A stretch of DNA of 64,000 nt from the NCBI GenBank assembly GCA_964516325.1, contig CAZFAP010000001.1:2221-66220 (forward strand), given 5' to 3'. The position numbers and the translations under genes were made by a program. The DNA comes from an uncultured Verrucomicrobiota bacterium. Its GTDB lineage: Bacteria; Auribacterota; JABMQX01. Below, piece by piece: positions 1-64,000 of this stretch. Below the pieces are notes generated by a model. It searched no databases. It worked only from the letters and a program-made list of their open reading frames with translations, and was not told the origin of the DNA. Positions within the stretch are counted from its first letter, which is position 1. The number at the start of each line of letters is the position of its first letter.

Positions 1-2316
1 CGGCAACATCAAGAACGGCCCAAAGAACGGGAATCCCTTTTTCCCATCCGAAGCCCACGCTTTCCCCGCTATTGCATCGGGGTCGTCCCTTTCTTCACCG
101 ACCTGGTGCTTGAGGAGGTCGTAGGGCACATAGTATGAAACGGACGAGCTTTCGTCGCAGGGCATTCCCGACGCGTCGCGATAGGTCTCGCTTGCGACCT
201 CGAACAGGTGCGCGCCGTTCTCCTCGGCTGCCAATTTCAAATTGGGGTTTAGGAGCAGCCTTTTGAGCGAATGCGTCGCGGGCAATGCGGAGACTTTTCT
301 CGGAAACAGCTCTTCATGGAAACTGATAAATTTGACGTTCAAGTTCTTGAGCAGGTCGAATTCTTTCTGCCCAAGAATGCCGAAGTTCAAGGAATATAGT
401 GGGTCGGCGACGTTCTCCTTGTAGGCGACTGAAACCGTCGGCGAATAGCCGTTTATCATGGGTATCCCGGTCAACATCGTCCCGTATTGGTAAGGCGCCG
501 AGAACGAGCTATCCCCGGGCCATATCGGCAGCTCCAGCAATAGCGTTCCTTTCCCCGCTGCCTTGACGTGCTCGTAAAGCCGATTCCGTTTCGGCAGCAC
601 GCTCACCCCTACCTTCGAGATAGACCCCCAGTCGAGAATCAATACGAGAGCCACGACCGGCGCCAGCCAGCCCCGGACGACGCGGCCCCGCGAGGCATTC
701 GCCAAAAGCGTCACGATCAACGCCACAGCCGCTGCCCCGCCCGTCGCGGTCAGAATGAGGTACTTGGCGGTTGAGCGAATGTAGCCCAAGAAAGGAACGA
801 ACCGATAAAGCACGTTGTAGAGAGGGAAGACTGCCCCGAGCGAAGCTCCGCACGCCAGGATCACGCCCAGCCCTGTTAGAACGAGGCTTATCCGCAGACG
901 CCCACGCTCTTCGGGCAGCGGCCGCGCTCCTCTTGACGCGGCCAGCGCGACCATCCCAACCAAGATGAACCCAACGAACGCCCAGCCCAGATACGTGCCT
1001 TCCTTCGGCGATCGGATGAATAGCTTGTGACACGGAATTGAGAACAGCGTCACCTCAAAAAGGGTTCTTCCCCCGGCCACGCCGCTCCGAGGAAGGACCA
1101 GAAATTTCAAATGGAGCGGGTAAAGCAAGGCGACGGCAAGCCCCACTGCCGCCGGCCACAATTTCAGGACGCGGCCCCACGGAACATTTATCCGTCCCAG
1201 GGACAGCCGTTTCCCCAAAATCGCAGTCGCCAGAAACCCAAGATGGCAAAGCACAAAGAGGAATAGGGAAGCGAGGATAACCTTAGAGCCAAATCCCGGC
1301 TTGTTCACGTAGTCGGCGGCGAAGTAGCCAACCATGACAAGAAAAGAAGCCCAGGGCCACGAGAGCCATCCCGTTTTGAATCGCCCGTCCTTGACCCCAA
1401 GCCACCTCAGAAACACAGCCATTAAAAACGTGACGCCGAGCACCGCCAGCAGGAAGAAAATGAGCAACCCCAGGAATGCCGGGCTGACGAGAGAACCCGC
1501 TTGCATGCGCACCTGGTGAAAATGGGAAGACGCCGCAAGCAGCACACCGGACACGATGCCCTGCCACGAAATTGCGCACCCCAGTCCGAGCCGCTCCCCC
1601 TTCGTCGCCTCAGGAAGTCCAACCGCTTTCTCGTCCAACAGCTTCCAGATCGCCCAGAATGGCAGGAGCAAACAGAAGAAAAACAGATAGTGCACGTCCT
1701 GGATGCTCATCACCATCAGGCTCAGCCCGGCCAGAACACCCCATCTCTTCCGACCCGTCTGCCAGTTCTTTTCCAGCCCCCACCACGCCATCGGAAACAG
1801 AAAGAACGACGAACCAGCGGCGTGCCCGCCAAACATGGAATTCAGCCGATGCGGGAAAAGCGTCAGCACTATCCCCGCACAGATTGCTCCGCCGCGATTG
1901 GCGTTCCATGCTCTCGCAAGACCATACCCCGCCGCCATTGTTGCCACAAACGAAAGAAGGATGAGAACGTTGTAGCCAAACGCGGGACTTACGAAAGAAA
2001 ACACCGCGTACGGAAATGCGAAGGGGAAATAGACGTAGGGCACTTTCGGATGATACGGTCCCGCGAATTCGTACGGATTTGAGAACGGGCGCATCTTTCC
2101 GTCGAGCGCCCCACGCAAAAGGTGGAGATGATAGAGGTATTGCAGGTGGTCTCCCGGCACCACCCCTGCAACTCTCTCGTCCGGTTTCGCTGAAAACGTG
2201 TAGGGGATTGCCGAAGACAAGAACTTGCTTAGCGGCCAGCTAACCCAGACTGCGAGCACGATACCCAGCACTACGGGCAGAATGAAGGCTAAAAGTTTTG
2301 CCTGTCTGTCAACCAT
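1..2316 (-). CDS. Large polytopic membrane protein, partial: C-terminus lies beyond the window start. Putative GT-C-fold glycosyltransferase (YfhO/DUF6311-like).
   Basis: ATG at 2316 on the minus strand is in frame to position 1. The hand translation opens MVDRQAKLLAFILPVVLGIVLAVW... and shows more than 10 hydrophobic helices. The ORF track omits it because the stop lies outside the window. Short antisense ORFs (509..1033, 1501..2082) fall inside it. Confidence 0.55.
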   Translation of the reverse strand, partial: MVDRQAKLLAFILPVVLGIVLAVWVSWPLSKFLSSAIPYTFSAKPDERVAGVVPGDHLQYLYHLHLLRGALDGKMRPFSNPYEFAGPYHPKVPYVYFPFAFPYAVFSFVSPAFGYNVLILLSFVATMAAGYGLARAWNANRGGAICAGIVLTLFPHRLNSMFGGHAAGSSFFLFPMAWWGLEKNWQTGRKRWGVLAGLSLMVMSIQDVHYLFFFCLLLPFWAIWKLLDEKAVGLPEATKGERLGLGCAISWQGIVSGVLLAASSHFHQVRMQAGSLVSPAFLGLLIFFLLAVLGVTFLMAVFLRWLGVKDGRFKTGWLSWPWASFLVMVGYFAADYVNKPGFGSKVILASLFLFVLCHLGFLATAILGKRLSLGRINVPWGRVLKLWPAAVGLAVALLYPLHLKFLVLPRSGVAGGRTLFEVTLFSIPCHKLFIRSPKEGTYLGWAFVGFILVGMVALAASRGARPLPEERGRLRISLVLTGLGVILACGASLGAVFPLYNVLYRFVPFLGYIRSTAKYLILTATGGAAAVALIVTLLANASRGRVVRGWLAPVVALVLILDWGSISKVGVSVLPKRNRLYEHVKAAGKGTLLLELPIWPGDSSFSAPYQYGTMLTGIPMINGYSPTVSVAYKENVADPLYSLNFGILGQKEFDLLKNLNVKFISFHEELFPRKVSALPATHSLKRLLLNPNLKLAAEENGAHLFEVASETYRDASGMPCDESSSVSYYVPYDLLKHQVGEERDDPDAIAGKAWASDGKKGFPFFGPFLMLP

Positions 2317-2386
2317 CGTCCCTTTTCGCTAAAATCCTCATAGAATGTCCTGATTGCGCCACGGGGACCTCGGTCGGGAAGGGCTT

Positions 2387-3217
2387 TCATCCAGCCTGCT
2401 TCCTGCACAGCAGATACCAACCGCTCGCCAGGAACCGAGGGAGGAAATCCGCGAGCCGTCCATCAAACCGGTCCACAAGCCTGCTCTTCGTCCTGAGCAT
2501 GACGCCGAAAATGAAAATGGAGTTCACGACCTCCACGACGGACAATCCCGCGTCTCTCAGGAGTTCACTGAGCTGACCCGTGGTGAATTTCTGCACGTGG
2601 TCCTGGTCGGGGTTCGATGTGTGGACCGCGCACTTGGTCGCTGCGTCAAGCATTTTCGTGCCTGCACGTACTCGGTCAATCAATCTCCCAAGTCCCAGCT
2701 TGTCCCTCAAGACTTTTTCGCTGCGGCCGAGGACCTCCCTCGGTCCGTATCCGTTCGGTACCGTGATTAACAGCAGCCCATCGTTTTTCAAATGCCGCGT
2801 CATCGTCGCGAGCAACCGTTCCGGCCTGTGCAAATGCTCCAGAACTTCTGAACAGATTGTCAAATCAAAACGTTCGTTAAGATCGAAATCGTCATCCGAC
2901 ACGACCTCAAAGCGTGCATTGCGGTAGGGATTTGCGTCTCGCGCGTGCCCGATCGAAGCTTCATTGACGTCAATGCCTACCACGTCGCATCCAAGCGAAG
3001 CCACCGCAAAGGCCATCGCGCCGTTTCCGCACCCGACATCCAGCACCTTGACCGGGCGCTCGGGCACGTTCATTCTCATCAGAGTCGAAAACAGATACTC
3101 CAACTTTTTCCGTCCGCCCGGAATCGTGTCATAGTCTGTCGAACCAAAAAACTTCTGCCTCAGTTTCGCTTCCATCCCGGTATCCGGTTTCCCGTCTCGC
3201 TTCATCAGATGCGTCAA
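2387..3217 (-). CDS. Class I SAM-dependent methyltransferase
   Basis: VLDVGCGNG glycine-rich SAM motif plus an acidic loop; 276 aa. The ATGA overlap with the upstream acetyltransferase indicates an operon. Confidence 0.85.
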   Translation of the reverse strand: MTHLMKRDGKPDTGMEAKLRQKFFGSTDYDTIPGGRKKLEYLFSTLMRMNVPERPVKVLDVGCGNGAMAFAVASLGCDVVGIDVNEASIGHARDANPYRNARFEVVSDDDFDLNERFDLTICSEVLEHLHRPERLLATMTRHLKNDGLLLITVPNGYGPREVLGRSEKVLRDKLGLGRLIDRVRAGTKMLDAATKCAVHTSNPDQDHVQKFTTGQLSELLRDAGLSVVEVVNSIFIFGVMLRTKSRLVDRFDGRLADFLPRFLASGWYLLCRKQAG

Positions 3218-3996
3218 GCCTCACCGGGTTCCCTTCGGTCCCTGACCATCTTCGCTGGCACACCCGCGACCACCGCGAATGGCGGAACATCCTTTGTCAC
3301 GACGGCTCCCGCCCCAACAACGGCGTCATTTCCGATGGTCACTCCGTCGAGAATCGTCGAGCCTGCACCCAGCCACACGTTGTCGCCGACTCTCACTCCA
3401 CCGCGCAGGTCCAATCCCTGCTCCAGAATCGGGATGTCCGTTCGGTCCATTCGGTACAATCCGGCGCCGACAATGTAGCAGTACGGGCCAATCAGAACGT
3501 TGTTTCCCACAAGCACCTCGTTTCCCGAATAGGTATGGACCGTCGTGCGAGCGCCTATCCCCACGCGATTCCCTATCTTAACCTTCCCGCCCTTGCAGGC
3601 GATAATCGTGTCCCGGGCGATGAACGTGTTGCTCCCGATGGAAATGCTTGTCTCCTCATCGGAACGAGCGTCCAAAACGCATCCATCGTCCACGATGGTA
3701 CAATCTCCGATCTCGATCCGCCGGGGATGCCGCAGACAAATATCCTTCCCGAACATCACGCCACTGCCCACTTTGCCAAGCAGCTTCCTGTACAGCTTTT
3801 TCCGAAGCCAGAGCCCCGCCGCGCCGCTCAGCCCGTTGCACAGCAGCATCACCAGCTCGAACTTTAGAAAAAACCAAAGCCCCTTCTTCCCGAGCGTGAC
3901 CTCCTGATAGCGCTCGATCGCGGACCTCTCTTCGTCGGTGATGCGTTGCAGCGTGCCTTGCATTCTTACCAGGGGAAGTGTCTCGTCCGCGTCCAT
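3214..3996 (-). CDS. Hexapeptide-repeat (left-handed beta-helix) acetyltransferase, WcaF/CysE-like
   Basis: Tandem [LIV]-G-x-x-x-x hexapeptides (IGNRVGIGARTTV, VGDNVWLGAGSTILDGVTIGNDAVVGAGAVV) with an N-terminal hydrophobic segment. Confidence 0.85.
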   Translation of the reverse strand: MDADETLPLVRMQGTLQRITDEERSAIERYQEVTLGKKGLWFFLKFELVMLLCNGLSGAAGLWLRKKLYRKLLGKVGSGVMFGKDICLRHPRRIEIGDCTIVDDGCVLDARSDEETSISIGSNTFIARDTIIACKGGKVKIGNRVGIGARTTVHTYSGNEVLVGNNVLIGPYCYIVGAGLYRMDRTDIPILEQGLDLRGGVRVGDNVWLGAGSTILDGVTIGNDAVVGAGAVVTKDVPPFAVVAGVPAKMVRDRREPGEA

Positions 3997-4005
3997 ACGT
4001 TCCTC

Positions 4006-5943
4006 TCAAGCGGCTCTCGCCGTCATAAGTCTATCCGTCAGCTCACGCAAACTGTCGAAGGTCTGCCCTTCAAAAAAGAGGCGATACCAGAATTCCAGGT
4101 TAATCAGAACCCATATCCGAAAGTTGTGGTCCCACTTTCCGCCGATGTGCTCGTCCAGGATTGACTCGATCTCTTCTCGATTGAAAATGCCGAGTTGGAC
4201 GAACCGTGATTCTCTCATCAGCCCACGCACGAAGCCTGCAAGCTCGTTCCTCATCCACTCTGCCAATGGGAATCCAAATCCCTGTTTCCTTCGCCCGATA
4301 AGCTCTCGCGGTAGGTATCGGGAAGCAACTCGCCGGAGTATGTATTTCAATCTTCGCCCTTTCAGCTTCAGTCCCGACGGGATGGATGCGGCGAACTCGA
4401 CCATCCTGTAATCCACGTATGGGGAGCGCCCTTCCAGCCCGTGAGCCATAGCCATCCGGTCGAGAATTACTAGAAGGTGGTCCGGCAGCCGCGTCATCAC
4501 GTCGGTGTAGAGCATCCGGTCCACAAGCTCCGACACGCACTCCGCGTCGAAGAAACCCAGCACCTTTTCCGTCGAATCCGGCTCGCCGACCTCGAATATG
4601 GCTTTCTGCGTGAACAGCCGATTCTTCGCCTCGTTCGTGAATCGCAAGAAGCTCATGCTCTCGGCGTACCGCCTTCCTTTTGACATGAACGACATGTCGT
4701 TCATCCAGCGCACCTTCTGCGCCAGGCTCTTGTACTCGTAGGAGTCGGGCAGCGCTTCTGCCAGCCGCCTCATCACGGCCTTTCGGAACCATTCGGGCAA
4801 TATGGAATACCAATCCGCGAGCCGATTCCCCAGAAAGCGGTCATAACCCGCGAAAAGCTCATCCCCGCCGTCTCCGCCGAGAGCGACCTTCACGTGCCCC
4901 CGCGTCAACTTTGAGACGAGATATACGCCCACTCCAAACGGGTCGGACGGCTCGTCCATGTGCCAGACCATCTTCGGGATCAGATGCACAATGTCGGCAT
5001 TCACGACCCATTCGTGGTGTTCCGTCCCATATCTCTCGGCGACCTTTCTCGCAAAAGGAAGCTCATTGAAGCTGCTCTCCTTCACACCAATGGAAAACGT
5101 TGGTATGCGCGAGTCAGAAACTTTCGCCATGATTGCGGCAATTGTGCTGGAGTCAATTCCCCCGCTCAAGAACGCTCCCACCCGCACGTCGCTCAGCAAA
5201 TGCATCCTCACCGTCTCGACGAGAAGTTCGTTGAGTCGCTCCTCGATGCCGGCCTCATCCTCGGCGAGCTTGTTGCGGTAGTCCGGCGACCAATATCGCT
5301 CAACGCTCACCTTCCCGTTCCGGTACAGGAGGTAACTCGCGGCGGGAAGCTTTTGCACTTCTTCAAAGAGAGTCATCTGGTCGGGGATGAACCGCAGCGA
5401 CATGTAATGCCAGAGCGCTTCCATATCAATTCGGCGTTCCACCAGCCCGCTCTCCAGCACCCCTTTTACCTCCGACGCGAACGCGAACCCTTTCGCCCCG
5501 TTGTGGAAGAAGACAGGTTTCTGTCCGAGATGATCCCTCGCCAGCATGAGAGTTTTCGTCTTTCCGTCCCAGAGAGCAAAGCCGAACATCCCCCGCAGCT
5601 TCCGGACGCATTCGGCCCCCAGTTCCTCGTATAGATGAAGAATGACCTCCACATCAGTCCGCGTCTTGAAGACGTGCCCCGTGCGGACCAACTCCTCTCT
5701 CAGGCACGGCGAATTATATATTTCGCCATTGCACACCAGCACAATCGAGCCGTCCTCGTTGCTGATCGGCTGGCGCCCGGACTCCACATCAATGATACTC
5801 AGTCGCCTCTGGCCCAGGGCAATCCTTCCATCCGACCACGACCCTTCATCATCCGGACCGCGGTGCGCCTGTATGCTCAGCATCCGCTTGAGCACATTCA
5901 TGTCCGATCCATTATTTGCAATCAATCCGGCTATCCCGCACAT
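4006..5943 (-). CDS. asnB: Asparagine synthase (glutamine-hydrolysing) family amidotransferase, of the kind found in polysaccharide loci
   Basis: N-terminal MCGIAG marks a class-II glutamine amidotransferase Cys nucleophile. SGGIDSS is a PP-loop ATP pyrophosphatase motif; 645 aa. Confidence 0.9.
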   Translation of the reverse strand: MCGIAGLIANNGSDMNVLKRMLSIQAHRGPDDEGSWSDGRIALGQRRLSIIDVESGRQPISNEDGSIVLVCNGEIYNSPCLREELVRTGHVFKTRTDVEVILHLYEELGAECVRKLRGMFGFALWDGKTKTLMLARDHLGQKPVFFHNGAKGFAFASEVKGVLESGLVERRIDMEALWHYMSLRFIPDQMTLFEEVQKLPAASYLLYRNGKVSVERYWSPDYRNKLAEDEAGIEERLNELLVETVRMHLLSDVRVGAFLSGGIDSSTIAAIMAKVSDSRIPTFSIGVKESSFNELPFARKVAERYGTEHHEWVVNADIVHLIPKMVWHMDEPSDPFGVGVYLVSKLTRGHVKVALGGDGGDELFAGYDRFLGNRLADWYSILPEWFRKAVMRRLAEALPDSYEYKSLAQKVRWMNDMSFMSKGRRYAESMSFLRFTNEAKNRLFTQKAIFEVGEPDSTEKVLGFFDAECVSELVDRMLYTDVMTRLPDHLLVILDRMAMAHGLEGRSPYVDYRMVEFAASIPSGLKLKGRRLKYILRRVASRYLPRELIGRRKQGFGFPLAEWMRNELAGFVRGLMRESRFVQLGIFNREEIESILDEHIGGKWDHNFRIWVLINLEFWYRLFFEGQTFDSLRELTDRLMTARAA

Positions 5944-6150
5944 TTGCTTCTCTTATGCGAGTTGAAAGGCAGAGTTCGTTCGCAACATCCTGAGCAGCCG
6001 AGTCGCAATACCTTACAATTTCGGCGAACGATAAGTCAAAGGTTCTCGTCCCGTCCCCGCCATCACGTTCGTTCACGTTGTGCCTGTTGTGGCGTTCTGC
6101 TATCTTTAGTCAAGAAGCGCGGGTACAAAGACGACCGCTTGGTGAAAGAA

Positions 6151-6891
6151 ATGGCGATTACTTTCGACAATGAGGCGCCCGATGTTGAAACCTCCTCCGA
6201 GAGGTACGCGAGGAGATTTTCCGGGCCGGTGGGAGATTATTTCCTCCGCGTCCAGGAGCAGCTCTGTCTGGAACTGCTTCGCCCCTGGCGAGGGGGACGA
6301 GTTCTCGATGTCGGGGGAGGGCACGCGCAGATTGCCATTCCCCTTGCTGCCGCTGGGTACGATGTGACCGTGGTCGGCAGCGCCCCTTCCTGCAACGAAC
6401 GCCTTTCTCGCCTGGCTGCCAGCCGCTCTGTGAAAGTCGGCTTCTTTACGGGCGATCTCCTAAATCTCCCTTTCCCTGACCGCGACTTTGACGTTGTCGT
6501 TTCCCTCCGCCTGATCTCGCACGTCCCGAGCTGGCGTCGCCTCATCCGCGAGCTGACCCGTGTCGCCCGCCACGCCGTCCTGATTGACTATCCGTCTCTG
6601 GTCAGCGCAAATCTCGCCGTCCCTGTCCTGTTCACACTGAAAAAGATGGTCGAGCGCAACGCTCGCCCCTTCCTTTCTTTCACGAAGAACGGGACTTACG
6701 ATTCCTTTCTCAGGAACGGCTTTAGTGTCTCGGCGGCGAAGTCGGAGTTTTTCATTCCCATGGCTTTTCACCGCGCCTGCGGCTGCCTCTCGTTCACGCA
6801 AACCTCGGAACGGCTCTTCCGCATTCTCGGCGTCACTCGCCTGCTCGGGTCACCAATCATCGCTCTTGCCGTGCGCCAGCAAGGTCGCTGA
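6151..6891 (+). CDS. Class I SAM-dependent methyltransferase (Methyltransf_11-like)
   Basis: VLDVGGGHAQIAIPLAAAGYDV motif. The track ORF 5635..6891 is an artefactual N-terminal extension that overlaps asnB on the other strand; ATG 6151 (MAITFDNE) is the plausible start. Confidence 0.75.
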   Translation: MAITFDNEAPDVETSSERYARRFSGPVGDYFLRVQEQLCLELLRPWRGGRVLDVGGGHAQIAIPLAAAGYDVTVVGSAPSCNERLSRLAASRSVKVGFFTGDLLNLPFPDRDFDVVVSLRLISHVPSWRRLIRELTRVARHAVLIDYPSLVSANLAVPVLFTLKKMVERNARPFLSFTKNGTYDSFLRNGFSVSAAKSEFFIPMAFHRACGCLSFTQTSERLFRILGVTRLLGSPIIALAVRQQGR

Positions 6892-6900
6892 CGTTCTCCC

Positions 6901-8301
6901 TCAAAAGCCCTTCAGCAACGCCCTCGCGTACTTCTTCCACCGCGAGAATTTGCGAAGAAGGAGCTTTCCGACCTCGGAGTAGAGGATTGGATATCCCAGT
7001 GCCTTCAGCTTGCTCTCTCTCCAGAATACACGGGTCCCAAAAAGCTTGTAGCTGCGCTCGATTTGTTTCGCGGGGAAGTGCGGCATTTTCAGAATGGACT
7101 TGCGATAAGCCGCGTCCGAGGGGACGCTTTCTCGATGAGGCAGATAGCCCTCCTTCAAGCATGAGTCGTACAGGTCAGTCCCCGGAAGAGGCGTGAATAC
7201 GGATATGCCTATGATAGTTGGGCGGATCATCCGGTTGAGTCGCACGGTCTCCATGTGCATCTCCGGCGTCTCGCCCGGCAGCCCCACCATGTTGAGGGTC
7301 TTAATTTGAAGCCCGACATCTCGTGCCGCCCTCGCCGCCTCCAATATCCTGCGGTTAGACATCGGGCGCCTCAGAACCTGCCGCCGCAGCTCCTCGTTGC
7401 CTGTCTCCACGCCAATATCAATCCGCCTTGCCCCTGCCTTCTTCAGAAGCGCCACCGTCTCACGGTCGCAGGCCTCCACCCGCGCGCAGAAAACAAAAGA
7501 AACCCCGATTTCCTGCAGATACCGCTCTGCGAACTCCGCGAGGCGCTTTTTATCGAGCATGAAAACATCGTCGTCGAAAAAGACCTCCTTGAACTTGAAT
7601 CTCGACTTGAGAATTTTCAGCTCTCCGAGGAGATGGTCCGTCGAGCGGAAGCGGACATACCTTCCCGATTGCGCCCCGGCCAACTTGTGATTGCAGCAAT
7701 AACTGCAACGGTATGGACATCCTCTCGACGCCAGAACCCGCATCTGCGATAGCCCATAGGCGTCTATGCTGCGCTGGGTATCAAAAAGGTCACGGTCCTC
7801 GTGAGGCAGCTCGTCGAGATTGGCGATGAATGGGCGCGGTTGATTCCGAATAATTCTCCCGTTGTGTCGAACCCAGAGTCCCTGAATCTTCGTTGGGTCG
7901 CCCCCTTCTTGAAGGGCTTGCGCCAGGTCCAGCGTCGCGTACTCGCCCTCCCCCACGCAGAAGGCGTCCAGCCCGGAAATTTCCTCGATTGACTCCGGAA
8001 AGCACGTCGGGTGCGGTCCCCCGCAAATCGTGAATGCCCGGCGACAGGGAGTTTCCCGGACGAGCCTTTTGACCAGACCCACATCGCAGCTTGGCAGATA
8101 AAACCCGATCAGACCGGGGTCATATTTGGCAATCTCTCGGCGCCATTCGCCAAGGTCGAAGCCCTTCGCAAAGTAAATCAACCGGACGTCCCGAAATCCG
8201 TTGGCCTTCAGCACCGCTGAAATGGACATGAGTCCGTGCTGGGATCCCAGCGCATCAAATCGTTGCCCAACTTCAAGAAAACCAAGCGCTATCTTCATCA
8301 T
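6901..8301 (-). CDS. B12-binding domain radical SAM protein
   Basis: N-terminal cobalamin-binding-like domain followed by a CPYRCSYC (CxxxCxxC) radical SAM cluster motif; 466 aa. Confidence 0.85.
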   Translation of the reverse strand: MMKIALGFLEVGQRFDALGSQHGLMSISAVLKANGFRDVRLIYFAKGFDLGEWRREIAKYDPGLIGFYLPSCDVGLVKRLVRETPCRRAFTICGGPHPTCFPESIEEISGLDAFCVGEGEYATLDLAQALQEGGDPTKIQGLWVRHNGRIIRNQPRPFIANLDELPHEDRDLFDTQRSIDAYGLSQMRVLASRGCPYRCSYCCNHKLAGAQSGRYVRFRSTDHLLGELKILKSRFKFKEVFFDDDVFMLDKKRLAEFAERYLQEIGVSFVFCARVEACDRETVALLKKAGARRIDIGVETGNEELRRQVLRRPMSNRRILEAARAARDVGLQIKTLNMVGLPGETPEMHMETVRLNRMIRPTIIGISVFTPLPGTDLYDSCLKEGYLPHRESVPSDAAYRKSILKMPHFPAKQIERSYKLFGTRVFWRESKLKALGYPILYSEVGKLLLRKFSRWKKYARALLKGF

Positions 8302-8565
8302 TGCAGTCGTGGCTACGGATATTGTTCGCGGCTTGGTTTCCGCGGAAAACGTCCGTGGCTCCTATCCCGGGATCCGGTTCGGTTACTGCTCCCGGCGAGC
8401 CGGTGGCCGCTGCGTCGGGAGTGCCGAAAACCGGACATCCCTTCGTCCTGAGCAGCCAATTTACTTTTGACTTCGTTTCGGACAGTATGTAGATTGTGTC
8501 GGTCGTTGTCAACGCGGCGGGGGTTCGCCAGCCGCATCGGAGATTTCTCTCTCGAGGGTCGGTCC

Positions 8566-9654
8566 ATGGTGCTTGGGAAACAAGCCAGCGCGAGAAGGAT
8601 TCCTGTTTTCGTCCTCAAGTCCGCTATCGCGGTTTTGCTTCTGTACCTCCTTCTCCGCAAACTCCGCTACCAGCTGTTCGCGCAGACCTTCCGGGGGATT
8701 GTCTGGTGGTGGGTCATCGCCGCCGGAGCTCTTCATATAACGGGCTACCTCTTCAGCGCTCATCGCTGGCGCATCCTGCTCAAGGCTCAAGGGCTGAGCC
8801 CCTCGCTCTGGGAGCTGATCAAGTCGTACGCTATTGGCACATTCTTCAATTACATTCTTCTCGGGACTCTTGGCGGGGACATCTCCAGAGCCTATGACAC
8901 GGGCATCCGAAGCAAGAGGGGTGCGGAGGCGGTCTCCGCTGTGTTTCTCGAGCGTGCGACCGGCGTTGTGGCGATGGTGTTTCTCGCCGCGGTGGGAACG
9001 CTTTTTCTGCTGATCGGACCCAGTCGCCTTTCTGCCTCTGCCTTCTGGAATGTCCAGGCTGCCGTCGCAATTTGCGCTGTCATTTCTGTCGTGCTGTTCG
9101 CGGCGGTCTTCGTCCTGTTCCATCCTCGTGTGGCAAGCATCGTCGCGGCCAAGCTGGACCGTCCCAACCCCCTCTTTGGAAAACTCCGAAAGATTTTCCT
9201 ATCGCTCCATTCGGCAGTCGGCGTTTACCGCACGAACCTTGCCCCCATTTACAAGAACCTCTTTTGGGCCGCGATCCTCCAACTGAACGTCACCCTGCAT
9301 TATTTCTTCCTCGGCTTAGCCATGGGGTTGCCTTTGCTTCATTACCCGCTTCATTATTTTTGCAGCTACTTGGTCATCGTTCCGGCGATCACACTCATCT
9401 TGACAATACCCCTGACCCCGGGGGGCGCCGGCGTCCGGGAATGGACGCTCACGGAGCTTCGCGGGGGGTTGGGTTTTGCTGCTACTCCGGCGGGCATCGC
9501 CAGAGCTGTCCTGATGGGATGGCTCCAGGTGGCGACAGTCCTCTTCTACGGCATCATTGGTTTCTTGATCCTTCTGCATCGCCTTTTCTCGGCGAAGCGT
9601 TCAGGCTCGGATAAACCTCCGCCAACTCAATCCGCCAATCCTCCAGCCGCTTGA
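8566..9654 (+). CDS. Flippase-like membrane protein (UPF0104 / lysyl-phosphatidylglycerol-synthase TM domain family)
   Basis: Multi-TM protein with R/K-rich loops, typical of the LPG_synthase_TM family. The track start at 8467 is an alternative; ATG 8566 (MVLGKQ) is preferred. Confidence 0.65.
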   Translation: MVLGKQASARRIPVFVLKSAIAVLLLYLLLRKLRYQLFAQTFRGIVWWWVIAAGALHITGYLFSAHRWRILLKAQGLSPSLWELIKSYAIGTFFNYILLGTLGGDISRAYDTGIRSKRGAEAVSAVFLERATGVVAMVFLAAVGTLFLLIGPSRLSASAFWNVQAAVAICAVISVVLFAAVFVLFHPRVASIVAAKLDRPNPLFGKLRKIFLSLHSAVGVYRTNLAPIYKNLFWAAILQLNVTLHYFFLGLAMGLPLLHYPLHYFCSYLVIVPAITLILTIPLTPGGAGVREWTLTELRGGLGFAATPAGIARAVLMGWLQVATVLFYGIIGFLILLHRLFSAKRSGSDKPPPTQSANPPAA

Positions 9655-9832
9655 TAAACGACGCCGGCTTTTCGTGAACCGACCGTCGAGCTCGGTTGAC
9701 CGGAAAAATAGACGGACAATAAAGATGACCCGGGCGAGGAGGAGAAGTAACGAAGTTGCTTTGTGAATCATGCACCGGCGGGATCACGGCGGCAATGCGG
9801 TTCCGTCGGAAACGTCCTCCATCCCTCCGCCG

Positions 9833-12800
9833 TCATTCCACTTCGACCTTGTAGAACCGCAGAAGAGCCAGCTTTGCGGTTGGGTCACGGTATTCCATCC
9901 AATCCCCGGTTCCCCACATTGACTCACCGAGCGTCTGCCAACCGTTTCCCATTCCATCGCAGTACAACAACCGATACGTCTTCCCTTTGGCAGAGTGCCA
10001 TGAGATGACCGCGTCGGTATCGAGTCCCCGAGCGCACCTCACACTGAGGAATGATTGACCGTCTGTCGGATTTGTCCCGGCGAAATACTCGCTTCGGTTT
10101 GACTTTCCATCTCCGTCGAAGTCGGCCTCTCCAAAAACGTCCGCTGGTGAGCGCATCCCGTCGGTGGGGTTCGCGTCCGCAATCACTTTTTCCCACGAGT
10201 CCGGCAGCCTATCGTTGTCAGCGTCGGCCTGCCTCGCGTCAAAGGAAAGCGGCTTTCCGATTCGGGGCGACCCGCTTGACATGCCGAGGGGCGTCACCCT
10301 TAGGATCACGTTCTCGAGCAGCCGGCCCCCTTCGTCGGCAACGGAGTCCCAGACAAAGCTATGATCCTCTCCCAGAGGCGAAGATGAGAGACTGAACTTG
10401 CCTTCTCCCTCCGACGACCGCGTCGCCTTCCGCCAGGTTTTGCCTGCGTCGGTCGAGTATTGGACGACTATCGAGCAAGGTGTGCTCAACATGTGGTACA
10501 GCTTATAGTCCACATATACCCAGCCATTGCGCTCGGCAGTGACTTCTACGAATAGGACAATCGGCGTCTCCGGGTTTGCCTCATCGGCGCCGATGTCGGT
10601 CATCGGACTGAGCCGCCCGGGCATGATTCTCGGCTCCCCGTCGAGGTCCGTCGCGGGCAGACCGGGCTCCGTGCTCGATCCGCCGTCTATGCACGGCGAT
10701 GACGGCAGGAGATGAAAGTCATCCTCGGTCGCGGAAACGAAGAGCGGGTCTGAAGATATGTTGCCGCTCTTCCCCGCGAAGCTGCTGTCCTCCACGTCGG
10801 AATATCGCAGGAGATTGTCCCCCGCAAGGAACACCGGCGAGCTGTTCCCCCAGATAATTGCGTTCGCCGCCTCGACGGACGACAGTTCCTCCGCAAAAAG
10901 CGCGGCGCCTTCCGGAGCCGCGTTGTTGGCAATAGTGCAGCTCACCAGACTGATGTAGCTGTCGCCAGCCGCGTGCACGCCTCCTCCGTCGTATGCCGCC
11001 TGATTGCCGCTGAGCTGGCAGCCTCGGATGCGCAGCGAGCATGAGTCTGTCAGGAATAGCCCTCCGCCGTACCACTCCGCGACGTTCCCGCATATCTTCG
11101 TCGTCGAGACGGTACCGGACGACCCTTCGTAGCAGAAGAATCCGCCGCCGATCACCGCGGAATTGTCCGAGACCTCACAATCAACAAAGACGGGAGAGGA
11201 ACCCGCGTCAATGCAGACTCCGCCTCCCCACACCGCCGAGTTATTTACCACGCGGCACTTCGCAATCCGGGGCGACGAACGGAAGAAGTAGATTCCGCCG
11301 CCGACTTTGGCGCCCTTCCCGAACGGCTCCCCAACCCCGCCCGTTATCGTGAACCCCTCTATCTTCGCCCGGTCAACTTGCTCAAAAGCTACCGTCGTGC
11401 CCTGCCCATTGCAGTCTATTGTCGTGTTCTCCGCGCCCTGCCCCACGACCTCGATGTCATTTTTCATCCGGATTTTCTCGCGGTAGGTGCCCGCTCGTAC
11501 CGCGACGACATCCCTGGACTCCGCCGCCTCGATCGCTTTCTGGATGCTCGAGTAATCTTCGGGGACGCGGATAGGCAAAATCCGCAGAATCACGTGCACA
11601 GAAGCGGTAACACTCGGCTTCTTGGTATCTCGCACAATGATGTCGGACTCGTAGGTCCCAATGTCCAGCCCCGATTTCTCAACGGAAACGGCAACTGCGT
11701 CCTCCTCGCCGTGATTCGTGCCGGTCGAGGGGCTGAGCGATAGCCAGCTCGCGTTCTCGCTGGCAGCCCATGTTATGCCGCTGGGAGACTTCGCGCTGAT
11801 TGTCAGCGTCTGGCTCGGTGGGCTCTTGCCGCCCCTGTTCGTCGTGAATTCCAGGAGTTCCGGGGAAACGTAAAGCTCCGGTTTCAGTTCTCTGACCAGA
11901 AGCTTGATTTCAATCGTCTGGGGTGAGTTCTGGGCGTCGGGCGCCTCGACGACCACATTCGCCACATAGTTGCCTGGCTCCATTCCGTCGCCGATAATAG
12001 AAACCGATACAAATTCCGGGGTCCCCGAGTTCGCCCCCGACTCCGGCAACACGCGAACCCATTCCTCCTCGACGGAAGCCGACCACTGCATTTTTCGACC
12101 GCCCGTGTTGCGAACGCTGAAGTTTTGCGGCGGCGGGTCGGGCGCACCCTCGTCCATCGCGAAACTCATGGTGATGGGCGAGACGCTGAGCACCGGCGGC
12201 TTCTCCTGGATTGTTAGCTTCACCTGCACATTCTGAGGAGAACCGTTCGCCCCGGGGGCGGTTACTGTTATCGCTGCCGAATGACTCCCCGGCAACAGAC
12301 TCATCGCGTCCACGAGGATCTGAACAACGTCTATCTCACCCTTCCCGCTTCCCGATTCCGGCGAAGGCGACAGCCATGCCGCGTCGCTCCCGGCGTGCCA
12401 CTCCATCTCCCGTCCTCCGGCGTTGCGAATCCGAATCTCCTGCGCCGGAGGATTTCCTTCCTCCTCGACCGCGAAGAACTCAAGGTTGAGGGGCGTAACT
12501 TCGAGAACCGAAGGCGGCTGCTCCGCCACCGTCAGCGTTACAGAAACAACCTGCGGCGAATTGCTCGTCGTCGCACTGACGGTGATCATCGCCCTGTAAG
12601 TCCCCGTGGACAAACCCGCCGTGTCCACTCCGACCTCGACGTTATCCTTCTCGCCAGCATTTGTTCCGGAGCTCGGATTCAATCGCAGCCAGGGGACATC
12701 CCCCGAGACATCCCAGGAGATTTCCCCCGAGCCGACGTTTTGGATTTCGATTCCCTGCGGCGGTGGAGGCTCCTCGTTTTCGATGCAAGCGAAGGTCAAC

Positions 12801-15229
12801 TCCGTCGGAGAAACCGCTAACCGCGGCGGCGGGGGTGCAAGGTCCAAAAGGACAGGAATCACAACGGGCGAGTTGACCGCCCTCGCGGACGCGATGCTGA
12901 CATGCGCGGCATATGAACCGGACGTCAAGCCGGCAATATCAATGGAGACCGCTATCGTGTCGTCCTCGCCCGCGCTCGTCCCTTCTGCGGGAGAGACTCT
13001 TAACCACGGCATATCGCTGGACGCCTGCCAGTCCATATCGCCTCTCCCGACATTCCTGACGACCAGCTCCTGCGGGGGCGGGTTCTCTCCGCCCTCAAAT
13101 GCAGAGAAGCTGAGAATCGCCGGCGAGGCAGATAGCGTCGGCGGCTTTGGCGCAACCAGAAGCGTTATCTCAACTTCCTGCGGGGAATTCACGACCTCTG
13201 CGGCAGTTGCGGTCATGCGGCCCACGTACGTGCCAGGCAAGAGTCCCCCGATGTCGGCATGAAGGACAACGATGTCTGGCTCCCCGGTGTTCGTCCCCGT
13301 CGTCGGAGAAGCCGTAAGCCACGGCGCGTCCTCCGAAATCTCCCACGAGAATTCCCCTGTTCCGACGTTTTGGATTACGGCTTCCTGGGGTAGGGGATTG
13401 GCTCCTCCTTCCGTCTCAGCGAAAACGATAGTAGCCGGTGAGACCGACAGCAGCGGTGGCGGCTCTGTCATTTCGAGGAGAACCGGAATGGATTGCGTCG
13501 GACTGGAGGTCGCTGTAACCCGGATACGCGCTGCATACGACCCGATGGTCAGCCCCGTTACGTCAACGGAAACATCAACGGCGTCAATCTCTCCCTCGCT
13601 GCTTCCCGATTGCGGGGCAAGGCTCAGCCAGGGCAGGTCTCCCTCGACCTGCCATGCCATATCGTGTCCCCCGGTGTTTTGAATCTCCAGCTTCTGTGCA
13701 GGGGGATTTGGCCCGTTCTCCCACGACGAGAATTTCAAGATTGTCGGAGAGACCGAGAGGATCGGCGTCAGCTCAAAAATCTTCAGCGTTACCGTCACAT
13801 AAATCTTTGTGCTTGGAAGCTGTATGCACGACACCGTGATTGTTGCCTGGTAGTCTCCGGCGAACAACCCCGCGATGGATGCGCTGACGGTGACAGAATC
13901 TTTCTCGCCCGTGTTGCGTCCGGCGGTCGGGCTGAGCACCAACCAGGTTGCGTTATCCTCGACCCGCCAATCGAGGTCTCCGCCCCCGGAATTCCACACC
14001 TCCAGCGTCTGGCTCTCGGGGTCGGGCATCTTCTCCATGCCCTCGAACGCGAACGACTCCGGCGAGGAAGACAACACCGGCGGGGGGACATTGTTCACGG
14101 TGAAGTTGCTCGTCTCGCCGGGTGTCCCGACCTTCGTGTCCGACGGCGTGATGCGAACCCGAATATCGTTCTGGTTTGTTTGCCCGATGTCCGTCAACGA
14201 GTCCCACACGAAAATATGATTCTGGCCGGTGCGCGACGAGGTCAGATTGGACACCCCGTCTCCCCCCGGACCCTGCGTCGCAGGTCGCCACGTCAAGCCG
14301 CCATCCTCCGAAAGCCGCACGACAATTGTGCAGGGGTCGCCTTGGGTGTCCTTCAGCGTGTAGATAATAGTAACGAGGCCGCTTTGGATTCCTGAAGGCG
14401 TCTGGACTATCGCGACCGGCGGGGATTCGGTCATCGGCACAACCCGCACTTCAATCAGAAAATCGTCATCGTCGTCGCTCCCGCCGGTGCATCGGTCCAA
14501 ATGAAGTAGATAACCTTCGACCTCATTGGGCAGGACCGTTACCGCCGTATCGCCCAGTCCATTGTTGTTGTCCAGATCACTGAAGGACTCGTTGGGACGA
14601 TAGCCTGAGTATGCGGAGACTCCGAGCGTTATCACGTAGAAATCGAGTCCTGATCCTGCTGGCAAGAAGCCCAGGCTATGGTCTGGGGTCGCTGGGGGAT
14701 TATTGGGGACATCTTGATACAGGATGTGGCGGTAGCTAGCAGGAGTCGTCGCGGTAGCGTAGCCAAACCCGATTTCAGAGTTGGCCGCGGCAGAACCTCC
14801 CACCCTGTAGGACAGGATCACTTCCCCGGACGTCTTCGTGGTAATGAACGGCCACGACCCCGTCGGTTCCACACGGAACATCCCGTCGCTTGTGTCCGAA
14901 ACCGAGACGTTGAGGGCGTCAGAGACTCTGACGATGCAAAACGCTGAGGGGATATTCGGGACAACCCAGGTCTCGTTCTCGTCGTTCGGAGTGCTCGCCC
15001 TGAAAACACTCCATGTGCTGCCGCCATTCGAGGAGTACTCGATTTTGACCTGGGTGATGCTCGAAGAAGCCGTCCAGGTGATCGTGTGTGTGGTGCCGAC
15101 AACCAGACGCTCCGACCCGTTGGGAGAAGTCACCACGATGGATTGAGCCATGCAATCCCCGAGGGCAACAAACGCCGCGAAAACCGCGGCAAGAACAAGC
15201 GGCAATCGCCTCACCGGGAAACACTCCAT
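9833..15229 (-). CDS. Giant secreted surface protein (~1799 aa). Order: signal peptide, BNR/Asp-box motifs, 8 tandem BACON-like repeats, a right-handed parallel beta-helix (PbH1) domain, a Ca-binding D-x-D-x-D-G segment, and a conserved C-terminal domain.
   Basis: The signal peptide is MECFPVRRLPLVLAAVFAAFVALG. SxDGGxTW motifs appear three times. Eight ~105-aa repeats share the pattern P.LSVSP..L.F...EGG.NPP.Q...I.N.G.G...W.....PWL...P.SG...GE.D.V.VS.D..GL..G.Y.A.I.V.A....NSPQ.V.V.L.V. PbH1 repeats read NNSAVWGGGVCID...GNQAAYDGGGVHA. The FDGDGKSNRSEYFAGTNPTD stretch is dockerin/TSP3-like. The track start at 15433 is probably an over-extension. Confidence 0.8.
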   Translation of the reverse strand: MECFPVRRLPLVLAAVFAAFVALGDCMAQSIVVTSPNGSERLVVGTTHTITWTASSSITQVKIEYSSNGGSTWSVFRASTPNDENETWVVPNIPSAFCIVRVSDALNVSVSDTSDGMFRVEPTGSWPFITTKTSGEVILSYRVGGSAAANSEIGFGYATATTPASYRHILYQDVPNNPPATPDHSLGFLPAGSGLDFYVITLGVSAYSGYRPNESFSDLDNNNGLGDTAVTVLPNEVEGYLLHLDRCTGGSDDDDDFLIEVRVVPMTESPPVAIVQTPSGIQSGLVTIIYTLKDTQGDPCTIVVRLSEDGGLTWRPATQGPGGDGVSNLTSSRTGQNHIFVWDSLTDIGQTNQNDIRVRITPSDTKVGTPGETSNFTVNNVPPPVLSSSPESFAFEGMEKMPDPESQTLEVWNSGGGDLDWRVEDNATWLVLSPTAGRNTGEKDSVTVSASIAGLFAGDYQATITVSCIQLPSTKIYVTVTLKIFELTPILSVSPTILKFSSWENGPNPPAQKLEIQNTGGHDMAWQVEGDLPWLSLAPQSGSSEGEIDAVDVSVDVTGLTIGSYAARIRVTATSSPTQSIPVLLEMTEPPPLLSVSPATIVFAETEGGANPLPQEAVIQNVGTGEFSWEISEDAPWLTASPTTGTNTGEPDIVVLHADIGGLLPGTYVGRMTATAAEVVNSPQEVEITLLVAPKPPTLSASPAILSFSAFEGGENPPPQELVVRNVGRGDMDWQASSDMPWLRVSPAEGTSAGEDDTIAVSIDIAGLTSGSYAAHVSIASARAVNSPVVIPVLLDLAPPPPRLAVSPTELTFACIENEEPPPPQGIEIQNVGSGEISWDVSGDVPWLRLNPSSGTNAGEKDNVEVGVDTAGLSTGTYRAMITVSATTSNSPQVVSVTLTVAEQPPSVLEVTPLNLEFFAVEEEGNPPAQEIRIRNAGGREMEWHAGSDAAWLSPSPESGSGKGEIDVVQILVDAMSLLPGSHSAAITVTAPGANGSPQNVQVKLTIQEKPPVLSVSPITMSFAMDEGAPDPPPQNFSVRNTGGRKMQWSASVEEEWVRVLPESGANSGTPEFVSVSIIGDGMEPGNYVANVVVEAPDAQNSPQTIEIKLLVRELKPELYVSPELLEFTTNRGGKSPPSQTLTISAKSPSGITWAASENASWLSLSPSTGTNHGEEDAVAVSVEKSGLDIGTYESDIIVRDTKKPSVTASVHVILRILPIRVPEDYSSIQKAIEAAESRDVVAVRAGTYREKIRMKNDIEVVGQGAENTTIDCNGQGTTVAFEQVDRAKIEGFTITGGVGEPFGKGAKVGGGIYFFRSSPRIAKCRVVNNSAVWGGGVCIDAGSSPVFVDCEVSDNSAVIGGGFFCYEGSSGTVSTTKICGNVAEWYGGGLFLTDSCSLRIRGCQLSGNQAAYDGGGVHAAGDSYISLVSCTIANNAAPEGAALFAEELSSVEAANAIIWGNSSPVFLAGDNLLRYSDVEDSSFAGKSGNISSDPLFVSATEDDFHLLPSSPCIDGGSSTEPGLPATDLDGEPRIMPGRLSPMTDIGADEANPETPIVLFVEVTAERNGWVYVDYKLYHMLSTPCSIVVQYSTDAGKTWRKATRSSEGEGKFSLSSSPLGEDHSFVWDSVADEGGRLLENVILRVTPLGMSSGSPRIGKPLSFDARQADADNDRLPDSWEKVIADANPTDGMRSPADVFGEADFDGDGKSNRSEYFAGTNPTDGQSFLSVRCARGLDTDAVISWHSAKGKTYRLLYCDGMGNGWQTLGESMWGTGDWMEYRDPTAKLALLRFYKVEVE
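11520..14090 (-). repeat. Intragenic tandem array of 8 repeats, ~315 bp / ~105 aa each, encoding BACON-like Ig-fold domains within the giant protein
   Basis: Protein-level periodicity read directly from the translation (repeat boundaries at PPPVLSSSP, LTPILSVSP, PPPLLSVSP, KPPTLSASP, PPPRLAVSP, QPPSVLEVTP, KPPVLSVSP, LKPELYVSP). Coordinates are approximate. Confidence 0.55.
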
Positions 15230-15878
15230 CACCGTTTTCAAGAGCACGCCTGACTTTCTCCTCCGAGGAGGGAAGCCGCTTCCCACTCCATCCCGGCACA
15301 ACAACCGAGCAGTGGTTTTGAGACGGGTCTTAAACACAGAGCGTGAGCGGCGGATCTGTCGGAGAGACTCTGCTGCCTGCCCCCGGACTGACGCGCGCTC
15401 AGCACACGATCCAGGAGCATGTCGGTGCACCACCTTTCAGGCCGCAGACACCGAGGCAGCCTCGCCCTCCACGAATCTTCACCCGGCGGGTCTCATCTTC
15501 TCGCAAGAGGATAAGACATCTCCCCTTTGAGTATCACAAAGAAAATACCCTGAAGCCCGGCTTTTGTCAAGGCAGGAACCTCGATGGGGTGTGGCTCCAT
15601 TTGAGTGTCGCTGGCGTGGCACGTGTGCCAGATAGGGAGTGCAGTCCTGCCCAACATGAGGCTCTATGACGCCCCTTCAGGGCTGATAGAGGTGGGGCGG
15701 GGCGCTATCCTCAGGGCTTCGCCCTGGGCTAAGCTATCTCGCCCCGTTGGGGCCTACTCCCTTCTCCGTAGCCAAGCCCTGAAAGGGCGCGATAATGCGA
15801 TGCCACCATAATAGAGCCGCACCCTCGACGATGCTGATCTTCTGCTTTTTGCGTTTTTCTGCTATCATAGAGTAGTGC

Positions 15879-16133
15879 TTGGAGCCGAACGAAACAATGC
15901 CAACCGTTTTGAGAAGTGGGCCATTTCGGTTTTTCTTCTACAGTGACGAAGGAGCGAAAGCTCCTCACATCCACGTGCAGGAGGGCCGTAAACTCGCGAA
16001 ATTCTGGCTCGACCCCGTGCGGCTCGCATCCTCCAAACGGTTCAACGCGCAAGAGCTTCGGACGGCGGAGAGAATTGTAGAAGCAAACAGTCGGCAGTTT
16101 GTGGAGGCGTGGCATGAGTTCTTCAATGCCTGA
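15879..16133 (+). CDS. DUF4160 family small protein
   Basis: 84 aa; FYSDEGAKAPHIHVQ is a DUF4160-type motif. The stop overlaps the downstream gene by 20 nt. Confidence 0.6.
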   Translation: MEPNETMPTVLRSGPFRFFFYSDEGAKAPHIHVQEGRKLAKFWLDPVRLASSKRFNAQELRTAERIVEANSRQFVEAWHEFFNA

Positions 16134-16392
16134 TTTGGACCCGAGGGCCCAATCCGTTCAATTCGACAACGACGAGCTGACCGTGGTGCTCGTGGATGGT
16201 CGGCGAATCAGCGTTCCGTTGGCCTGGTTCCCCAGGTTACTTCACGCTACACCCGCGCAACGACACAACTGGCAGTTGCTTGGCGACGGGGAGGGAATTC
16301 ATTGGCCGGATGTTGATGAGGACCTCAGCGTCGCAGGGCTCCTGCGTGGTGTCCGCGCCCCAGACGCGGCAGGCAAGCTCCCGACCCATTGA
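16114..16392 (+). CDS. DUF2442 family small protein (partner of DUF4160)
   Basis: About 92 aa; DELTVVLVDGRRISVPLAWFPRL matches the DUF2442 pattern. Overlapping gene pair. Confidence 0.55.
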   Translation: MSSSMPDLDPRAQSVQFDNDELTVVLVDGRRISVPLAWFPRLLHATPAQRHNWQLLGDGEGIHWPDVDEDLSVAGLLRGVRAPDAAGKLPTH

Positions 16393-16500
16393 GCACGCCG
16401 CAGCTTCCGCAGCGCTTCGTCAAGCACGACCCACTCGCGTCCGTATTCCCCCAATCCCTCCCCACCTTGCCAGCTCCCACCCAGACGGCAGTCACTACGT

Positions 16501-17721
16501 CTACCCCACGAGATTCGCGAGTCTCTCAAAAGCCACGGCGCACAGCGCGGCGAAGCCCGCGACCGCGACCACGTTCTCCAGCCAGCCGTTTGCATGCTCG
16601 CCCATGATCTCCTTATCGTTCAGAACCAGGAGCATTACGAGCGCGCAACCCGGCACGAGAACAACGGTGATCCCTTGAAGGAAAATCAGCGCGTTCACTG
16701 GCGTGCCCCTGAACAGAAGCGAGACGGTCATCCCGATCACGATTGCCATCGCCGTGAGGAGCCTTGACGGCAGCCCGCCCATCTCCCGACCGAGTCCAAG
16801 CCCGTCCGCGAGCAGCCCGCCGCCGATCATTGCGTTCACGACCAGCGACGAGAACGCCGCCGCCCACAATCCCAAGCAGAACAGCCACTTCGCAAACCGC
16901 CCGGAAAGCGGCTCGAGCTGCCTCGCCATATCTGCTGCCGTCTGCACGCTCAGCCCTTTCGGCTTGATAACTGTTGCAGAAGTGATGATGATGACTGTCG
17001 TGATGAATGCAAGCACGATGATCGCCGCAATGGCGTCGCGGACTCCCGTCTTGTATTCCGCCAGTCCCCAACCTTTCTCCTGCACGAGGTACGACTGATA
17101 CAAAGCCGCGATGACCGAGAACGTCGTTCCGACCATTGCCGCAATCAGGGGGAAGCTCCCTTTCGGCGCCGAAGGCATAAGCCCTTTGAGCAGCTCTCCC
17201 GGTTTTGGCCCCGCTTTGACCGCCGTCCCGAGAAATCCGGCGATCATGATGACCACAAGAACGAGCATCAGTTTCTCAATCAGTCTGTACGTACGCCGCG
17301 CCAAAAACAGGATTGCCAGAGCACCCGCGTTGAAGAATATCGCCCAGACCCACAGGGGCCATCCCGTCAGCGATTCCATCGCCGTCCCCACACCCATGTT
17401 GTTCCCTGCCTGAAACCCCGCCACGACGGTGAACGAGCAAATCCCGAGAATTGCTGAGAGCCAGCCCCCGTATTTCCTCCTCACCGCCCCGAGAAACGAT
17501 TCGCCCGAGACCACCCCGAACCTCGCTCCCATCGCCGTATAACAGCACATGAAAAGGCAGATCGGCGCCATCAGCCACAGAAACGAATAGCCGTACTCCG
17601 CTCCCATCTTGGATGCCGTGCTCACGCTCCCCGGACCGAGCACCACCGCCGCCGTAACAAACGCCGGCCCAATGACCGACAACAGCCGTCGTCTTCTGTC
17701 GCCACTAACGTTTGGCATCAT
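16501..17721 (-). CDS. mntH: Nramp-family divalent metal (Mn2+/Fe2+) transporter
   Basis: GPAFVTAAVVLGPGSVSTASKMGAEYGY near the N-terminus and about 11 TM helices, as expected for Nramp/MntH. The start is taken at MMPNVS. Confidence 0.8.
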   Translation of the reverse strand: MMPNVSGDRRRRLLSVIGPAFVTAAVVLGPGSVSTASKMGAEYGYSFLWLMAPICLFMCCYTAMGARFGVVSGESFLGAVRRKYGGWLSAILGICSFTVVAGFQAGNNMGVGTAMESLTGWPLWVWAIFFNAGALAILFLARRTYRLIEKLMLVLVVIMIAGFLGTAVKAGPKPGELLKGLMPSAPKGSFPLIAAMVGTTFSVIAALYQSYLVQEKGWGLAEYKTGVRDAIAAIIVLAFITTVIIITSATVIKPKGLSVQTAADMARQLEPLSGRFAKWLFCLGLWAAAFSSLVVNAMIGGGLLADGLGLGREMGGLPSRLLTAMAIVIGMTVSLLFRGTPVNALIFLQGITVVLVPGCALVMLLVLNDKEIMGEHANGWLENVVAVAGFAALCAVAFERLANLVG

Positions 17722-18162
17722 TTGTCTCCTGGCTGACAAGTTCACTTCTCGGCAGCGCTCGTTCTCGCTGGGGGAGATTCCGCGAGCTTTCGCCTATCTC
17801 ACCAACGTCCCTGTGTGGTTCTGACTCCCCCGTGGTGTGAAATCTCTCTTCCTGCGCTTGGGCTGTTTCTGGCTGCTTCGCGCCGGCCGGGTCATGAGCC
17901 GGGGAGAAGACTTCCTGCTACCCTCTTTTGCGGTGCAGTCCTGGTCTCCCGAAACGCGCTTACCGAGGGTCACGTATCCCGCGCCACTGGTCGCAGTCCG
18001 GGCGGGAGGGGAAGCCGATGACCCATTCGGGACTCCACAGAGCTTCCGCCCCGTGCGAGCCCCCCTTGGGTTATTCTATGCTAAAATATTGGACGGATGG
18101 GACAATGATTTCTGCATGCAGAGGGTCGTGCCTTTGAAAACCCGCTTCTGGGAGGTTCTGAG

Positions 18163-19422
18163 ATGTGCTTGGGGCTAACACTCGTTCAGGCCATTCGGAT
18201 GTGCGTTCGCTTCGCAGGTTCTTGTTTGCTGGGGGCAGCTTCGGTCCCGCTGCTGCCGGCTTTCGCAGAGGATAATCCTCAGCCGGGCACTTCCTTTCGT
18301 TGCCATGTAGATGAGCACAGGCGGCTCGTTGTTGAGGGCAGGCCGTTTTTCCCGCTCGGGTTGTATGGTGCTCACGATTTCGACCATCTGCGGGAGATTG
18401 CGAACAGCCCCTTCAACTGCGTCCTCGATTATGGGATGACCGCCCAGGACGTGGAAACCACACGAAAATATCTCGACGAAGCCCATCGCCTCGGCATCAA
18501 AATCATTTTCTGCGTTAACGACGTCTATCCGAGCGCGAAGTACCACGAGAAGCTCGGCGACTGGGTTGGCAATGACGCGATCCTCGAAGGCGTCGTCAGA
18601 ACATTCCGGGACCATCCGGCTCTCATCGCCTGGTATAACAACGACGAACTCCCCTTCGAGAAGAAGGAGGAAATCGAGGGCTACTACCGCCGGATCAAAG
18701 AGCTCGACCCGAATCATCCCCAACTGATGGTTCATTATCGCCCCGGCTCCTACCGGACCTTCTTCAACGCCTGCGACATTGTCGGAGTGGATGTCTATCC
18801 GATTCCGAAGAACCCCGTTACTGAGCTGAGCGACCGAATGGACCTTGCCTGGAAAGAAGTCGAGGCGAAAAAGCCGGTTTGGGCTGTTCCTCAAACGTTC
18901 GCCTGGTATCAGCACCGCGACCCCGAGGACCCCAATGACACTCTCGGTCGCCGACGGCTTCCCATGCCAAACGAGTGGCTCAACGGGCGTGCTCCGACCT
19001 ATGACGAAACTCGAGCGATGACCTATCTGGCTCTCGTTCACCGTGCCAGAGGCATCATCTACTGGTGCTTCTACAACATGTCCTATCTCCCCGATTTCGT
19101 CGAGCGGTGGAGTTTCATGAAGCGCATCGGCGCTGAGCTGAAGGAGCTTTTCCCGATTCTCCTTTCCCCGGAAGAGATGGCCGTGTCAGCACAGCCTCCG
19201 AACGACGCGATTCACTCCCTTATCAAGGTCGCCGACGGCAAGCGATACCTCCTCGCCGTCAATGCATCCCGCAATCCCCATCGCCCGTCCTTTCGTCTTC
19301 CCGCAGGAGCGTCATCAGCGGTGAAAGCGCAATTTGAGGCTCGCTCCATCCCCGTGAAGGACGGATTGTTGACCGACTTCTTCGCGCCCTTTGCCGCCCA
19401 CGTTTACGAATTGGACGAGTAG
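18163..19422 (+). CDS. Secreted TIM-barrel glycoside hydrolase (GH5/GH113-like; family uncertain)
   Basis: Signal peptide; an IAWYNNDELP motif resembling the GH-A clan acid/base 'NEP'; aromatic-rich barrel strands. Confidence 0.6.
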   Translation: MCLGLTLVQAIRMCVRFAGSCLLGAASVPLLPAFAEDNPQPGTSFRCHVDEHRRLVVEGRPFFPLGLYGAHDFDHLREIANSPFNCVLDYGMTAQDVETTRKYLDEAHRLGIKIIFCVNDVYPSAKYHEKLGDWVGNDAILEGVVRTFRDHPALIAWYNNDELPFEKKEEIEGYYRRIKELDPNHPQLMVHYRPGSYRTFFNACDIVGVDVYPIPKNPVTELSDRMDLAWKEVEAKKPVWAVPQTFAWYQHRDPEDPNDTLGRRRLPMPNEWLNGRAPTYDETRAMTYLALVHRARGIIYWCFYNMSYLPDFVERWSFMKRIGAELKELFPILLSPEEMAVSAQPPNDAIHSLIKVADGKRYLLAVNASRNPHRPSFRLPAGASSAVKAQFEARSIPVKDGLLTDFFAPFAAHVYELDE

Positions 19423-19603
19423 TCGGACTGCTGCCGCGCTCCAACGGCTGTTCTGCGGCATGGCGGAAGGCCCCTGCAGTTCCCGAACCCGGCGCGGATC
19501 ACAAGAACCCCGGCCGAGAACAGCTTGAACATGTTTCTTGACACACGGGTGGAAAGGCGACACCATTGCCTGCACGGCAAACCATAATGTCGAGGGCAAA
19601 CGC

Positions 19604-20620
19604 ATGGCACGATCGAACAGTAATTTTCTCTTGCCGAAAACTGTGAGCACGGCGCATCGCTCATCGCTTTCTCGTCGGGCGTTCCTGGGAAATGTTGCTC
19701 TGGGTTTGGGCGGCTTTCTTTGTCCAGGACTCGGTTCGGCTGCTGAGGAGGGAGATGGCGTGAAAACCCGTGTGGTGATTGTTCGAGACCCCGCTGTCAT
19801 TAGCCAACGGAAGATCAGCGCGGAAGTTGCCGGGAAGATGGTTCACCGTGCCGTCTGCCTGCTGACGGGGAAGAACGACCAGACTCTCGCATGGAAGTCT
19901 CTCTTTTCGCCGAAAGAAAGAGTCGCCATAAAAGTGAACACCCGCCACCCCCCTGTCATGGCCAACCCAGAGGTTGTCACCGCCATAATCAACGGCCTGA
20001 AAGCCGCCGGGCTCGACGAGAATCGCATAATTATCTACGACTTCATAGACCACGAGCTGACAAGGGCGGGCTACAAGCTCAATGACTCCTCCACGGGCGT
20101 TCGCTGCTGCGCCTCGAAGGATTTTCGCGAGCTGATGGCGGGGCCGGTTCGCGTCATGCTTTCGAGGATTCTGACAGACGAGGTGGATGCTATCATCAAC
20201 GCCGCCACGTTCAGACATCACGGCATGGCGGGGGTCACCATCTCGATGAAAAATCATCTCGGCAGCGTCCGAACTCCCCGAGACCTCCATGGCGATAACT
20301 GTCTTCACGTCGCCGACCTCAACGCCCTCGACCCCATCCGGAAGAAAACCCGGTTGATCATCACCGACGCCATTCTCGGACAGTACGACGGAGGGCCGTC
20401 GCATCGCCCCCAATTCGTCTGGGCGTACGGGGGATTGATGGCCGGCATTGACCCGGTCGCCGTGGACGCCGTCGCCGCGGAGGAACTCAAAGCAGAGCGA
20501 AACAAGAGGGGACTCGAGGGCCCCATTCGGCCCGCGGTCAAGCACATCCCTCGCGCCGCTGAAATGGGCTTGGGAATCGGAGACCCGACCATGATCGGCG
20601 TCGTCCGGGAGACTCCCTGA
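19604..20620 (+). CDS. DUF362 domain protein with a twin-arginine (Tat) signal
   Basis: SRRAFLGNVALGLGG Tat motif after ATG 19604; the remainder resembles DUF362. Confidence 0.65.
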   Translation: MARSNSNFLLPKTVSTAHRSSLSRRAFLGNVALGLGGFLCPGLGSAAEEGDGVKTRVVIVRDPAVISQRKISAEVAGKMVHRAVCLLTGKNDQTLAWKSLFSPKERVAIKVNTRHPPVMANPEVVTAIINGLKAAGLDENRIIIYDFIDHELTRAGYKLNDSSTGVRCCASKDFRELMAGPVRVMLSRILTDEVDAIINAATFRHHGMAGVTISMKNHLGSVRTPRDLHGDNCLHVADLNALDPIRKKTRLIITDAILGQYDGGPSHRPQFVWAYGGLMAGIDPVAVDAVAAEELKAERNKRGLEGPIRPAVKHIPRAAEMGLGIGDPTMIGVVRETP

Positions 20621-20695
20621 GCAGGACGGCGCGCGGCCGGCATTCCATAGCCGCTGTCGCTCCCAGGTGAGTCCGAGCGAAATGACAAGCGAGCG

Positions 20696-21430
20696 TCATC
20701 GCCTCGCGCGCCGCTCGAAGGCCCAACCCGCAAGTAGCCAACCGAGAGCCACAAAAGCTGCCGCGACGATCAGGGGTATAAGCGGGGTAGGAAAATAGCA
20801 CCGCCCCGAAATGCCAACCCGCAACAATTCCACAACATGCGTCAAAGGGGATGCTATGGCAACCGGCTTGAGCCAGAAGGGAAGTTTCTCAAGCGGCATA
20901 AACACGCCGCTCAGAAAAAGACCTGGAAACCGGATGAAATTGAGCAGGGTCATTGCCTCGAATACCTCCCTCACGGAAACCGCAGCGACGATGCCAAGCA
21001 GAGAGAACGCCGCTCCTCCGAGCAGCAAACCGGCTGTGAAGAGAACCGGATTGCCAAGACGCAGCCTAAGAAACACGGAAAAACCCAGAGTGAGAGCAAC
21101 CGACGTCGCAATCCCGTACAGGGCGGCGCTGGTTGCCTTGCCGAGGACAATGGTTCGATGCGACACCGGAGCGAGGAGCAGACGCTGCAAGGTGCCGGAC
21201 CGCTTCTCGAAAGTGACGACGATGGCGGCCATAGACGTGTTGCCAAAAAGAAGCGTCATGGCAATGGCCCCCGGCGCAACAACCAGATACCTCGATGGGT
21301 CCCTGAGATACACGGCGAGCATCAGGACAGCCGGAAAAAGAAGCCCCCATGTGACCAGCGGGGGCTTGCCATAGTAACTCTCGATGTCCTTCCGGCTGAT
21401 AAAAAGGGCGCGGACCACCTGAGTCATCAC
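20696..21430 (-). CDS. ABC-2 type transporter permease
   Basis: Six TM helices; the ATGA overlap with the upstream ATPase gene indicates an operon. Confidence 0.75.
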   Translation of the reverse strand: MMTQVVRALFISRKDIESYYGKPPLVTWGLLFPAVLMLAVYLRDPSRYLVVAPGAIAMTLLFGNTSMAAIVVTFEKRSGTLQRLLLAPVSHRTIVLGKATSAALYGIATSVALTLGFSVFLRLRLGNPVLFTAGLLLGGAAFSLLGIVAAVSVREVFEAMTLLNFIRFPGLFLSGVFMPLEKLPFWLKPVAIASPLTHVVELLRVGISGRCYFPTPLIPLIVAAAFVALGWLLAGWAFERRARR

Positions 21431-22512
21431 ACCGTCTCCGCTGTCGAAGAATCTGCGCCGAGTATCGTCATAAAGGCGTCCTCGAGGCTGGGGGTAACGC
21501 TCGCGATTTGGAGGAGCCGAACGCCGTGTTTTTCGGCGAGCACGAGGAGCTGCATTACGGCTGCATGGGTGTCGGCAACCTCAAGTTTCCATTTGCCCTC
21601 CGCGAGGGTGGCCGACCGAATTGCGGGGCATAGCTCGAGCACGCTCGGCTGCGGCACTTCCCCCGAAAGAGTCACCGTCAGGTTCTTCCCTTTCTCCACT
21701 CGCTGCCGGACCTCTGCGGCTGTCCCTTCCGCAGCGATCCGCCCCTTGACGAGGATGAGAATGCGGTCGGACAGAGCCTCTGCCTCGGCGAGGTTGTGTG
21801 TCGTCAGAAAGACTGTTGTGCCGCTACGGCTGAGGTCGCGTATCAGGGATCGCAGCGCGCGTGCACTGAGAACGTCCAGCCCCGCCGTAGGCTCGTCCAG
21901 CAAAATGACCTCCGGGCAATGAACAAGAGCCGCCGCAACGGTCAAGCGGCGTTTCATCCCGCGGGATAGCGACTGGAATGGCATCCCGGCTCTGTCCGTC
22001 AAACCAAACGACTCAAGAAGAGAATCGGCTCTCCTCCCGCGCTCCGCGCGCGCCAAACCATATAGCTCCCCAAGGTATTCCAGATTCCTGCGGCACGAGA
22101 GCTCGGGATAGAGGTTAGACTCCTCTGGAACAACCCCGATGCGCTCCTTCACAGCAATAGGCTCCCGGCGGATGTCCAGCTCACACACATAGACCTCTCC
22201 CGCATCGGGTCGGAGCAGGCAAGAGAGAATGTTGATCGTCGTGGTCTTCCCCGCGCCGTTTGGCCCAAGATAACCCAACACTTCGCCCTTCCGGACCCTA
22301 AAACTGACATTTTCCAGGGCGCGCAGGTTGCCGTAGCTTTTGCAGAGTCCTGAGACGCGAACCACGCTGATACCGCCCTTCACTGCGGGTCCGATCACCT
22401 CCGCCTGGGCTTCTTGAGACACGGATGCTCTTTCACACTGCCGTGCCATTTCTTGACCTGCTCCGGTGAGCAGTCTTTTGGCGTCTTTCTCAGCTCGTTT
22501 GGGTTCCGACAC
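21427..22512 (-). CDS. ABC transporter ATP-binding protein
   Basis: Walker A GPNGAGKTT, signature LSRGMKRRLTVAAAL, Walker B ILLDEPTAGLD. Confidence 0.85.
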   Translation of the reverse strand: MSEPKRAEKDAKRLLTGAGQEMARQCERASVSQEAQAEVIGPAVKGGISVVRVSGLCKSYGNLRALENVSFRVRKGEVLGYLGPNGAGKTTTINILSCLLRPDAGEVYVCELDIRREPIAVKERIGVVPEESNLYPELSCRRNLEYLGELYGLARAERGRRADSLLESFGLTDRAGMPFQSLSRGMKRRLTVAAALVHCPEVILLDEPTAGLDVLSARALRSLIRDLSRSGTTVFLTTHNLAEAEALSDRILILVKGRIAAEGTAAEVRQRVEKGKNLTVTLSGEVPQPSVLELCPAIRSATLAEGKWKLEVADTHAAVMQLLVLAEKHGVRLLQIASVTPSLEDAFMTILGADSSTAETV

Positions 22513-22864
22513 CCTTTCTTCTCCTGGCGCATTGTCCTTCTCCTCTGGTTGTTGCGGCTGCTGTGCTTAGACAAGTGCCCCGTCCCATCCCGAATCGAAG
22601 GAAGTCGTCCACCCCTCTCCTCCATCTGGCAAGGCGGGTCTTGTTGAGACGATAATGCACGTAGTAACCCCGCCTCTCAGGTATAACGAGTCCCGCGTCC
22701 CTCAACACTCGCAGGTGCTGCGAGACCGCGCCCTGCGTCACACCGAGCCGTGCTGCAAGCGCGCCAACACATAGGGCCCGGTGGCTCAGAAGCTGAACGA
22801 TTCGCAGGCGCGCCGGGACCGAAAGAACTTTGAACAGACGCGCTGCTCTCTCAATTTTCGCCAT
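22490..22864 (-). CDS. ArsR/SmtB-family HTH transcriptional regulator
   Basis: ARLRIVQLL...CVGALAARLGVTQGAVSQHLRVLRDAGLV is a winged-helix motif. The gene overlaps the start of the ABC ATPase. Confidence 0.75.
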   Translation of the reverse strand: MAKIERAARLFKVLSVPARLRIVQLLSHRALCVGALAARLGVTQGAVSQHLRVLRDAGLVIPERRGYYVHYRLNKTRLARWRRGVDDFLRFGMGRGTCLSTAAATTRGEGQCARRRKGVGTQTS

Positions 22865-23220
22865 ACGAGAACTCCTTTAGTATCCGCTAATATACTAACA
22901 CGGTTCCCCGGGTTGTCGAGAGCAGAAATGCCAGGGCGCCTACTTTCCTTCGTCTCGCACATCATCCCGTGACCGCCTGTTAAGCCCAATGGGGACTCCG
23001 GACCTACGACACGCCATCGCTACCGGGTCGCCGTGCGACCGCTTTTCCAATACGCAAGGCAATCCCTCGCCTGTCCCCCCACCCAAAGAGGCGCCCCATT
23101 CCACGCTCCTTTCCTCAGGACAATGACGAATGACACCGCGCCGCTCCCCCCCAGGCAAAGGTTTCCCCCGCTTTCAGAAAAAACTGAAAAAAAGTCTTGA
23201 CACCCTCCCGGGCACCCGCC

Positions 23221-23243
23221 ATTATTGATAACGATTGCTAATA
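23221..23243 (+). promoter_or_regulatory. Candidate Fur/PerR box (autoregulatory operator) immediately upstream of the Fur-family gene
   Basis: ATTATTGATAACGATTGCTAATA is AT-rich and partly dyad-symmetric; it resembles GATAATGATAATCATTATC-type boxes. It is the only AT-rich patch in a GC-rich intergenic region. Confidence 0.3.
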
Positions 23244-23698
23244 TGAGAAAGCAAGTTGCGAAGAAGAATTATCGGATGACGCGCCAGCGGCAGATCATCC
23301 TCGAAGAGCTCAAGAAGGTCAAAACGCATCCGACGGCCGATGAGCTTTACGAAAGGGTTCGGAGGCGGCTGCCGCGGATTAGCCTGGGCACCGTGTACCG
23401 GAACCTCGATGTTCTCAGCCAGTTCGGCGCGATACAGAGACTCGATCTCGCGGGCGTGCAGCGGCGATTCGATGGAGAACCGGAAGCCCATTATCATGTG
23501 CGCTGCATCACGTGCGGGCGAGTGGACGATGTGTCGTTCGAGCCAATGCCGGGGCTTGAGCGCGGGCTCCGCGATTTGTGCGGTTACAAGGTCGTCGGAC
23601 ACAGACTGGAATTCATCGGCTTGTGTCCGAAGTGCCAGAAACGGAGAAGGCTCTCTCATTCGATAGGCGTCAAAACCGGATTTGCCCCCGGGGCATGA
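23243..23698 (+). CDS. Fur-family metalloregulator, probably a peroxide-responsive repressor (PerR-like)
   Basis: Fur-fold DNA-binding helix (TRQRQIILEEL), HxH metal-site residues and two CxxC pairs (CITCG, CPKC). It heads an island of rbr/sor/dfx/ferritin genes. Confidence 0.8.
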   Translation: MRKQVAKKNYRMTRQRQIILEELKKVKTHPTADELYERVRRRLPRISLGTVYRNLDVLSQFGAIQRLDLAGVQRRFDGEPEAHYHVRCITCGRVDDVSFEPMPGLERGLRDLCGYKVVGHRLEFIGLCPKCQKRRRLSHSIGVKTGFAPGA

Positions 23699-24108
23699 TG
23701 CGGCGCGGCGCCGCGCTCACTTCAATTCTTGCCTTATTGGTAGGAAAGCGAAGCGACGGTTGATCCAGATGGAGAGTGCCGAATCAAGGGATGTTTCCTG
23801 CGCCTTGGGCAGGGAACGACTATTCAGGTGCTGGCGAGTGGACCCATGGACATTCATGGTCCCCTGACGCGGGGCCCTTGGAAAATCGTTAAGTGTCCGG
23901 CAACGGCTGATCTTCCTCGGAACCAAAGATTGACTTTGGAGGTTTACAAAGTAAACATAAATTCTCCTGAGGAGTCGGGGGGTGAAACTTCATTGCTCAC
24001 CGTTCTTGACGCTAACTTGAGCAGGCCGTCGGGGTTGTCACAGTCCGAGGCGGTTTGCCAATGCAGTCCCGAACGGTGGAATGTGTCTTTCCGAAAGGAG
24101 GGAATACC

Positions 24109-24504
24109 ATGGCGGATTTGAGCGAGCGAATTCAAAAGGCGGACTGGAAAAAAGAGAAGCACGTGCCGGTCATCGAGGCGCCGGACCAGGTGAAGGCGGA
24201 TGAGCTTTTCGAGGTCAAGGTAACGCTTGGCAAGGAGATCGCTCATCCCAACACCACAGAACATCATATTCGCTGGATTTCTGTTTTCTTCCATCCCGAA
24301 GGGGGGAAGTTTAGCTTTGAGGTAGGCCACTTTGAATTTTCAGCGCACGGCGAGTCGGTTGACGGCCCGAACAAGGGACCCGTTTACACGCACCACGAAG
24401 TCAAAGCGTCATTAAAGATCAACAAGCCGGGAAGCCTGCACGCCCTTGCCTTGTGCAATATCCACGGGCTTTGGGAGTCGAGCAAGACAATCGCGGTGAG
24501 TTAG
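24109..24504 (+). CDS. Superoxide reductase, class II (neelaredoxin-type 1Fe-SOR)
   Basis: KHVPVIE, H-x5-H, CNIHGLW and the E...K motif; 131 aa from ATG 24109 with an AAAGGAGGG RBS. Confidence 0.85.
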   Translation: MADLSERIQKADWKKEKHVPVIEAPDQVKADELFEVKVTLGKEIAHPNTTEHHIRWISVFFHPEGGKFSFEVGHFEFSAHGESVDGPNKGPVYTHHEVKASLKINKPGSLHALALCNIHGLWESSKTIAVS

Positions 24505-24743
24505 CGGGGGTGTAATCGCCACGCTTTGCGCGTGCGAAGCCGCTTCCCTCGCCGTCGGCAGTCGTGGCATGGTGCAATTTCCCAATCGGCGGCTTTGCGA
24601 ACGTGACGTTCTGTCTGAGCCGACCCCGTGCTCTTGTTGAACGCGGATTGGTCTTGTCGGGAGGCGATGCTCCCTGATGTCGAGACGAATCCGGCGCCGA
24701 AAAGGATTTGCCAAAGTTTTGCTTCTGGAAAGGAGGTGCGGAG

Positions 24744-25106
24744 ATGCCTGAATTCCTGAATCCATTTAGTGGAGTGGTTCCCGGGCGCAAGCTCACTGTT
24801 CGCGAGCTGACACGGGCGATTCGCCTTGCCCTTTCTGCCGAGGAAGAGGCCGTCCATCTCTACGAGGCGCTTGCCGACGCCGCCGACAATGAACTGGCGA
24901 AGGCGGTCCTTCAGGACATAGCGGATGAGGAACGAGTCCATGCGGGAGAGTTCCAGCGCGTTCTGAAGATTCTCCTGCCTGACGAAGAGAAGTGGCTCGC
25001 GGACGGCGCCGCGGAGGTGGACGACATCGCCGAGAAGGTCAAAAAGGGCGAGCCTTCCTCGCCAGAGGGCAAGAAGGTCCCCACAGTCGGCGACATGAAA
25101 GAGTAG
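24744..25106 (+). CDS. Encapsulated ferritin-like protein (EncFtn-like cargo) with a putative C-terminal targeting peptide
   Basis: About 120 aa; paired ExxH diiron motifs (EEEAVHLYE, DEERVHAGEF); flexible Gly/Pro/Ser tail ending PTVGDMKE; lies immediately upstream of the encapsulin shell gene. Confidence 0.6.
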   Translation: MPEFLNPFSGVVPGRKLTVRELTRAIRLALSAEEEAVHLYEALADAADNELAKAVLQDIADEERVHAGEFQRVLKILLPDEEKWLADGAAEVDDIAEKVKKGEPSSPEGKKVPTVGDMKE

Positions 25107-25196
25107 GTCCATTTTATTTAGGAGGGGCTTGGGAGAATCAGCGAGGCTAAGATTGCAAAGCCTCCGAAAGAGAAAATTGAATCAGGAGGATACGCA

Positions 25197-26009
25197 ATGT
25201 CTGAGAAATTTCTGCATCGCGGAGATGCTCCGTTCGACGAAAAAGTCTGGGGAAAAATTGATGAAGCGGTTGTGGGCGCCGCGAAAAGCCAGTTGTCCGC
25301 TCGGCGAGTCTTGCACGTCGAGGGCCCCTATGGACTCGGACTGAAATCTATCCCCGGTCCGGAGTCGGAAGTAGGGGAGACCGCCGTTGAAGGCGCGACC
25401 GTGACGGCGAGTCTCGCCGTTCCGGTCGTTGGCATTCAAAGCTCGTTTCGCCTGTCCGCACGAGACATCGCGGCATTTGAGGAAACGGGCCTCCCCTTCG
25501 ATCTGCGGGGCGCGGTCGCCGCAGCGATCGCCTGCGCAAAACAAGAGGATGCCCTCCTCTTTCACGGTTCCAAGGCGCTCGGTGTCCAGGGATTGCTTAC
25601 CGCTAAGGGAACGCAGCAGCGGAAGCTCAAGCCGTGGACGGAAGTCGGCGTCGCCGTGGATGAGCTCATTCAGACGGTCAACGTTCTCGACGGCGTCGGA
25701 TTTCATGGGCCCTATTCGCTGGCTCTGGCGCCATCGCTCTACAATCTCTTGTTCCGACGGTATCCCCAGGGCGACAAGACCGAGATCGAGCACCTGCGAC
25801 TGCTGGCGACCGACGGCATAGTCAAGGCCCCCGCGATCAAGTCTGGCGGCGTGCTGTTGGCCTCCGGCCGGCAGTTCGCAGCAATTGTCCTGGGACAGGA
25901 CATCCTGACGTCCTTCGTGGGTCCCGCCGGTCGGGATTATGAGCTCTTAGTTTCGGAGAGTGTCGCGCTTCGGTTGGTCGAGCCGGCGGCGGTGTGCGTC
26001 CTGAAGTAG
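25197..26009 (+). CDS. Family-1 encapsulin shell protein (HK97 fold, linocin-M18-like)
   Basis: 270 aa. Clear homology to the T. maritima encapsulin: FLHRGDAPFDEKVWGKIDE...RRVLHVEGPYG, GPYSLAL, VLGQD...SF. Confidence 0.85.
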   Translation: MSEKFLHRGDAPFDEKVWGKIDEAVVGAAKSQLSARRVLHVEGPYGLGLKSIPGPESEVGETAVEGATVTASLAVPVVGIQSSFRLSARDIAAFEETGLPFDLRGAVAAAIACAKQEDALLFHGSKALGVQGLLTAKGTQQRKLKPWTEVGVAVDELIQTVNVLDGVGFHGPYSLALAPSLYNLLFRRYPQGDKTEIEHLRLLATDGIVKAPAIKSGGVLLASGRQFAAIVLGQDILTSFVGPAGRDYELLVSESVALRLVEPAAVCVLK

Positions 26010-26242
26010 AGCTTCGCAACCATCGGTAGAAAGTGAGCCTGTGTCGGAGGAATTGTGCCGACACTACGAATATGCGAGGCTCCCGGGCGTGCTGCTCGCC
26101 AGCGGCTATTGCTTCGCGCGGCTCGACCGCGCAATTCGTCGGGCATGTAATCGTATGGCATACCTGCCGGAAGATATTTCCAGCACGCTCCGGCGTGAGC
26201 GCAGAAAACAAAAACTGGGTGCAGGAGGGACAGTAAAACACC

Positions 26243-26815
26243 ATGGGACTCAGAGGGTCGAAAACCGAGAAGAACGTCCTGACCGCGTTTGCGGGGGAAT
26301 CCCAGGCGAGAAATCGCTATACCTTCTTCGCCAGCCAGGCGAGGAAGGAAGGGTTCGTGCAGATCGCCGACATATTTGAGGAGACCGCCAATCAGGAAAA
26401 GGAGCACGCCAAGCGGTTCTTCCAACTCCTCCAGGGCGGTGACGTGGAGATTACAGCCGCGTTCCCTGCGGGCATCATAGGGACGACCGCCGAGAACCTC
26501 CGAGCGGCTGCCGCAGGCGAGGGACACGAGTGGGGGCAATTGTACCCGTCCTTCGCAAGCGTCGCGCGGCAGGAGGGCTTCGAGGAAATTGCCAGGATGT
26601 TCGATGCCATCGCCGTCGCTGAAAAGCAGCATCAGAAACGGTACCTCGGGCTGCTCGCGAACGTGGAGGCGGGCGTCGTCTTCAAGAAAAAGAGAAGCGT
26701 CGTCTGGCGATGCAGAAACTGCGGCTATGTCCACGAAGGCGCCGAGGCGCCCGAACAATGTCCAGCGTGTGCCCATCCCCAGGCGTTTTTTGAACTGTTG
26801 TGCGAGAACTGGTGA
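26243..26815 (+). CDS. rbr: Rubrerythrin (diiron four-helix bundle plus a C-terminal rubredoxin-like domain)
   Basis: ExxH diiron motifs and a C-terminal CRNCGY...CPAC FeCys4 site. Confidence 0.9.
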   Translation: MGLRGSKTEKNVLTAFAGESQARNRYTFFASQARKEGFVQIADIFEETANQEKEHAKRFFQLLQGGDVEITAAFPAGIIGTTAENLRAAAAGEGHEWGQLYPSFASVARQEGFEEIARMFDAIAVAEKQHQKRYLGLLANVEAGVVFKKKRSVVWRCRNCGYVHEGAEAPEQCPACAHPQAFFELLCENW

Positions 26816-26890
26816 GTCCCTCTTGCTTCGAGGCTCGCGGGGTTCGGTCTTGTGGCTTTGGTCGAACAACCGTAGCACGGGGAGGAAACG

Positions 26891-27346
26891 ATGAGTAAGT
26901 TCAGCTCCGCAGACGAAATTTTGGATTTCGCCGTCGCCAGGGAGGAGGAATCCGTTCGATTCTACTCCGCCTTGGCGGCTAAGGTGCAGAAGCCCCCTAT
27001 GCGAGAAGTCTTCAACGATTTCTCGCGCGAAGAAGAGGGGCACAAAGCAAGACTTCAGGCCATCAAACGTGAGAAGGTCCTGGTGCCCGCAACAGAGAAA
27101 ATTCAGGACCTCAAGGTCGCGGACTACCTGGTTGATGTCCAGCCCGCGACGGATATGGAATATCAGGACGCACTGATCCTGGCGATGAATAAGGAGAAAT
27201 CCTCGTTCCGGCTCTATATGGACCTCGCGGCGAGGACCGACAATCAGAGACTCCGGTCAACCTTACTCGCCCTCGCACAGGAAGAGGCGAAGCATAAGTT
27301 GCGGTTCGAGGTCGAGTACGACGACCACATCCTGAAACAGGATTGA
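26891..27346 (+). CDS. Ferritin-like / rubrerythrin-family diiron protein (no rubredoxin domain)
   Basis: REEESVRFY and EEEGHKARL are ExxH-type motifs; 151 aa; RBS GGGAGGAAACG. Confidence 0.7.
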   Translation: MSKFSSADEILDFAVAREEESVRFYSALAAKVQKPPMREVFNDFSREEEGHKARLQAIKREKVLVPATEKIQDLKVADYLVDVQPATDMEYQDALILAMNKEKSSFRLYMDLAARTDNQRLRSTLLALAQEEAKHKLRFEVEYDDHILKQD

Positions 27347-27421
27347 TGGAGCGACGAAATAGAGAGCTTGGCCGTTTGGCCCGAAGCGCAATGGGCCTGC
27401 AATAGGCGAAGGGTGGGGCGA

Positions 27422-27511
27422 ATGATTTACAGGTACCTCCTCGGCGCCATCATTGGCGCCGCTATTGGCGGAATCGTTGGGCACCTCGGAAAATCCGCCG
27501 GCAGCACCTGA
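27422..27511 (+). CDS. Putative 29-aa glycine-zipper membrane peptide
   Basis: MIYRYLLGAIIGAAIGGIVGHLGKSAGST; 3 nt downstream a second glycine-zipper opens the next gene. A small peptide without a domain hit. Confidence 0.3.
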   Translation: MIYRYLLGAIIGAAIGGIVGHLGKSAGST

Positions 27512-27514
27512 CCC

Positions 27515-27955
27515 ATGTCCGGCAGCCCCACGGGTGGGGTTCTCATTGGAGCTGTCATCGGAATTCTCATAGCGTCGGGTTTGGGCAGCCCGCGAGAAGA
27601 CCAGCCCCCGTCGCGGTACTTGACGGAACTCAAAACGGAAAACGACCTCAGTCAGGTGCTGGCAAGCAACGAGGTGGTCGTAGTGGACTTCTACTCAGAC
27701 CGTTCTCTGCCGAGCAAGAAGCTCAGACCGACCATCAACGAGCTTGCGGCGCAATACGCTGGCAGGGTTGCTGTCGTTGCGGTCAACCTCGGCAGATTTC
27801 CAGGTCTGCGAAGTCAGTACAACATCGCAGACGTTCCCGAAGTGAGGATATTCAAGGCGGGTAAGCTTGAGAGGAGCATCTCCCGGTCAAAACCGAAAAG
27901 GGTTTACGAGGAGGCGCTCGATAGCTTGTTGCCCGCGCGGACCGAAGCGAAATAG
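27515..27955 (+). CDS. Thioredoxin-fold protein with an N-terminal glycine-zipper TM helix, lacking the CxxC active site
   Basis: VVVDFYSDRS...VAVNLG...VPEVRIF follows the thioredoxin beta-alpha-beta order but contains no cysteine. Confidence 0.55.
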   Translation: MSGSPTGGVLIGAVIGILIASGLGSPREDQPPSRYLTELKTENDLSQVLASNEVVVVDFYSDRSLPSKKLRPTINELAAQYAGRVAVVAVNLGRFPGLRSQYNIADVPEVRIFKAGKLERSISRSKPKRVYEEALDSLLPARTEAK

Positions 27956-28002
27956 TCGCGCCTGGCGTTTGGCGTGCAGGATATAGAGCAAGGAGCCAGA
28001 GC

Positions 28003-28821
28003 ATGAAGGGGTTCAGAAGCGCGATTTCCGGGTTCATTCTCGTCGTCACTGCGGTCGGGCACGTCCTGGCCAACGAGGGGCACGCGCACGCCGTCTCCTG
28101 GGGTAGCCTCGTCGTGCCATTCGGGATCGCAACCCTTTCGCTGGCGGTCCTAACCGCCTTGCTCGGACTGCTAATGCCGAAGAACCGCAAGCTCTTGTTC
28201 AAGTGGCACAGGCGGTTCGCCGTGGCGACCCTCGTCGCAGGTGTCTGTCATGCGACGCTCGTCCTCCTGTTCCACGAGGAAGGAGAGGTTCAAAAGGAGG
28301 AACCTATGAAAGAGCGAAAAGATGTCGTGACCATGAAAGGCAATCCGTTGACCTTGCTTGGGGATGAGATAAAAGAAGGCGACGCGGCCCCCGATTTCGT
28401 CGTGATTGACAACAGCCTATCTCCGGTGAAGTTCTCATCGTTCCGCGGCAAAGTGTGCATCATCGCGTCCGTTCCTTCTCTCGACACGTCGGTCTGCGAT
28501 CTCGAAACGCGAAAATTCAACGAAGAGGCTGGGCGGCTGGGACCGGACGTGGTGATCCTGACAATAAGCATGGACCTGCCATTCGCCCAGAAACGTTGGT
28601 GCGGAGCAGCCGGTGTGACGAGGGTCCAGACCTTTTCCGACCACCGCGACGCTTCCTTCGGCAAAGCGTACGGCGTCCTCATCAAGGAGCTGCGGTTGTT
28701 GACGAGGGCGGTCTTCGTCGTGGACCGGCAGGGCACAATCCGCTACGTCGAACCGGTCAGTGAGATGACCAAAGAGCCGGACTACGAGGCTGCTCTGCAA
28801 GCCGTGCGCCTGTTACTCTGA
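28003..28821 (+). CDS. tpx: Thiol peroxidase (Tpx, atypical 2-Cys peroxiredoxin) fused in frame to a ~100-aa N-terminal 3-TM His-rich segment. An internal SD+ATG at 28306 would give a canonical soluble Tpx.
   Basis: The Tpx core is DFVVIDNSLSPVKFSSFRGKVCIIASVPSLDTSVCDLETRKF. Both 28003 and 28306 are preceded by AAGGAG(G) RBS sequences. Confidence 0.8.
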   Translation: MKGFRSAISGFILVVTAVGHVLANEGHAHAVSWGSLVVPFGIATLSLAVLTALLGLLMPKNRKLLFKWHRRFAVATLVAGVCHATLVLLFHEEGEVQKEEPMKERKDVVTMKGNPLTLLGDEIKEGDAAPDFVVIDNSLSPVKFSSFRGKVCIIASVPSLDTSVCDLETRKFNEEAGRLGPDVVILTISMDLPFAQKRWCGAAGVTRVQTFSDHRDASFGKAYGVLIKELRLLTRAVFVVDRQGTIRYVEPVSEMTKEPDYEAALQAVRLLL

Positions 28822-28864
28822 CGACACGCCTGCCGCGGATTCGCCGCGAAAAGGAGCTTGGACC

Positions 28865-30379
28865 ATGAGAAATCTCCTTCTCACGTTGGCTTTTCTCGCA
28901 ATCGTCAGGGTATGCGCCGCCGACGAAAGCCTCCCAACCGCCGACGCTCCCGTCAGCAAAGAAACGAAAAGCTGCCTCGTCTGCCACAATTCCGTCAGCC
29001 CCGGAATTGTTGCCGATTGGAGGAAGAGCCTTCATTCCATGACCAGCCCGAGCGAAGCTCTCAAGAAGGAGCGTCTCCAGAGGAGGATTTCCGTTGAGAA
29101 GGTGCCGGAAAACCTGGCTGGCGTCGTCGTGGGGTGCGCCGAGTGTCACAATTTGCATCCCGAAAACCATAAAGATACATTCGAGCACGGCGGCTACAAA
29201 ACGCACGTGGTGGTGACTCCCGCCGACTGCGCGACCTGTCATCCAACGGAGGCAGATCAGTTTCGGGACAATTTGATGTCCCACGCGCACCTCAACCTTC
29301 GCAATAATTCCCTTTATCACGAGCTAAGCGATTCGATTAACGGCATTCATTCCTTCCGGGGGATGGTGACGGCCGTCGCGGCGCCCGATCCCGAAACCAG
29401 CCACGATTCCTGCTTCTATTGCCACGGGACCGCCGTGGAGGTCAGGGGCATCCATACGAGGGAGACCGCTCTCGGCGAAATGGAGTTTCCGACCCTGTCC
29501 GCCTGGCCGAATCAGGGTGTGGGGCGGTTAAATCCCGACGGAACCATGGGCTCTTGTGCTGCCTGTCACACCCGGCACCGCTTCTCCGTCGAGATGGCGA
29601 GAAAGCCCTATACGTGCGCCGAGTGCCACGAGGGACCGGACGTGCCCGCATACAAAGTCTACATGGTGAGCAAACACGGCAATCTCTTCTCTTCCCAGGG
29701 CGACGAATGGAACTTCGACGCGGTCCCGTGGGTTATAGGAGAGAACTTCACCGCTCCGACCTGTGCGGCGTGCCACGCCAGCCTTGTCGTGAGCGAGAGC
29801 GGCGAGGTTGTGGCACAGCGGACGCATCGCATGAATGATCGTCTCCCGTGGAGGATTTTCGGTTTGATTTACGCGCACCCTCATCCCAAATCCCCTGATA
29901 CCACCATCGTCAAGAACAAAGCAGGCTTGCCGCTGCCAACCGAACTCACCGGCGAGCCGGTCGCCGAGTTCCTCATAGATGCGAACGAGCAAGAAAAGAG
30001 GCTTGAGGCGATGCAAAACGTCTGCCTCGCGTGCCACGCCAAGGGGTGGGTGACAGGACAATTCGCACGCTTCGAGAACACCATTAAGACCACCAATCAG
30101 ATGACCCTCACCGCGACGCAAATACTGAAGACAGCCTGGGAAAAGGGCGCCGCGAAATGCGCAGCGCAGAACGATAGCATCTTCAATGAATCCATCGAGA
30201 AAAAGTGGGTTGAGCAGTGGCTCTTTTTTGCCAACTCGACGCGTTTTGCCTCCGCCATGATGGGCGCCGATTACGGCGTATTCGCCAACGGACGCTGGTA
30301 TCTGAGCAGGAATATTCAAGACATGGCGGATTGGCTTGCGCTCAAGCTTGAGACAATTCAAGGCGAGAAGAGACAGTGA
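28865..30379 (+). CDS. Secreted octaheme c-type cytochrome (HAO/ONR-like multiheme family)
   Basis: Signal peptide plus 8 CxxCH motifs: CLVCH, CAECH, CATCH, CFYCH, CAACH, CAECH, CAACH, CLACH. Confidence 0.85.
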   Translation: MRNLLLTLAFLAIVRVCAADESLPTADAPVSKETKSCLVCHNSVSPGIVADWRKSLHSMTSPSEALKKERLQRRISVEKVPENLAGVVVGCAECHNLHPENHKDTFEHGGYKTHVVVTPADCATCHPTEADQFRDNLMSHAHLNLRNNSLYHELSDSINGIHSFRGMVTAVAAPDPETSHDSCFYCHGTAVEVRGIHTRETALGEMEFPTLSAWPNQGVGRLNPDGTMGSCAACHTRHRFSVEMARKPYTCAECHEGPDVPAYKVYMVSKHGNLFSSQGDEWNFDAVPWVIGENFTAPTCAACHASLVVSESGEVVAQRTHRMNDRLPWRIFGLIYAHPHPKSPDTTIVKNKAGLPLPTELTGEPVAEFLIDANEQEKRLEAMQNVCLACHAKGWVTGQFARFENTIKTTNQMTLTATQILKTAWEKGAAKCAAQNDSIFNESIEKKWVEQWLFFANSTRFASAMMGADYGVFANGRWYLSRNIQDMADWLALKLETIQGEKRQ

Positions 30380-30468
30380 CTCCCAGTGCATGTCCGGTTC
30401 AGGAAACAATCGGGCTGCGACAGCGCAATACCTGGCATCTATATCGTGAGTAGGAAAGGAGTGAAAAA

Positions 30469-30843
30469 ATGGCGCAGAGATTCCAGATTTACAAGTGCGA
30501 GATTTGTGGCAATATTGTGGAGGTCCTCCACGAGGGCAAAGGAGAGCTGGTCTGCTGCGACCAGCCCATGAAGCTTTTCGTCGAGAATACGGTGGATGCC
30601 TCCCGCGAAAAGCATGTCCCCGTCATCGAAAAGACGGATCGCGGTGTGAAGGTCAAGGTCGGCAGTCTTCCTCACCCGATGGAGCCAAAGCACTACATCG
30701 AGTGGATTGAGGTGATTGCCGACGGAAAAGTCTATCGCCAGTTCCTTAAGCCCGGAGACGCGCCTGAAGCCGCTTTTGTAATTCAGGCAACGCAGATCAC
30801 GGCAAGAGAGTACTGTAACATTCACGGTCTATGGAGGGGGTGA
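30469..30843 (+). CDS. dfx: Desulfoferrodoxin (class I 2Fe superoxide reductase)
   Basis: N-terminal desulforedoxin CEICGN...CC, then KHVPVIE...H...H...CNIHGLW. Confidence 0.9.
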
Positions 30844-30848
30844 CTACC

Positions 30849-31346
30849 ATGATTAACGAGAGAATTGAAAAGGCGTTTAACGAGCAGATCAAGAACGAAC
30901 TGGAATCCGCCTACATCTACCTGTCCATGGCGGCCTATTTCCACTCGCAAAACCTCGACGGAATGGCGCAGTGGATGCGCGTTCAGGCGAAAGAGGAAGT
31001 GGGGCATGCCATGAAGTTCTTCGACCACATCCGAGACCGCCAGGGGCGGGTCACCTTGTTGCCGCTTACCCCGCTGAAGACTGACTGGTCTTCGCCTCTG
31101 GAAGCTTTTCAGGACGCTTATGAACACGAGCAGTTCATCACCGGGAAGATCAATGAACTTGTCAAACTTGCCGACGACGAGAGCGACCCGCCCGCCAGCG
31201 TGCTCCTCCAGTGGTTCGTGAACGAGCAGGTCGAGGAGGAAGCGAACACCTCCAAGACCGTCCAGACGCTGGAGCTCGTGGGCGATTCCGGCCCTGGGTT
31301 GATCATGCTCGATCGGGAACTCGGCAAGAGGGAGTTCTCAGGTTAA
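30849..31346 (+). CDS. Non-haem bacterial ferritin
   Basis: The ferroxidase-centre pattern E...Y...EExGH...E...QxxE is readable in the sequence (ELESAYIYLSMAAYF, KEEVGHAMKF, VNEQVEEE). Confidence 0.85.
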   Translation: MINERIEKAFNEQIKNELESAYIYLSMAAYFHSQNLDGMAQWMRVQAKEEVGHAMKFFDHIRDRQGRVTLLPLTPLKTDWSSPLEAFQDAYEHEQFITGKINELVKLADDESDPPASVLLQWFVNEQVEEEANTSKTVQTLELVGDSGPGLIMLDRELGKREFSG

Positions 31347-31357
31347 CAGGAGTGAAT

Positions 31358-31849
31358 ATGAGCATCCATTTCAATGCAGACGAAATCTTCGAAATGGCCG
31401 AGCAGATCGAGAGGAACGGCGCCAACTTCTACCGCAAAGTCGCTGGAACGGCGGACGAAGCGGAAGTCCGGCGTGTCCTCCTCGATCTCGCCGCCATGGA
31501 AGACGAGCACGAGAAGACTTTCGCCGCCATGCGGGCGCAGTTGTCCGCGGAACAGCGCATCTCCATCACATTCGACCCCGAAGGGGAGGCGGCGATGTAC
31601 CTCCAAGCGATGGCGGATGGATATGTCTTTGACGTGCGCACCGACCCTTCCGAGCTTTTGACCGGAGAGGAGGGTCTCGCGGACATTCTCCACACCGCCA
31701 TCGGGCTTGAGAAAGACTCCATCGTCTTTTACCTCGGTATCCGAGATTTGGTCCCGGAGAAGTTCGGCAAGGGGAAGATCAATGACATAATCAAGGAAGA
31801 AATGGGGCACATCACCACCTTGAGCCAGAAGCTGGCCTCGCTGAATTGA
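31358..31849 (+). CDS. Rubrerythrin-family ferritin-like diiron protein
   Basis: Paired E-x2-H helices (AAMEDEHEKTF, IKEEMGHITTL); 163 aa; the track ORF 31211.. is over-extended. Confidence 0.65.
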   Translation: MSIHFNADEIFEMAEQIERNGANFYRKVAGTADEAEVRRVLLDLAAMEDEHEKTFAAMRAQLSAEQRISITFDPEGEAAMYLQAMADGYVFDVRTDPSELLTGEEGLADILHTAIGLEKDSIVFYLGIRDLVPEKFGKGKINDIIKEEMGHITTLSQKLASLN

Positions 31850-31907
31850 GGGCGGCCCCTTCTCGCCTCAGGCGTGGTCAGCTATTCGAATCGGAGGATA
31901 CGGGAAC

Positions 31908-32630
31908 ATGGAAGCATTATCTCGTCGCGACGTGTTTAGACTGCTTGGCGCCTCCGCCGCATGGGCGTCCGCGATCAGTTTCTCGGAGAGGTCCGCGAAA
32001 GCCGAAACATCGGAAGCTCTCAGCATCGCGCCCTACAAGCTCCCCGATCTGCCCTATCCGGTTGACGCTCTCGAACCGCACCTCGACGCACACACGTTGA
32101 CCATCCATCACGACAAGCATCACGCTGCCTACGTGCAGGGCTTGAATGCAGCGCTCGTCGGATTGCAGGAGGCTCGAAAGAAAGGAGACTTTGCGGCAGT
32201 CCAGGCTCTATCCGGTGCGCTCGCGTTCCACGGGTCCGGGCACCTGCTGCACACGCTCCACTTCGCCAACCTTCACCCGAAGCCAGCCAGGCCGGCGGGC
32301 GCCTTGTCGGGCGCGATCGAGGCGCAGTTTGGCAGCCTCGATGCCTTCATCGCGCACCTTGTCGCCGCCGCGAATACCGTTGCGGGCAGCGGCTGGGGGA
32401 TTCTCGCTTACGAACCTGTCGGGCGACGCCTGCTGGTGCTTCAGGTTGAGAAGCATGAGAACCAGCTCGTGTGCGGCGCCATTCCTTTGCTCGTGATTGA
32501 TGTCTGGGAGCATGCCTATTACCTGAGCTATCAGAACCGGCGAGCGGATTATGTGAAGGCCATCATGAACGTCATTCACTGGGACGAAGTTGCCCGTCGG
32601 TTCGACGAGGCGAGGCGCATTCACGGCTGA
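31908..32630 (+). CDS. Fe/Mn superoxide dismutase with a Tat signal peptide
   Basis: SRRDVFRLLGASAAWASA Tat motif; SOD motifs HHDKHH and DVWEHAYY. Confidence 0.9.
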   Translation: MEALSRRDVFRLLGASAAWASAISFSERSAKAETSEALSIAPYKLPDLPYPVDALEPHLDAHTLTIHHDKHHAAYVQGLNAALVGLQEARKKGDFAAVQALSGALAFHGSGHLLHTLHFANLHPKPARPAGALSGAIEAQFGSLDAFIAHLVAAANTVAGSGWGILAYEPVGRRLLVLQVEKHENQLVCGAIPLLVIDVWEHAYYLSYQNRRADYVKAIMNVIHWDEVARRFDEARRIHG

Positions 32631-32721
32631 ACTTGCACGGCGGTGTTTTAGAATCGGGGCGGCTCGCAGCGGTCCATGCGAAAAGTCTGCCGCGGGTTCT
32701 CAACGGTTCCCGGAGGACAAC

Positions 32722-34398
32722 ATGGCAAGTAAAACGTTCAACATCCTTGTGGGCGGAGAAGCCGGTCAGGGGCTGGTCACCGTCGGGGAATTGCTGACCC
32801 GGTGCCTCGTCCGCTCCGGTTATTTCGTCGTTGTCACTCAGACCTATCAATCGCGCATTCGCGGCGGGCACAATACGTTCGCCGTCCGTGTCAGCACAGA
32901 CCCAATCGTCGCTCCTCAAGAGCCCGTTGATCTCCTCGTCGCGCTGAATGCAGAGACCGTGAAGCTCCATCGAGAGGAACTGGTCCCCGACGGGCTGACC
33001 ATTGTTGACGAAGCCTTCGGCCTCACGGATGACTCCTGCCTGAAGGTTCCGTTCAAAGAGCTCTCCACCCGGAGGTCCACGAACATTGTGGCGCTTGCCG
33101 TCGTTGCGTCTTCGGTGGGACTCGACGAAAACCTCCTCTCCCGCACGATGGAGGAGTACTTCGGGAAGAAGGACCCCAAAGCCGCAGAAGAGAACCAGCA
33201 GGCGTTGAGGAGTTCGTTTCAGTGGTGCGCGGGTCGCCCAGCGAGGGTCAGCAAGCTGCCGTCCGTTCAAAATCCTCCAAAGCGCCTGATGATGAATGGA
33301 AATGAGGCGATTGCCTTGGGCGCCCTTTCCGCCGGGCTGAGGTTCTATTCCTTCTATCCCATGACTCCCTCCACCTCCATCGGGCAGTATCTTGCCGGAC
33401 AAGCAAAGCGGCTGGGCTTGATTGTCGAGCAGGGGGAGGATGAGATTGCCGTCATCAACATGGCGTTGGGCGCCTCCTTCGCCGGCGCCCCGAGCATGGT
33501 TTCGACCTCTGGCGGCGGATTTGCGTTGATGGTCGAGGGGGTCAGTCTTGCGGGAATGACCGAGACGCCCGTCGTAATTGTCGTTGGGCAGCGCCCCGCC
33601 CCAGCAACCGGACTCCCGACCCGCACGGAGCAGGCGGACCTCGAGTTCGTCCTCCACGCCGGACACGGCGAATTTCCGCGGGCGATCTTCTCTCCGGGTA
33701 CCGTCGAGGAGTGTTTCTATCTGACGCGTAAGGCGTTTGACCTCGCCGAGCGGTATCAGAGTCCAGTCTTCATCTTGACAGACCAATTCCTCGCCGATTC
33801 CTATCGTGCGGTCGCGCCCTTCGACTTGAAGGACCTCTCGCCCGTTCGTCCCGGAGTAGGGGAGGACGCGATTTCGCGCCCGTACAGAAGGCACGCGTTC
33901 ACGGAAAGCGGCGTCTCACCTCGCCTCCTTCCCGGTTTGACAGCACACCTTGTCGTCACCGACAGCGACGAGCACACCGAAGACGGGCACATAACGGAAG
34001 ACCTTTCCGTCCGGCGGCGGATGGTCCAAAAAAGGTTGAGAAAGCTGGAAGGAATTCGTCAGGACGTTACTCCGCCCGAGTTCCGTGGCGACGAGAATCC
34101 TGAACTCTTGCTCGTTTCATGGGGGAGCACAAAAGGCGCGGTCTGCGAAGCAGCTTCTCTCCTGAGGTTGCAGGGGCGTCGGGTTGTGGTGCTCCATTTT
34201 TCGCAGGTCTGGCCCATGGTCACCGACCAGGTCGTCCCGATTTTGGAAAAGGCTGGGGAGGTCGCCTGCGTGGAAGGAAATGCCACCGGTCAACTCGTAC
34301 GCTTGATCCGCCGTGAGACCGGTTTTGCCATCGAGAGGCGAATCCTCCGGTGCGACGGTTTGCCCTTCACGCCGGAATCAATCGTTCGTGAGCTGTAA
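32722..34398 (+). CDS. korA: 2-oxoacid:ferredoxin oxidoreductase, fused gamma/alpha subunit (two-subunit OFOR type)
   Basis: N-terminal gamma-like domain (ILVGGEAGQG) followed by an alpha domain (GNEAIALGALSAG...YPMTPST); 558 aa from ATG 32722. Confidence 0.85.
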   Translation: MASKTFNILVGGEAGQGLVTVGELLTRCLVRSGYFVVVTQTYQSRIRGGHNTFAVRVSTDPIVAPQEPVDLLVALNAETVKLHREELVPDGLTIVDEAFGLTDDSCLKVPFKELSTRRSTNIVALAVVASSVGLDENLLSRTMEEYFGKKDPKAAEENQQALRSSFQWCAGRPARVSKLPSVQNPPKRLMMNGNEAIALGALSAGLRFYSFYPMTPSTSIGQYLAGQAKRLGLIVEQGEDEIAVINMALGASFAGAPSMVSTSGGGFALMVEGVSLAGMTETPVVIVVGQRPAPATGLPTRTEQADLEFVLHAGHGEFPRAIFSPGTVEECFYLTRKAFDLAERYQSPVFILTDQFLADSYRAVAPFDLKDLSPVRPGVGEDAISRPYRRHAFTESGVSPRLLPGLTAHLVVTDSDEHTEDGHITEDLSVRRRMVQKRLRKLEGIRQDVTPPEFRGDENPELLLVSWGSTKGAVCEAASLLRLQGRRVVVLHFSQVWPMVTDQVVPILEKAGEVACVEGNATGQLVRLIRRETGFAIERRILRCDGLPFTPESIVREL

Positions 34399-34415
34399 CT
34401 CAAGACGAGGGCAAA

Positions 34416-35267
34416 ATGGTAACCATTGATGACTACGGAAAATATGAAACGGCGTGGTGTCCCGGCTGTGGAAACTTCGGTATTCTGAGAGCCGTCAAGC
34501 AGGCGCTCCTTGCCAGCGGGATCGAGCCACACCAGGTTCTTTTCGTCTCCGGCATCGGGCAGGCGGCAAAGGCCCCGCATTACCTGAATGCCAATCTTTT
34601 CAACGGTCTTCACGGGCGCTCCCTCCCGGTGGCGACGGGCGCCAAGCTCGCCAATCCCCGGCTCGTCGTCATCGTCGAAAGCGGCGATGGCTGCACCTAT
34701 GGCGAAGGCGGAAACCACTTCTTAGCCGCGATTCGCCGAAACATTGACCTTACGCTCCTCGTTCACAACAACCAGGTCTATGGCTTGACGAAAGGGCAGG
34801 CGAGCCCCACTTCGGAGGTCGGCTTCGTTACCAAGGCTCAGCCGGAGGGCGTCTTCGCCCAGCCCTTCAACCCGGTCGCAGTGGCCGTCGCTATGCACGC
34901 CGGATTTGTCGCGCGGAGCTTCGCCGGAATGCTCGACCATTTGGCGAAGATGATCCAGCAGGCAATTGCCCACCGGGGCCTCTCTCTTGTTGACATACTT
35001 CAACCATGTCCTTCGTTCAACAAGGTGAACACGTGGGAATGGTATCAGCGGCGGTGTTACGTTTTGCCGGAGGATCACGACCCCACGAGTTGGGAAGCCG
35101 CCATGAAGGTCGCCTATGAGTGGGGCGACCGCATCCCCGTCGGGATTATTTATCGAAACAATAGACCGCCGTTCGAGGAGAACTCTTCCGTTTTGCGTCA
35201 GGGACCGCTCGTTGGGCGAGACCTCGATAAGGAAGCGATGTCTGCGACTCTGGAGCGATTTGCCTGA
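34416..35267 (+). CDS. korB: 2-oxoacid:ferredoxin oxidoreductase beta subunit (TPP-binding)
   Basis: WCPGCGNFGIL, GDGCTYGEGGNH TPP motif. Confidence 0.9.
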   Translation: MVTIDDYGKYETAWCPGCGNFGILRAVKQALLASGIEPHQVLFVSGIGQAAKAPHYLNANLFNGLHGRSLPVATGAKLANPRLVVIVESGDGCTYGEGGNHFLAAIRRNIDLTLLVHNNQVYGLTKGQASPTSEVGFVTKAQPEGVFAQPFNPVAVAVAMHAGFVARSFAGMLDHLAKMIQQAIAHRGLSLVDILQPCPSFNKVNTWEWYQRRCYVLPEDHDPTSWEAAMKVAYEWGDRIPVGIIYRNNRPPFEENSSVLRQGPLVGRDLDKEAMSATLERFA

Positions 35268-35401
35268 AAGGCCTTCGCTGCAACAGGACGGCGTGTTCGC
35301 TGGCGGATAGAAACGGCAAAGCTCGGGCATGGGTTTTCATCTGCTCGTCGCCGACGCCCAGCAGCCGAGCTTGAGCAAGAGCGCAAATCAGAATTGAGAG
35401 A

Positions 35402-36211
35402 ATGGCTTTTCTGCGGGACCTTCATCCTGTCGTTCAGGCTCTTCTGGCTACATGCTTCACCTGGGGCGTAACCGCGCTGGGGGCGGCCTGGGTGTTCCTT
35501 TTCAAGAGAGTGAGCCAGAAGGTCCTTGGTGCCATGCTTGGTTTCGCGGGCGGGGTCATGGTCGCGGCCAGTTATTGGTCGCTCCTCGCTCCGGCGATCG
35601 AAATGTCCAAAGGCAGAAGTCTTCCGGCTTGGTTTGCTCCTGCCGTCGGATTTCTCGCGGGAGCTGTTTTCCTGCGAGGCATTGACCTGATTTTGCCGCA
35701 TCTCCATCCGGGCTTTTCGATGGAGGAGGCCGAGGGCATCCCGACATCCTGGCGGCGGAGCATCTTGCTGGTTCTGGCGATAACATTGCACAACATCCCC
35801 GAGGGGCTTGCGGTAGGGGTTGCCTTTGGCGCCGTTGCCGCAGGGTTCTCTGGCGCCACTCTCGGCGCGGCAGTGGCGCTTGCTATCGGAATCGGCCTTC
35901 AGAATTTCCCTGAGGGCCTGGCGGTTTCATTGCCGCTTCGTCGTGAAGGGATGTCTCGCTTGAAGAGTTTTTGGTATGGGCAGTTGTCGGCAGTGGTTGA
36001 GCCGATTGCGGGCGTGCTCGGCGCCGCCGCGGTCATGGCAGCGAAGCCGGTTCTTCCCTATGCCCTATCGTTTGCCGCGGGCGCCATGATCTTTGTCGTC
36101 GTTGAGGAGGTGGTGCCCGAATCCCACCACGGCGGGAACGCTCACCTGGCGACTCTTGGCTTCATGGTGGGATTCATTGTAATGATGGTTCTTGACGTCG
36201 CCCTGGGCTGA
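35402..36211 (+). CDS. ZIP-family metal cation transporter (ZupT-like)
   Basis: [10 protein letters not shown] and QNFPEGLAV signature helices; 8 TM helices. Confidence 0.85.
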
Positions 36212-36371
36212 AGCGTTTTCGATCGTTCGCTCGGGCGCGGACGTGCGATGCGCTACAGGTCAATTGCTAATGCAGGCTGACGAATGCAGTTCGGCCGGGG
36301 ATAGAGAAACGGAGTCAAATCACAGACAGCGGAACGTCGCAAGTTTTTGGCAAAACACGGGAGGAATGACC

Positions 36372-37004
36372 ATGGCAACTCTTCTGCACATTCAGGCAAC
36401 CGCAACGCCCGAATTATCGTACTCTCTTCGAGCGGCGCAGGCTTTCCTGGAAAGCTATCGAGAATCCCACCCGGGCGACAGGATTGACACCCTCGACCTC
36501 GGGAAAGACCGTATCCCGGATTTCCTCGGCCTTGTGGCGCGGGGAAAGTACCGCATTCTCCATGGCGAGCCTCACACCAAGGAGGAAGCGAATGCCTGGG
36601 AAGCCGTCGCTTCTGAAATCGAGCGATTCAAAAAAGCCGACAAGTACGTCATTTCGTCGCCCATGTGGAACTTCACCATACCCTATCGTCTGAAGCAATA
36701 TTTCGACGTCATCGTCCAACCCGGCTACACATTCGCCTATTCTTCGGAGAAAGGGTACACCGGATTGGTGACCGGGCGACCGGTTATGTTGTTTCTGGCG
36801 CGCGGCGGGGAATACAAGCCCGGCACCGGCGCCGCTGCGTTCGATTTCCAGCGCCCATACCTGGAGACTATCCTGCGGTTCATTGGGTTCACGGAGATCG
36901 GTGTGATCGTGGTCGAGCCGACGCTCCTGGGTGGTCCCCAGGTCGCCGAGAAAAAGGTGAACGAAGCAATTGCAGAGGCTCGTGAGAAAGCCAAAACGTT
37001 TTAA
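36372..37004 (+). CDS. azoR: FMN-dependent NADH-azoreductase / flavodoxin-like quinone reductase
   Basis: Flavodoxin-like fold with SSPMWNF; overall AzoR architecture. An ATG at 36366 is an alternative start. Confidence 0.75.
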   Translation: MATLLHIQATATPELSYSLRAAQAFLESYRESHPGDRIDTLDLGKDRIPDFLGLVARGKYRILHGEPHTKEEANAWEAVASEIERFKKADKYVISSPMWNFTIPYRLKQYFDVIVQPGYTFAYSSEKGYTGLVTGRPVMLFLARGGEYKPGTGAAAFDFQRPYLETILRFIGFTEIGVIVVEPTLLGGPQVAEKKVNEAIAEAREKAKTF

Positions 37005-37109
37005 GCTTGACCGGTCCGGCGCCCCGGCGGGCACTGCGACGGGGCCGGTAGTCTGCGTGAATCCGCGTTCGTCTGTGGTTTCACCCATTTTTGCGGAAGG
37101 AGAAACGGA

Positions 37110-38147
37110 ATGAAAGCAGCGGTCATTCGTGAGCATGGCGGACACGACGTTATTCACATCGAGGAGATTCCTAATCCAGAAGCGGCGGAAGGCGAAATCG
37201 TCCTTGAACTTCGCGCCGCGGCGCTGAATCATCTCGATATATGGGTGCGCAAAGGGCGCCCCGGGCTGGTCCTCCTCTTCCCTCACGTGTTAGGTTCAGA
37301 TGGCGCGGGCGCCGTCGTAGAGACCGGTCCGGCCGTCCGTGGCTTCTCGGTCGGGGATGAAGTCATTCTAAATCCGGGTCTCAGTTGCGGGGTCTGCGAG
37401 TACTGCCAGCGTGGGGAACAGAGCGAGTGTCCGGCGTTTGGCATACTGGGCATGTCGCGCCCGGGGACCTTCGCCGAGCGGGTCGCCGTGCCTGCCGCCA
37501 ACGTCCATCCGAAGCCGCCCACGCTCAGTTTTGAGGAAGCTGCCGCTTTGCCTCTGGCGCATCTCACCGCCTGGAGAATGCTGATGACTCGGGCGGGGCT
37601 TCAACCCGGCGAGACTGTTCTAATTCATGGAATTGGCGGCGGAGTCGCTCTTGCGGCCCTTCAATTCGCCAAGCTCCTGAGCGCTGGGGTCATCGTGACA
37701 TCGTCATCCGACGAGAAGCTCTCCCGCGCAAAGGAGCTGGGCGCCGATCACACGGTTAACCACAGGACTGCGCCCGACCCGACCGCCGCCATCCACGAAA
37801 TCACCGAGGGGCGCGGCGTTGACGTTGCCGTGGATACAACGGGAGCAGCTACCTTCCCCGTTGACATTGCCGTGGTTCGTCGGGGCGGGAGAATCGTTCT
37901 CTGTGGCGTTACGACGGGCGCAATAGCGGAGACCGATTTGCGGAGAGTGTATTGGAACCAGTTGACCATTCTCGGTTCCACCATGGGGTCCCACGAGGAC
38001 TTCCGGCAGATGCTTCGCGCGGTCACCAATGCGAAGCTGAAGCCCGTGATTGATTCGGTTGTTCCTCTCGACGGTTGCAGCGACGCCATCGCTCGGATGG
38101 AGAACGGCGAGCAGTTCGGCAAGATTGTTCTGGCCATTTCAGGTTGA
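37110..38147 (+). CDS. Zn-dependent alcohol dehydrogenase / quinone oxidoreductase (MDR superfamily)
   Basis: GHDVIHIEEIPNP N-terminal catalytic domain and a GIGGGVALAALQFAK Rossmann motif. Confidence 0.85.
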   Translation: MKAAVIREHGGHDVIHIEEIPNPEAAEGEIVLELRAAALNHLDIWVRKGRPGLVLLFPHVLGSDGAGAVVETGPAVRGFSVGDEVILNPGLSCGVCEYCQRGEQSECPAFGILGMSRPGTFAERVAVPAANVHPKPPTLSFEEAAALPLAHLTAWRMLMTRAGLQPGETVLIHGIGGGVALAALQFAKLLSAGVIVTSSSDEKLSRAKELGADHTVNHRTAPDPTAAIHEITEGRGVDVAVDTTGAATFPVDIAVVRRGGRIVLCGVTTGAIAETDLRRVYWNQLTILGSTMGSHEDFRQMLRAVTNAKLKPVIDSVVPLDGCSDAIARMENGEQFGKIVLAISG

Positions 38148-38229
38148 CCTGACTGTAGATGAGACAGATTCGGCACGATCCGTGTTGACCGGCGTCCATG
38201 TGCGGTTTCAAAGTTAGGAGGATGATTTC

Positions 38230-39438
38230 ATGAGCGGACCATTTAAAGCAACCCAGGTGACAGAGAACATTTTTTGGGTGGGCGCCATTGACTGGGCCCT
38301 GCGAAATTTCCACGGCTACGCCACCAGCCGCGGCACGACCTACAACGCCTACCTCATCCTCGCCGACAAAATCACCTTGGTTGATACGGTCAAGGCGCCC
38401 TTCAAGGATGAAATGCTTTCCCGAATCGCCTCGGTCATTGATCCTGCGAAGGTTGACTACATCATCTCGAATCACTCGGAGATGGACCATTCGGGATGCC
38501 TCCCAGAGGTCATCGAGCGAATTAAGCCTCAAAAAGTCCTCGCTTCCGAGAACGGCGTCAAGGCTCTTCGAGAGCATTTCCACACTTCCCATGACATCGT
38601 CGCGGTCAGGGACGGCGAGAGCCTCAGCCTCGGGAACATGACCCTCTCCTTCATGGAGACCCGGATGCTCCACTGGCCCGATAGCATGTTCACCTATGTT
38701 GCGGAGCAGCAGTTCCTCTTCTCGCAGGATGCCTTTGGCATGCACCTCGCCAGCACCGAAAGATTTGACGATGAGCTTGACAGCCAGGCCCTCGAATACG
38801 AAGCCGCCAAATACTACGCCAACATCCTCCTGCCGTTTTCCTCCTTCGTCACGAGGCTTTTGGAGAAGCTTGGGAAGCTCGGTATCCCAATCAGGACGAT
38901 GGCGCCGGACCATGGCCCCATCTGGCGCAAAGACGTTAACAAAATAGTCGAGCTTTATTCCCGCTGGGCTGCTCAGAAGCCCACCATGAAGGCCGTCATC
39001 ACCTACGACACCATGTGGCAGAGCACCGCCCTCATGGCGCGGGCGATATGCGACGGACTGGTATCCGGCGGGGTCAGCGTCAAAGTCATGCCCCTCGATG
39101 CCTGCCACCGCAGCGATGTCGCCACGGAAGTCTTCGACGCCGGCGCTCTCCTGGTCGGCTCACCCACCATGAACAACACGATCTTCCCGACGGTCGCGGA
39201 CGTTATGACGTATCTCAGGGGTCTGAAGCCCCGGAACAAAATCGGTGCGGTCTTCGGCTCCTACGGCTGGAGCGGCGAAGCGGTGAAGCAACTGGGAAAT
39301 ATGCTCGCCGAGATGAAGATCGAGCTGGTCGGCGAACCGATCAACGCGAAATACGTGCCCGATGGCGAAACCCTCGCCAGGTGCTTTGCTCTCGGCGCCC
39401 TCGTCGCCGAAAAGCTCAGGGGGAAATGCGGCCCCTGA
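38230..39438 (+). CDS. Flavodiiron protein (FprA / rubredoxin:oxygen oxidoreductase type O2/NO reductase)
   Basis: Metallo-beta-lactamase-like diiron domain (HSEMDHSG) followed by a flavodoxin domain (VFGSYGWSGEA). Confidence 0.9.
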   Translation: MSGPFKATQVTENIFWVGAIDWALRNFHGYATSRGTTYNAYLILADKITLVDTVKAPFKDEMLSRIASVIDPAKVDYIISNHSEMDHSGCLPEVIERIKPQKVLASENGVKALREHFHTSHDIVAVRDGESLSLGNMTLSFMETRMLHWPDSMFTYVAEQQFLFSQDAFGMHLASTERFDDELDSQALEYEAAKYYANILLPFSSFVTRLLEKLGKLGIPIRTMAPDHGPIWRKDVNKIVELYSRWAAQKPTMKAVITYDTMWQSTALMARAICDGLVSGGVSVKVMPLDACHRSDVATEVFDAGALLVGSPTMNNTIFPTVADVMTYLRGLKPRNKIGAVFGSYGWSGEAVKQLGNMLAEMKIELVGEPINAKYVPDGETLARCFALGALVAEKLRGKCGP

Positions 39439-39439
39439 C

Positions 39440-40319
39440 GGGCGGCTTGCAGACATAGGCGACCATAAGGACTCCGCCTTGGCTTCGCCCCATTCCTGGG
39501 CTTGCGTCTGAAGTAACCGGTCACCTCTCAATGTAGCCCCTTAGTGATAGGTGGAGGTCATCGGGAATGACGGGGTCCCCCCCAAGGGGATGGAAGCGCA
39601 GTCGCCCATGAACTTCGTTCAGCCCGAGACCATGAAAATGGTGGCGGCATCGTTATGCTTCAGTTGCGCATGAGCGAGCCATCGCCTGGTGCAAGATCGG
39701 CATGATGGGGCTGCGACACCAGGCCCCCAGGCGATGGTTGCCGGCTTCAGTGGCGCCGTCGGCGCCACTTGTAGCCGGGCTTCCCGGACCCATGGGGTTC
39801 ACCCCGTTCCCACCTCTCAGCGGTAGCCACAGCCCCCGGCCCCACGGCGCCGACTTTCAGGGCGGAGAACGCCGAGATCGCAGAGAGAGCACCGCCCGTC
39901 GGAGAAACGTGGCATGGGCATCTTGCCCATAGCTGGCGGAGCACCCACGGTCCCGCCAAAGGCGGGATGCCGCGGACGTCCGTCCTCTGCGCTCTCTGCG
40001 GGGAGTCCCCTCCTGAGACTGAGGCGTTACGTTTCACTTCACCTTTTTATTGACACACCGCAGAGCTTTTCCTTATAAGCGTGCCGCAATTGCGCCCGAC
40101 TTTTCCGGGCGGTTGCATTGCTTCCGTCGTGGGAGGAGCTGCTTCGCTTGTGAAGCAGGAGGGCGTTTGCAGCCCTCGACTTTGCTGGTCGCGTTGCGTC
40201 CTGTGCGACGCAGGCCCTGCGACCCTGCGGGCGCCCTTGAGTCACTTGATGCGGATGAGACCCTACTGCGCCTTTGAGCGCAAGGCATCCACCCGTGCAA
40301 ATGACCCTATGACCAGAAC
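39440..40319. other. About 880 bp of non-coding, hairpin-rich sequence; candidate structured RNA or regulatory region of unknown identity
   Basis: No convincing ORF. It contains the perfect palindrome AGTGGCGCC-GTC-GGCGCCACT (39749-39769), an 11-nt inverted repeat CCATCGCCTGG...CCAGGCGATGG (39679/39727), and short hairpins ATGGGCA-TCTT-TGCCCAT and CCCGCC-AAA-GGCGGG. Confidence 0.3.
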
Positions 40320-40346
40320 TTGTGCTTACGGAGGTTGATCTATCTG

Positions 40347-40511
40347 ATGTGCTGCGACCTATGTCCCGAATTTGAGGAGTGTGAACATCCTCTCGACGAA
40401 TCGGAGTACGGTTGCCTCAAATGTCCAGAGTACCATGATTGCGATGTCCGCTCGGACACGGAATACGTAGGCTTCGACGAGGAAGAAGGGACGGAGAACC
40501 TTGAGTTTTGA
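40347..40511 (+). CDS. Small (54 aa) highly acidic cysteine-rich protein, a possible metal-binding / zinc-ribbon peptide
   Basis: MCCDLCPEFEECEHPLDESEYGCLKCPEYHDCDV... has 7 Cys in C-C-x2-C / C-x2-C spacing; GGAGG RBS 10-12 nt upstream. Confidence 0.35.
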   Translation: MCCDLCPEFEECEHPLDESEYGCLKCPEYHDCDVRSDTEYVGFDEEEGTENLEF

Positions 40512-40705
40512 GTCGCCGCTGCGTCTCGGTTTCTCTTGCTTTGTCCCCGCTTGGCTTAGAAATCGCGCCGCAGGTCGGTTGTGCCTGCACGCAGTTCGCT
40601 TGAAGGTGAATCGTGTTGTGGCGGCGCCTGAGCACAAGGGACTTTGAAAAGCCCTTTTCCTCCACCTCTTCACGCGACCCTCGCATATTGATAGGGAGTC
40701 CAGAA

Positions 40706-41809
40706 ATGAGGCCATTTTTTCGAAGGTTCTTGATTCTCCTTGCGGGACCTCTCGGTTTGGATTGTGTCTCCTCGCTCGCCATCGCAACTTCGCTTTCCCC
40801 GGAACCGCCGCTTCCTGTCTGGGCTCCTCGCCAGTCCAGCGCCCGCAGCCGGGCCGTCTATCGGATGGAAGACACCGTCATGGGTCCCATCACCGCCCGG
40901 ATTACCGCTGTCTCGACTCGCATGTCCGAGAAGGAGATGGAGTCCATCGTCAAGGCTGCCTTCGCCGAAGTCCACAAGATAGACGCCTTGATGAGCCACT
41001 ACAAAAAGGATAGCGACGTCTCTCGTCTGAACGAAAGTCCCGCGGGCGTTTGGACCCGAGTTGACCCGCTGACCTTCGCTGTGCTTGAGGAATCGCAGAG
41101 AGTCGCCGAGTTGAGCGGAGGAGCCTTCGATGTGACCGTTCAACCCCTATGCACCCTGTGGGGTTTCTGGCCCGTCAGAGACCCGAAGGTGCCATCCAGC
41201 GAAGAGATTCGTGCGGCCCTGTCGCATGTCGGCTATATGAAGCTCTCTCTCGACCAGAAGAACTCCACTGTTATGAAAAGCGACACCGAGGTGAAGCTTG
41301 ACCTCAGCGCCGTTGCGAAGGGCTACGCTGTTGACAAAGCGATAGAGCTTCTGAAGGAAAAGGGGCTGCGCGACGCGCTTGTCGAAATCGGCGGCGAGAT
41401 CCGCACCATCGGAAAAAACAAAGAGGGCAAACCCTGGCGAATCGGCGTTCTCCACCCGATAAAACCCGGCTACCTGACCGTGCTCAACATATCTGACAAG
41501 GCTGTCGCCACCTCCGGCGATTACATGAACTTCTTCGTCCTTGACGGCAAGCGATATTGCCACCTGATGGACCCGCGCACGGGACAACCCATTTCGAACG
41601 ACCTCTGCAGCGTCACTGTGATCGCCGAGAATTGCGCGCGGGCCGACGCGTTAGCCACCGCCGTCTCCGTCATGGGGCTCGAACAAGGCATGAAGCTGAT
41701 CGAGTCCTTGCCCGGAACCGAAGCCATCATCGTCCGACGCAAGAATGGCGGAAACGAACTGGAAGTTACCGTCTCGAAGGGCCTAAAAGGCCTCGACTTC
41801 TCGCGGTAG
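40706..41809 (+). CDS. apbE: ApbE-family FAD:protein FMN transferase (probable lipoprotein)
   Basis: Signal/lipobox-like N-terminus (MRPFFRRFLILLAGPLGLDC); core ApbE motifs (VDLSAVAKGYAVD, GGEIRTIG, ATSGDY). Confidence 0.85.
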   Translation: MRPFFRRFLILLAGPLGLDCVSSLAIATSLSPEPPLPVWAPRQSSARSRAVYRMEDTVMGPITARITAVSTRMSEKEMESIVKAAFAEVHKIDALMSHYKKDSDVSRLNESPAGVWTRVDPLTFAVLEESQRVAELSGGAFDVTVQPLCTLWGFWPVRDPKVPSSEEIRAALSHVGYMKLSLDQKNSTVMKSDTEVKLDLSAVAKGYAVDKAIELLKEKGLRDALVEIGGEIRTIGKNKEGKPWRIGVLHPIKPGYLTVLNISDKAVATSGDYMNFFVLDGKRYCHLMDPRTGQPISNDLCSVTVIAENCARADALATAVSVMGLEQGMKLIESLPGTEAIIVRRKNGGNELEVTVSKGLKGLDFSR

Positions 41810-42309
41810 TGCGGAGCTTCGCCGCCGCCCTCACCGATTCACCGATTTCACCATTGACTCCGCCCCCCTTAACCGACCCCATTGGGGAGGCGTCCTTTCC
41901 CGAATCGTACGCGATCCTTCTCCGACGGGAACATCTGCGACAGGGCGCTCCCGAAGCCCAATCCGTTGTATGCCGTGAATACCCCAACGAGCGTCACCAG
42001 GGAGTTCGCCCCTGAACCCCGCTGACCCCGATGTGCTCGGGTGTGGCTGTATTTCGGTTGTTCGGCACGTCGGCTCGTCCCAAGAGTCGTAGGTTTGCGC
42101 CGTTGACGGAGGATCGTCGTGGCCGGTGGGGCCGGAGGAAGGGGCCTCGCCGGCTTCCAGCCGGCATCCCCCGTTAGCTACCTGCTTCAGCTGGTGGTCA
42201 ACCAAAGGGCGTCCCCTCCCCCAGCCGCCTTTCAGGCGGGCTTCTCGACCAATGGATTCATCCATCCGCTCCACCAAGACACAGCCACCCCCGCTGTGCT
42301 CCTCGGCAT

Positions 42310-42338
42310 TGACCCTCCGGCGCCAACCTGATAACATT
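42310..42338 (+). promoter_or_regulatory. Putative sigma70 promoter for tRNA-Leu
   Basis: TTGACC, a 17-nt spacer, then TAACAT, ending 17 nt before the tRNA 5' end. Confidence 0.4.
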
Positions 42339-42355
42339 TCAGTTAGGAGCCCGCA

Positions 42356-42441
42356 GCCGGGGTGGCGAAACTGGCAGACGCAAGGGACTTAAAATCCCTT
42401 GGGGCGCAAGCCCCGTATGGGTTCAAATCCCATCCCCGGCA
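42356..42441 (+). tRNA. tRNA-Leu (anticodon UAA), class II tRNA with a long variable arm; CCA not encoded
   Basis: Acceptor stem GCCGGGG/CCCCGGC; anticodon stem-loop AAGGGA-CUUAAAA-UCCCUU; variable arm GGGCGCAAGCCCCG; T-arm ATGGG-TTCAAAT-CCCAT; discriminator A. Confidence 0.9.
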
Positions 42442-42715
42442 CGTACCTTAGGACTTTTCCGCGACCTCTCCTGTGTGCCGCACTGGCCTCGAAAAGTGTA
42501 CGTGTTTTCGGAAAAAGCCTCGCGCACGGGCGAGGCGTTGTCTGTGATGAACCGCTCAAGGTCCGGCTCCGCGATAAGCACCCTGCAAGCTCTTTCCCCC
42601 AGCCCCGGAAGCCGCACGAGGCGAGCCGCCCGCAGGCGATAAGGCGCTTCAGGGTGTTCTTGCTTATCCTCAACACCCCCGCCGCTTCATCGGTTGTCAG
42701 CAATCGGGGCAGCAT
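42423..42715 (-). pseudogene. Frameshifted excisionase/AlpA-like HTH DNA-binding gene; its 3' end runs antisense through tRNA-Leu
   Basis: Frame A reads MLPRLLTTDEAAGVLRISKNTLKRLIACGRL, a classic Xis HTH. The expected continuation RVLIAEPDLERFI lies in a second frame (ORF 42423..42617), which implies a -1/+1 frameshift. Confidence 0.4.
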
Positions 42716-44100
42716 GCTTTCCCTGTAGAAACTGACGTTTTGCCGTAAGGGGAGATGGGGGAGAGTCCGAGGGAAAGGGAGCGTTTTTGAGCCGTTGGGG
42801 GGAAGAACTGGGGAAAAAGTTGATTTTTCCTCTTCTTTTCTCTTGGCTCTTATATGCATTATGATATCATAACACATAAGAACAATGAGCCCTTTATCCC
42901 AGATCAGTCGGGCGCGGCAGCGCATTGCGCAACTGGCTCGGCAACGGCAGGCGGTGGAACGGGTGCTCTTGGAGCGGTCGGCTCTGCTGAAAGGCACGCT
43001 GATCGAACTGCAACGCACCTGCGGGAAGCGGGGGTGCAAGTGCGCCCGGGGTCAGAAGCATACCTGCTGGCAGCTTTCGGCCAGCGTGGAAGGGAAGACC
43101 CGCGCCTGGAACGTGCCGCGTCGGTATCTTGCCGAGGTGAAACGGCTGACGGAGAACTACGGTCGTTTCCGCCGGGCCCGGGCGGCGTGGGTTTGGCTCA
43201 ATGCCGAGATGCGGGAGCGTATCCATGAGGTGGAAGCGGCTCGCACCGTGGGGGATTTTCGAGATGAATACAGGCGTCAAAAAGGTTAAGAAAAGGGCAG
43301 CGGCGTTGCGGCGTGCCGCCAATCAGGGCAATCGCAAGCGGCTGGGGGGCAGGGTCGGTACATGTCTTGGAAGCATCTGACGTGCAACCAGAAAGAAGTG
43401 GCCCGGCGTCTGGCTCACGGAGAGGAGAAGGTGTTCCTGACGTCACTCGGTGTTCATACCCCCCGGGACGTCGTGGACCGCTACGACCTGCGCAGTCTGA
43501 TTGAGAGCTGCAGCAACCGCGATCTGAAGTCCCGCCAAAGGCGGGATTCAACATGACGCTGGCCTACCACAGTGAAGAGGGCGAGGAGATTGCCCAGGAA
43601 TGCATCCGCCGGTACCGCCTCAAGACCATGGCGCAGACCCGACACAAATGCATGATCGTCTCCGGCGACCACTACGGGATCTTTGATCTCGAAGAGCTGA
43701 TGATGCTCGTCGGTCAGCGGGTGCGCTGCCCCATGCGCACCGATGAAGAACAGTTCCGGAAGCTTCACGCGCTGCAGCCGCCCGGGCGCCACGCCCGTAC
43801 TGTCCCCACAGCTCACCCCCTGGAGCCCCTTCCCCTGCAGCAGACCGGTCCGCCTTGTCGCCGAATGCCCAACTCAATCCACCCGTACTCTTGCTCGCAC
43901 ACAACCGTCAACCCCTGGTAGCCCAGGCAGGCTGCCCCGCTTCGGGATCAGCCGAAAAATCACCCTTTTCTCCTCCCGCCACGCCCGATTTCGCAACGAA
44001 CCAGCGCCCTTATGGCACAATCTCAATTTGTCGGAGTCGGAGGTTGCCTGCGGGGCGTGCGCGCGTTATGGTCTTTCCTATCAGTGATCCCGTTTTTGCC
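42442..44100. mobile_element. Degraded integrative-element remnant 3' of tRNA-Leu: a frameshifted Xis-like HTH gene, a DUF6788-like Cys-rich protein and short gene fragments; no intact integrase
   Basis: tRNA-adjacent position; an AT-rich palindromic patch (ATGATATCAT, ~42860) that is unusual in this GC-rich DNA; only fragmentary ORFs over 1.6 kb. Confidence 0.35.
42885..43289 (+). CDS. DUF6788-like protein with a CGKxxCxCARGxxH zinc-binding motif, associated with mobile elements
   Basis: LLKGTLIELQRTCGKRGCKCARGQKH...GKTRAWNVPRRYLAEVKRLTENYGRFR matches the DUF6788 pattern recalled from memory. Confidence 0.45.
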   Translation: MSPLSQISRARQRIAQLARQRQAVERVLLERSALLKGTLIELQRTCGKRGCKCARGQKHTCWQLSASVEGKTRAWNVPRRYLAEVKRLTENYGRFRRARAAWVWLNAEMRERIHEVEAARTVGDFRDEYRRQKG

Positions 44101-44178
44101 TGTCCCTCGGTTCGTGACACTGGACTCCCAAAGGACAACGCAAACGATGAAGTAGAAATTCAGCAGAGGAGCGTGACT

Positions 44179-45495
44179 ATGAGAAGTCGGTTGACTCTAT
44201 GGGTCGCAGTGTTGGTGGTGGCTGCCATCAGATTGCACGCGGCCGAGCCAATTTTCGTCCCGGTCCAGATTGACGGGCCGGTTCACGATCCGGCAAATCA
44301 CAGCTACTGGTTTGGCCCGTTCAGCGAATGTTGCAGCGTGTTGGATGCGGATGGCGACGGCGACCTCGACATCGCGGCGGGTCGCAACTGGTACGAAGCC
44401 CCCGATTGGGCCAAACACGAGAGCTTCCGCGACGGCGCCGAGGTCAACGGTCCCGAGACCGACAACAACAGCGAGTTTGCTATGGATGTCAATCGCGACG
44501 GGCGGACCGACATCGTCAGCTCGGGTTGGATGCGGATGAAGGGCGCCTTCTGGTACGAAAATCCGGGCAAGAAAGATGGGAAATGGAAGGCCACGAGGAT
44601 TCATTCTGCAAGGAGCATGGAGGGAGTCATTCACGGAGATATGGATGGAGACGGTGACGACGACATCCTCTGTAACCATTGGGGTCTGGTGCCCGGGCAG
44701 GGGATGACATGGCTGGAAGCGATTGGCCGAGAGCCGTGGTTTATCGAGCACGTCATCGGCGCCGAAGGAGAGACTCACGGGAACGGCCTCGGGGATATTA
44801 ACGGCGACGGTCGGACAGACATTGTGACGCCGGTTGGCTGGTACGAGGCGCCTGCGAAACCGGCGGAGCAGAAGTGGACCTTCCACGCGGATTACAGGTT
44901 CACGGTGGCGGTTGGTGGGGCGGCGGCTTCTCACCCGATCCTGATCCACGATGTCAACGAGGACGGCCTCAACGACATCATCATCGGCGCCGCGCACACG
45001 TACGGTCTGGCGTGGTTGGAGCAGTCGGTTGATGCCAAAGGAAAGCGGAGCTTCACGCAGCACTGGATCGAGACCGATTTCGGTCAGTTCCACACCATGG
45101 CGCTGGGCGATTTGAATGGCGATGGGAGGCCGGACCTGGTGAGTGGGAAGCGGCTGTTTGCCCACCATGGGCGGGACGTGAGTTGGCAGGAGCCGATTTT
45201 CGCGTTCTGGTACGACATTCGGGGTGGGAAGTTCGAGCGGCATCTTCTGGCCTTCAACCATCTTCCGTATTACCCCAGCGAGAAGAATATCAACCCGCCG
45301 CCGAACTTTGTCCCCGCGGTGGGGATGAAGCTGAATATCGCCGACATGGATAAGAATGGCAGAAACGATGTCGTTTTTTCCGGAAAGGGTGGTCTGTACG
45401 TCTTCTACAACACAGGAGCGACGCCGTCTCCCGTAGGAAAACACAGGCTGCCGCCGGAGGAAACTTATCCCTCGTGGCGAGCATGGTACGACTGA
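44179..45495 (+). CDS. Secreted FG-GAP / VCBS-type beta-propeller repeat protein
   Basis: Signal peptide MRSRLTLWVAVLVVAAIRLHA; repeated DxDGDGxxDI(V/I) Ca-binding FG-GAP motifs (DADGDGDLDIAAG, DVNRDGRTDIVSS, DMDGDGDDDILC, DINGDGRTDIVT, DVNEDGLNDIII, DLNGDGRPDLVSG, DMDKNGRNDVVFS). Confidence 0.8.
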   Translation: MRSRLTLWVAVLVVAAIRLHAAEPIFVPVQIDGPVHDPANHSYWFGPFSECCSVLDADGDGDLDIAAGRNWYEAPDWAKHESFRDGAEVNGPETDNNSEFAMDVNRDGRTDIVSSGWMRMKGAFWYENPGKKDGKWKATRIHSARSMEGVIHGDMDGDGDDDILCNHWGLVPGQGMTWLEAIGREPWFIEHVIGAEGETHGNGLGDINGDGRTDIVTPVGWYEAPAKPAEQKWTFHADYRFTVAVGGAAASHPILIHDVNEDGLNDIIIGAAHTYGLAWLEQSVDAKGKRSFTQHWIETDFGQFHTMALGDLNGDGRPDLVSGKRLFAHHGRDVSWQEPIFAFWYDIRGGKFERHLLAFNHLPYYPSEKNINPPPNFVPAVGMKLNIADMDKNGRNDVVFSGKGGLYVFYNTGATPSPVGKHRLPPEETYPSWRAWYD

Positions 45496-45546
45496 TGACG
45501 AGTTGGGAACTAAAGACAAGAGTCCGGTGCGGAAGGATGGTGCGCG

Positions 45547-46521
45547 ATGAAGATAGCAAGAGTCAGGAGCGCGGTTGCACTCGCGCTGTTTCTGTTCGTC
45601 GGTTTCGGATGGCACGGGGATGCCGCTGCAGGAGAGGAAGCAGGGAAAACCTTTACTCTCAGTCCCGATGAATACGGAATGGTGTTGAAGATGCCGGACG
45701 GGCGAACTGTCTTCCGGTACATGACCAAAAAGCCCGCCGACAGTGAGTTGACAGCGAACAGCGTCTGGTGCTTTTATCCGGTGAACACACCGTCCGGAGA
45801 ACGGGTGGTGGACTTCGCTCCAAGCGACCATCGTCATCACCGGGGAGTCTTTCTTGCCTGGCATTCGATCACAGGCAAGAAGAAGGCGGACTTCTGGGGG
45901 TGGGGCGAGTGGGCGCCGACAAAGGACCGCGCCATTCAGAACCGGAGCGTCAAGCTTGTCAAGGCCGACGCAGGCCACGCTATGCTCGAAATTCGCAACG
46001 ACTGGCTCGTCGAGGACGAGCCGATGATTCATGAGCTGCTCAAGGTGGATGCCTGCGAAAGAGAGAAATGCTACGTGATTGACCTCGATTATCAGTTGAC
46101 GCCCACTCAGGACGTCACCCTCGATCAGACTGCCTTTGGCGGCTTCTGTGTAAAAGCACGAAAGGAGGGGAAAGGCGCGTACACCAGTCCCGACGGAAAG
46201 GTGAGACTACCAGACCCTCACTACCTCAAACCCGAAACCGACTGGCCGGCAGCCGACTGGTACGATTACACCATGGAGCTGACCAACGGCAAGACCATCG
46301 GGATCGCCGTCCTCGACCACCCGGACAATCCGCCGACAACCTGGCACAACCTCGCTCCTATCGCCATGCTCAACCCCTGCATCGTGGCCCCGAGACGGGT
46401 CAATCTGAAGGAGGGGAAGCCCCTGCATCTTCGGTATCGCGTTGTCCTCCACGACGGCCTACCGCCTGTGGAATTGCTCAGGAGCCTCACCAGCGAGTGG
46501 CGGCAGAAGCGTTCTCAGTAG
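45547..46521 (+). CDS. Secreted hypothetical protein (possibly PmoA-like / DUF6807 family)
   Basis: Signal peptide; 324 aa; family assignment tentative. Confidence 0.55.
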   Translation: MKIARVRSAVALALFLFVGFGWHGDAAAGEEAGKTFTLSPDEYGMVLKMPDGRTVFRYMTKKPADSELTANSVWCFYPVNTPSGERVVDFAPSDHRHHRGVFLAWHSITGKKKADFWGWGEWAPTKDRAIQNRSVKLVKADAGHAMLEIRNDWLVEDEPMIHELLKVDACEREKCYVIDLDYQLTPTQDVTLDQTAFGGFCVKARKEGKGAYTSPDGKVRLPDPHYLKPETDWPAADWYDYTMELTNGKTIGIAVLDHPDNPPTTWHNLAPIAMLNPCIVAPRRVNLKEGKPLHLRYRVVLHDGLPPVELLRSLTSEWRQKRSQ

Positions 46522-46708
46522 TAGCTCCCTGAGCGAAAGCGGCGTCTTTTACCATCTCAGGGGATGGTTGTCGGCGCGGGTGAGAGGATCGAGTCGAATG
46601 GGGTGAGCCTTCAGTCAAGCGAAGACGGGGCACGCGGCGCCCGGGACGTGCGGGGATGAGGATCTGCGACAGGAACTGGATGCGCCCAATCCACGCGGGA
46701 CCGACCCA

Positions 46709-47905
46709 TTACGGCTTTCGGACTTCCGCTATCTTGCTGGTGTTCGGGTCTATCACCCAAACCTCCGAAAATCCTTCGGGCGCCAGCCGCCGCTCAAAGG
46801 GGGCCTTCATCCTGAAGTAAACAGCCAATTCCACTTTCAGAAGAATGTTTCCACCCTCATATCCCAGACGATCGAATGCCTCTTTTTCTATTTTGTCAGC
46901 CACGACTCCGGGTTGAGCCTTGTACCACGGGAGATCCTGTTCTGGTCTGGCGTAGTGCCCGGCGAACTTGCTCGCGTCCTGAAAGTCCGCCGAATAGCCC
47001 TTCCAGAGTGCCTCGAAATCAAATTCTCGATCGTTTATGGTCAGGGTCGCCGCCTGCGACTCTCTGGCTCCCACGGAGTTGCCGACGACGCATACGTAGT
47101 TGCCTTCATCGCTCTTCTGGACCGACGAGATCGTGTATTCGGCCTGAACTGCGCCTTCGATCTTCTTACCGTCTTTCATCCACTCGTACGATGCGCCTCC
47201 CGCAGCCACAACATGGAACGTAACCGGATTCCCCACTTCCGCCGTCGTAGATTTGGGTTGAGATGAGATGATGGGGAGTCGCCCCGTCTTGAAACTGTAC
47301 GCCTGCTTTTCCATGCGGTTGCGGGCAAGGTCTGTTGCCTCGACCATCACCGTCACGGTCTGTCCTTCCTGGAAGTCTTCGGCTGGGTCGCAAGAAACCA
47401 GATACCCATTCTGGCTTTCGGTGATTTCAGGGTTCCCAGGCTGATCGTTCACCGTCATCGTGACTGTCTTCGCGTCCACTCCAATGCCGTCATCCTTGAC
47501 ATGCAGGGTGATCGCCGCGCCGATGGGAACGTTCTCTGCGTCGTTAGGTGGTGAAGGATTCGCTGTATAAGGGGGCCGAGTGTCCACGACCCTGACGGTT
47601 CTGGTCGTCCTCCTTTCATTTCCTGCGGAATCCTTGACTCTGTAAACCAACTTGTATTCGCCCAGCTTTGCATGGTCCACAGCCCCCTCGACGACCACCG
47701 CACTCGTAAGGTCTCCGCCGTCGCCGTCTTCGGCTGTGTACCCTGGCTCGCTGTAGGGACCATTCCCCATTTCCAGGGTCATGAAACCATCGTCCTTCAA
47801 TGTGAGCACTGGGGGAATGCTCTCGACGGCCTTATAGACGATGCCCATGCCGCCTTCGCCCAACTTCTCAAGGACGCGGTAATGGGAGATTTCTTGCCCG
47901 ATCAT
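46709..47905 (-). CDS. Chimeric ORF. The first 26 residues are the N-terminus of a Hanks-type Ser/Thr kinase (glycine-rich loop). They are followed directly by a DUF5011 domain, an Ig-like I-set domain and a C-terminal domain of unknown function.
   Basis: MIGQEISHYRVLEKLGEGGMGIVYKA, then IPPVLTLKDDGFMTLEMG...PGYTAEDGDGGDLTS...YKLVYRVKDSAGNERRTTRTVRVVD (DUF5011), then an Ig-like stretch (EGNYVCVVGNSVG). It has no signal peptide. Confidence 0.6.
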   Translation of the reverse strand: MIGQEISHYRVLEKLGEGGMGIVYKAVESIPPVLTLKDDGFMTLEMGNGPYSEPGYTAEDGDGGDLTSAVVVEGAVDHAKLGEYKLVYRVKDSAGNERRTTRTVRVVDTRPPYTANPSPPNDAENVPIGAAITLHVKDDGIGVDAKTVTMTVNDQPGNPEITESQNGYLVSCDPAEDFQEGQTVTVMVEATDLARNRMEKQAYSFKTGRLPIISSQPKSTTAEVGNPVTFHVVAAGGASYEWMKDGKKIEGAVQAEYTISSVQKSDEGNYVCVVGNSVGARESQAATLTINDREFDFEALWKGYSADFQDASKFAGHYARPEQDLPWYKAQPGVVADKIEKEAFDRLGYEGGNILLKVELAVYFRMKAPFERRLAPEGFSEVWVIDPNTSKIAEVRKP

Positions 47906-48370
47906 GGACGGATCCTTGTGCTCATCCGGACTGGATCAACCTCCGAAAGGAGTAGGCCTCTTTTCTGCATGTAGTATACTACCTCGCTGGCGACCAGCAA
48001 TTCCTTTCTCGTGTTGCGAGAGCTGTGGCTATCGGCACACCCTATGTTCTGCTTCAAAAGCATGCTCCGCCCAACAACTCGGTCAACCAAGCCGTTATCC
48101 ACATGGCTTTCGATGTGGCATTCCCGCTCATCGTGCCTTCGTGCCCTGGCGGCGAGGACGCCGTGACAACCACAGAAACACCAAGACGCAAAAAGGATCG
48201 TACGGTGAAGGAATCGCGCACCTCGGGCGGTAACGCTGCCGCGTCGTTTTGTGGGACGCTGGCGCCACTTGGCGAGAGAACAGGGAATTCGAGTTCTGCT
48301 CTGAAACTCGGCGCCGCGGAGTCCGGATTCTCGTGGTCCCCGCGTGAGCGACGTTCGTGAGCGACTGCGG

Positions 48371-49729
48371 CTATTGAGACGTGACCCGGTAGTAGCGTTC
48401 GCCGATGCCGGTGATGTCTTCGCCTTCCCAACCGCTATTCGTGGTGGGCCAGGCGCCGGGAGCATTCTGCCAGATTGCGCCAGCCAGCTTCTCGGTCCAC
48501 TGCACGGAGTATCGCCCGTTGCCGAACCTTTGCCACGTGAGCGAGACTTTGTTTTCGGTCCTCGTGATGCTCGGCGGGTAAAGCGGCGCCAGACCGTTCT
48601 TCCAGCGGTTGACCATGGCGTTGATCCACGGGTAGTACGAACGCTGGGGCATGCCGGTGTGGCTCTGACTCCAACTGTCAGTGCCGCCGCAGAAGACCAC
48701 GGCGGTGCGGTGGTTGAGCCATGGCTCGGGGTGGTCGTCGTTCCCCGCGTTCCTGCCAAGCTCCTCGGAGTCGGTGGTGTCAAGCGTCTCGTCGGGAAAA
48801 CCTCCCACCGGAAACCAGGCGTATTCGGCGTCCAGGACGGGATCATCGCTCGTCCAGGCGATGGCGTTGTGCCAGTCAAAGGCGCAGACGTTCGTGAGTG
48901 GATAGTCCTCAAAAGTGTCGGTGCCCGTCGGGTCGTATTCGTGCAGCCAGTCCTCTCGAAGCCAGCGTGCGAATTCGCGGCACTTGTGCGCCTCGTCGTC
49001 TGACAGATAGCACATCGGCGGCGCCTGCATGGCGATGAAAAGAAGGTCAGGATGCTCCACAAAGAGGTTCAACATTCCCCTGTACGCGACCTTGAGTTGG
49101 GCCAGGGAGGAATCCGCCCCACTCCAGTCGCCATGACTCCAGTGGGTGTCTGTGTAGCCGTCCTCTACGGAATCCGTGGAGTTGAGATAGACGAAATTAT
49201 TGACGCCGTTGTCCGAGTAGGGGGTGCCGCCGATTACGCTTCCCTCAGCATTGTAAACCGTATCGTAGCTGGACACAGACGACCCGGGATAGCATGGTTT
49301 GAACATGATGATGTCCATCTGTTCCGCGCGATATTCATACCACGCCAACATGAAGTCGTCGGGCGGAATCTCCCGGACCGGACTCACCCCGGGACCTTCA
49401 TAGCGATAGTACTTGTCGCTGAGCTTGACGCCGAGCTCCCGCTGGAACCGCTTGTACCAGTGCCGGTAGTCCGTATAATTGTTCCCATAAACGTACTGTT
49501 CGCCGATGCGGGAGTGCAATGTGTAGCCGAGGTTTTCCAGTGCGACGCTCAGTCCGTCGTCCAAAAGGTTGCCTCCGGAAGAGTGATGAAAGAAGTTGAA
49601 CACCATGTCGCCGATATTCTCCGGTGTGTCGAAATTGTATTCGTCGAATTCCGCCCAGAGAGGCGGAGCGAAAAGGAATACGAAAAGGGAGACGGCGACC
49701 GCAAGGTCAAAACGGAAACCATTTCTCAT
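48371..49729 (-). CDS. Secreted hypothetical protein (452 aa) carrying the conserved C-terminal ~65-aa domain shared with two other secreted proteins
   Basis: Signal peptide MRNGFRFDLAVAVSLFVFLFAPPLWA; C-terminus VSLTWQRFGNGRYSVQW...YYRVTSQ. The overlapping track ORF 47902..49062 is an antisense artefact rich in R/S/T/P. Confidence 0.7.
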   Translation of the reverse strand: MRNGFRFDLAVAVSLFVFLFAPPLWAEFDEYNFDTPENIGDMVFNFFHHSSGGNLLDDGLSVALENLGYTLHSRIGEQYVYGNNYTDYRHWYKRFQRELGVKLSDKYYRYEGPGVSPVREIPPDDFMLAWYEYRAEQMDIIMFKPCYPGSSVSSYDTVYNAEGSVIGGTPYSDNGVNNFVYLNSTDSVEDGYTDTHWSHGDWSGADSSLAQLKVAYRGMLNLFVEHPDLLFIAMQAPPMCYLSDDEAHKCREFARWLREDWLHEYDPTGTDTFEDYPLTNVCAFDWHNAIAWTSDDPVLDAEYAWFPVGGFPDETLDTTDSEELGRNAGNDDHPEPWLNHRTAVVFCGGTDSWSQSHTGMPQRSYYPWINAMVNRWKNGLAPLYPPSITRTENKVSLTWQRFGNGRYSVQWTEKLAGAIWQNAPGAWPTTNSGWEGEDITGIGERYYRVTSQ

Positions 49730-50203
49730 GATCCGGTCCTCCTGTTATCTGCTGCCAGGCCGCAGTGCGAACAATTCGCTAAAGTCTGCTGGACGCCATG
49801 GAATCTGGGGGAGAGAGCCTGTCCCTGGGTTAGCCACTATGAATGATAATCGTGACGTGGCTGGGCGGCAGCGCGCCGCCCGCCTGCCCACCTCAGCACC
49901 AGACACTGCACCCACCCTACCCCGCTGGAAATGCCGTGAGCAAAATGTGGGTCGTTCGGATACTCCACTCAGCCACCGGTTGGCGTACACGGAACGCATT
50001 CTATCAAAATGGAACTCGCCAGCGAAAGAAGGCTTCCATCGCCACCCCTCCCGAATTCGGGCGTTGCGTATGGGTCAGAAGTGGGTTATCCTCTGACTCA
50101 GTGGGAAGTGTCGTCTCGTTTCCTGTTGACCAGGCCAGAGTCATCGCTGGTCATCCGTGAAAAGGTACCGAAGGCGATCACCGCGATAGGAGGGGGCGCA
50201 ACG

Positions 50204-52438
50204 ATGCTCAGAGCCACTCTTTTCGCCATATTTCTCTTCGCCCTTGTCTTCATTCCCCTGGGCTTGACTGGGGCAGATTGGTGCGTGGCGACTGCGCCGG
50301 CAGGGTCCGATTCAAATGCCGGGCGGGAGGATGGGCCTTGGGGGACGATTCTGAACGGCCTCCTCGGGGGTAATTCCGCTCGTGGGGACACGCCGCTTCC
50401 TTCCTCGAGCACGCCGACTTGCTCCTCCGTCGAGGACTGGATGGAAGGCGCCGCTGGCCCGGACAGTGCTGCCTCGAAACCGTGCGTTAGCGCATCCATG
50501 AGCATGGACGTGGGAGCGGACGAGACCCAGGACACGACCCCTCCGATGATCACTCTGTCGGGCGCGAATCCGATGACTCTTGAGGCGGGGACGGCTTACT
50601 ATGAGCCGGGGTACTATGCAGAGGACAATGTGGACGGCAACATCACCTATTGGGTAGTGGTCTCCGGTTGGGTGAACTACACCACGCCCGGCACCTACAC
50701 CTTGCGCTACAATGTCCGCGATTCCTCGGGCAATGCCGCCGAGGAGAAAACCCGGACAGTCAAAGTCGTGGATACCATCCCCCCGGTTATCACTTTGTAT
50801 GGCGATACTTCGATGGTGCTCCAGGCGGGAACTTCGTATTCCGAGCCCGGTTACACGGCGACGGACAACTGCGACGGAAACATTACGTGGTGGGTGACCG
50901 TCAGCGGCTATGTCTATTCCAGCGTGCTGGGGAGCTACACCCTCCGCTACAACGTCAAGGACTCGTCCGGGAATCCCGCTGAAGAGAAAATCCGCACGGT
51001 GAACGTGGTGGACACCACTGCTCCGGTGATTGCGCTCTCAGGGGATAATCCCATGACGCTGGAGGTAGGGAACTGGTACGTGGAGCCCGGCTACAGCGCC
51101 ACGGACAACTATGACGGCGACATCACCTCGAGGGTGTTTGTAACCGGCTCCGTGGACCACAGAACCGTCGGCAGCTATAAGATTCATTACAGCGTGACCG
51201 ACTCCTCTGGGAACCCCGCCCAAGAGAAGACGAGGACCGTCAATGTTGTGGACAGGACGCCGCCGGTGATCACCCTTTTGGGCGACAATACCATGAGATT
51301 GGAATGCGCGACTTCTTACTCGGAGCCGGGATACACCGCCACGGACAATTACGATGGGGATATGACGCTGGACGTTGTGGTCACGGGCACAGTAGATCAC
51401 ACGGCTCCGGGCAGTTACACCCTGAGATACAACGTGAAGGATTCTAACGGGAATGCGGCGGAAGAGAAGATCAGAGTTGTTACCGTCGTGGACATCACTC
51501 CTCCAGTGATTGTTCTGGCGGGCGATAACCAGATCACCCTGGAAGTCGGGACTCCCTATATTGAGCCGCGCTACACCGCGACCGACAACTGCGAGGGCGA
51601 CGTTACATCAGACGTGGTGGTCAGCGGCTCCGTGGATCCTACCGCCGTCGGAAGCTACACCTTGCGCTACAACGTAACCGACTGGAGCGGGAATTACGCC
51701 GAGCAGAAGACCCGGACAATCAACATTGTGGACACGACCCGGCCGGTAATCACGCTCTCAGGGGATAATCCCATGACGCTGGAGGTGGGGACCTGGTACA
51801 CGGAGCCAGGCTACGGCGCCATAGACAACGGCGACGGCGACATCACCTCGAAGGTGTTCGTGACCGGCTCGGTGGATCACAGAAGCCCGGGCAGGTACAC
51901 CCTTTACTACAACGTCACAGACTCTTCCGGCAACGTCGCCGAACAGAGAACCCGAACGGTGAACGTCGTGGACACGACCCCTCCCGTGATCACGTTGGAG
52001 GGAAAACGCTTCATGGTCCTCGACCTGGGGACACCCTATGTGGAACCGGGCTACGTCGCGACCGACAATTACGATTATGACCTGACGTGGGACGTCGTCG
52101 TTACTGGCTCGGTTGACCATACGGTCGCCGGAACCTATCTCCTCTACTACAACGTTGTGGATTCCTCCGCCAACCCCGCGAACCAGAAGACCCGCACCGT
52201 CAAGGTCGTCGAGGCGACCGTGTTCGACATCGTGGAGATCATTCAGGTGACGGAAGGAGGGGTGCAGGTGACCTGGGTCAGCCAGCCCGGCGCCAGCTAT
52301 TCCATCTGGTCGTGCAGCAGCCTCGCTCGTGAACTCTGGCACGAGGAAACGACCGTGGAATCCCAGGGCAGAATGACAATCTGGTCCGACCCCGACACAG
52401 CCTCCTCCAATAAGTTCTACAAGGTTCAGTTGAAGTGA
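50204..52438 (+). CDS. Secreted protein with 7 tandem DUF5011 (Ig-like) repeats and the conserved C-terminal domain
   Basis: AGGAGGGGG RBS and signal peptide MLRATLFAIFLFALVFIPLGLTGA. Seven 80-aa repeats of P.I.L.GDN.M.LE.G..Y.EPGY.A.DN.DG.IT..V.V.GSVD....G.Y.L.YNV.DSSGN.A.E.TRTV.VVD. The C-terminus reads VQVTWVSQPGASYSIWS...FYKVQLK. Confidence 0.8.
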   Translation: MLRATLFAIFLFALVFIPLGLTGADWCVATAPAGSDSNAGREDGPWGTILNGLLGGNSARGDTPLPSSSTPTCSSVEDWMEGAAGPDSAASKPCVSASMSMDVGADETQDTTPPMITLSGANPMTLEAGTAYYEPGYYAEDNVDGNITYWVVVSGWVNYTTPGTYTLRYNVRDSSGNAAEEKTRTVKVVDTIPPVITLYGDTSMVLQAGTSYSEPGYTATDNCDGNITWWVTVSGYVYSSVLGSYTLRYNVKDSSGNPAEEKIRTVNVVDTTAPVIALSGDNPMTLEVGNWYVEPGYSATDNYDGDITSRVFVTGSVDHRTVGSYKIHYSVTDSSGNPAQEKTRTVNVVDRTPPVITLLGDNTMRLECATSYSEPGYTATDNYDGDMTLDVVVTGTVDHTAPGSYTLRYNVKDSNGNAAEEKIRVVTVVDITPPVIVLAGDNQITLEVGTPYIEPRYTATDNCEGDVTSDVVVSGSVDPTAVGSYTLRYNVTDWSGNYAEQKTRTINIVDTTRPVITLSGDNPMTLEVGTWYTEPGYGAIDNGDGDITSKVFVTGSVDHRSPGRYTLYYNVTDSSGNVAEQRTRTVNVVDTTPPVITLEGKRFMVLDLGTPYVEPGYVATDNYDYDLTWDVVVTGSVDHTVAGTYLLYYNVVDSSANPANQKTRTVKVVEATVFDIVEIIQVTEGGVQVTWVSQPGASYSIWSCSSLARELWHEETTVESQGRMTIWSDPDTASSNKFYKVQLK
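50534..52213 (+). repeat. Intragenic tandem array of 7 DUF5011 repeats, 240 bp each. Repeats 3 (51014-51253) and 6 (51734-51973) are ~85% identical at the DNA level.
   Basis: Direct comparison of 51040-51250 with 51760-51970 shows long identical runs, for example CTCTCAGGGGATAATCCCATGACGCTGGAGGT and GACATCACCTCGA. Confidence 0.6.
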
Positions 52439-52693
52439 TGAGCCCACCCGCGGACCCAGCAGTCTGCGGCGCGCTGCCGCGGCACGGGCCTCGTCCCACT
52501 CACCTTGGTTCCGGTCGGTCTCTCATGCTCAGGAGACGGCCCACCGTTCTCGTCCCTCACTTCGAGCCTCTGATGGTCAGCGTGCTTCTTGACAGTTGAA
52601 GCTGGCGTCAAGTGAAGGCGGCGGGGTTTCTCGACGGCTGCATTCATAAGCACAAAAATACGGCGAGAGCGAAGGGCGGCAACGGTTTGGACG

Positions 52694-54961
52694 TTAGGGG
52701 CTTGACCGCGGTTCCACGCCGAGGAGGCGCCGGACAAAGAAATCCTGGCGGCGCCGGCTGGCATAGGGTGTCTCAGCGGCTCCGTGTCCCATCCCCGGCG
52801 CCACCAGCAGGTCAAAATCCTTATTTGCCTTTATCAGGGCGTTGACAACTTGCATGGTGGAAGCGGGGTCCACGTTCTTGTCCATCTCGCCGACGATGAG
52901 CAGCAATTTGCCTTCGAGCCTGTGCGCCTGGGTCACGTTCGACTGCTCCTCATAATGCGAGCCAACGGGCCAGCCCATCCAGAGTTCGTTCCACCAGATT
53001 TTGTCCATTCGGTTATCGTGGCAGCCGCAATCGCAAACGGCAACCTTGTAGAAGTCGCCGTGGGCGAGTAGCGCGCGCAGGGCGCTTTGCCCGCCTGCTG
53101 ACCCGCCATAGATGCCCACGCGCGTGACGTCCATATAATGGTATTTCGCCGCGGCGGCTTTGATCCAGAGGATGCGGTCGGGGAAGCCGGAGTCGGCCAG
53201 GTTCTTCCAGCAAACGTCCTGGAATTTCTTGGAACGGTCGGATGTCCCCATACCGTCAATTTGGACAGCGATGAAACCGAGTTCCGCCATCCCCTGCGGG
53301 CCATGGTAAGACCTGAAACGCTTGGGCACAAATGAGCCTTGCGGTCCCGCATATATTTCTTCTATGACCGGGTAGGTTCTGTTTGGATCAAAGGTCGTCG
53401 GCCGGTAAATGACGCCATAGATGTCGGTCTGACCGTCGCGTCCTTTGGCAACGAAGCGCTCTGGCGCCTGCCAGCCGGTCTTGAGAAGCTCTGACCAATC
53501 GGCTCTCTCAAGCTCGCAGACGGGCTTTCCATCTTCGGAGCGTCGCAGTTCAATCACTGGCGGCATGTCCACTCGCGACCACGTGTCGAGGAAGAAGAGC
53601 CGGTCGGGGGAGTATTCAATCGAGTGCGTGCCCTCGCCCTCCGTGAGAACAAGCAGCCCACTGCCATCGAAATTGACCCGGCAGTAATGGATATGGTAAG
53701 GCTCCTGACCGGGATGTATGCCGCCCGCGTGAAACCAGATCTGCCGCTTCTCTTCGTCCACGTGGTCCACGCCGCGGACGACCCAGTCCCCCTTTGTGAT
53801 CTGGTTTTTTACGCTGCTCGTCTCGGCGTCGTAGAGGTACAGGTGGTTCCAGCCGTCCCGCTCCGACATCCAGATGATCTCTCGCGTCTCGTCAATGCGG
53901 TGCATGAACTGTTTGTGAGCGTAGTCAATGAATGTATCGCTTTGCTCGTCAATGATAGCGCGGGCCGCCCCTGTCTCAACATCAACCGCGATGACTCGCA
54001 GCACTTGGTGCCCGCGCTGGTTATAAACGAACGTAAACCGCCGGGAGTCGCTGTCCCATCGGAAGTCGCTCACACTCCACGGATTCGGAAAGAGCTCATT
54101 GCTCATGGGAATGTGCTTCCTCGCAGAGACATCGAAGAGTTGGGGCATGGAAATCGGGATGCGGTCGCCAGGTTTGGGATAGGTGAATGAGTGCAACCTC
54201 GGCTGAAGTTGGTCTTTCGGAGACGACTCGACGAAATAGACCTTACGGTTGTCCCCTTTCTTCGTGCGGAGAGCCACGAGCTTTTTTGAATCCGGCGACC
54301 AGAAAACCCTCCCGGAGTATTCGTCTTCCGGATTGCCGTCCGTGCTGAGGGAAAATTCCTCCCCCTCGTCGAGGTCGCGGACGTAAAGGTTGTGATCCTT
54401 GAAGAACGCGAGCCACTTGCCGTCGGGTGATTCATTCCGACGAGGCGGCGGCGACTTCTTGCTCTCTCTTTTCGTCGGCGCTTCCGAGGACTCGACCTCT
54501 GTCAACGAGTAGTCATCCAACCCACATTTCCACGCTTTGCCTTCCGCCTTGAATCGGACCGCGTTTTCACATTCGAGGAATTCGATCTCGTCTATCGGCA
54601 GTTGAGTTGCGGTGTATTCCTTGCCGGTCGTGCGGGACAGGGATTCTGCCAATTTGGCATGGTCGAAAGCAGGCTGGCGAGTCCCGTTGGCGGCGTCCAC
54701 GACGATGAACTCCTTTGCCTCTTGGGGCAAGTCATTGCGATACCAGAAGCGACTGTTGTTGGCGAACCAGCGCGGTTTAACACTCGCCTTGAATACCTTG
54801 TTCTCCGTCAGTTTGCGGAGGTTGTTAGCGCGTTCGTAGTCCGAGCGCGTGCCTTGTGCTTGCAAGGAACTCGGGGCCCCCGACAGCACAATCGAAGAAA
54901 GACAGACCACTGTGAAATAGGGGACTCTCACCGTTTCTCTCCCTCTTGGTTGAACAACCAT
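52694..54961 (-). CDS. S9-family serine peptidase, dipeptidyl-peptidase IV-like (beta-propeller plus alpha/beta-hydrolase)
   Basis: DPP-IV N-terminal propeller; GGSAGG nucleophile elbow; catalytic D and H positions in the C-terminal hydrolase domain; signal peptide-like N-terminus. Confidence 0.85.
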   Translation of the reverse strand: MVVQPRGRETVRVPYFTVVCLSSIVLSGAPSSLQAQGTRSDYERANNLRKLTENKVFKASVKPRWFANNSRFWYRNDLPQEAKEFIVVDAANGTRQPAFDHAKLAESLSRTTGKEYTATQLPIDEIEFLECENAVRFKAEGKAWKCGLDDYSLTEVESSEAPTKRESKKSPPPRRNESPDGKWLAFFKDHNLYVRDLDEGEEFSLSTDGNPEDEYSGRVFWSPDSKKLVALRTKKGDNRKVYFVESSPKDQLQPRLHSFTYPKPGDRIPISMPQLFDVSARKHIPMSNELFPNPWSVSDFRWDSDSRRFTFVYNQRGHQVLRVIAVDVETGAARAIIDEQSDTFIDYAHKQFMHRIDETREIIWMSERDGWNHLYLYDAETSSVKNQITKGDWVVRGVDHVDEEKRQIWFHAGGIHPGQEPYHIHYCRVNFDGSGLLVLTEGEGTHSIEYSPDRLFFLDTWSRVDMPPVIELRRSEDGKPVCELERADWSELLKTGWQAPERFVAKGRDGQTDIYGVIYRPTTFDPNRTYPVIEEIYAGPQGSFVPKRFRSYHGPQGMAELGFIAVQIDGMGTSDRSKKFQDVCWKNLADSGFPDRILWIKAAAAKYHYMDVTRVGIYGGSAGGQSALRALLAHGDFYKVAVCDCGCHDNRMDKIWWNELWMGWPVGSHYEEQSNVTQAHRLEGKLLLIVGEMDKNVDPASTMQVVNALIKANKDFDLLVAPGMGHGAAETPYASRRRQDFFVRRLLGVEPRSSP

Positions 54962-55410
54962 ATCCTTTTTGCATCGCGGTTTGCGCCAGAAAGCTTCCCA
55001 TCCAGGTCCCGTTTCCCTCGACGCAGAGACCTCGCCCTCTTCTCATAGCGAGGATAACTCAACCCGCCCAATTCAGGCAATTGTCTCAATCTTCCGCACA
55101 AAGAACAATGGAGCCTCACAGGGAAGCCGATTTTCTGCAATCAAACTGGTTGACAGCCGTCAAGAAGGGGGTTAGCTATTAGCCTGGGCGCGGCACGACA
55201 GAAAGGCGACTGATTCAGGACTCGTCGGGCGACGCGAAATTTCCATGCCAAAGAGAGCGAAGGAGCCGCCGCCAAGGCTCTCACGCCAACAGGACGCGTC
55301 ATGCCGCCACCAGCGGCGCGATTGCGAGGCGTACAAAGCGGACACCCTCAAAGAGATAGACCGGAACGCCGATTGCGCCCTGAAGTGTAAGAACAAGGAG
55401 CATTAACCTG

Positions 55411-56736
55411 ATGCGGTTTCCAAACTTACTTGCCACGAAGCCCCGGCGATTCGCCGCCTTCTTCTGCTTATACCTCACCGAGGGACTTCCCCTTGGGTTC
55501 ACGGCGACCGCCATAGCGACGCAGATGCGCCGCCAGGGTGTCGGACCGGCTGCCATCGGGGTCTTTGTCGGAACCCTGTATCTGCCCTGGAGTTGGAAGT
55601 GGGTCATCGGGCCTTTCGTTGACGTTTTCTACTCCGACCGGCTTGGGCGGCGTCGGGCGTGGATCGTGGCGACGCAGCTCCTGATGGTCCTCATGTTGAT
55701 GGTCGCCATGCCAACCAACTACACGACGGAGATAAAACTCTTCACGTTGTTGATCATGGTCCTCAACGTTTTCAGCGCGACCCAGGATGTCGCCATTGAC
55801 GCATTGGCCTGCAGTGTTCTCAAGGAAGAGGAACGCGGGCTGGCAAACGGGTTGATGTTCGCCGGAGCCTATGTCGGACAGGCGATTGGTGGATCGGGCG
55901 TCCTGCTCCTGGCGAGATATGTCGGGTTCAATACCACGTTCTTCTTCGTCGCCGCATGCATCTTGGCTGTTACTTCTCTTGTGTCGCTGAACCTGCGAGA
56001 GCCGAAGACGGGCAAAGTGTCCGCGTCGCCCGGGTCCTGGTTTGCGGTCGCCGCTGCCGAGATCCGAAGTTACTCTGTGAAAGCGGTCAAGGCGTTCTTC
56101 GGAACGCGGGCAGCACGTGTCGGGCTTCTCTTCGCTCTCCTCCCCGCAGGGGCGTATTCTCTCTCCCTCGCGCTTCAGTCGAATTTAGCAGTGGAACTTG
56201 GCCTGAGCGATTCGGAAATCGCTGTTCTCGCCCTTGTGTCCACAATCATCTCGGCCGCTGGGTGCATCGTCGGCGGTTTTCTGTCTGACCGATTTGGGCG
56301 AAGGAAGATGCTCGCGCTGTACTTGGTGGGCACGGCCATTGCCACCGTTTACCTGGCGATAGTGATGTACGGCAAGAAATGGATCATGCCAATAGACCCC
56401 CGCATGCCGAGCCGGCCCCTCCCGCCACAAGCTCTTATCACTTCTTTTTGGGCGGCGAACATCGCCTATTCGGTCTTTCAAGGCTTGATGTACGGAACAC
56501 GCACGGCGCTGTTCATGGATATTTGTACGCCAGCAGTTGCGGCCACCCAATTCACCGCCTACATGGCGCTGCTCAACGTTGTCATCTGGTATTCCGCTAT
56601 ATGGCAAGGGAGGGCTATCGAGGCCTGGGGATACCCCGCCACCTTGATGCTCGACGCCGGCGCTGGACTTGTCTGCATCTGGCTTTTGCCCTTAATGACG
56701 AAGCCAACGCAGTCGGCTGCGTCCCCCGAAACCTGA
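55411..56736 (+). CDS. MFS transporter, AmpG-family (muropeptide / oligosaccharide permease-like)
   Basis: TEGLPLGF...LPWSWKWVIGPFVD...GRRRAW matches the AmpG family signature; 12 TM helices. Confidence 0.75.
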   Translation: MRFPNLLATKPRRFAAFFCLYLTEGLPLGFTATAIATQMRRQGVGPAAIGVFVGTLYLPWSWKWVIGPFVDVFYSDRLGRRRAWIVATQLLMVLMLMVAMPTNYTTEIKLFTLLIMVLNVFSATQDVAIDALACSVLKEEERGLANGLMFAGAYVGQAIGGSGVLLLARYVGFNTTFFFVAACILAVTSLVSLNLREPKTGKVSASPGSWFAVAAAEIRSYSVKAVKAFFGTRAARVGLLFALLPAGAYSLSLALQSNLAVELGLSDSEIAVLALVSTIISAAGCIVGGFLSDRFGRRKMLALYLVGTAIATVYLAIVMYGKKWIMPIDPRMPSRPLPPQALITSFWAANIAYSVFQGLMYGTRTALFMDICTPAVAATQFTAYMALLNVVIWYSAIWQGRAIEAWGYPATLMLDAGAGLVCIWLLPLMTKPTQSAASPET

Positions 56737-56898
56737 TTTCGTCTTCGCCTCGGGAAACCATCCCATGACCTCCGTGCGGAATCCAAACCCGCCACCGTGC
56801 CAAGCGAAGAGGTTATCGGACGCGCCATACACCAGAGCATTGGTCCCGTTCGCGGGGACATCGCTGTTTCATTGCGTTCCGACACCGCCGTCGCCTCG

Positions 56899-59262
56899 TC
56901 AAAACAATCGGTGCTCGGTTCTTTTTATAATCTCGTTCTGGAGGTCCGCGCCAAGCCCCACAAAATAGTCGCTGTAGCCGGCAACCCGTACAATCAGGTT
57001 TCGGTATTTCTCCGGATGCTTTTGCGCCTCACGCAGCGTTTCCGCCGTTACCACATTGAATTGGACGTGATGGCCGTCCATCCTGAAATACGTCCTGATA
57101 AGGTGGGCGAGCTTTGTGATCCCATCTTCGTCAGACAAAAGCTGAGGAGAGAACTTCTGGTTGAGGAGTGTCCCTCCCGTCTTGATGTGGTCCATTTTCG
57201 CCGCCGATTTGAGAACGGATGTCGGTCCATTGTGGTCCGCTCCCTGAACGGGTGAAATTCCTTCCGAGAGTGGCTCCATCGCATTCCTCCCGTCCGGAAG
57301 CGCCCCGACCGTCCGCCCAAAGTAAATATGAACGGTCGTTGGGAGGAGATTGATTCTGTGGCAGCCGCCTCGGGGGTTTGGCCGCCCATCAACGGCATCG
57401 TAGTACGCGTCGAATATTTGCTTCATTATCTCGTCGGCATAATCATCGTCGTTGCCGTATTTTGGCGTTTCGTATAAGAAGCGGTCTCTGAGGCTCTCGT
57501 CCTCGGCATAGTTGGTTTCCAGCGCCCGGAGCAGTTCTTTCATTGTGACATGTTTCTCGTCAAAGACATTATAGTTCACCGATGTCATCGCATCCGTCGC
57601 CGTCCCCAGCCCGACGCCTTGAATGTAGCTCGTGTTGTACCGCGCACCGCCGTCGTGGTAATCCTTCCCCTTCTCTATACAATCGTCAATGAGCAGCGAT
57701 AGGAAAGGTACGGGCACATACGTCGCGTACAGGCGCTCAATGATGTTGTTTCCCTTAATCTTGATGTCAATGAAGTGCCGCAACTGGATTCTGAACGCCG
57801 CAAACAGCTCATCAAATGTGCGAAATGAGGTGGGCTCCCCAGTCTCGACGCCGATTCTTTTGCCCGTTCCCGGATCCGCTCCGTTGTGCAGCGTGATCTC
57901 CAACACCTTAGGCAGATTGAAGTACCCGGTTAGAATGTAGGCTTCCTTTCCGAACGCGCCGCTTTCCACGCACCCGCTTGCCCCACCGCACCGCGCGTCT
58001 TCTATGGATTTTCGTTGCCGCATCAACTCCTGCACGATGGCATCCGTATTGAAAACCGAGGGCTGTCCAAAACCTGTCTTTACTATCTGAATAGCCCGCT
58101 TCAAGAAGCGATCGGGGTTCCTTTTGCTGAGTTGAATCATCGAACTGGGCTGGACGAGCCGCATCTCTTCGACGACGTCCAGAAGAACGTAAGAAAGCTC
58201 GTTCACGGCATCCGAGCCGTCCTGCTTTACCCCGCCCAGGTTGATCAGAGAGAAGTCCGTATAGGTGCTGCTTTCCTCCGCGGTAACGCCGACTTTCGGT
58301 GGCGCCGGGTGATTGTTGAACTTGATCCAGAAGGCCTGTAACAGTTCCCTTGCTTCCTCTTCGGTCAGAATCCCCGCTTCTATGTCTCGTTTGTAGAAGG
58401 GATATAGATGTTGGTCGAGTCTTCCCGGGTTGAACGAGTCCCAGGGATTTACTTCTGTGATCACGCCCACGTGCACGAACCAGTAATATTGAAGCGCCTC
58501 CCAAAACGTCTGCGGGGCATGGGCAGGGACTCTTCCGCAAATCTCCGCCATCTTCTCCAGCTCGTGTTTTCTTCTCGACTCCTTTTCTTTTTCCGCGAGT
58601 TCCTGAAGTCTCTCCGAATGGCGCCTGGCAAAAAGCATCAGCGCGTCGGCCGCGATGCTCATCGCCTTGAGTTCCTCGCTCTTATCATAAGCTTCTGGAT
58701 CAGTGTAATAATCCAATCGCTGCATGCTTCGACGGATGTCCTCCTTCAGGTCGAGAAAGCCCTTCCTGTAGATTTTGTCTCCCAGCGCGGTGTGTCCCGG
58801 CGCCCGCTGCTCCATGAACTCCGTGAAGACCCCGGCCTCATACGCCGCCTTCCAGTCCTCGGACATCTCCTGAAAGATGCGGTCTCTCATGGATTTCCCT
58901 GTCCAGTAGGGGATGATGCGGGTCTCATATATCCTTCTTGTCTCATCATCCACCGCGTATGGAATTCGCTCCCGAGAATGCAGAATTTCAAGGTCTTTCA
59001 GTGAGTGAATACATATTTCGGGATACGTGGGAGTCGCTTTAGGCTCCGGTCCTCTCTCCCCGACAATCAACTCGCCCTCGCCAATGTATAGCCTTTTGTT
59101 CTCGAGAATATGCTTGAATGCCAGCGCCCGCTTGACAGGGATGGACCCTTCTTCTGCTAAATCGCCTTGATAGAAATCTGTAATTAGGATTGCGCGTTCG
59201 AGGCAGATGCACGGCTTTCGACTGACACTTTGTTCTCGGAGCCTTTGTATCCTCTCGTTCAT
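56899..59262 (-). CDS. Glycyl radical enzyme of the eliminase/dehydratase class (Cys-x-Glu active site). Candidate trans-4-hydroxy-L-proline dehydratase (HypD-like); the substrate is not determinable from sequence alone.
   Basis: 787 aa; catalytic loop GASGCVESG (C-V-E, not the CC of PFL); C-terminal glycyl radical motif RVAGYSDYF. Confidence 0.85.
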   Translation of the reverse strand: MNERIQRLREQSVSRKPCICLERAILITDFYQGDLAEEGSIPVKRALAFKHILENKRLYIGEGELIVGERGPEPKATPTYPEICIHSLKDLEILHSRERIPYAVDDETRRIYETRIIPYWTGKSMRDRIFQEMSEDWKAAYEAGVFTEFMEQRAPGHTALGDKIYRKGFLDLKEDIRRSMQRLDYYTDPEAYDKSEELKAMSIAADALMLFARRHSERLQELAEKEKESRRKHELEKMAEICGRVPAHAPQTFWEALQYYWFVHVGVITEVNPWDSFNPGRLDQHLYPFYKRDIEAGILTEEEARELLQAFWIKFNNHPAPPKVGVTAEESSTYTDFSLINLGGVKQDGSDAVNELSYVLLDVVEEMRLVQPSSMIQLSKRNPDRFLKRAIQIVKTGFGQPSVFNTDAIVQELMRQRKSIEDARCGGASGCVESGAFGKEAYILTGYFNLPKVLEITLHNGADPGTGKRIGVETGEPTSFRTFDELFAAFRIQLRHFIDIKIKGNNIIERLYATYVPVPFLSLLIDDCIEKGKDYHDGGARYNTSYIQGVGLGTATDAMTSVNYNVFDEKHVTMKELLRALETNYAEDESLRDRFLYETPKYGNDDDYADEIMKQIFDAYYDAVDGRPNPRGGCHRINLLPTTVHIYFGRTVGALPDGRNAMEPLSEGISPVQGADHNGPTSVLKSAAKMDHIKTGGTLLNQKFSPQLLSDEDGITKLAHLIRTYFRMDGHHVQFNVVTAETLREAQKHPEKYRNLIVRVAGYSDYFVGLGADLQNEIIKRTEHRLF

Positions 59263-59264
59263 TC

Positions 59265-60065
59265 CTATCCTCCTACGGTGACCCGGATGCCGCAGCTTTC
59301 AAAACGTGTTCGGAGGTTTGTCATTGCATCGTCCGACGGCGGACGAACGCCCTCCATTGCATTTTTCCGGCGCAGCCCTCGATATTTCTCCGCCGCTATC
59401 GTGTGATAGGGAAGGAGCGAAACGTGCCTTATTGTTTTCGTCGAGACGATGAACTCGACAATCCCGAAGACGTTTTCTTCTGTGTCGGTTATCCCAGAGA
59501 TGACAGGAAAACGGACAACGACTGTTTTTGCCTGCTCATCAAGCGTTTTGAGGTTCTTGAGAATCATACGATTTGACACTCCCGTGTAGATTTGATGCTG
59601 GGCGTCGTCCATAAGCTTAACGTCATACAGGAAAAGGTCAACCTCCTCAACCACGGAGGCGAGCACGTCGGGGGCTGCGTAACCGGACGTGTCAAGACAT
59701 GTGTGAATACCCCTCTTCTTGCATGCATCGAGAAGTCCCCGGAGAAATTCCGGCTGCATCAGCGGCTCGCCCCCCGACAAGGTAACCCCGCCGCCCGATT
59801 CATCAAAAAACAGGATATCCCTTTCTACAATTTCCATAACCTCACGGACGTCAACCGCCCTGCCAACTACGTCGGTTCCGTCGGCGTGACCGGGCCCTTT
59901 GCGGCGGATTACCGAGATCATAGTCTCCCGATTCGGGTTTTGACCTTCCGGATTGTGGCACCACGGACATCTCAGAGGGCATCCTTTCAGAAAAACAGTT
60001 GTCCGGATGCCGGGTCCATCATGGATTGCATAACGTTTGATGTCAAACACCGTTCCCGTGGTCAT
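59265..60065 (-). CDS. Glycyl-radical enzyme activating protein (radical SAM)
   Basis: The N-terminus DGPGIRTTVFLKGCPLRCPWCHNPE has CxxxCxxC together with the GRE-AE-specific motif. Confidence 0.9.
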   Translation of the reverse strand: MTTGTVFDIKRYAIHDGPGIRTTVFLKGCPLRCPWCHNPEGQNPNRETMISVIRRKGPGHADGTDVVGRAVDVREVMEIVERDILFFDESGGGVTLSGGEPLMQPEFLRGLLDACKKRGIHTCLDTSGYAAPDVLASVVEEVDLFLYDVKLMDDAQHQIYTGVSNRMILKNLKTLDEQAKTVVVRFPVISGITDTEENVFGIVEFIVSTKTIRHVSLLPYHTIAAEKYRGLRRKNAMEGVRPPSDDAMTNLRTRFESCGIRVTVGG

Positions 60066-60169
60066 GCATTCCTTCTCGCGTTACTTCAGGCAAGCCTCGA
60101 GCGCCCGGTGTCCCGGCCAACTTGCAGATTATGGGGTGAAAGGAACACTGGGGTCCCGGAGGGTTCCTC

Positions 60170-61558
60170 TCAGCAGGCTGACATGTCCTCAACTTCCTCA
60201 ATCGTCTTTGGGATTCTCTTGCCGAGCACTCTGTGCCCATCTTCCAATACCAAAACGTCATCTTCTATTCTTACGCCGCCGAAATCCCTATAGTTAAGAA
60301 CCAAATCGTAGTTGATGAATTGCAACCATTTTCGTTCCGCTTTCCATCGGTCTATTAGCTCAGGGATGAAATAGACACCTGGCTCCACCGTTACTACAAA
60401 CCCCGGCTTGAGCGCCTTAGCCAGCCTCAGCGACCGCCAGCCAAACTCGGGACGCCTCCGAATGGAATCGGTATAACCGACGTAGTCCTCGCCGATGCCC
60501 TCCATATCATGGACATCGAGGCCCATCATGTGCCCCAAGCCGCAAGGGAAAAATAGGGTGTGCGCGCCCGCTTGCACAGCCTCTTCGGGGTTCCCTTTCA
60601 TCAAGCCAAGGTCTATCAGGTCGCAGGCCAGAATCACGCAAGCAGTGCGATGGACATCTCTGAACTCAATGCCCGGTCTGATTGCGTCAATGGCTTGCTC
60701 CTGCGCCCGCAGGACAATCTGATAGAGTTCCCTCTGTCTCTCGGTAAACCTCCCGCCAATGGCAATGGTTCTCGTAATGTCGCTCGCATAATGCAGGGGA
60801 GACTCTGCCCCGGAATCGTGAACAACAAGGTCGCCCTCTTTCAGAACATTTCCATGAAGGTGATTATGGAGTATTTGTCCCTGTCTTGAGAAGATGGTAG
60901 GGAAGGCAAGTCGCGCTTCCCTCGAGAGGGCAAGACCCTCGATGGCGCCCGCAATTTCCCTTTCATACATCTCGGGCCTCGAGGTTTTCATTGCGAGAGT
61001 ATGCATCTCATAAGTAATATCGAGCGCCATCTCAATTTGCCGAATTTCCTCCACTGATTTTACTGACCTCTGCGCCACGACAGCCTTGATTAAGGGCTCG
61101 GAGACGCAAGGGGGAATTGCCGCAGCGTCTATCCCCAGAAGCTGCTTGAGTCTCAGCACATTGTCCGGCCGGTACTGGGGAAGAAAATGAATCCTTCTCG
61201 CCTGATCAAGGGCTTTCTTCAGTCTTTCCTCGAGTTGACCACGCGGCGCGCTTTCATGGATTCCGACTTGCTCGCATCTTTCCTTCAAGCTCGCCTGCGG
61301 TCCCTTCCAGATAAGGTCGTCAATCGTCGGCTCGTCGCCAAATAGGGTCTCCGTCCCCTCCTGGACATCAAGGACGGCAGCAAGCCCCGGCGAGTCGAGT
61401 CCACAATAGTAGAGAAACGAGCTGTCCTGTCGAAAAGGGTATGGGTTGTCTCCGTAGTTCATGGGACTGTCGTCATGACCGAGTAGAAGGATCAGTCCTG
61501 CTTGTACAGCTCGCCTCAATCGCTCACGTCTTTCCATGTAAACGTTCGCAGGAAGCAC
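60170..61558 (-). CDS. pepP: Xaa-Pro aminopeptidase (M24B metallopeptidase, PepP-like)
   Basis: PepP N-terminal domain (YPFRQDSSFLYYCG); pita-bread fold metal ligands (HDSG...D, H, E...E). Confidence 0.85.
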   Translation of the reverse strand: MLPANVYMERRERLRRAVQAGLILLLGHDDSPMNYGDNPYPFRQDSSFLYYCGLDSPGLAAVLDVQEGTETLFGDEPTIDDLIWKGPQASLKERCEQVGIHESAPRGQLEERLKKALDQARRIHFLPQYRPDNVLRLKQLLGIDAAAIPPCVSEPLIKAVVAQRSVKSVEEIRQIEMALDITYEMHTLAMKTSRPEMYEREIAGAIEGLALSREARLAFPTIFSRQGQILHNHLHGNVLKEGDLVVHDSGAESPLHYASDITRTIAIGGRFTERQRELYQIVLRAQEQAIDAIRPGIEFRDVHRTACVILACDLIDLGLMKGNPEEAVQAGAHTLFFPCGLGHMMGLDVHDMEGIGEDYVGYTDSIRRRPEFGWRSLRLAKALKPGFVVTVEPGVYFIPELIDRWKAERKWLQFINYDLVLNYRDFGGVRIEDDVLVLEDGHRVLGKRIPKTIEEVEDMSAC

Positions 61559-61561
61559 TTC

Positions 61562-63358
61562 CTATTCCTCTTTCACGGTTTGTCGGCGCCGGCTGACCAG
61601 GCTGACGACGATCAGAGCTGCCACGGACAAGGCAATTGCGGGCAATACAGCGTCCAATTCCATAATCGAAGCTGGAAGCCAACGCCTCAGGAATCGCATT
61701 TCCTTCCAAGCTAATGTGACCACCGTTCCGGAGGCGATGGAAGCTATGGCGCCTTGTTTTGTGGCGCCTTTCCAGAACATTGCAGCGACGAGACATGGCG
61801 TGATTCCAGAGCCATAAACTGTATAGGCATAGAGCGCTTTCTGAAATACCGTTGTAGATTCTGCAAATGCAAGCGAAACCCAATAGCCTATCAAGCCGAG
61901 CATGAGCACGAGCATCCTGCTCAGAAAAACGATTCTCTTTTCCGCAGCCTTCGGATTCACGTGAGTCAGGTAAACATCTTTGATAAAGGTTGTCGCCGGG
62001 ACCAGGAGAAATGCATCCGCCGTCGAAATGATGATTCCAACGACCGTTACCAGGAAAAGTGCCCCCAAGATTAATGGCATGAAATGCTTCGCCGCGTAAA
62101 TAAGCACGTACTTCCCATTCTCCGGGTCCGGTATCATGCTCGCCGCAACCCAAGCAGCCGCGATAATCAAAAGTTCAATCGCCATCGCCGCAAAAATCAT
62201 TACAGTGACAGCCGTTTTCGCTCCTCTTGCGTCTTTGCTGGCGAAAATCCGCTGGTATAGGTTGGCGTCGCCCAACACGAGAAGGAAGACGGGAAGACAA
62301 TAGTTGATGAGTTTCGTTCCGGAATATACACCCCAGAACTCCATGTGATGCGGTCTGTCGCCCATGGCAGCGAATGCCGCCTGCATCCCGCTGAATCCTC
62401 CGGCTTTGTGCAACAGCACAGGAAAAGCGACAATCATTGAGATAGTTATGATGGTCCCTGTTACGATGTCCGTGAAAGCGAGGCTGAGCAATCCTGCCGA
62501 CATCGTATAGATGATGATAAAAATGGCGGCGATGACGGTGGCTTTTCCGGCTGTCAGCCTCGGTTCCGATAGGACAAGCTTGCCGTGCTCGGGTAGCGAG
62601 CCAATTCGATACAATTTTGTTCTGTTGCCCACGTGCTCGCCGTAGCCACAGAACACCACTTTTGCCATGCTGCCTTCCTTGATGGCGACACGATTCTTGA
62701 CCTTTTTAGACTCGATTTTCATCGAGGTAGCGGCAATCTCTTTCGGAGCCACGACAGCGATTTCAAAAGTTCGGACGCGATTTGACCAACTGTCGCCTTC
62801 CCGAACATGGAAGGTGATGGCTGTTGATCCCCTCCAGCCTCTATCGGGTTGAAATTGCAGGTACCCCTTTTCGACTTGGGATTTCGTGAGTTCGTCGTGG
62901 ACTTTTACTGCAATAGGCTCCTTTTTGCCTGCGATTACTTCCAGAACCATGCCCCCGGCATTAAATTGATAGCTCACGATCACCATATAGGCAATGATGA
63001 GCGCAACTACAGACAACAACCTCGCCGCGGGACCATACCGTTTTCCAACGATCTCAGGAACGCTAACAGCCTCCGATCTCCGAGCCTTGCCGGCTACGAG
63101 TGACAGGAGTATCATTCCGATGAAGGTGCCCACAGGGAGGATGAACGCGGCCAGTCCATCTCGATAAGCCTGCCCCGCATTCCCGACAATTGACCCTGTG
63201 CCAATCCAGGCAGCGAGCATCGTGCAAACAACAATCCAGGGCGACAGGGACCTTCCTGCTACCGAGAAATCGGCGCCGGTTCTAATCTGCCGCGATTTGT
63301 ATATCGCAATCCCGGTGAGAACCAATAAATATGCGAATATGGCAATGAGGTAGGTCAT
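61562..63358 (-). CDS. Sodium:solute symporter (SSS) family transporter with a ~145-aa hydrophilic insertion
   Basis: SSS N-terminal helices (GADFSVAGRSLSPW...AAWIGTGSIVG). The insertion between TM helices, KKEPIAVKVH...LSEPRLTAGK, carries no TM segment. Confidence 0.8.
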   Translation of the reverse strand: MTYLIAIFAYLLVLTGIAIYKSRQIRTGADFSVAGRSLSPWIVVCTMLAAWIGTGSIVGNAGQAYRDGLAAFILPVGTFIGMILLSLVAGKARRSEAVSVPEIVGKRYGPAARLLSVVALIIAYMVIVSYQFNAGGMVLEVIAGKKEPIAVKVHDELTKSQVEKGYLQFQPDRGWRGSTAITFHVREGDSWSNRVRTFEIAVVAPKEIAATSMKIESKKVKNRVAIKEGSMAKVVFCGYGEHVGNRTKLYRIGSLPEHGKLVLSEPRLTAGKATVIAAIFIIIYTMSAGLLSLAFTDIVTGTIITISMIVAFPVLLHKAGGFSGMQAAFAAMGDRPHHMEFWGVYSGTKLINYCLPVFLLVLGDANLYQRIFASKDARGAKTAVTVMIFAAMAIELLIIAAAWVAASMIPDPENGKYVLIYAAKHFMPLILGALFLVTVVGIIISTADAFLLVPATTFIKDVYLTHVNPKAAEKRIVFLSRMLVLMLGLIGYWVSLAFAESTTVFQKALYAYTVYGSGITPCLVAAMFWKGATKQGAIASIASGTVVTLAWKEMRFLRRWLPASIMELDAVLPAIALSVAALIVVSLVSRRRQTVKEE

Positions 63359-63434
63359 TTTGATGTCCCTGCCCGTGGAGAGTTCAATCTCCGGATGGGA
63401 CGCCCCAAGACCATGAACATTGGAACCGATGCTG

Positions 63435-64000
63435 TCATTTCACAAATTGCTCGGCAAAGTACCTCGGGGTTAATCCTTCGCCCGTCGCGCGCTGAATCAT
63501 GTGATTCCAATGGTAAATGGCTCCCGGCCCGAATACGTTCTCTCGGAGAAATTCGCCAGCCTTCTTTTGCCCCACATAACTAACCCCTCGATCCGACGTA
63601 AGCGCCAGAACCTTGTGAACAATGTAGTGATGGAGTTGAGATGCGAACAGTTCACCCAACATATAGTTATGATAATAACAAGGCGCCGTCGTGAAATGGA
63701 GCTTGGAAGCCCAGCCACAATCCGCATAGTCGGGCGGCGTGCTCAAGAACTGATATTTCCCTATGGTTTTCCACCAGAGAGAATCCAGGTCCTGGTCAGG
63801 GTTCGCGTAAAGCTGCTTTTCAAACTCGTACATCACCCCGGCCCAACGTGCGAACACGAGCTGTTGAAGTTGCATGTATTTGCGGCTCACCTTTTCGATC
63901 TGTTCCGTTTGGTCGTCTGGCAATTGCAGCACCTCCCGCATCCAAGCCGCATTCCGGCTCAAGCGGCCGAAGAACATGGCCATTCCTTCCGTGCTGAACG
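63435..64000 (-). CDS. C-terminal part of an M3-family oligoendopeptidase (PepF-like); the N-terminus lies beyond the window end
   Basis: The C-terminal helical domain pattern (HYIVH...AIYHWNHMIQRATGE) resembles M3B peptidases. The track shows only the last 182 aa. Confidence 0.45.
   Translation of the reverse strand, partial: FSTEGMAMFFGRLSRNAAWMREVLQLPDDQTEQIEKVSRKYMQLQQLVFARWAGVMYEFEKQLYANPDQDLDSLWWKTIGKYQFLSTPPDYADCGWASKLHFTTAPCYYHNYMLGELFASQLHHYIVHKVLALTSDRGVSYVGQKKAGEFLRENVFGPGAIYHWNHMIQRATGEGLTPRYFAEQFVK

What the first reader, a model, noticed from the sequence alone, without database searches (positions are those of the whole stretch)
24744..26009. Family-1 encapsulin nanocompartment with an EncFtn-like ferritin cargo, followed directly by rubrerythrin
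The 270-aa protein aligns by eye with the T. maritima encapsulin (FLxR..AP..EK.W..ID......QL..R..V.VEGPYG; GPY.L; LGQD). The upstream 120-aa protein has the paired ExxH motifs of encapsulated ferritins and a flexible C-terminal tail ending PTVGDMKE that could serve as the targeting peptide. Encapsulin/EncFtn is a known iron-mineralising compartment. Its placement between SOR and rubrerythrin under a PerR-like regulator is a useful natural context for the compartment's role in anaerobe peroxide defence.
Basis: partly seen in the sequence, partly recalled or inferred. Interest (0 to 1): 0.6.

Follow-up and report, generated by a model that had tools for sequence, protein, structure and literature searches.

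The report
Encapsulin iron compartment in oxidative-stress island
This is an ordinary two-gene encapsulin system, a protein shell plus a small ferritin-like enzyme with a tail that loads it into the shell, sitting inside a long cluster of anaerobe oxygen-defence genes; the kind is well known, so it is a correct but unsurprising call.

Summary

**Shell.** Window 25197-26009 (+) encodes a 270-aa family-1 encapsulin shell. It scores 226 bits on NCBIfam encap_f1 (cut-off 100) and 224 bits on Pfam Linocin_M18. The AlphaFold model has an HK97 fold (TM 0.85 to solved shells).

**Cargo.** Window 24744-25106 (+) encodes a 120-aa EncFtn-type cargo.
- It passes the NCBIfam EncB_fam model (105.5 bits, cut-off 90).
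- It carries the ferroxidase residues E33, Y40, E63 and H66.
- It has a disordered linker and a C-terminal tail, VPTVGDMKE.

**Evidence that the tail is a targeting peptide.**
- It matches the M. xanthus EncC/EncB peptide (LTVGSL).
- 88 of 120 close homologues carry it.
- In 12 of 12 loci with an intact shell gene, a tailed cargo lies directly upstream.
- Three tail-less homologues have no shell gene within 5 kb.

- The closest characterised relatives are M. xanthus EncA/EncC, not T. maritima.
- The first "ExxH" (E35..H38) is a clade-specific extra, not a canonical ferroxidase motif.
- Shell size (24 nm or larger) cannot be decided.
- Rubrerythrin and the 151-aa ferritin-like protein have no targeting tail.
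- PerR control is plausible but no operator was found.

The kind of system is already well described, so this is a new member of a known kind.

The parts
24744..25106 (+). EncFtn-type (EncB/EncC-like) ferritin-like cargo, 120 aa. Predicted layout: helices at aa 19-46, 50-77 and 81-100, a flexible linker at about aa 101-111, and a targeting peptide at aa 112-120.
   Evidence: - Family models: NF058679 EncB_fam 105.5 bits (cut-off 90) and Pfam Rubrerythrin 34.7 bits (cut-off 22.8). TIGR04535 (78 against 125) and PF22277 (19 against 27) fall below their cut-offs.
- Best solved relative: M. xanthus EncC 7s8t, 63 bits alone and 75 bits with the family profile.
- AF2 model: pLDDT 86.7. Foldseek top hits are the P. 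furiosus EncFtn domain, EncC and EncB.
24840..24941 (+). Codons of the ferroxidase-centre residues: E33 (24840-24842), Y40 (24861-24863), E63 (24930-24932) and H66 (24939-24941). The clade-specific E35/H38 pair also lies in this span.
   Evidence: The residues align to the conserved E / Y / ExxH of EncC, EncB and the P. furiosus EncFtn domain. Their spacing matches Rru-EncFtn E32/Y39/E62/H65 (PMC11202242). E33, E35, H38, Y40, E63, H66 and E69 are invariant in 120 of 120 homologues.
25077..25103 (+). C-terminal targeting peptide VPTVGDMKE.
   Evidence: - 88 of 120 homologues end in [IV]-P-[TS]-[VI]-G-x-[LM]-K-x after a variable linker.
- It matches the M. xanthus EncC PEKRLTVGSLRR, EncB PLTVGSL and IMEF TVGSL peptides.
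- A tailed cargo is always directly upstream of a shell gene. Tail-less homologues are not.
- It is the only ORF in the window with this motif at its C-terminus.
25197..26009 (+). Family-1 encapsulin shell protein, 270 aa, HK97 fold. The N-helix is at aa 15-30 and the E-loop at about aa 45-85.
   Evidence: - Family models: NF041155 225.9 bits (cut-off 100) and PF04454 224.1 bits.
- PDB sequence hits: EncA and D. quercicolus 148 bits, Q. thermotolerans 136 bits, T. maritima 72 bits.
- AF2 model pLDDT 91.2, with TM 0.81-0.87 to solved shells.
- EncA targeting-peptide contact residues correspond to K30, R36 (invariant), H40, D206 and D235 (invariant).
23225..23698 (+). PerR-like Fur-family regulator. 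The true start may be ATG 23243.
   Evidence: - PF01475 102.6 bits. The best NCBIfam models are PerR types but fall below their cut-offs (113.9 against 180).
- The best solved relative is B. subtilis PerR 2fe3 (93 bits, against 75 or less for Fur proteins). The positions of H37, D85, H91, H93, D104 and the four Cys are all matched.
24109..24504 (+). 1Fe superoxide reductase (neelaredoxin type), 131 aa.
   Evidence: PF01880 117.5 bits and TIGR00332 112.5 bits (cut-off 61.9). It has no N-terminal desulforedoxin domain.
26243..26815 (+). Rubrerythrin, 190 aa, starting 233 nt after the shell gene. It has no targeting tail.
   Evidence: NF045767 302.1 bits (cut-off 200), aligned end to end (3-190 on 4-194 of 194). 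It ends ...FFELLCENW.
26891..27346 (+). Stand-alone four-helix diiron (rubrerythrin-like) protein, 151 aa. It has no targeting tail.
   Evidence: PF02915 53.7 bits. It ends ...EVEYDDHILKQD, with no TVGxLK motif. It is syntenic in L001 and L015.
27515..32630 (+). Rest of the co-directional oxidative-stress island:
- Cys-free thioredoxin-fold protein (27515-27955)
- membrane-anchored thiol peroxidase (28003-28821)
- octaheme cytochrome c (28865-30379)
- 2Fe-SOR / desulfoferrodoxin (30469-30843)
- classical ferritin (30831-31346)
- rubrerythrin-like protein (about 31358-31849)
- Fe/Mn SOD with a Tat-like signal (31908-32630)
   Evidence: Pfam and NCBIfam hits and sequence inspection.

Best explanation
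The two genes encode a classical family-1 encapsulin iron-sequestration compartment.

Proposed mechanism:
1. The 270-aa HK97-fold protein self-assembles into an icosahedral shell.
2. The 120-aa two-helix ferritin-like protein assembles through symmetric dimers. Each dimer builds one di-iron ferroxidase centre from E33, E63 and H66, with Y40 nearby.
3. The cargo's C-terminal peptide VPTVGDMKE, at the end of a flexible linker, docks into the pocket formed by the shell's N-helix and P-domain. The cargo is therefore packaged during assembly.
4. Fe(II) enters through the shell pores and is oxidised at the ferroxidase centre. Fe(III) mineral is retained by the shell, which keeps iron away from peroxide.

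Context: the module is embedded in a ~9.4-kb co-directional island (23225-32630). The island holds a PerR-like regulator, two superoxide reductases, rubrerythrins, a thiol peroxidase, a classical ferritin and an SOD. Its most likely role here is to remove Fenton-active iron when an oxygen-sensitive bacterium of the Planctomycetota/Verrucomicrobiota group meets O2 or H2O2.

Shown here: family membership, folds, catalytic residues, tail conservation, the link between tail and shell gene, and gene context.

Inferred: assembly, decamer formation, loading, ferroxidase activity, and co-regulation by PerR.
For: **Shell**
- Curated models are passed with wide margins.
- There are 37 solved encapsulin relatives.
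- The AF2 model (pLDDT 91) superposes on encapsulin shells at TM 0.81-0.87.
- NCBI already names homologues in its MAG annotation 'family 1 encapsulin nanocompartment shell protein'.

**Cargo**
- EncB_fam is passed.
- Profile hits are to EncC, the P. furiosus EncFtn domain and EncB only.
- The predicted fold is two long helices, a third helix and a disordered tail.
- E33, Y40, E63 and H66 are invariant and align with the ligands that were mutated in Rru-EncFtn.

**Loading**
- The tail matches LTVGSL-type peptides that have been seen bound to EncA.
- Four of the five EncA polar contact positions are conserved or conservatively replaced.
- 12 of 12 loci with an intact shell gene have a tailed cargo directly upstream: the window, L001-L004, L012 and L014-L019.
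- 3 of 3 tail-less homologues (79-87% identical over the core) have no shell gene within 5 kb.

**Context**
- Searches identify the neighbouring genes.
- The same island is syntenic in L001 and L015.
- A comparable one (shell, Fur-family regulator, rubrerythrin, peroxiredoxin, desulfoferrodoxin, ferritin) occurs in a Coatesbacteria MAG (L014). An SOR flanks the pair in L018.
- In P. furiosus, rubrerythrin tubules physically enclose EncFtn-encapsulin particles under O2 stress (10.1101/2025.03.19.643997).
Against: - Nothing here tests assembly, loading or activity.
- Two EncFtn-specific models are below their cut-offs (TIGR04535 78 against 125; PF22277 19 against 27). The cargo therefore belongs to the EncB/EncC branch rather than the R. 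rubrum or T. maritima branch.
- The gaps of 239 nt (SOR to cargo) and 233 nt (shell to rubrerythrin) leave room for separate promoters.
- No sigma-70-like promoter, PerR box or shared operator was found upstream of the cargo gene.
- About half of the related cargo-shell pairs sit among unrelated genes (L002-L004, L012, L017, L019). The stress context is therefore lineage-specific and not intrinsic to the module.
- The organism also has a classical ferritin (30831-31346), so the compartment is not its only iron store.
Confidence: 0.9

Rival explanations
1. The pair is a self-contained iron-storage module that merely happens to lie in the oxidative-stress island. On this view it has its own promoter, responds to iron rather than peroxide, and is not part of a PerR regulon.
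For: - The cargo-shell pair is the only part conserved across lineages. L002-L004, L012, L017 and L019 have unrelated neighbours.
- The module is flanked by long gaps of 239 and 233 nt.
- No PerR-type box or shared motif lies upstream of it.
- L001 keeps the island but has no PerR match in the ~4 kb upstream.
Against: - Oxidative-stress neighbours recur in three separate lineages: window/L001/L015, L014 and L018.
- All genes from 23225 to 37004 are co-directional.
- Tail-less relatives of the cargo also sit among rubrerythrin, SOR, SOD and ferritin genes.
Confidence: 0.3
2. The cargo is chiefly a peroxide-consuming enzyme. It would either use H2O2 rather than O2 as the oxidant for Fe(II), as Dps does, or act as a rubrerythrin-like peroxidase. 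The shell would then confine a peroxide-driven reaction rather than serve mainly as an iron store.
For: - The only Pfam model passed is Rubrerythrin (34.7 bits).
- The host gene set is that of an anaerobe, in which O2 is scarce (SORs, rubrerythrins, 2-oxoacid:ferredoxin oxidoreductase).
- An SOR, which produces H2O2, is the immediate neighbour.
- Published EncFtn assays were done aerobically (PMC11202242).
- The invariant E35/H38 pair is absent from characterised EncFtns.
Against: - All solved relatives are ferroxidases working inside iron-mineralising shells.
- There is no rubredoxin domain and no obvious electron-donor partner for a peroxidase cycle.
- Andreas & Giessen treat 'rubrerythrin'-labelled cargos as functionally the same as Flp ferroxidases.
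Confidence: 0.15
3. The 270-aa protein is the major capsid protein of a degraded HK97-type prophage, and the small upstream protein is unrelated to it.
For: There is a weak sub-threshold hit to PF09950 Major_capside (26.2 bits against 26.8). Encapsulins share the HK97 fold.
Against: - No terminase, portal, protease or tail genes were found among the genes scanned (22490-37004). All of those are redox, iron or metabolic genes. The two ORFs just upstream (20696-22512) look like an ABC transporter by eye and were not scanned.
- The encapsulin-specific equivalog model is passed at more than twice its cut-off.
- The conserved partner carries a targeting peptide.
Confidence: 0.01

Closest known systems
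Myxococcus xanthus EncA shell with EncB/EncC ferritin-like cargo (PDB 4pt2, 7s20, 7s2t, 7s8t, 7s5c)
   Same: - It is the best characterised relative of both proteins. The shell scores 148 bits with about 31% identity and TM 0.85. The cargo scores 63-75 bits with 42-45% identity to EncC.
- Both use a TVG-x-L type C-terminal targeting peptive followed by a basic residue.
- Both cargos have the conserved N-terminal NPF motif, and E/Y/ExxH ferroxidase residues.
- Four of the five shell residues that contact the peptide are retained.
   Different: - Here there is one cargo, encoded directly upstream. In M. xanthus, three cargos (EncB, EncC, EncD) are loaded into one shell.
- The E-loop is 9 residues shorter than in EncA.
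- The Leu before TVG is Pro here, preceded by I or V. EncA D38 corresponds to H40.
- The cargo has H38 where EncC and EncB have Asn.
- The host is an anaerobe-type PVC bacterium, not an aerobic myxobacterium.
   Same: - It is a family-1 shell with a decameric ferritin-like cargo encoded upstream, in an anaerobe.
- The shell aligns without gaps over residues 4-136, so the E-loop has the same length.
- The AF2 model is closer in rmsd to T=1 conformers (3.0-4.7 A) than to full T=3/T=4 chains (6-7 A).
   Different: - Identity is only 22-26% and the score 72 bits.
- The T. maritima targeting peptide (GGDLGIRKL) is a different type.
- The model built for that cargo type (TIGR04535) is not passed.
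Pyrococcus furiosus EncFtn-encapsulin fusion (PDB 2e0z, 5n5e) and its association with rubrerythrin tubules
   Same: - Its EncFtn domain is the second-best solved relative of the cargo (46.8 bits alone, 61.5 bits with the family profile, about 34% identity).
- The host is an anaerobe with SOR and rubrerythrin.
- A functional link between rubrerythrin and the encapsulin under O2 stress has been proposed from cryo-EM.
- Flp-fusion encapsulins are often next to rubrerythrin or ferritin-like genes.
   Different: In P. furiosus the cargo is fused to the shell and has no targeting peptide. Here there are two separate genes and a peptide. It is archaeal rather than bacterial.
Stand-alone EncFtn-like proteins ('s-FLP', e.g. 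Nitrosomonas europaea NE0167, PDB 3k6c)
   Same: They share the two-helix EncFtn fold and lack a C-terminal targeting peptide. They resemble the tail-less homologues of this cargo found in L007, L009 and L010.
   Different: - The window protein does have the peptide and a shell partner.
- NE0167 is a distant relative (20-22 bits).
- The tail-less proteins found here are 79-87% identical to the window cargo over the core.

Membership tests
Family-1 (classical) encapsulin shell | Passes a curated family model | tested here: met
   NF041155 encap_f1 (equivalog) 225.9 bits against cut-off 100, covering 6-269 of 270 aa. PF04454 Linocin_M18 224.1 bits against 24.3.
Family-1 (classical) encapsulin shell | HK97 fold with A-domain, P-domain, E-loop and an N-terminal helix, and no fusion or insertion domain | tested here: met
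   AF2 model pLDDT 91.2 and pTM 0.86. Foldseek TM 0.81-0.87 to EncA and to B. methanolicus, Q. thermotolerans, T. maritima and Mycobacterium shells. At 270 aa there is no room for an extra domain.
Family-1 (classical) encapsulin shell | Not part of a phage: no terminase, portal, protease or tail genes nearby | tested here: met
   All scanned genes from 22490 to 37004 are regulators or redox, iron or metabolic genes. The two ORFs just upstream (20696-22512) were read by eye only.
Family-1 (classical) encapsulin shell | Dedicated cargo gene in the operon, carrying a C-terminal targeting peptide | tested here: met
   The cargo gene ends 90 nt upstream. Its tail is conserved, and it co-occurs with the shell gene in 12 of 12 loci.
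Family-1 (classical) encapsulin shell | Self-assembly into a closed icosahedral shell of defined T number | not testable with these tools
   Indirect hints conflict. Sequence is nearest to T=3/T=4 shells. E-loop length equals that of T. maritima T=1, and the model's rmsd is lower to T=1 conformers.
Encapsulated ferritin (EncFtn / Flp cargo), EncB/EncC branch | Passes a curated family model | tested here: inconclusive
   NF058679 EncB_fam is passed (105.5 bits against 90; full length 1-118 on 1-117). TIGR04535 ferrit_encaps is not (78.1 against 125). PF22277 EncFtn-like is not (19.1 against 27). This shows membership of the EncB/EncC branch, not of the R. rubrum or T. maritima branch.
Encapsulated ferritin (EncFtn / Flp cargo), EncB/EncC branch | Two long antiparallel helices plus a shorter third helix (half of a four-helix bundle) | tested here: met
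   AF2 predicts helices 19-46, 50-77 and 81-100 with pLDDT 86-99 in the core. Foldseek top hits are 5n5e, 7s8t, 7s5c, 3k6c and 5da5.
Encapsulated ferritin (EncFtn / Flp cargo), EncB/EncC branch | Ferroxidase-centre ligands: Glu on helix 1, ExxH on helix 2, and a nearby Tyr (Rru E32, E62, H65, Y39) | tested here: met
   E33, E63, H66 and Y40 have identical spacing, align to EncC, EncB and the P. furiosus domain, and are invariant in 120 homologues. The residue roles are taken from PMC11202242.
Encapsulated ferritin (EncFtn / Flp cargo), EncB/EncC branch | C-terminal targeting peptide after a flexible linker | tested here: met
   The linker (aa 101-114) has low pLDDT (59-65) and is variable in sequence and length. 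The terminal [IV]P[TS][VI]Gx[LM]K is conserved. It matches the EncC and EncB peptides.
Encapsulated ferritin (EncFtn / Flp cargo), EncB/EncC branch | Annular decamer; ferroxidase activity; no iron storage without the shell | not testable with these tools
   Only single-chain prediction is available, and there are no assays.
PerR (peroxide-sensing Fur-family repressor) | Regulatory metal site H37, D85, H91, H93, D104 and structural Zn(Cys)4 (B. subtilis numbering, recalled from the PerR literature) | tested here: met
   All nine positions are matched in the alignment to 2fe3, which is the best solved relative (93 bits; best Fur 75 bits).
PerR (peroxide-sensing Fur-family repressor) | Passes a curated PerR model | tested here: not met
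   The best hit is NF052545 at 113.9 bits against cut-off 180. NF047406 scores 98.2 against 200. The protein should be called 'PerR-like'.
PerR (peroxide-sensing Fur-family repressor) | Operator sites in front of the regulated genes | tested here: not met
   - No B. subtilis-type PerR box lies within the island, allowing up to 3 mismatches.
- The only candidates are a unique palindrome at 23942-23956 upstream of SOR, which is not conserved in L001 or L015, and ATTATTGATAA at the regulator's own promoter.
- Nothing was found upstream of the cargo gene.

The most novel reading that the evidence does not exclude
In this clade of cargos, the invariant E35-x-x-H38 pair on helix 1 may form a Glu/His metal site. 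It occupies the position of the EncFtn 'C site' (Rru E31/E34), where characterised EncFtns have Asn at the His position. Together with the SOR and rubrerythrin neighbourhood, this could mark a peroxide-driven ferroxidase adapted to anaerobes, in which H2O2 rather than O2 oxidises Fe(II). The near-identical tail-less siblings, which have no shell gene within 5 kb, would then be free-standing versions of the same enzyme. That would make this clade a natural system for asking what encapsulation adds.
Probability: 0.15. Interest if true: 0.55.

Novelty: new member of a known kind. Interest (0 to 1): 0.25.

Why it matters
The finding adds an uncultured Planctomycetota/Verrucomicrobiota-group example to a well-described class. 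Flp/EncFtn encapsulins have already been catalogued in 23 bacterial phyla.

It has two modest points of value:
- It is a clean bacterial case in which the shell gene sits directly beside rubrerythrin and superoxide reductase genes. This parallels the physical rubrerythrin-encapsulin association recently seen in P. furiosus.
- The clade offers matched tailed and tail-less cargo variants. These could be used to test what the shell contributes.

Tried and rejected
1. **RNA structure in the 90-nt cargo-shell spacer.** The window folds no better than shuffles (z = 0.18). The related loci give z from -1.6 to +1.0 with no common structure. Rejected.
2. **PerR operator.**
   - The B. subtilis consensus, with up to 3 mismatches, gives no site in the island.
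   - Repeat search of 22850-26260 gave only short two-copy matches of the kind expected by chance.
   - Inspection of the upstream regions of the window, L001, L015 and other loci showed no shared box in front of the cargo gene.
3. **Secondary cargos.** I scanned every stop-to-stop ORF of 50 aa or more in the window for [TS][VIL]Gx[LMI][KR]. Only the cargo carries it at a genuine C-terminus. The two other C-terminal hits (57662-57940 and 63329-63583) are in short unsupported ORFs. Neither rubrerythrin nor the 151-aa protein has a tail.
4. **Rfam scan of the whole window.** It found one tRNA only.
5. **T number.** Sequence similarity, E-loop length and model rmsd point in different directions. 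Left open.
6. **Counting gains and losses of the tail.** An NJ tree of the 100-aa core places the tail-less forms mostly together but interleaved with tailed forms. The resolution is too low to count events.
7. **Source organism.** The nearest named relatives are Verrucomicrobiota, Brocadiia and Pirellulales MAGs.
8. **Prophage capsid reading.** Rejected; see the rival explanations.
Full report
**1. What is in the sequence**

- The cargo gene runs from ATG 24744 to TAG 25104-25106 (120 aa), preceded by AAGGAGGTG at 24730-24738.
- The shell gene runs from ATG 25197 to TAG 26007-26009 (270 aa), preceded by CAGGAGG at 25183-25189.
- The mechanically longest ORF for the small gene starts at TTG 24708. 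Homologues begin at the MPEF methionine (M in 96% of 120 sequences), so 24744 is the start.

**2. The shell**

*Family and fold.*
- The 270-aa protein scores 225.9 bits on NCBIfam NF041155, 'family 1 encapsulin nanocompartment shell protein' (equivalog, cut-off 100). It scores 224.1 bits on Pfam Linocin_M18.
- It matches 37 distinct solved encapsulin sequences.
- A database search finds over a thousand homologues, mostly 269-273 aa. Several of them are already named family-1 encapsulin by NCBI in Planctomycetota, Brocadiia, Sedimentisphaerales and Chloroflexi MAGs.
- An AlphaFold2 model built on 41 of these has mean pLDDT 91.2. It superposes on solved shells at TM 0.81-0.87, so the HK97 fold is confirmed.

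- M. xanthus EncA and the D. quercicolus shell score 148 bits, and Q. thermotolerans 136 bits, at 30-33% identity.
- T. maritima scores 72 bits at 22-26% identity.

*Particle size.* The evidence conflicts.
- The nearest sequences form T=3 or T=4 shells.
- The E-loop is 9-10 residues shorter than in those shells (gaps).
- It aligns without any gap to the T. maritima T=1 protein across residues 4-136. Its length and identity agree with the PDB hits.
- The model's rmsd is 3.0-4.7 A to T=1 conformers but 6-7 A to complete T=3/T=4 chains.
- E-loop orientation is the main difference between T=1 and larger shells (PMC11664910). EncA itself makes both T=1 and T=3 shells depending on cargo.
- I therefore leave the T number open.

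**3. The cargo**

*Family and fold.*
- The 120-aa protein passes NCBIfam NF058679, 'EncB family encapsulin nanocompartment ferritin-like cargo protein' (105.5 bits, cut-off 90, aligned end to end).
- It also passes Pfam Rubrerythrin (34.7 bits, cut-off 22.8).
- It falls below TIGR04535 (78 against 125) and PF22277 EncFtn-like (19 against 27).
- Its best solved relative is M. xanthus EncC. It scores 63 bits alone and 75 bits with a 44-sequence family profile.
- Next come the P. furiosus EncFtn domain and EncB. R. rubrum EncFtn shows up only in the fold search, not at sequence level.
- The AlphaFold2 model (pLDDT 86.7) has helices 19-46, 50-77 and 81-100, then a low-confidence stretch, then a short terminal turn. 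Its Foldseek hits are EncFtn structures.

*Catalytic residues.*
- On these alignments E33, Y40, E63 and H66 fall on the conserved Glu, Tyr and ExxH. Their spacing is exactly that of R. rubrum E32, Y39, E62 and H65, the residues whose mutation reduces or abolishes ferroxidase activity (PMC11202242).
- All four are invariant in the 120 closest homologues.

*One correction.*
- E35 corresponds to the conserved Glu34/Asp34 of the EncFtn 'C site'.
- H38 replaces an Asn found in EncC, EncB and the P. furiosus domain.
- H38 is nevertheless invariant in this clade. This is a small clade-specific feature of unknown meaning.

**4. The tail is a targeting peptide**

Three independent lines support this.

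*(a) Motif.* VPTVGDMKE matches the TVG-x-L core of the peptides of M. xanthus EncC (PEKRLTVGSLRR) and EncB, and of the IMEF cargo. It does not match the T. maritima (GGDLGIRKL) or R. rubrum (SLGIGSLK) types. This agrees with the shell's nearest relatives.

*(b) Conservation pattern.* In 88 of the 120 closest homologues, a linker of variable length and composition is followed by a terminal [IV]-P-[TS]-[VI]-G-x-[LM]-K-x. The Gly is invariant and the Lys is present in 89%.

*(c) Co-occurrence.*
- In every locus examined with an intact shell gene, a tailed cargo lies directly upstream. These are the window, L001-L004, L012 and L014-L019, twelve in all.
- L013 has a tailed cargo next to only a 55-residue remnant of a shell gene.
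- The three tail-less homologues examined (P0026, P0050, P0116; 100-106 aa; 79-87% identical over the core) have no shell gene within 5 kb.

*The shell side of the interaction.* The residues of EncA reported to contact the peptide are R28, R34, D38, D213 and D243. They correspond here to K30, R36 (invariant), H40, D206 (D or E in 38 of 41) and D235 (invariant).

*Other candidate cargos.*
- Only this one ORF in the whole window carries the motif at a real C-terminus.
- Rubrerythrin aligns end to end with its family model and ends ...FFELLCENW. The 151-aa four-helix protein ends ...EYDDHILKQD. Neither has a linker or peptide.

**5. Context**

The pair lies in a long co-directional cluster:

| Coordinates | Gene product |
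|---|---|
| 23225-23698 | PerR-like regulator |
| 24109-24504 | 1Fe-SOR |
| 24744-25106 | cargo |
| 25197-26009 | shell |
| 26243-26815 | rubrerythrin (302 bits, cut-off 200) |
| 26891-27346 | stand-alone diiron four-helix protein |
| 27515-27955 | thioredoxin-fold protein without any cysteine |
| 28003-28821 | thiol peroxidase with a ~100-aa N-terminal membrane domain |
| 28865-30379 | octaheme cytochrome c |
| 30469-30843 | desulfoferrodoxin |
| 30831-31346 | classical ferritin |
| about 31358-31849 | second rubrerythrin-like protein |
| 31908-32630 | Fe/Mn SOD with a Tat-like signal |
| 32590-35267 | 2-oxoacid:ferredoxin oxidoreductase |
| 35402-36211 | ZIP transporter |
| 36192-37004 | flavodoxin-like reductase |

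*The regulator.*
- Its best solved relative is B. subtilis PerR (93 bits, against 75 or less for Fur proteins).
- It matches all five regulatory-site residues and the four zinc cysteines. The residue list is from my knowledge of the PerR literature.
- It does not reach any curated PerR cut-off.

*The island in other genomes.*
- It is syntenic in a Verrucomicrobiota MAG (L001; 75-94% identity for the core genes SOR to rubrerythrin) and in L015.
- A Coatesbacteria MAG has cargo, shell, Fur-family regulator, rubrerythrin, peroxiredoxin, desulfoferrodoxin and ferritin in a row (L014).
- L018 has ferredoxin, cargo, shell and SOR.
- L002-L004, L012, L017 and L019 have the pair among unrelated genes.
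- The two-gene module is therefore the conserved unit. The stress context recurs in roughly a third of the lineages sampled.
- The tail-less relatives also sit among rubrerythrin, SOR, SOD and ferritin genes. The link to oxidative stress thus belongs to the ferritin-like protein family as such.

**6. Regulation**

- The gaps around the module are long: 239 nt before the cargo gene and 233 nt after the shell gene.
- The consensus scan finds no promoter-like site in front of the cargo gene and no convincing terminator after the shell gene.
- No PerR-type box occurs in the island.
- Upstream regions are not conserved between loci.
- Two local features may be operators:
  - a perfect 15-nt palindrome, GTTTACAAAGTAAAC (23942-23956), lies just downstream of a TTGACT -35-like hexamer about 150 nt upstream of SOR. 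It is unique in the window and absent from L001 and L015;
  - ATTATTGATAA overlaps the -10 of the regulator's own promoter and is shared with L015.
- Neither feature touches the encapsulin genes. Co-regulation is therefore inferred from adjacency and co-orientation only.

**7. Mechanism, and what is shown against what is inferred**

*Shown:* family membership of both proteins, their folds, the catalytic residues, the peptide and its genomic coupling to the shell, and the neighbourhood.

*Inferred from the characterised relatives:*
- icosahedral assembly;
- a cargo decamer with di-iron centres at dimer interfaces;
- peptide docking to the N-helix/P-domain pocket;
- Fe(II) oxidation, and retention of the mineral by the shell.

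The physiological reading is removal of Fenton-active iron during O2 or H2O2 exposure of an anaerobe. It fits the island and fits the P. furiosus observation that rubrerythrin tubules enclose EncFtn-encapsulin particles under O2 stress.

**8. Novelty**

- Ferritin-like (Flp/EncFtn, including 'rubrerythrin'-annotated) cargos are the second largest family-1 cargo class and are known from 23 bacterial phyla.
- A dual role in iron homeostasis and oxidative-stress resistance has been proposed, and rubrerythrin neighbours have been noted for the archaeal fusion systems (PMC8346489).
- This locus is therefore a new member of a known kind.
- The points that go slightly beyond the textbook are the invariant H38, the matched tailed and tail-less variants, and the direct shell-rubrerythrin adjacency in bacteria.
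- Interest is low to moderate (0.25).

Noticed in passing
L007/L008 5001-5309; L009 5001-5321; L010 5001-5303 (L011 2476-2778): Tail-less homologues of the cargo (100-106 aa, 79-87% identical over the core) end just after helix 3. They have no encapsulin gene within 5 kb, yet they sit among rubrerythrin, desulfoferrodoxin, ferritin, SOD and peroxiredoxin genes. 32 of the 120 closest homologues are of this kind.
   Followed up: partly
L013 5001-5369 and 5804-5953: A tailed cargo gene (VPTVGDMKE ending) is followed by only a 55-residue remnant of a shell gene (aa 12-66, 64% identity). This is either a decaying encapsulin locus or an assembly artefact.
   Followed up: no
window 24846-24857 (codons E35-H38 of the cargo): His38 is invariant in all 120 closest homologues, whether tailed or tail-less, and forms E35-x-x-H38. 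EncC, EncB and the P. furiosus EncFtn domain have Asn at that position. It may form a Glu/His variant of the EncFtn 'C site'.
   Followed up: partly
window 23924-23956: A TTGACT -35-like hexamer is embedded in CAAAG...CTTTG and followed by a perfect 15-nt palindrome, GTTTACAAAGTAAAC, about 150 nt upstream of the SOR gene. The palindrome is unique in the window (0 mismatches) and is not conserved in L001 or L015, which keep only the TTGACTTTG part.
   Followed up: partly
window 23197-23245; L015 about 3040-3076: The regulator's own promoter (TTGACA, 17 nt, CATTAT) overlaps ATTATTGATAA, which is shared with the Fur-family gene of L015. The start codon lies within 0-17 nt of the -10 element. This suggests a leaderless or nearly leaderless transcript and possible autoregulation.
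   Followed up: no
window 27515-27955: A thioredoxin-fold protein (Pfam Thioredoxin 49 bits) has an N-terminal membrane anchor and no cysteine at all. The CGPC position reads SLPS, so it cannot be a redox-active thioredoxin.
   Followed up: partly
window 28003-28821: A thiol peroxidase (NF001808 205 bits) is fused to a ~100-aa His-rich N-terminal membrane domain. The L015 counterpart carries Pfam DUF6132 at that end.
   Followed up: no
window 28865-30379: An octaheme cytochrome c (eight CxxCH motifs, signal peptide, Multi-haem_cyto 74 bits, weak similarity to hydrazine dehydrogenase) is conserved in synteny with the peroxidase genes in L001 and L015 (71-74% identity). Its role in an oxidative-stress island is unexplained.
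   Followed up: no
window 30469-32630 and 35402-37004: The island continues with desulfoferrodoxin, a classical ferritin, a second rubrerythrin-like protein and a Tat-signal Fe/Mn SOD. After a 2-oxoacid:ferredoxin oxidoreductase come a ZIP transporter and a flavodoxin-like reductase. This resembles the L007 island that holds a tail-less EncFtn-like gene.
   Followed up: partly
L018 4277-4468; L009 4744-4938: A small 4Fe-4S ferredoxin gene lies directly upstream of the EncFtn-type gene in one tailed locus and one tail-less locus. This is reminiscent of the ferredoxins associated with IMEF encapsulins. The window has no such gene.
   Followed up: no
L017 5827-10680: Directly downstream of the shell gene is a RiPP-like cluster: PqqD, a transglutaminase-like protein, three 41-42-aa peptides and a B12-binding radical SAM enzyme. 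It is probably unrelated to the encapsulin.
   Followed up: no
window 42356-42441: The only Rfam hit in the window is one tRNA gene.
   Followed up: no

What the first reader, a model, noticed from the sequence alone, without database searches (positions are those of the whole stretch)
28865..30379. HAO/ONR-like octaheme cytochrome c embedded among ROS-defence genes
Eight CxxCH motifs in ~500 aa with a signal peptide indicate a periplasmic octaheme cytochrome of the hydroxylamine oxidoreductase / octaheme nitrite reductase type. It sits between tpx and dfx, which suggests a detoxifying reductase for nitrite, hydroxylamine or NO rather than a respiratory module. Such a role is poorly characterised outside Campylobacterota.
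Basis: partly seen in the sequence, partly recalled or inferred. Interest (0 to 1): 0.55.

Follow-up and report, generated by a model that had tools for sequence, protein, structure and literature searches.

The report
Octaheme cytochrome in oxygen-stress island
This gene encodes an exported eight-heme cytochrome of the hydroxylamine-oxidoreductase family (the IhOCC type), and in most related anaerobes sampled it sits among oxygen-stress defence genes, so many environmental 'hao' genes may serve stress defence rather than nitrogen cycling.

Summary
ORF 28865-30379 (+) encodes a 504-aa protein with a hydrophobic N-terminal leader and exactly eight CxxCH motifs; residue shuffles give a mean of 0.03.

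It belongs to the HAO family, specifically the IhOCC clade (PDB 4QO5, E=3e-116, all eight motifs aligned). It is not ONR, OTR, NrfB or MtrA. There is no CxxCK motif. The residue aligned with the HAO cross-linking tyrosine is Phe473, as in IhOCC, which predicts reductive rather than oxidative chemistry.

The context is not a local accident:
- Of 69 homologous loci from several phyla with at least 3 kb of flank, 50 carry Dfx/SOR, rubrerythrin, Tpx, flavodiiron protein, ferritin or a PerR-like gene within 5 kb.
- That rises to 58 of 69 when thiol-redox genes are included.
- None of the 69 carries a neighbour with two or more heme motifs, so no NapC/NrfH/HaoB-type partner.
- As a control, 0 of 80 loci around nitrifier-type HAO genes contain such stress genes.

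Best reading: a periplasmic detoxifying reductase that forms part of an anaerobe's PerR-type oxidative-stress and Fe-S-repair island. The substrate is unresolved: nitrite, hydroxylamine or NO (by homology), or H2O2 or O2 (by context).

The protein is a new member of a known kind. I found no paper in the held library describing the conserved linkage.

The parts
28865..30379 (+). Gene for the IhOCC-type (HAO-family) octaheme cytochrome c, 504 aa
   Evidence: ORF; PF13447 1.3e-20; 4qo5_A E=3e-116 by sequence and 9.7e-164 with the family profile; 60-74% identical homologues in 80 GTDB species genomes.
28851..28856 (+). Shine-Dalgarno AAGGAG, 8 nt before the ATG
   Evidence: Read directly from the sequence.
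28865..28921 (+). Putative Sec signal peptide (residues 1 to about 19, MRNLLLTLAFLAIVRVCAA), or possibly an uncleaved anchor
   Evidence: Hydrophobic N-terminus with a small-residue VCA/CAA site. N-termini are hydrophobic across the family alignment. No dedicated predictor was run, so this is an inference.
28973..28987 (+). Heme 1 motif CLVCH (residues 37-41)
   Evidence: aligned with the IhOCC motif CLSCH.
29135..29149 (+). Heme 2 motif CAECH (residues 91-95)
   Evidence: repeat D4; aligned with IhOCC.
29228..29242 (+). Heme 3 motif CATCH (residues 122-126)
29411..29425 (+). Heme 4 motif CFYCH (residues 183-187), the presumed five-coordinate catalytic heme by homology to HAO and IhOCC
   Evidence: The catalytic assignment follows Soares 2022 and is an inference for this protein.
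29555..29569 (+). Heme 5 motif CAACH (residues 231-235), in the CHTRHxFS block conserved across the HAO family
29615..29629 (+). Heme 6 motif CAECH (residues 251-255)
29639..29644 (+). Asp259-Val260, aligned with the Asp267-His268 pair of Nitrosomonas HAO (GVDHNNW versus GPDVPAY)
   Evidence: Alignments. D259 and V260 are invariant in 78 of 78 homologues. IhOCC has DPDVPAF.
29762..29776 (+). Heme 7 motif CAACH (residues 300-304)
30023..30037 (+). Heme 8 motif CLACH (residues 387-391), followed by three long C-terminal helices
   Evidence: AF2 secondary structure gives helices 393-426, 443-464 and 470-503.
30281..30283 (+). Phe473, the residue aligned with the heme-cross-linking Tyr467 of Nitrosomonas HAO
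   Evidence: Gapless motif alignment AMMGADYGVFANG versus AHVNPGGWTYTEG (NeHAO) and AHMSMYNQTYGNG (Kuenenia HOX). hhalign and a MAFFT alignment with bridging families give the same result. Phe in 73 of 78 homologues and in IhOCC.
23225..23698 (+). Fur-family regulator at the head of the island; its best matches are PerR models
   Evidence: PF01475 2.1e-29. NCBIfam PerR models 5.6e-33 and 4.1e-28, both below their cut-offs. A sigma-70-like promoter lies at 23197-23225. Homologues head the cluster in at least 9 loci.
24055..24504 (+). One-iron superoxide reductase (neelaredoxin type); the likely true start is the ATG at 24109
   Evidence: PF01880 5.8e-34; TIGR00332 1.8e-32.
24708..26009 (+). Encapsulated ferritin-like cargo (24708-25106) and family 1 encapsulin shell (25197-26009)
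   Evidence: NCBIfam EncB_fam 2.3e-30 and encap_f1 5.6e-67, both above cut-off; PF04454.
26243..27346 (+). Rubrerythrin (26243-26815) and a rubrerythrin/ferritin-like protein (26891-27346)
   Evidence: PF02915 and PF21349.
27515..27955 (+). Thioredoxin-fold protein with a hydrophobic N-terminal segment and no cysteine
   Evidence: PF00085 6.1e-13. The sequence has no Cys. The L001 orthologue keeps CPPC.
28003..28821 (+). Thiol peroxidase Tpx (domain from 28306, with its own AAGGAGG ribosome-binding site), preceded in frame by a roughly 100-aa His-rich hydrophobic module with about three predicted TM segments (28003-28305)
   Evidence: PRK00522 1.3e-61. RBS seen. The module is conserved in L002 (fused) and L001 (stand-alone). 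It has no Pfam match.
30469..30843 (+). Desulfoferrodoxin (two-iron superoxide reductase)
   Evidence: TIGR00320 9.2e-66, above cut-off.
30831..31849 (+). Ferritin (30831-31346) and a rubrerythrin-like protein (about 31358-31849)
   Evidence: PF00210 1.8e-40 and PF02915.
31908..32630 (+). Fe/Mn superoxide dismutase with a twin-arginine leader (SRRDVF)
   Evidence: PF02777 and PF00081; N-terminus read.
32722..35267 (+). Two-subunit 2-oxoacid:ferredoxin oxidoreductase
   Evidence: PF01855 and PF01558. Homologues lie near the octaheme gene in 17-19 loci.
38230..39438 (+). Flavodiiron protein (O2 or NO reductase class), at the far end of the island
   Evidence: PF19583 and PF00258. PRK11921 3.8e-130, below its cut-off. 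Homologues lie within 5 kb of the octaheme gene in 24 of 69 loci.

Best explanation
The gene encodes an exported octaheme cytochrome c of the IhOCC clade of the hydroxylamine-oxidoreductase (HAO) family. By homology it should form a chain of seven bis-His electron-transfer hemes feeding one five-coordinate catalytic heme (heme 4). Phe473 replaces the tyrosine that cross-links this heme in oxidative HAOs, so the enzyme should work as a reductase. It is a fixed component of an oxidative-stress and Fe-S-repair island that appears to be PerR-regulated, and it has no dedicated quinol-dehydrogenase partner. The most likely role is therefore the periplasmic arm of an anaerobe's stress defence: it would take electrons from the general periplasmic pool (hydrogenase, formate dehydrogenase, cytochrome c3-type carriers) and reduce a small toxic oxidant before it reaches the cytoplasm. 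Shown here: family membership, absence of the cross-link tyrosine, absence of CxxCK, the conserved gene linkage, and the absence of a multiheme partner. Inferred: export, heme coordination, electron donor, PerR control, and the substrate. By homology to IhOCC the substrate would be nitrite, hydroxylamine or NO. By context it would be H2O2 or O2.
For: Family:
- 4qo5_A (IhOCC) matches at E=3e-116 by sequence and 9.7e-164 with the family profile, with all eight CxxCH motifs aligned.
- Every other PDB hit is HAO-clade: HAO, HOX, HDH and kustc0458.
- Soares 2022 places IhOCC with HAO/HDH in one clade and calls it a nitrite reductase without a P460 heme.

Reductive type:
- Tyr467 of NeHAO and the equivalent Tyr of Kuenenia HOX align with Phe473 by three methods.
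- Absence of the cross-link predicts reduction (Ferousi 2021).

Context:
- In the window the gene sits in a same-strand run of PerR-like, SOR, encapsulin/EncFtn, Rbr, Trx-like, Tpx, OCT, Dfx, ferritin, Rbr-like, Tat-SOD, OFOR and FDP genes, with no convincing terminator between them.
- Of 69 homologous loci with at least 3 kb of flank, 50 have a core ROS gene within 5 kb, and 58 when thiol-redox genes are included.
- None of the 69 has a neighbour with two or more heme motifs.
- Adjacent same-strand stress genes lie a median of 52.5 bp away (n=60).
- SufBD, SufC-like, NifU, cysteine desulfurase and TusA genes also recur.
- Control: 42 of 80 IhOCC-type loci against 0 of 80 nitrifier-HAO loci hold a homologue of a window ROS protein within 2.5 kb, with equal flank DNA.
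- The linkage is seen in MAGs labelled Thermodesulfobacteriota, Verrucomicrobiota, Ignavibacteria, Zixibacteria, Aquificota and Planctomycetota.

Electron supply: Igni_0955 (IhOCC) was reported to be reduced by the native hydrogenase (Kletzin 2015).
Against: - No experiment bears on this protein, and guilt by association does not identify a substrate.
- About a quarter of the homologous loci (19 of 69) show no core ROS gene within 5 kb, for example the two Nitrospirota loci L069 and L071.
- The only biochemistry on a relative (IhOCC) concerns nitrite and hydroxylamine, not ROS. I know those details from memory of Parey 2016, which is not in the held library.
- PerR control is inferred only from gene order and from below-threshold PerR model hits. 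I found no shared operator motif.
- My gene calls in the loci are heuristic, guided by conservation.
- The AF2 model was too poor to examine the active site (pLDDT 53.6).
Confidence: 0.7

Rival explanations
1. It is a respiratory or assimilatory nitrite-to-ammonium (or nitrite-to-hydroxylamine) reductase, working like epsilon-Hao in the reverse-HURM pathway of Nautilia and other Campylobacterota.
For: It belongs to the same superfamily, and the cross-link tyrosine is absent, as in epsilon-Hao, which reduces nitrite and hydroxylamine in vitro (Ferousi 2021 citing Haase 2017). IhOCC is described as an octaheme nitrite reductase. Mat and sediment studies interpret such hao genes this way.
Against: None of 69 loci has a NapC/NrfH/HaoB-type or any other neighbour with two or more heme motifs. 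One further short locus, L016, has a 93-aa two-motif ORF. None of the recurrent neighbour families I annotated is a nitrate/nitrite reductase, transporter or hcp gene. The neighbours are ROS and Fe-S-repair genes instead.
Confidence: 0.12
2. It is mainly an electron carrier or electron store in the periplasm, for example a relay from hydrogenase to other periplasmic or membrane antioxidant enzymes, with no substrate of its own.
For: Igni_0955 is very abundant and is reduced by hydrogenase, and the authors discuss an electron-relay role. The window cluster holds several envelope-directed proteins that need reductant: Tpx preceded by a hydrophobic His-rich module, a thioredoxin-like protein with a hydrophobic N-terminus, and a Tat-SOD.
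Against: The active-site region is strictly conserved: D259, V260, H238, R326, R330 and Y336 are invariant in 78 of 78 homologues. The catalytic-type heme 4 motif is kept, and IhOCC has catalytic activity. A plain carrier would not need this.
Confidence: 0.1
3. It is an oxidative hydroxylamine (or hydrazine) dehydrogenase like the HAO of nitrifiers or anammox bacteria, as many database labels ('hydroxylamine oxidase/dehydrogenase') say.
For: Source annotations of homologues use these names. PF13447 and the NCBIfam HDH model give partial hits.
Against: Phe473 occupies the cross-link position. The HDH equivalog scores 54.6 bits against a cut-off of 900. There are no c554, cM552 or haoB neighbours. 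The host carries strictly anaerobic enzymes such as a glycyl-radical HypD. Nitrifier HAO loci have a wholly different context.
Confidence: 0.02
4. The placement among stress genes is a chance or lineage-specific juxtaposition with no functional meaning.
For: Nineteen of 69 loci lack core ROS neighbours. Islands can travel together by horizontal transfer.
Against: The linkage recurs with varied gene orders in MAGs from at least six phyla. Intergenic gaps are short. The control set of nitrifier-HAO loci shows none of it.
Confidence: 0.05

Closest known systems
IhOCC (Igni_0955) of Ignicoccus hospitalis, PDB 4QO5
   Same: Closest solved relative: E=3e-116, 41% identity over 512 aligned columns. 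All eight CxxCH motifs are aligned. The Asp-Val pair follows heme 6 in both. Phe occupies the cross-link position in both, and both have the three C-terminal helices. IhOCC is described as a nitrite-reducing octaheme without P460.
   Different: The host here is bacterial rather than crenarchaeal. The linker between heme 7 and heme 8 is about 35 residues shorter (87 versus about 122 residues). Tyr470 stands where IhOCC has Trp. The genomic context of Igni_0955 was not examined. The physiological role of IhOCC is itself unknown.
Hydroxylamine oxidoreductase of nitrifiers (NeHAO, 1FGJ/4FAS) and Kuenenia HOX and HDH (4N4J, 6HIF)
   Same: Same superfamily and the same eight-heme order. The CHTRHxFS and KHG blocks around hemes 5-6 are conserved (E=1e-18 to 1e-11).
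   Different: The cross-link Tyr is replaced by Phe473. Asp-His becomes Asp-Val. Heme 4 to heme 5 spacing is 48 residues instead of 10, and heme 7 to heme 8 is 87 instead of 50. The gene context is entirely different.
Reductive HAOs: epsilon-Hao of Campylobacterota and HAOr (kustc0458, 6H5L)
   Same: They lack the tyrosine cross-link and act as reductases for nitrite and hydroxylamine. kustc0458 is the second-best PDB hit (3e-27 with the profile).
   Different: kustc0458 keeps Asp-His (GPDHPD) and works with a diheme partner, kustc0457. Epsilon-Hao is said to pair with a NapC/NrfH-type HaoB (my own knowledge). No such partner is present here. Sequence identity is low outside the heme 5-7 block.
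Cytochrome c nitrite reductase NrfA as a stress enzyme
   Same: A periplasmic multiheme reductase with one open-coordination heme. NrfA detoxifies NO (Poock 2002, cited). From my own knowledge, in Wolinella it also protects against hydroxylamine and H2O2 (Kern 2011). This is a functional precedent for a multiheme reductase in stress defence.
   Different: NrfA is a pentaheme with a Lys-ligated CxxCK heme, and it depends on NrfH or NrfB. There was no significant sequence match.

Membership tests
HAO superfamily (octaheme cytochromes c, Pfam PF13447; clade 1 of Soares 2022) | Eight CxxCH motifs in the family's order, with significant similarity to solved members | tested here: met
   Eight motifs. 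PF13447 at 74.2 bits against a cut-off of 21.9. Eight PDB hits, all HAO-clade.
HAO superfamily (octaheme cytochromes c, Pfam PF13447; clade 1 of Soares 2022) | Three long C-terminal helices that form the trimer interface | tested here: inconclusive
   Helices 393-426, 443-464 and 470-503 are predicted, but the model is low-confidence. They align with the IhOCC C-terminus. Trimer formation cannot be tested with these tools.
IhOCC clade | Full-length, high-scoring similarity to 4QO5, with every heme motif aligned | tested here: met
   E=3e-116, or 9.7e-164 with the profile. Residues 30-344 and 369-492 are aligned. 4QO5 is the only significant Foldseek hit.
IhOCC clade | No tyrosine at the heme-4 cross-link position | tested here: met
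   Phe473, with Phe also in IhOCC.
IhOCC clade | Nitrite and hydroxylamine reductase activity | not testable with these tools
   This needs an enzyme assay. Only the literature statement for IhOCC is available.
Oxidative HAO/HDH (P460 enzymes) | Tyrosine that cross-links the catalytic heme of the neighbouring subunit (Tyr467 in NeHAO) | tested here: not met
   The aligned residue is Phe473 by three alignments. The nearby Tyr470 aligns with Gly in NeHAO, Asn in Kuenenia HOX and Trp in the cross-link-free IhOCC.
Oxidative HAO/HDH (P460 enzymes) | Equivalog-level score to HDH | tested here: not met
   NF052343 gives 54.6 bits against a cut-off of 900.
Octaheme nitrite reductase ONR, and NrfA | CxxCK motif giving a lysine-ligated catalytic heme | tested here: not met
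   No CxxCK in this protein or in any of 78 homologues. The definition is from Ferousi 2021.
Octaheme nitrite reductase ONR, and NrfA | Sequence similarity to solved ONR or NrfA chains | tested here: not met
   No ONR or NrfA chain reaches E<=1 with the family profile.
Epsilon-Hao / reverse-HURM module | Adjacent gene for a NapC/NrfH-type tetraheme quinol dehydrogenase (HaoB) | tested here: not met
   There is no neighbour with two or more heme motifs in the window or in 69 homologous loci.
OTR, MtrA and NrfB-type multiheme proteins | Significant similarity, or matching heme spacing | tested here: not met
   NrfB scores E=5.8. OTR and MtrA are not detected. The Pfam MtrC-domain hit is below its cut-off (27.5 against 30).
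PerR regulon (peroxide-stress regulon of anaerobes) | Co-transcription with, or operator-dependent control by, PerR | tested here: inconclusive
   A PerR-like Fur gene heads the island here and in at least 9 other loci. Its model scores are below cut-off, and no shared operator was found. Expression data are needed.

The most novel reading that the evidence does not exclude
IhOCC-type octaheme cytochromes are periplasmic H2O2 or O2 (ROS) reductases of a PerR-type oxidative-stress regulon in anaerobes. If so, the very abundant tyrosine-less 'hao' genes counted as nitrogen-cycle genes in anoxic sediments and microbial mats largely report oxygen defence, not hydroxylamine or nitrite metabolism.
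Probability: 0.35. Interest if true: 0.75.

Novelty: new member of a known kind. Interest (0 to 1): 0.5.

Why it matters
Metagenomic surveys routinely score tyrosine-less hao genes as nitrification or 'reverse-HURM' genes. In one hypersaline mat they were among the two most abundant nitrogen-metabolism genes, and the authors could not explain why (PMC8940962). In Bothnian Sea sediment most hao-like reads came from Deltaproteobacteria and had no assignable function (PMC5552932).

If this clade is really part of the oxygen-stress and Fe-S-repair island of anaerobes, those nitrogen-cycle inferences need revising. Anaerobes would also gain a previously unrecognised periplasmic defence enzyme, alongside the cytoplasmic SOR, rubrerythrin and flavodiiron system. 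The hypothesis can be tested directly in cultured sulfate reducers and syntrophs.

Tried and rejected
- **AlphaFold2 model.** Run on a 24-sequence alignment, it was poor (mean pLDDT 53.6, with residues 206-371 below 50). Foldseek against the PDB returned only 4QO5, at TM 0.35, which adds nothing beyond sequence. I did not use the model for active-site analysis.
- **NeHAO retrieval by homologue search.** A search with an 83-aa NeHAO fragment found only four short fragments and cost one capped search. The full NeHAO-like gene came from a metagenome scan instead.
- **Global hhalign.** Aligning the family against HAO globally misaligned the C-terminus. I replaced it with a local hhalign, a MAFFT alignment with bridging families, and a gapless motif comparison that includes Kuenenia HOX.
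- **Tyr470 as a possible cross-link tyrosine.** I briefly suspected the conserved Tyr470 in the 'PDY' motif. I rejected this because the PDY-bearing bridging protein I checked (P0177) is closest to IhOCC, not to HDH, and because the two genuinely cross-linked enzymes share a T-Y-x-x-G motif that aligns three residues downstream.
- **Longest-ORF gene calling.** It picked antisense ORFs in this GC-rich DNA and was replaced by conservation-guided selection.
- **Source record.** An exact-match look-up of the protein found no contig, and cluster look-up gave no names, so the window's organism is unidentified. The most similar locus with the same gene order is a Verrucomicrobiota MAG (L002).
- **PerR operator.** A search for a shared operator or palindrome in the island's intergenic regions gave nothing consistent.
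- **Literature.** Five full-text searches for a link between HAO-like or IhOCC-type proteins and ROS-defence clusters found none. The primary IhOCC paper (Parey 2016) is not held.
Full report
**1. The observation**

ORF 28865-30379 on the + strand encodes 504 residues. An AAGGAG ribosome-binding site lies 8 nt upstream of the ATG. The protein carries eight CxxCH motifs, at residues 37, 91, 122, 183, 231, 251, 300 and 387. There is no CxxCK. Sixteen of its 18 cysteines lie in heme motifs. Shuffling the residues 2000 times gave a mean of 0.03 motifs and never more than 2.

The N-terminus (MRNLLLTLAFLAIVRVCAADE) looks like a Sec signal. This was read by eye; no dedicated predictor was available. 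GC content is the same as the surroundings.

**2. The family**

Pfam gives PF13447, the HAO-type multiheme family, at 1.3e-20. The NCBIfam hydrazine-dehydrogenase equivalog scores only 54.6 bits against a cut-off of 900.

Against all PDB sequences the best match by far is 4qo5_A (E=3e-116). HAO-clade chains follow at 1e-18 to 2e-11: kustc0458, Nitrosomonas HAO, Kuenenia HOX and HDH. NrfB appears only at E=5.8. A profile of 21 family members sharpens this. 4QO5 rises to 9.7e-164, all eight hits at E<=1 are HAO-clade, and there is no ONR, OTR, NrfA or MtrA.

4QO5 is IhOCC (Igni_0955) of Ignicoccus hospitalis. Soares et al. 2022 place it with HAO and HDH in one clade, call it an octaheme nitrite reductase, and state that it lacks the P460 heme. 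All eight heme motifs of the window protein align with those of IhOCC. The only clear length difference is a linker before heme 8 that is about 35 residues shorter.

Compared with a Nitrosomonas-type HAO recovered from a metagenome (100% identical to the PDB fragment; motifs at mature residues 79, 145, 172, 229, 239, 259, 310 and 360), the spacing differs in two places. Heme 4 to heme 5 is 48 residues instead of 10, and heme 7 to heme 8 is 87 instead of 50.

**3. The cross-link tyrosine and the active site**

Nitrosomonas HAO Tyr467 lies in the sequence AHVNPGGWTYTEG. The cross-linked Kuenenia HOX has AHMSMYNQTYGNG at the same place. The window has AMMGADYGVFANG and IhOCC has AMNGQDWTTFKRG. 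These align without gaps and place the tyrosine on Phe473.

A local profile-profile alignment (low confidence) and a MAFFT alignment that includes 27 bridging families give the same answer. Position 473 is Phe in 73 of 78 full-length homologues.

I briefly suspected the conserved Tyr470 and rejected it. It aligns with Trp in the cross-link-free IhOCC and with Gly in Nitrosomonas HAO and Asn in Kuenenia HOX. The PDY-bearing bridging protein I checked (P0177) is closest to IhOCC rather than to the oxidative enzymes.

Absence of the cross-link is taken in the field to favour reductive catalysis (Ferousi 2021). The Asp-His pair after heme 6 in HAO (GVDHNNW) and kustc0458 (GPDHPD) is Asp259-Val260 here and in IhOCC. 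Both residues are invariant in 78 of 78 homologues. The pocket is therefore clade-specific and strongly constrained.

**4. The context in the window**

From 23.2 to 39.4 kb every called gene is on the + strand. In order, the genes are:
- a Fur-family regulator whose best matches are PerR models, though below their cut-offs;
- a one-iron superoxide reductase;
- an encapsulin with ferritin-like cargo;
- rubrerythrin and a rubrerythrin-like protein;
- a cysteine-less thioredoxin-like protein with a hydrophobic N-terminus;
- Tpx, preceded in frame by a His-rich hydrophobic module with about three predicted TM segments;
- the octaheme cytochrome;
- desulfoferrodoxin, ferritin and another rubrerythrin-like protein;
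- a Tat-exported Fe/Mn SOD;
- a 2-oxoacid:ferredoxin oxidoreductase;
- a ZIP transporter, a flavodoxin-fold reductase and an alcohol dehydrogenase;
- a flavodiiron protein.

No convincing terminator separates these genes. Elsewhere the window holds a glycyl-radical hydroxyproline dehydratase and radical-SAM enzymes, so the host is an anaerobe. I could not identify the organism.

**5. Whether the context is conserved**

The family is large: 3326 proteins at E<=1e-10 among the 8000 candidates scored. In a library clustered at 50% identity there are 163 representatives at E<=1e-30.

I fetched 80 loci from species-representative genomes. They are 45-73% identical by their best segment, nearly all at 53% or more. 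They come from Thermodesulfobacteriota, Zixibacteria, Ignavibacteria, Verrucomicrobiota, Nitrospirota, Planctomycetota, Aquificota, Spirochaetota and an archaeon. I picked genes by cross-locus conservation, clustered them, and annotated representatives with Pfam.

The octaheme gene is repeatedly co-directional with:
- Dfx, SOR or rubrerythrin-like genes (35 of 69 loci with at least 3 kb of flank);
- flavodiiron protein (24);
- Tpx (17);
- a glutaredoxin and ferredoxin:thioredoxin-reductase pair (17 and 15);
- rubrerythrin (14);
- 2-oxoacid:ferredoxin oxidoreductase (17-19);
- a PerR-like regulator (9);
- ferritins, an AhpC-like protein, an FMN reductase, a DUF255 thioredoxin and a hemerythrin-PAS protein;
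- Fe-S assembly genes: SufC-like and SufBD, NifU, cysteine desulfurase and TusA.

Overall, 50 of 69 loci have a core ROS gene within 5 kb, and 58 of 69 when thiol-redox genes are included. None of the 69 has a neighbour with two or more heme motifs. Adjacent same-strand stress genes lie a median of 52.5 bp away (n=60).

As a control I ran tblastn with ten window stress proteins against 2.5-kb flanks. It hit 42 of 80 IhOCC-type loci and 0 of 80 loci around nitrifier-type HAO genes, with equal amounts of flank DNA. The association is therefore real and clade-specific. It spans several phyla with differing gene orders.

**6. The mechanism**

Shown:
- the protein is an IhOCC-clade octaheme;
- it has no cross-link tyrosine and no lysine-ligated heme;
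- it has no dedicated quinol-dehydrogenase partner;
- it sits in a conserved stress-island context.

Inferred:
- the protein is exported;
- by homology, seven bis-His hemes carry electrons to a five-coordinate heme 4;
- electrons come from the general periplasmic pool (Igni_0955 was reported to be reduced by the native hydrogenase);
- the enzyme reduces a small toxic oxidant in the periplasm, which the cytoplasmic SOR, rubrerythrin and flavodiiron enzymes cannot reach.

The substrate is open. Homology points to nitrite, hydroxylamine or NO. The neighbours, which are almost all oxygen/ROS and Fe-S-repair genes and include no N-oxide genes, point to H2O2 or O2. NrfA gives a precedent for a multiheme reductase that serves in detoxification (plus my own knowledge of the Wolinella work). 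I put about 0.7 on a stress-defence role of either kind. Within that, I put roughly even odds on ROS against RNS as the main substrate.

**7. Rival explanations**

- A respiratory or assimilatory epsilon-Hao-like nitrite reductase is disfavoured by the lack of any HaoB/NrfH-type partner or N-cycle neighbour.
- A pure electron relay is disfavoured by the invariant active-site residues.
- An oxidative HAO is excluded by Phe473, the anaerobic host and the context.
- Chance juxtaposition is excluded by the control.

**8. Comparison with the literature, and novelty**

What I did not find in the held literature is the conserved linkage of this clade to oxidative-stress islands. Five full-text searches returned nothing relevant. 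Environmental papers treat these genes as nitrogen-cycle genes of unclear function, although they are among the most abundant such genes in mats and sediments. One genome paper even assigns them hydroxylamine oxidation in a sulfate reducer. The library is incomplete, so priority cannot be claimed.

**9. Verdict**

The protein itself is ordinary for its family. The context-based hypothesis is moderately interesting and directly testable.

Noticed in passing
L039, L044, L045 and L052 (octaheme genes; alignment position equivalent to window residue 473): Four of 78 homologues carry Tyr instead of Phe at the cross-link position. Three of them (two Zixibacteria MAGs, L039 and L045, plus L044, an unclassified MAG) have Thr before it (DYGTYANG), the same T-Y pair as in the cross-linked Nitrosomonas and Kuenenia enzymes. 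L052 has Val before it (DYGVYDNG). These variants might form a P460-type cofactor, yet L039 and L045 still sit in ROS-gene contexts.
   Followed up: partly
window 28003-28305 (+), in frame with tpx: A roughly 100-aa His-rich hydrophobic module with about three predicted TM segments (motifs AHG.E.H, KWH[KR]R and CHA[AT]LV) precedes Tpx with no stop codon between them, although Tpx has its own strong RBS at 28306. It is fused the same way in L002 and stands alone in L001. It has no Pfam match. It could be a heme-b-type membrane anchor or electron entry point.
   Followed up: partly
window 27515-27955 (+): A thioredoxin-fold protein with a hydrophobic N-terminal segment has lost both active-site cysteines (DFYSDRSLPSKKL) and contains no Cys at all. 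The L001 orthologue keeps CPPC, and the L002 orthologue has also lost it.
   Followed up: partly
window 27422-27511 (+): A small ORF encodes a 29-aa glycine-zipper-like hydrophobic peptide (MIYRYLLGAIIGAAIGGIVGHLGKSAGST). A similar sequence forms the N-terminal extension of Tpx in L004.
   Followed up: no
window 24708-26009 (+): A family 1 encapsulin shell gene with an EncB/encapsulated-ferritin-like cargo gene sits inside the stress island. This would be an iron-sequestering nanocompartment alongside two conventional ferritin-like genes.
   Followed up: partly
window 32722-35267 (+); also L002, L004, L006, L014, L019, L037 and others: A two-subunit 2-oxoacid:ferredoxin oxidoreductase recurs next to the octaheme gene and the ROS genes in 17-19 loci. 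This suggests a dedicated source of reduced ferredoxin, or an oxygen-tolerant isoenzyme, for the stress response.
   Followed up: partly
L042, L043, L053, L057, L062, L064, L065 and others: A recurring sub-arrangement is HEAT-repeat protein, then octaheme gene, then glutaredoxin, then ferredoxin:thioredoxin reductase catalytic subunit. The HEAT protein lies immediately next to the octaheme gene in 12 loci, and its role is unknown.
   Followed up: no
L014, L019, L023, L058, L061 and L075: These loci carry two copies of the octaheme gene within about 8 kb, adjacent in L023. This indicates paralogue expansion in some Desulfobacterota, Zixibacteria and Ignavibacteria.
   Followed up: no
window 31908-32630 (+): The Fe/Mn superoxide dismutase has a twin-arginine leader (MEALSRRDVFRLLGASAAWASA), so it is predicted to be a periplasmic SOD. 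This is unusual for the Fe/Mn type and fits an envelope-directed subset of the island.
   Followed up: no
window 56899-63358 (-): A hydroxyproline utilisation cluster: trans-4-hydroxy-L-proline dehydratase (glycyl radical enzyme, 1306 bits, above cut-off), its radical-SAM activase (CPLRCPWC), an Xaa-Pro peptidase and a sodium:solute symporter. GC content falls to about 0.53 in this region.
   Followed up: partly
window 9833-15433 (-): A very large ORF (1866 aa) with a leader-like N-terminus. A LapB-repeat/OmpL47-type surface protein lies at 50009-52438. Neither was analysed further.
   Followed up: no
L016 (downstream of the octaheme gene): This is the only locus with a nearby ORF carrying two CxxCH motifs (93 aa, close to the contig end). 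It is too short a contig to judge whether it encodes a dedicated partner cytochrome.
   Followed up: no

Follow-up and report, generated by a model that had tools for sequence, protein, structure and literature searches.

Genomic context and coding content of the gap

In the window, i.e. the whole stretch of 64,000 nucleotides analysed, a gene-free gap extended from position 39439 to position 40346. It was bounded by the stop codon (39438) of a gene encoding a flavodiiron protein (FDP) of 402 amino acids (38230-39438, plus strand) and by the start (40347) of an orphan ORF of 54 amino acids (40347-40511, plus strand). The latter ORF is annotated at NCBI and encodes an acidic, cysteine-rich protein (MCCDLCPEFEECEH...CLKCPEYHDC), which had no match in Pfam and matched only itself among 5.8 billion proteins, making it useless as a homology anchor. 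If this ORF is not real, the right bound of the gap shifts to 40613, the start of an ApbE gene (40613-41809, plus strand) located downstream of it. Within the gap, the longest ORF measured 96 amino acids, none of the ORFs passed codon-usage scoring, and a Pfam search with ten gap ORFs of 40 to 96 amino acids returned no match at E ≤ 0.1, in agreement with the original prediction that the region holds no protein-like ORF. The accompanying statement that spacers elsewhere in the window are shorter than 100 bp was wrong, as a rough gene map displayed about ten further gaps of 200 to 700 nt, for example 15434-15878, 17746-18162, 22513-23224, 47906-48370, and 54962-55410.

Upstream, the window contained a gene cluster for defence against oxygen and ROS (23225-39438), encompassing genes for a Fur-family regulator, desulfoferrodoxin, rubrerythrin, flavodoxin-like proteins, ADH, and the FDP. 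Genes for PFOR subunits were located upstream of this cluster, in a gene order common to the loci L001, L082, and L084. Downstream of the ApbE gene, a region of low coding score (41810-43855) adjoined a tRNA-Leu gene (42356-42442) and contained an excisionase-like (HTH_17) ORF (42389-43039, minus strand); this region is possibly an integrated element.

The best relatives of the FDP were 72-77% identical. The upstream gene order (PFOR subunits, ZIP, flavodoxin-like protein, ADH, and FDP) was kept in L001, L082, L083, and L084, and the region downstream of the FDP gene was absent in these four loci, so that the gap lies at a break in synteny. Conservation was assessed in a sample of 80 loci (one genome per species), supplemented with the best metagenome relatives, which had at most short modules in common with the gap. 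The only syntenic carrier of such modules was L001, a Verrucomicrobiota MAG, and this at a different gap: its PFOR-beta/ZIP spacer, in which modules were present, measured 428 nt, whereas that of the window and of L082 had a length of 125-135 nt and that of L084 spanned just 7 nt. Furthermore, blastn with the gap retrieved the modules of L001 in the order C-E-D-A-B versus A-B-C-D-E in the window. The alignment with relatives that had been proposed as a check of the original prediction thus found the region missing from the closest syntenic relatives and only short modules shared. Regarding the assemblies themselves, that of L082 ended just after the FDP gene, and a Logan contig of 1288 nt (L110), identical to 40106-41393, started inside the gap; identical sequence also occurs in run ERR4334734. 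These breaks may be due to repeat-induced fragmentation; the Logan break at 40106 falls in a part of the gap without repeat match.

Secondary structure and RNA family searches

All four stems listed in the original prediction were retrieved, namely an 11-nt perfect stem (CCATCGCCTGG/CCAGGCGATGG; 39679-39689/39727-39737) and a 10-nt perfect stem (AGTGGCGCCG/CGGCGCCACT; 39749-39758/39760-39769), both in the part referred to below as the cargo, as well as the stems ATGGGCA/TGCCCAT (39914-39920/39924-39930) and CCCGCC/GGCGGG (39952-39957/39961-39966). Its description of the region (880 nt) as hairpin-dense was borne out by an excess of folding over dinucleotide shuffles on both strands: the plus strand folded at -403.6 kcal/mol versus -362.6 ± 8.2 kcal/mol for the shuffles (z = -5.0), and the minus strand had a z value of -3.7. 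Among the sub-regions, z values of -2.95 (39560-39900), -2.50 (39846-40050), and -2.87 (40085-40346) were obtained, while the value of +1.21 for 39439-39596 indicated the absence of excess structure there. The background, consisting of 92 segments of 300 nt from the same sequence, had a mean z of -0.27 (standard deviation 1.26) and a minimum of -4.0, the latter belonging to the 300-nt segment at 42601.

At gathering score, Rfam retrieved solely the tRNA-Leu gene (42356-42441) in the whole window. An E-value scan of 39300-40750 yielded matches at chance level, the best of those in the gap having E values of 1.3-8.3, far under gathering score, and six related loci did not give any Rfam match. 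Neither riboswitches nor large ncRNAs (OLE, GOLLD, and HEARO) in Rfam matched the gap at gathering score. Similarly, the covariance models agreed with the original prediction, in which no match to RNase P, tmRNA, SRP, or 6S RNA could be made by eye. The cmscan check that had been proposed with it hence revealed nothing real in the gap.

Anatomy of the gap

Repeat matches obtained by blastn spanned 39584-40022, and the remaining parts (39439-39583 and 40023-40346) matched none of the fetched loci. As nothing matched 39439-39593 and 40023-40346, repeats leave roughly half of the 880 nt unaccounted for. The first of these two parts (39439-39593) is a spacer after the FDP gene, lacking both a blastn match to the fetched loci and excess structure. 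It is followed by a module referred to as the A box (39594-39640, plus strand), composed of a putative target half plus AG (AAGCGCAG) and, starting from the TC at 39602, a left terminus of the IS110 type with the hairpin TGAAC-TTC-GTTCA. The subsequent cargo (39641-39845, plus strand) contains the 11-nt and 10-nt stems mentioned above and a CCGGG/CCCGG hairpin preceded by GTAG. One homologue of the cargo was found, in L094, which was 83.6% identical to the A box and cargo (39597-39748) over 152 nt. The cargo ends at the B box (39846-39867, plus strand), a putative, degenerate right terminus that reads GGCGCCGACTTTCAGGGCGG followed by AG, with GCGG versus GCAG in full elements.

The left terminus was clearly recognized by an HMM of the A box (E 3.7e-14 at 39594-39640). 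The best match of the B-box HMM in the whole window occurred at 39848-39866, on the correct strand and at the correct position relative to the A box, but was weak (E 0.19 for the 64 kb searched). Neither of the two guide motifs that are described below for full-length relatives (TCTGRCC and GCRCG..GCAGA) was present in the window element, and tblastn did not find an IS110 transposase within the 64-kb window. The element lacks a transposase and is much shorter than its parent (~265 nt versus ~1.5 kb), as is the case for MITE-like elements.

Downstream of the B box, an inverted array of heptamers was present. Its left arm (CGCAGAG type, AACGCCGAGATCGCAGAGAGAGC; 39868-39893, plus strand), in which the right half of the target used for insertion can probably be recognized, pairs with 39985-40000 in the right arm (CCTCTGCGCTCTCTGCGGGG, the reverse complement of CGCAGAG repeats; 39983-40003, minus strand). 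Comparable heptamer arrays occurred downstream of the B boxes in L089, L104, L087, and L098. The array of the window encloses two hairpins. Hairpin C (AAACGTGGCATGGGCATCTTGCCCAT; 39905-39930, plus strand) is REP-like and was identical in L001 (26 of 26 positions), with similar copies in L102 and in the viral contig L081; in the latter, the single match among the viral contigs scanned, it stood by itself in the 41 nt that separate two genes. Hairpin D (TCCCGCC-AAA-GGCGGGA; 39951-39967, plus strand) is a recurring short palindrome, of which an exact 19-mer was found again at 43529-43547 of the window and variants in L094, L001, and L089. Both hairpins resemble REP/BIME sequences, being short (20-40 nt), imperfect, extragenic palindromes present in many loci. 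By eye, a further hairpin F (CCTCCTGAGACTGAGG, followed by CGTTAC; 40003-40030, plus strand) was distinguished, and CTGAGGCRTTAC likewise followed a CTCTGCG array in L089 and L105.

A promoter-like sequence (TTGACA and TATAAG, 18 nt apart; 40050-40079, plus strand) was seen by eye; it does not pass the criteria of the scan owing to the G at the sixth position of the second hexamer, and the scan of the gap found neither promoters nor intrinsic-terminator-like sites. The last part of the gap (40085-40346, plus strand) is hairpin-rich and matched none of the fetched loci; separate from the repeat core, it possibly serves as a leader to the orphan ORF and the ApbE gene. Two of its hairpins, 40092-40111 (GCGCCCGACTTTTCCGGGCGG) and 40172-40191 (GCCCTCGACTTTGCTGGTCG), resemble the B box of the window and may represent further degenerate right-end fragments within this putative leader.

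A and B boxes as dispersed modules

A search pattern derived from the best-conserved piece of the gap (CGCAGTCNNNCAYGAACNTCGYTCA) matched 25 metagenome loci, and the A box of the window was 83-91% identical to that of these loci and L001. The consensus of the A box comprises ~47 nt (CGCAGTC nnn CATGAACTTCGTTCACCCGGAGACCATGAAAATG) and is followed by variable hairpin modules and next by the B box, the consensus of which consists of GCnGC(G/A)TAG, the hairpin GCCCT-TATTTTC-AGGGC, and AGAG. The A-box HMM recognized the window twice, detected additional, unforced copies in L088, L103, and L105, and gave nothing below E 0.9 in 79 loci of other lineages (L002-L080). With respect to the A box, the flanking genes had the same direction in five loci and the opposite direction in eight, and were convergent in one. 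The modules are multi-copy and independent of context; as expected for MITE-like elements, copies occurred in several contexts and their presence or absence varied among relatives.

The hairpin of the A box was paired for 91% and covaried among the copies (TGAAC/GTTCA, TGTGC/GCACA, GCCGC/GCGGC, and GGCGC/GCGGC), with four double-change cells and a covariation score that was reached by none of 500 shuffles, although the pattern by which most of the A-box loci had been collected fixed part of the hairpin, so that the independent support for covariation consists of a handful of IS copies and the unforced hits. An outer stem in the A box (TTTCATG/CATGAAA) did not covary. The possibility that the A box is a promoter, an ECF site, or a LexA-type site was dropped, in view of the lack of support from scans and the mixed orientation. 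A full-text literature search with the A-box sequence returned nothing, and the A-box patterns did not match any of the viral contigs scanned.

The second A box of the window belonged to a minimal A-B element (48296-48373, minus strand), in which ~69 nt lie between the junctions ...CCGCAG/TC and ...CAGAGCAG/AA. This element (48364-48296, minus strand) follows directly after the stop codon of the gene at 48371-49729. It was recognized by the A-box HMM (E 5.7e-11) and, at 48314-48295, by the B-box HMM, as the third-best match in the window; blastn with the gap retrieved it too, as a partial copy (48373-48295, minus strand). In addition, a module AAGTCGGATTCTGTTTTCTCTCGCCAAGGCGCAAAGACGC...GCGGCTTTGCGAGAG, located after a first B box and closed by a second one, was seen in L086, L106, L095, L103, and L093 as well as in the window (48295-48250, minus strand); it looks like a nested insertion or a second cassette type.

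Full-length IS110-family relatives

Full-length IS110-family elements carrying the boxes were found on ten contigs, representing seven types (L101, L111/112, L113, L114, L115/116, L117, and L118/119). L101 consists of an A box, 242 nt, and a gene for a DEDD transposase of 411 amino acids (PF01548), the stop codon of which lies inside a B box. The six further types were fetched by a protein search, their transposases being about 65-83% identical to that of L101. An A box was present at every left end reached by the contigs, involving five or six types (L101, L111/112, L114, L115, L117, and L118/119); the contigs L113 and L116 begin within the left end, with the hairpin already there. The left ends measured 222-244 nt before the ATG codon of the transposase gene. 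In all seven types, a B box occurred at or just past the stop codon of the transposase gene, the B-type right end (TTTTC..GCAG) being located 14-19 nt past this codon in six of the types, with a distance of 42 nt for L118/119, and the full elements end in TTTTCAnnGCAG followed by AG. This combination of a long non-coding left end, a short right end, and no long terminal inverted repeats is the layout of the IS110 group. The first 219 amino acids of the L101 protein matched PF01548 (E 1.2e-28), and both PF01548 and PF02371 were precomputed for P0122-P0241. Boxes A and B constitute the two ends of full-length IS110-family elements. With transposases of 408-412 amino acids, L101 and L111-L119 form a clade of IS110-group elements.

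Short A-B elements in L100, L001, and L109 comprise the first ~100 nt of the left end of L101 and its last ~70 nt, the latter including the final transposase codons. As a left end and a right end with the last transposase codons are joined in them, these elements bear the mark of internal-deletion derivatives. The alternative that IS110 elements were merely inserted into a pre-existing A-B repeat was rejected, since five types begin with the A box, all seven end in the B box, the distances are fixed, and the short elements keep the last codons of the transposase gene. A comparison of L091 with L101, which come from different metagenomes, displayed the same left flank (99.3% identity over 735 nt), with a short A-B element in the former versus a full IS in the latter and divergence starting 58 nt into the A box. 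This difference reflects either a genuine polymorphism or a chimera that arose when the repeat was assembled; in the case of L101, the metagenome assembly may be chimeric at the shared A box.

Guide-like segments in the left ends

In the IS110 group, a bridge RNA with a 5' stem-loop is encoded in the left end, and elements with such an RNA target REPs (PMC11208160). In the left ends of the full-length elements, an internal segment NNNNN-AG-TCTGRCC read AACGC, AACGC, ACCGC, AATGG, AGAGC, and AGCGC, and the left flanks before the junction AG read, for the same elements and in the same order, AACGC, AACGC, ACCAC, AATGG, AGAGC, and AGCGC. A second segment of the left end (GCRCG..GCAGA) read ..GGGCAG, AAGGCAG, AGAGCAG, GAAGCAG, and GTAGCAG, identical, element by element, to the last bases of the right end. 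On the basis of sequence alone, the seven IS types were thus found to have a 5' stem-loop together with segments following the target and the donor, a comparison with the flanks being possible in five of them. These internal segments fit the relations expected of putative target and donor guides. A comparison of flanks, from which the ends of the elements were derived as well, points to an AG core at both junctions (...CGC-AG before TC... and ...GGC-AG before AG...). The right flanks typically consisted of (N)CGCAGAG repeats, indicating a preferred target of the CGCAGAG type. An RNAalifold consensus based on four sequences was weakly informative. At the inferred right-left junction, TTTTCA and TCAT lie ~10 nt apart, which is not sigma-70-like.

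These elements add seven natural examples in which guide-like segments of the left end match the adjoining target or right end, the comparison with flanks being possible in five, and could help to catalogue the diversity of bridge RNAs and their target rules outside Proteobacteria. One of them (L117:600-2176) is flanked, in a head-to-tail arrangement, by the right end of a second member (ending in TTATTTTCAGAGCAG) and the left end of a third one (starting with TCCCTCATGCCGCC...). The target-guide-like segment of L117, CAGAGCAG, equals a right end of the L114/L115 type, which suggests that elements target the ends of their siblings; alternatively, the arrangement could be a tandem or circular assembly. 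At the level of the lineage (probably Verrucomicrobiota), it is conceivable, albeit speculative, that a large, uncatalogued clade of IS110-group elements with bridge RNAs spawned many transposase-less A...B cassettes with interchangeable cargo, that some guides became programmed against sibling ends, building self-nesting mosaics such as that of the gap, and that some cargos are maybe functional, hitch-hiking RNAs.

Origin of the gap

The gap can probably be explained as a lineage-specific pile-up of interspersed repeats at a break in synteny, with a core (39602-39865) that is a non-autonomous, MITE-like derivative of an IS110-group element. This core would keep the left terminus, i.e. the A box, in which the 5' stem-loop of the RNA encoded by the left end is included, along with a right terminus in degenerate form (the B box), whereas the transposase and the part of the bridge RNA that bears the guides would be replaced by ~200 nt of palindromic cargo. 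As full IS110 elements carry the A and B boxes together with signatures of a bridge RNA, the core may be considered a transposase-less and guide-less A...B derivative. The element appears to sit in the left arm of the inverted CGCAGAG-type heptamer array, which would also enclose the two REP-like hairpins and has the appearance of the target favoured by this IS family. Its arrival would have involved a transposase and a bridge RNA acting in trans. The window copy is probably non-autonomous and by now a fossil, since GCAG at its right end has become GCGG and guides are lacking. Apart from incidental effects that they may exert on the ends of transcripts, the hairpins would not fulfil a cellular role of their own. 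In this reading, the region is a mosaic of ordinary mobile-DNA debris and not a new kind of system. The repeats would also account for the synteny and assembly breaks at the gap.

What remains of the original prediction is a non-coding, hairpin-rich region, of which the best-conserved piece, the A box, can be taken to derive from an IS110-type insertion sequence, namely from its left end, where RNA is encoded. A single, large, novel structured ncRNA gene of ~600-900 nt, for which the strong overall excess of folding and the absence of a coding signal could be invoked, is very unlikely and already largely refuted. No Rfam family matched, the closest syntenic relatives lack the region, and nothing is conserved as a unit: the conserved parts are separate short modules that occur in unrelated contexts and in both orientations, permuted in L001 and single elsewhere. 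Moreover, the 11-nt stem is broken at five of its 11 pairs in its one homologue (L094), without compensation, the window copy does not have the guide-bearing segments of the full-length elements, and the first 155 nt lack excess structure. Annotation of this genome hence loses one false candidate RNA gene. A functional small RNA gene, made up of the A...B element or of its cargo and either hitch-hiking on the IS110 machinery or supplying an RNA that regulates or competes with the transposase, is unlikely too. The better folding of the plus strand (z -5.0 versus -3.7), the covarying 5' stem-loop kept in the A box, the presence of A and B boxes around at least three unrelated kinds of cargo, and the precedent of ssr9 in MITEPpu9 (PMC12288879) are in line with such a gene; the empty scan of the gap for promoters and terminators, the single cargo homologue with its decayed, uncompensated 11-nt stem, the missing guide motifs, and the mixed orientation relative to genes argue against it.

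The downstream part of the gap bears on another possibility, namely that the whole gap is a long regulatory UTR, being either the 3' UTR of the FDP mRNA or the 5' leader of an operon of the small ORF and ApbE, the hairpins of which would control termination, stability, or translation. The genes on either side run in the direction of the plus strand, the TTGACA/TATAAG sequence at 40050-40079 is near-consensus, 40085-40346 folds at z -2.87 without repeat matches, and REPs are thought to stabilise upstream mRNAs (PMC3733652). Yet, the scan revealed no intrinsic-terminator-like sites, Rfam did not match a riboswitch or leader family, the small ORF downstream is an orphan, and the region is missing from relatives that share the upstream operon, so that this explanation, which could hold for the last 260 nt only, is quite unlikely. 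Finally, a decayed protein-coding gene is hardly credible; the gap is gene-sized and lies at a break in synteny, but it holds no ORF with a Pfam match at E ≤ 0.1 and no codon-usage signal, and its matches to other loci are short modules at the nucleotide level that are not frame-consistent.

Comparison with known mobile elements

The interpretation of the core as a non-autonomous IS110-group derivative has a close counterpart in ISPpu9 and MITEPpu9 of Pseudomonas putida (IS110 family), which possess A/B and A'/B' boxes and an AG crossover, the cargo of MITEPpu9 being mobilised in trans and insertion taking place into REP/BIME clusters (PMC12288879). As in that system, the conserved boxes that delimit the IS on its two sides bracket short, transposase-less segments as well (PMC12288879), the left box contains an inverted repeat, an AG dinucleotide is found at both junctions, one short copy keeps the 3' end of tnp, and insertion occurs in intergenic clusters of palindromic repeats (REP/BIME). 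In contrast, the elements of the present study belong to another phylum, probably Verrucomicrobiota, have unrelated box sequences, and are putatively mobile. Furthermore, whereas MITEPpu9 carries one sRNA gene, the cargo is heterogeneous here and the window copy looks degenerate. Like IS621 and the IS110 group (PMC11208160), the related full-length elements encode a DEDD transposase with the domains PF01548 and PF02371, combine a long left end (222-244 nt) with a short right one, contain in the left end a 5' stem-loop as well as segments following the target and the donor, and seem to prefer repetitive targets. Unlike that group, the window holds only a guide-less and transposase-less derivative, and the core appears to be AG here versus CT in IS621.

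The surroundings of the element resemble REP/BIME mosaics, including the GTAG-tagged REPs of the PVC superphylum (PMC3733652), in that short extragenic palindromes occur in many loci, are clustered between co-directional genes, and form clusters into which IS110-family elements insert. Similarly to GTAG-tagged REPs, a G/ATAG motif precedes the hairpin of the B box. The main module, however, stems from IS110 ends, unlike RAYT-associated REPs, and no RAYT gene was seen among the subset of window ORFs that was scanned. Hairpin-dense "junk" gaps in PVC-type genomes may thus be traceable to RNA-guided IS110 recombinases and their non-autonomous derivatives.

A separate repeat family was present at 15640-15800 of the window (...CCCTTCAGGGCT...CCTCAGGGCTTCGCCCTGGGCT...GCCCTGAAAGGGCGCGATAAT). 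Repeats of this type are presumably the source of spurious 'ALKGRDN'-type ORFs in genomes of the PVC group and Acidobacteria. A faint echo of this repeat (GGCTTCGCCC...CTGGGCT) was seen at 39481-39505, within the spacer after the FDP gene.
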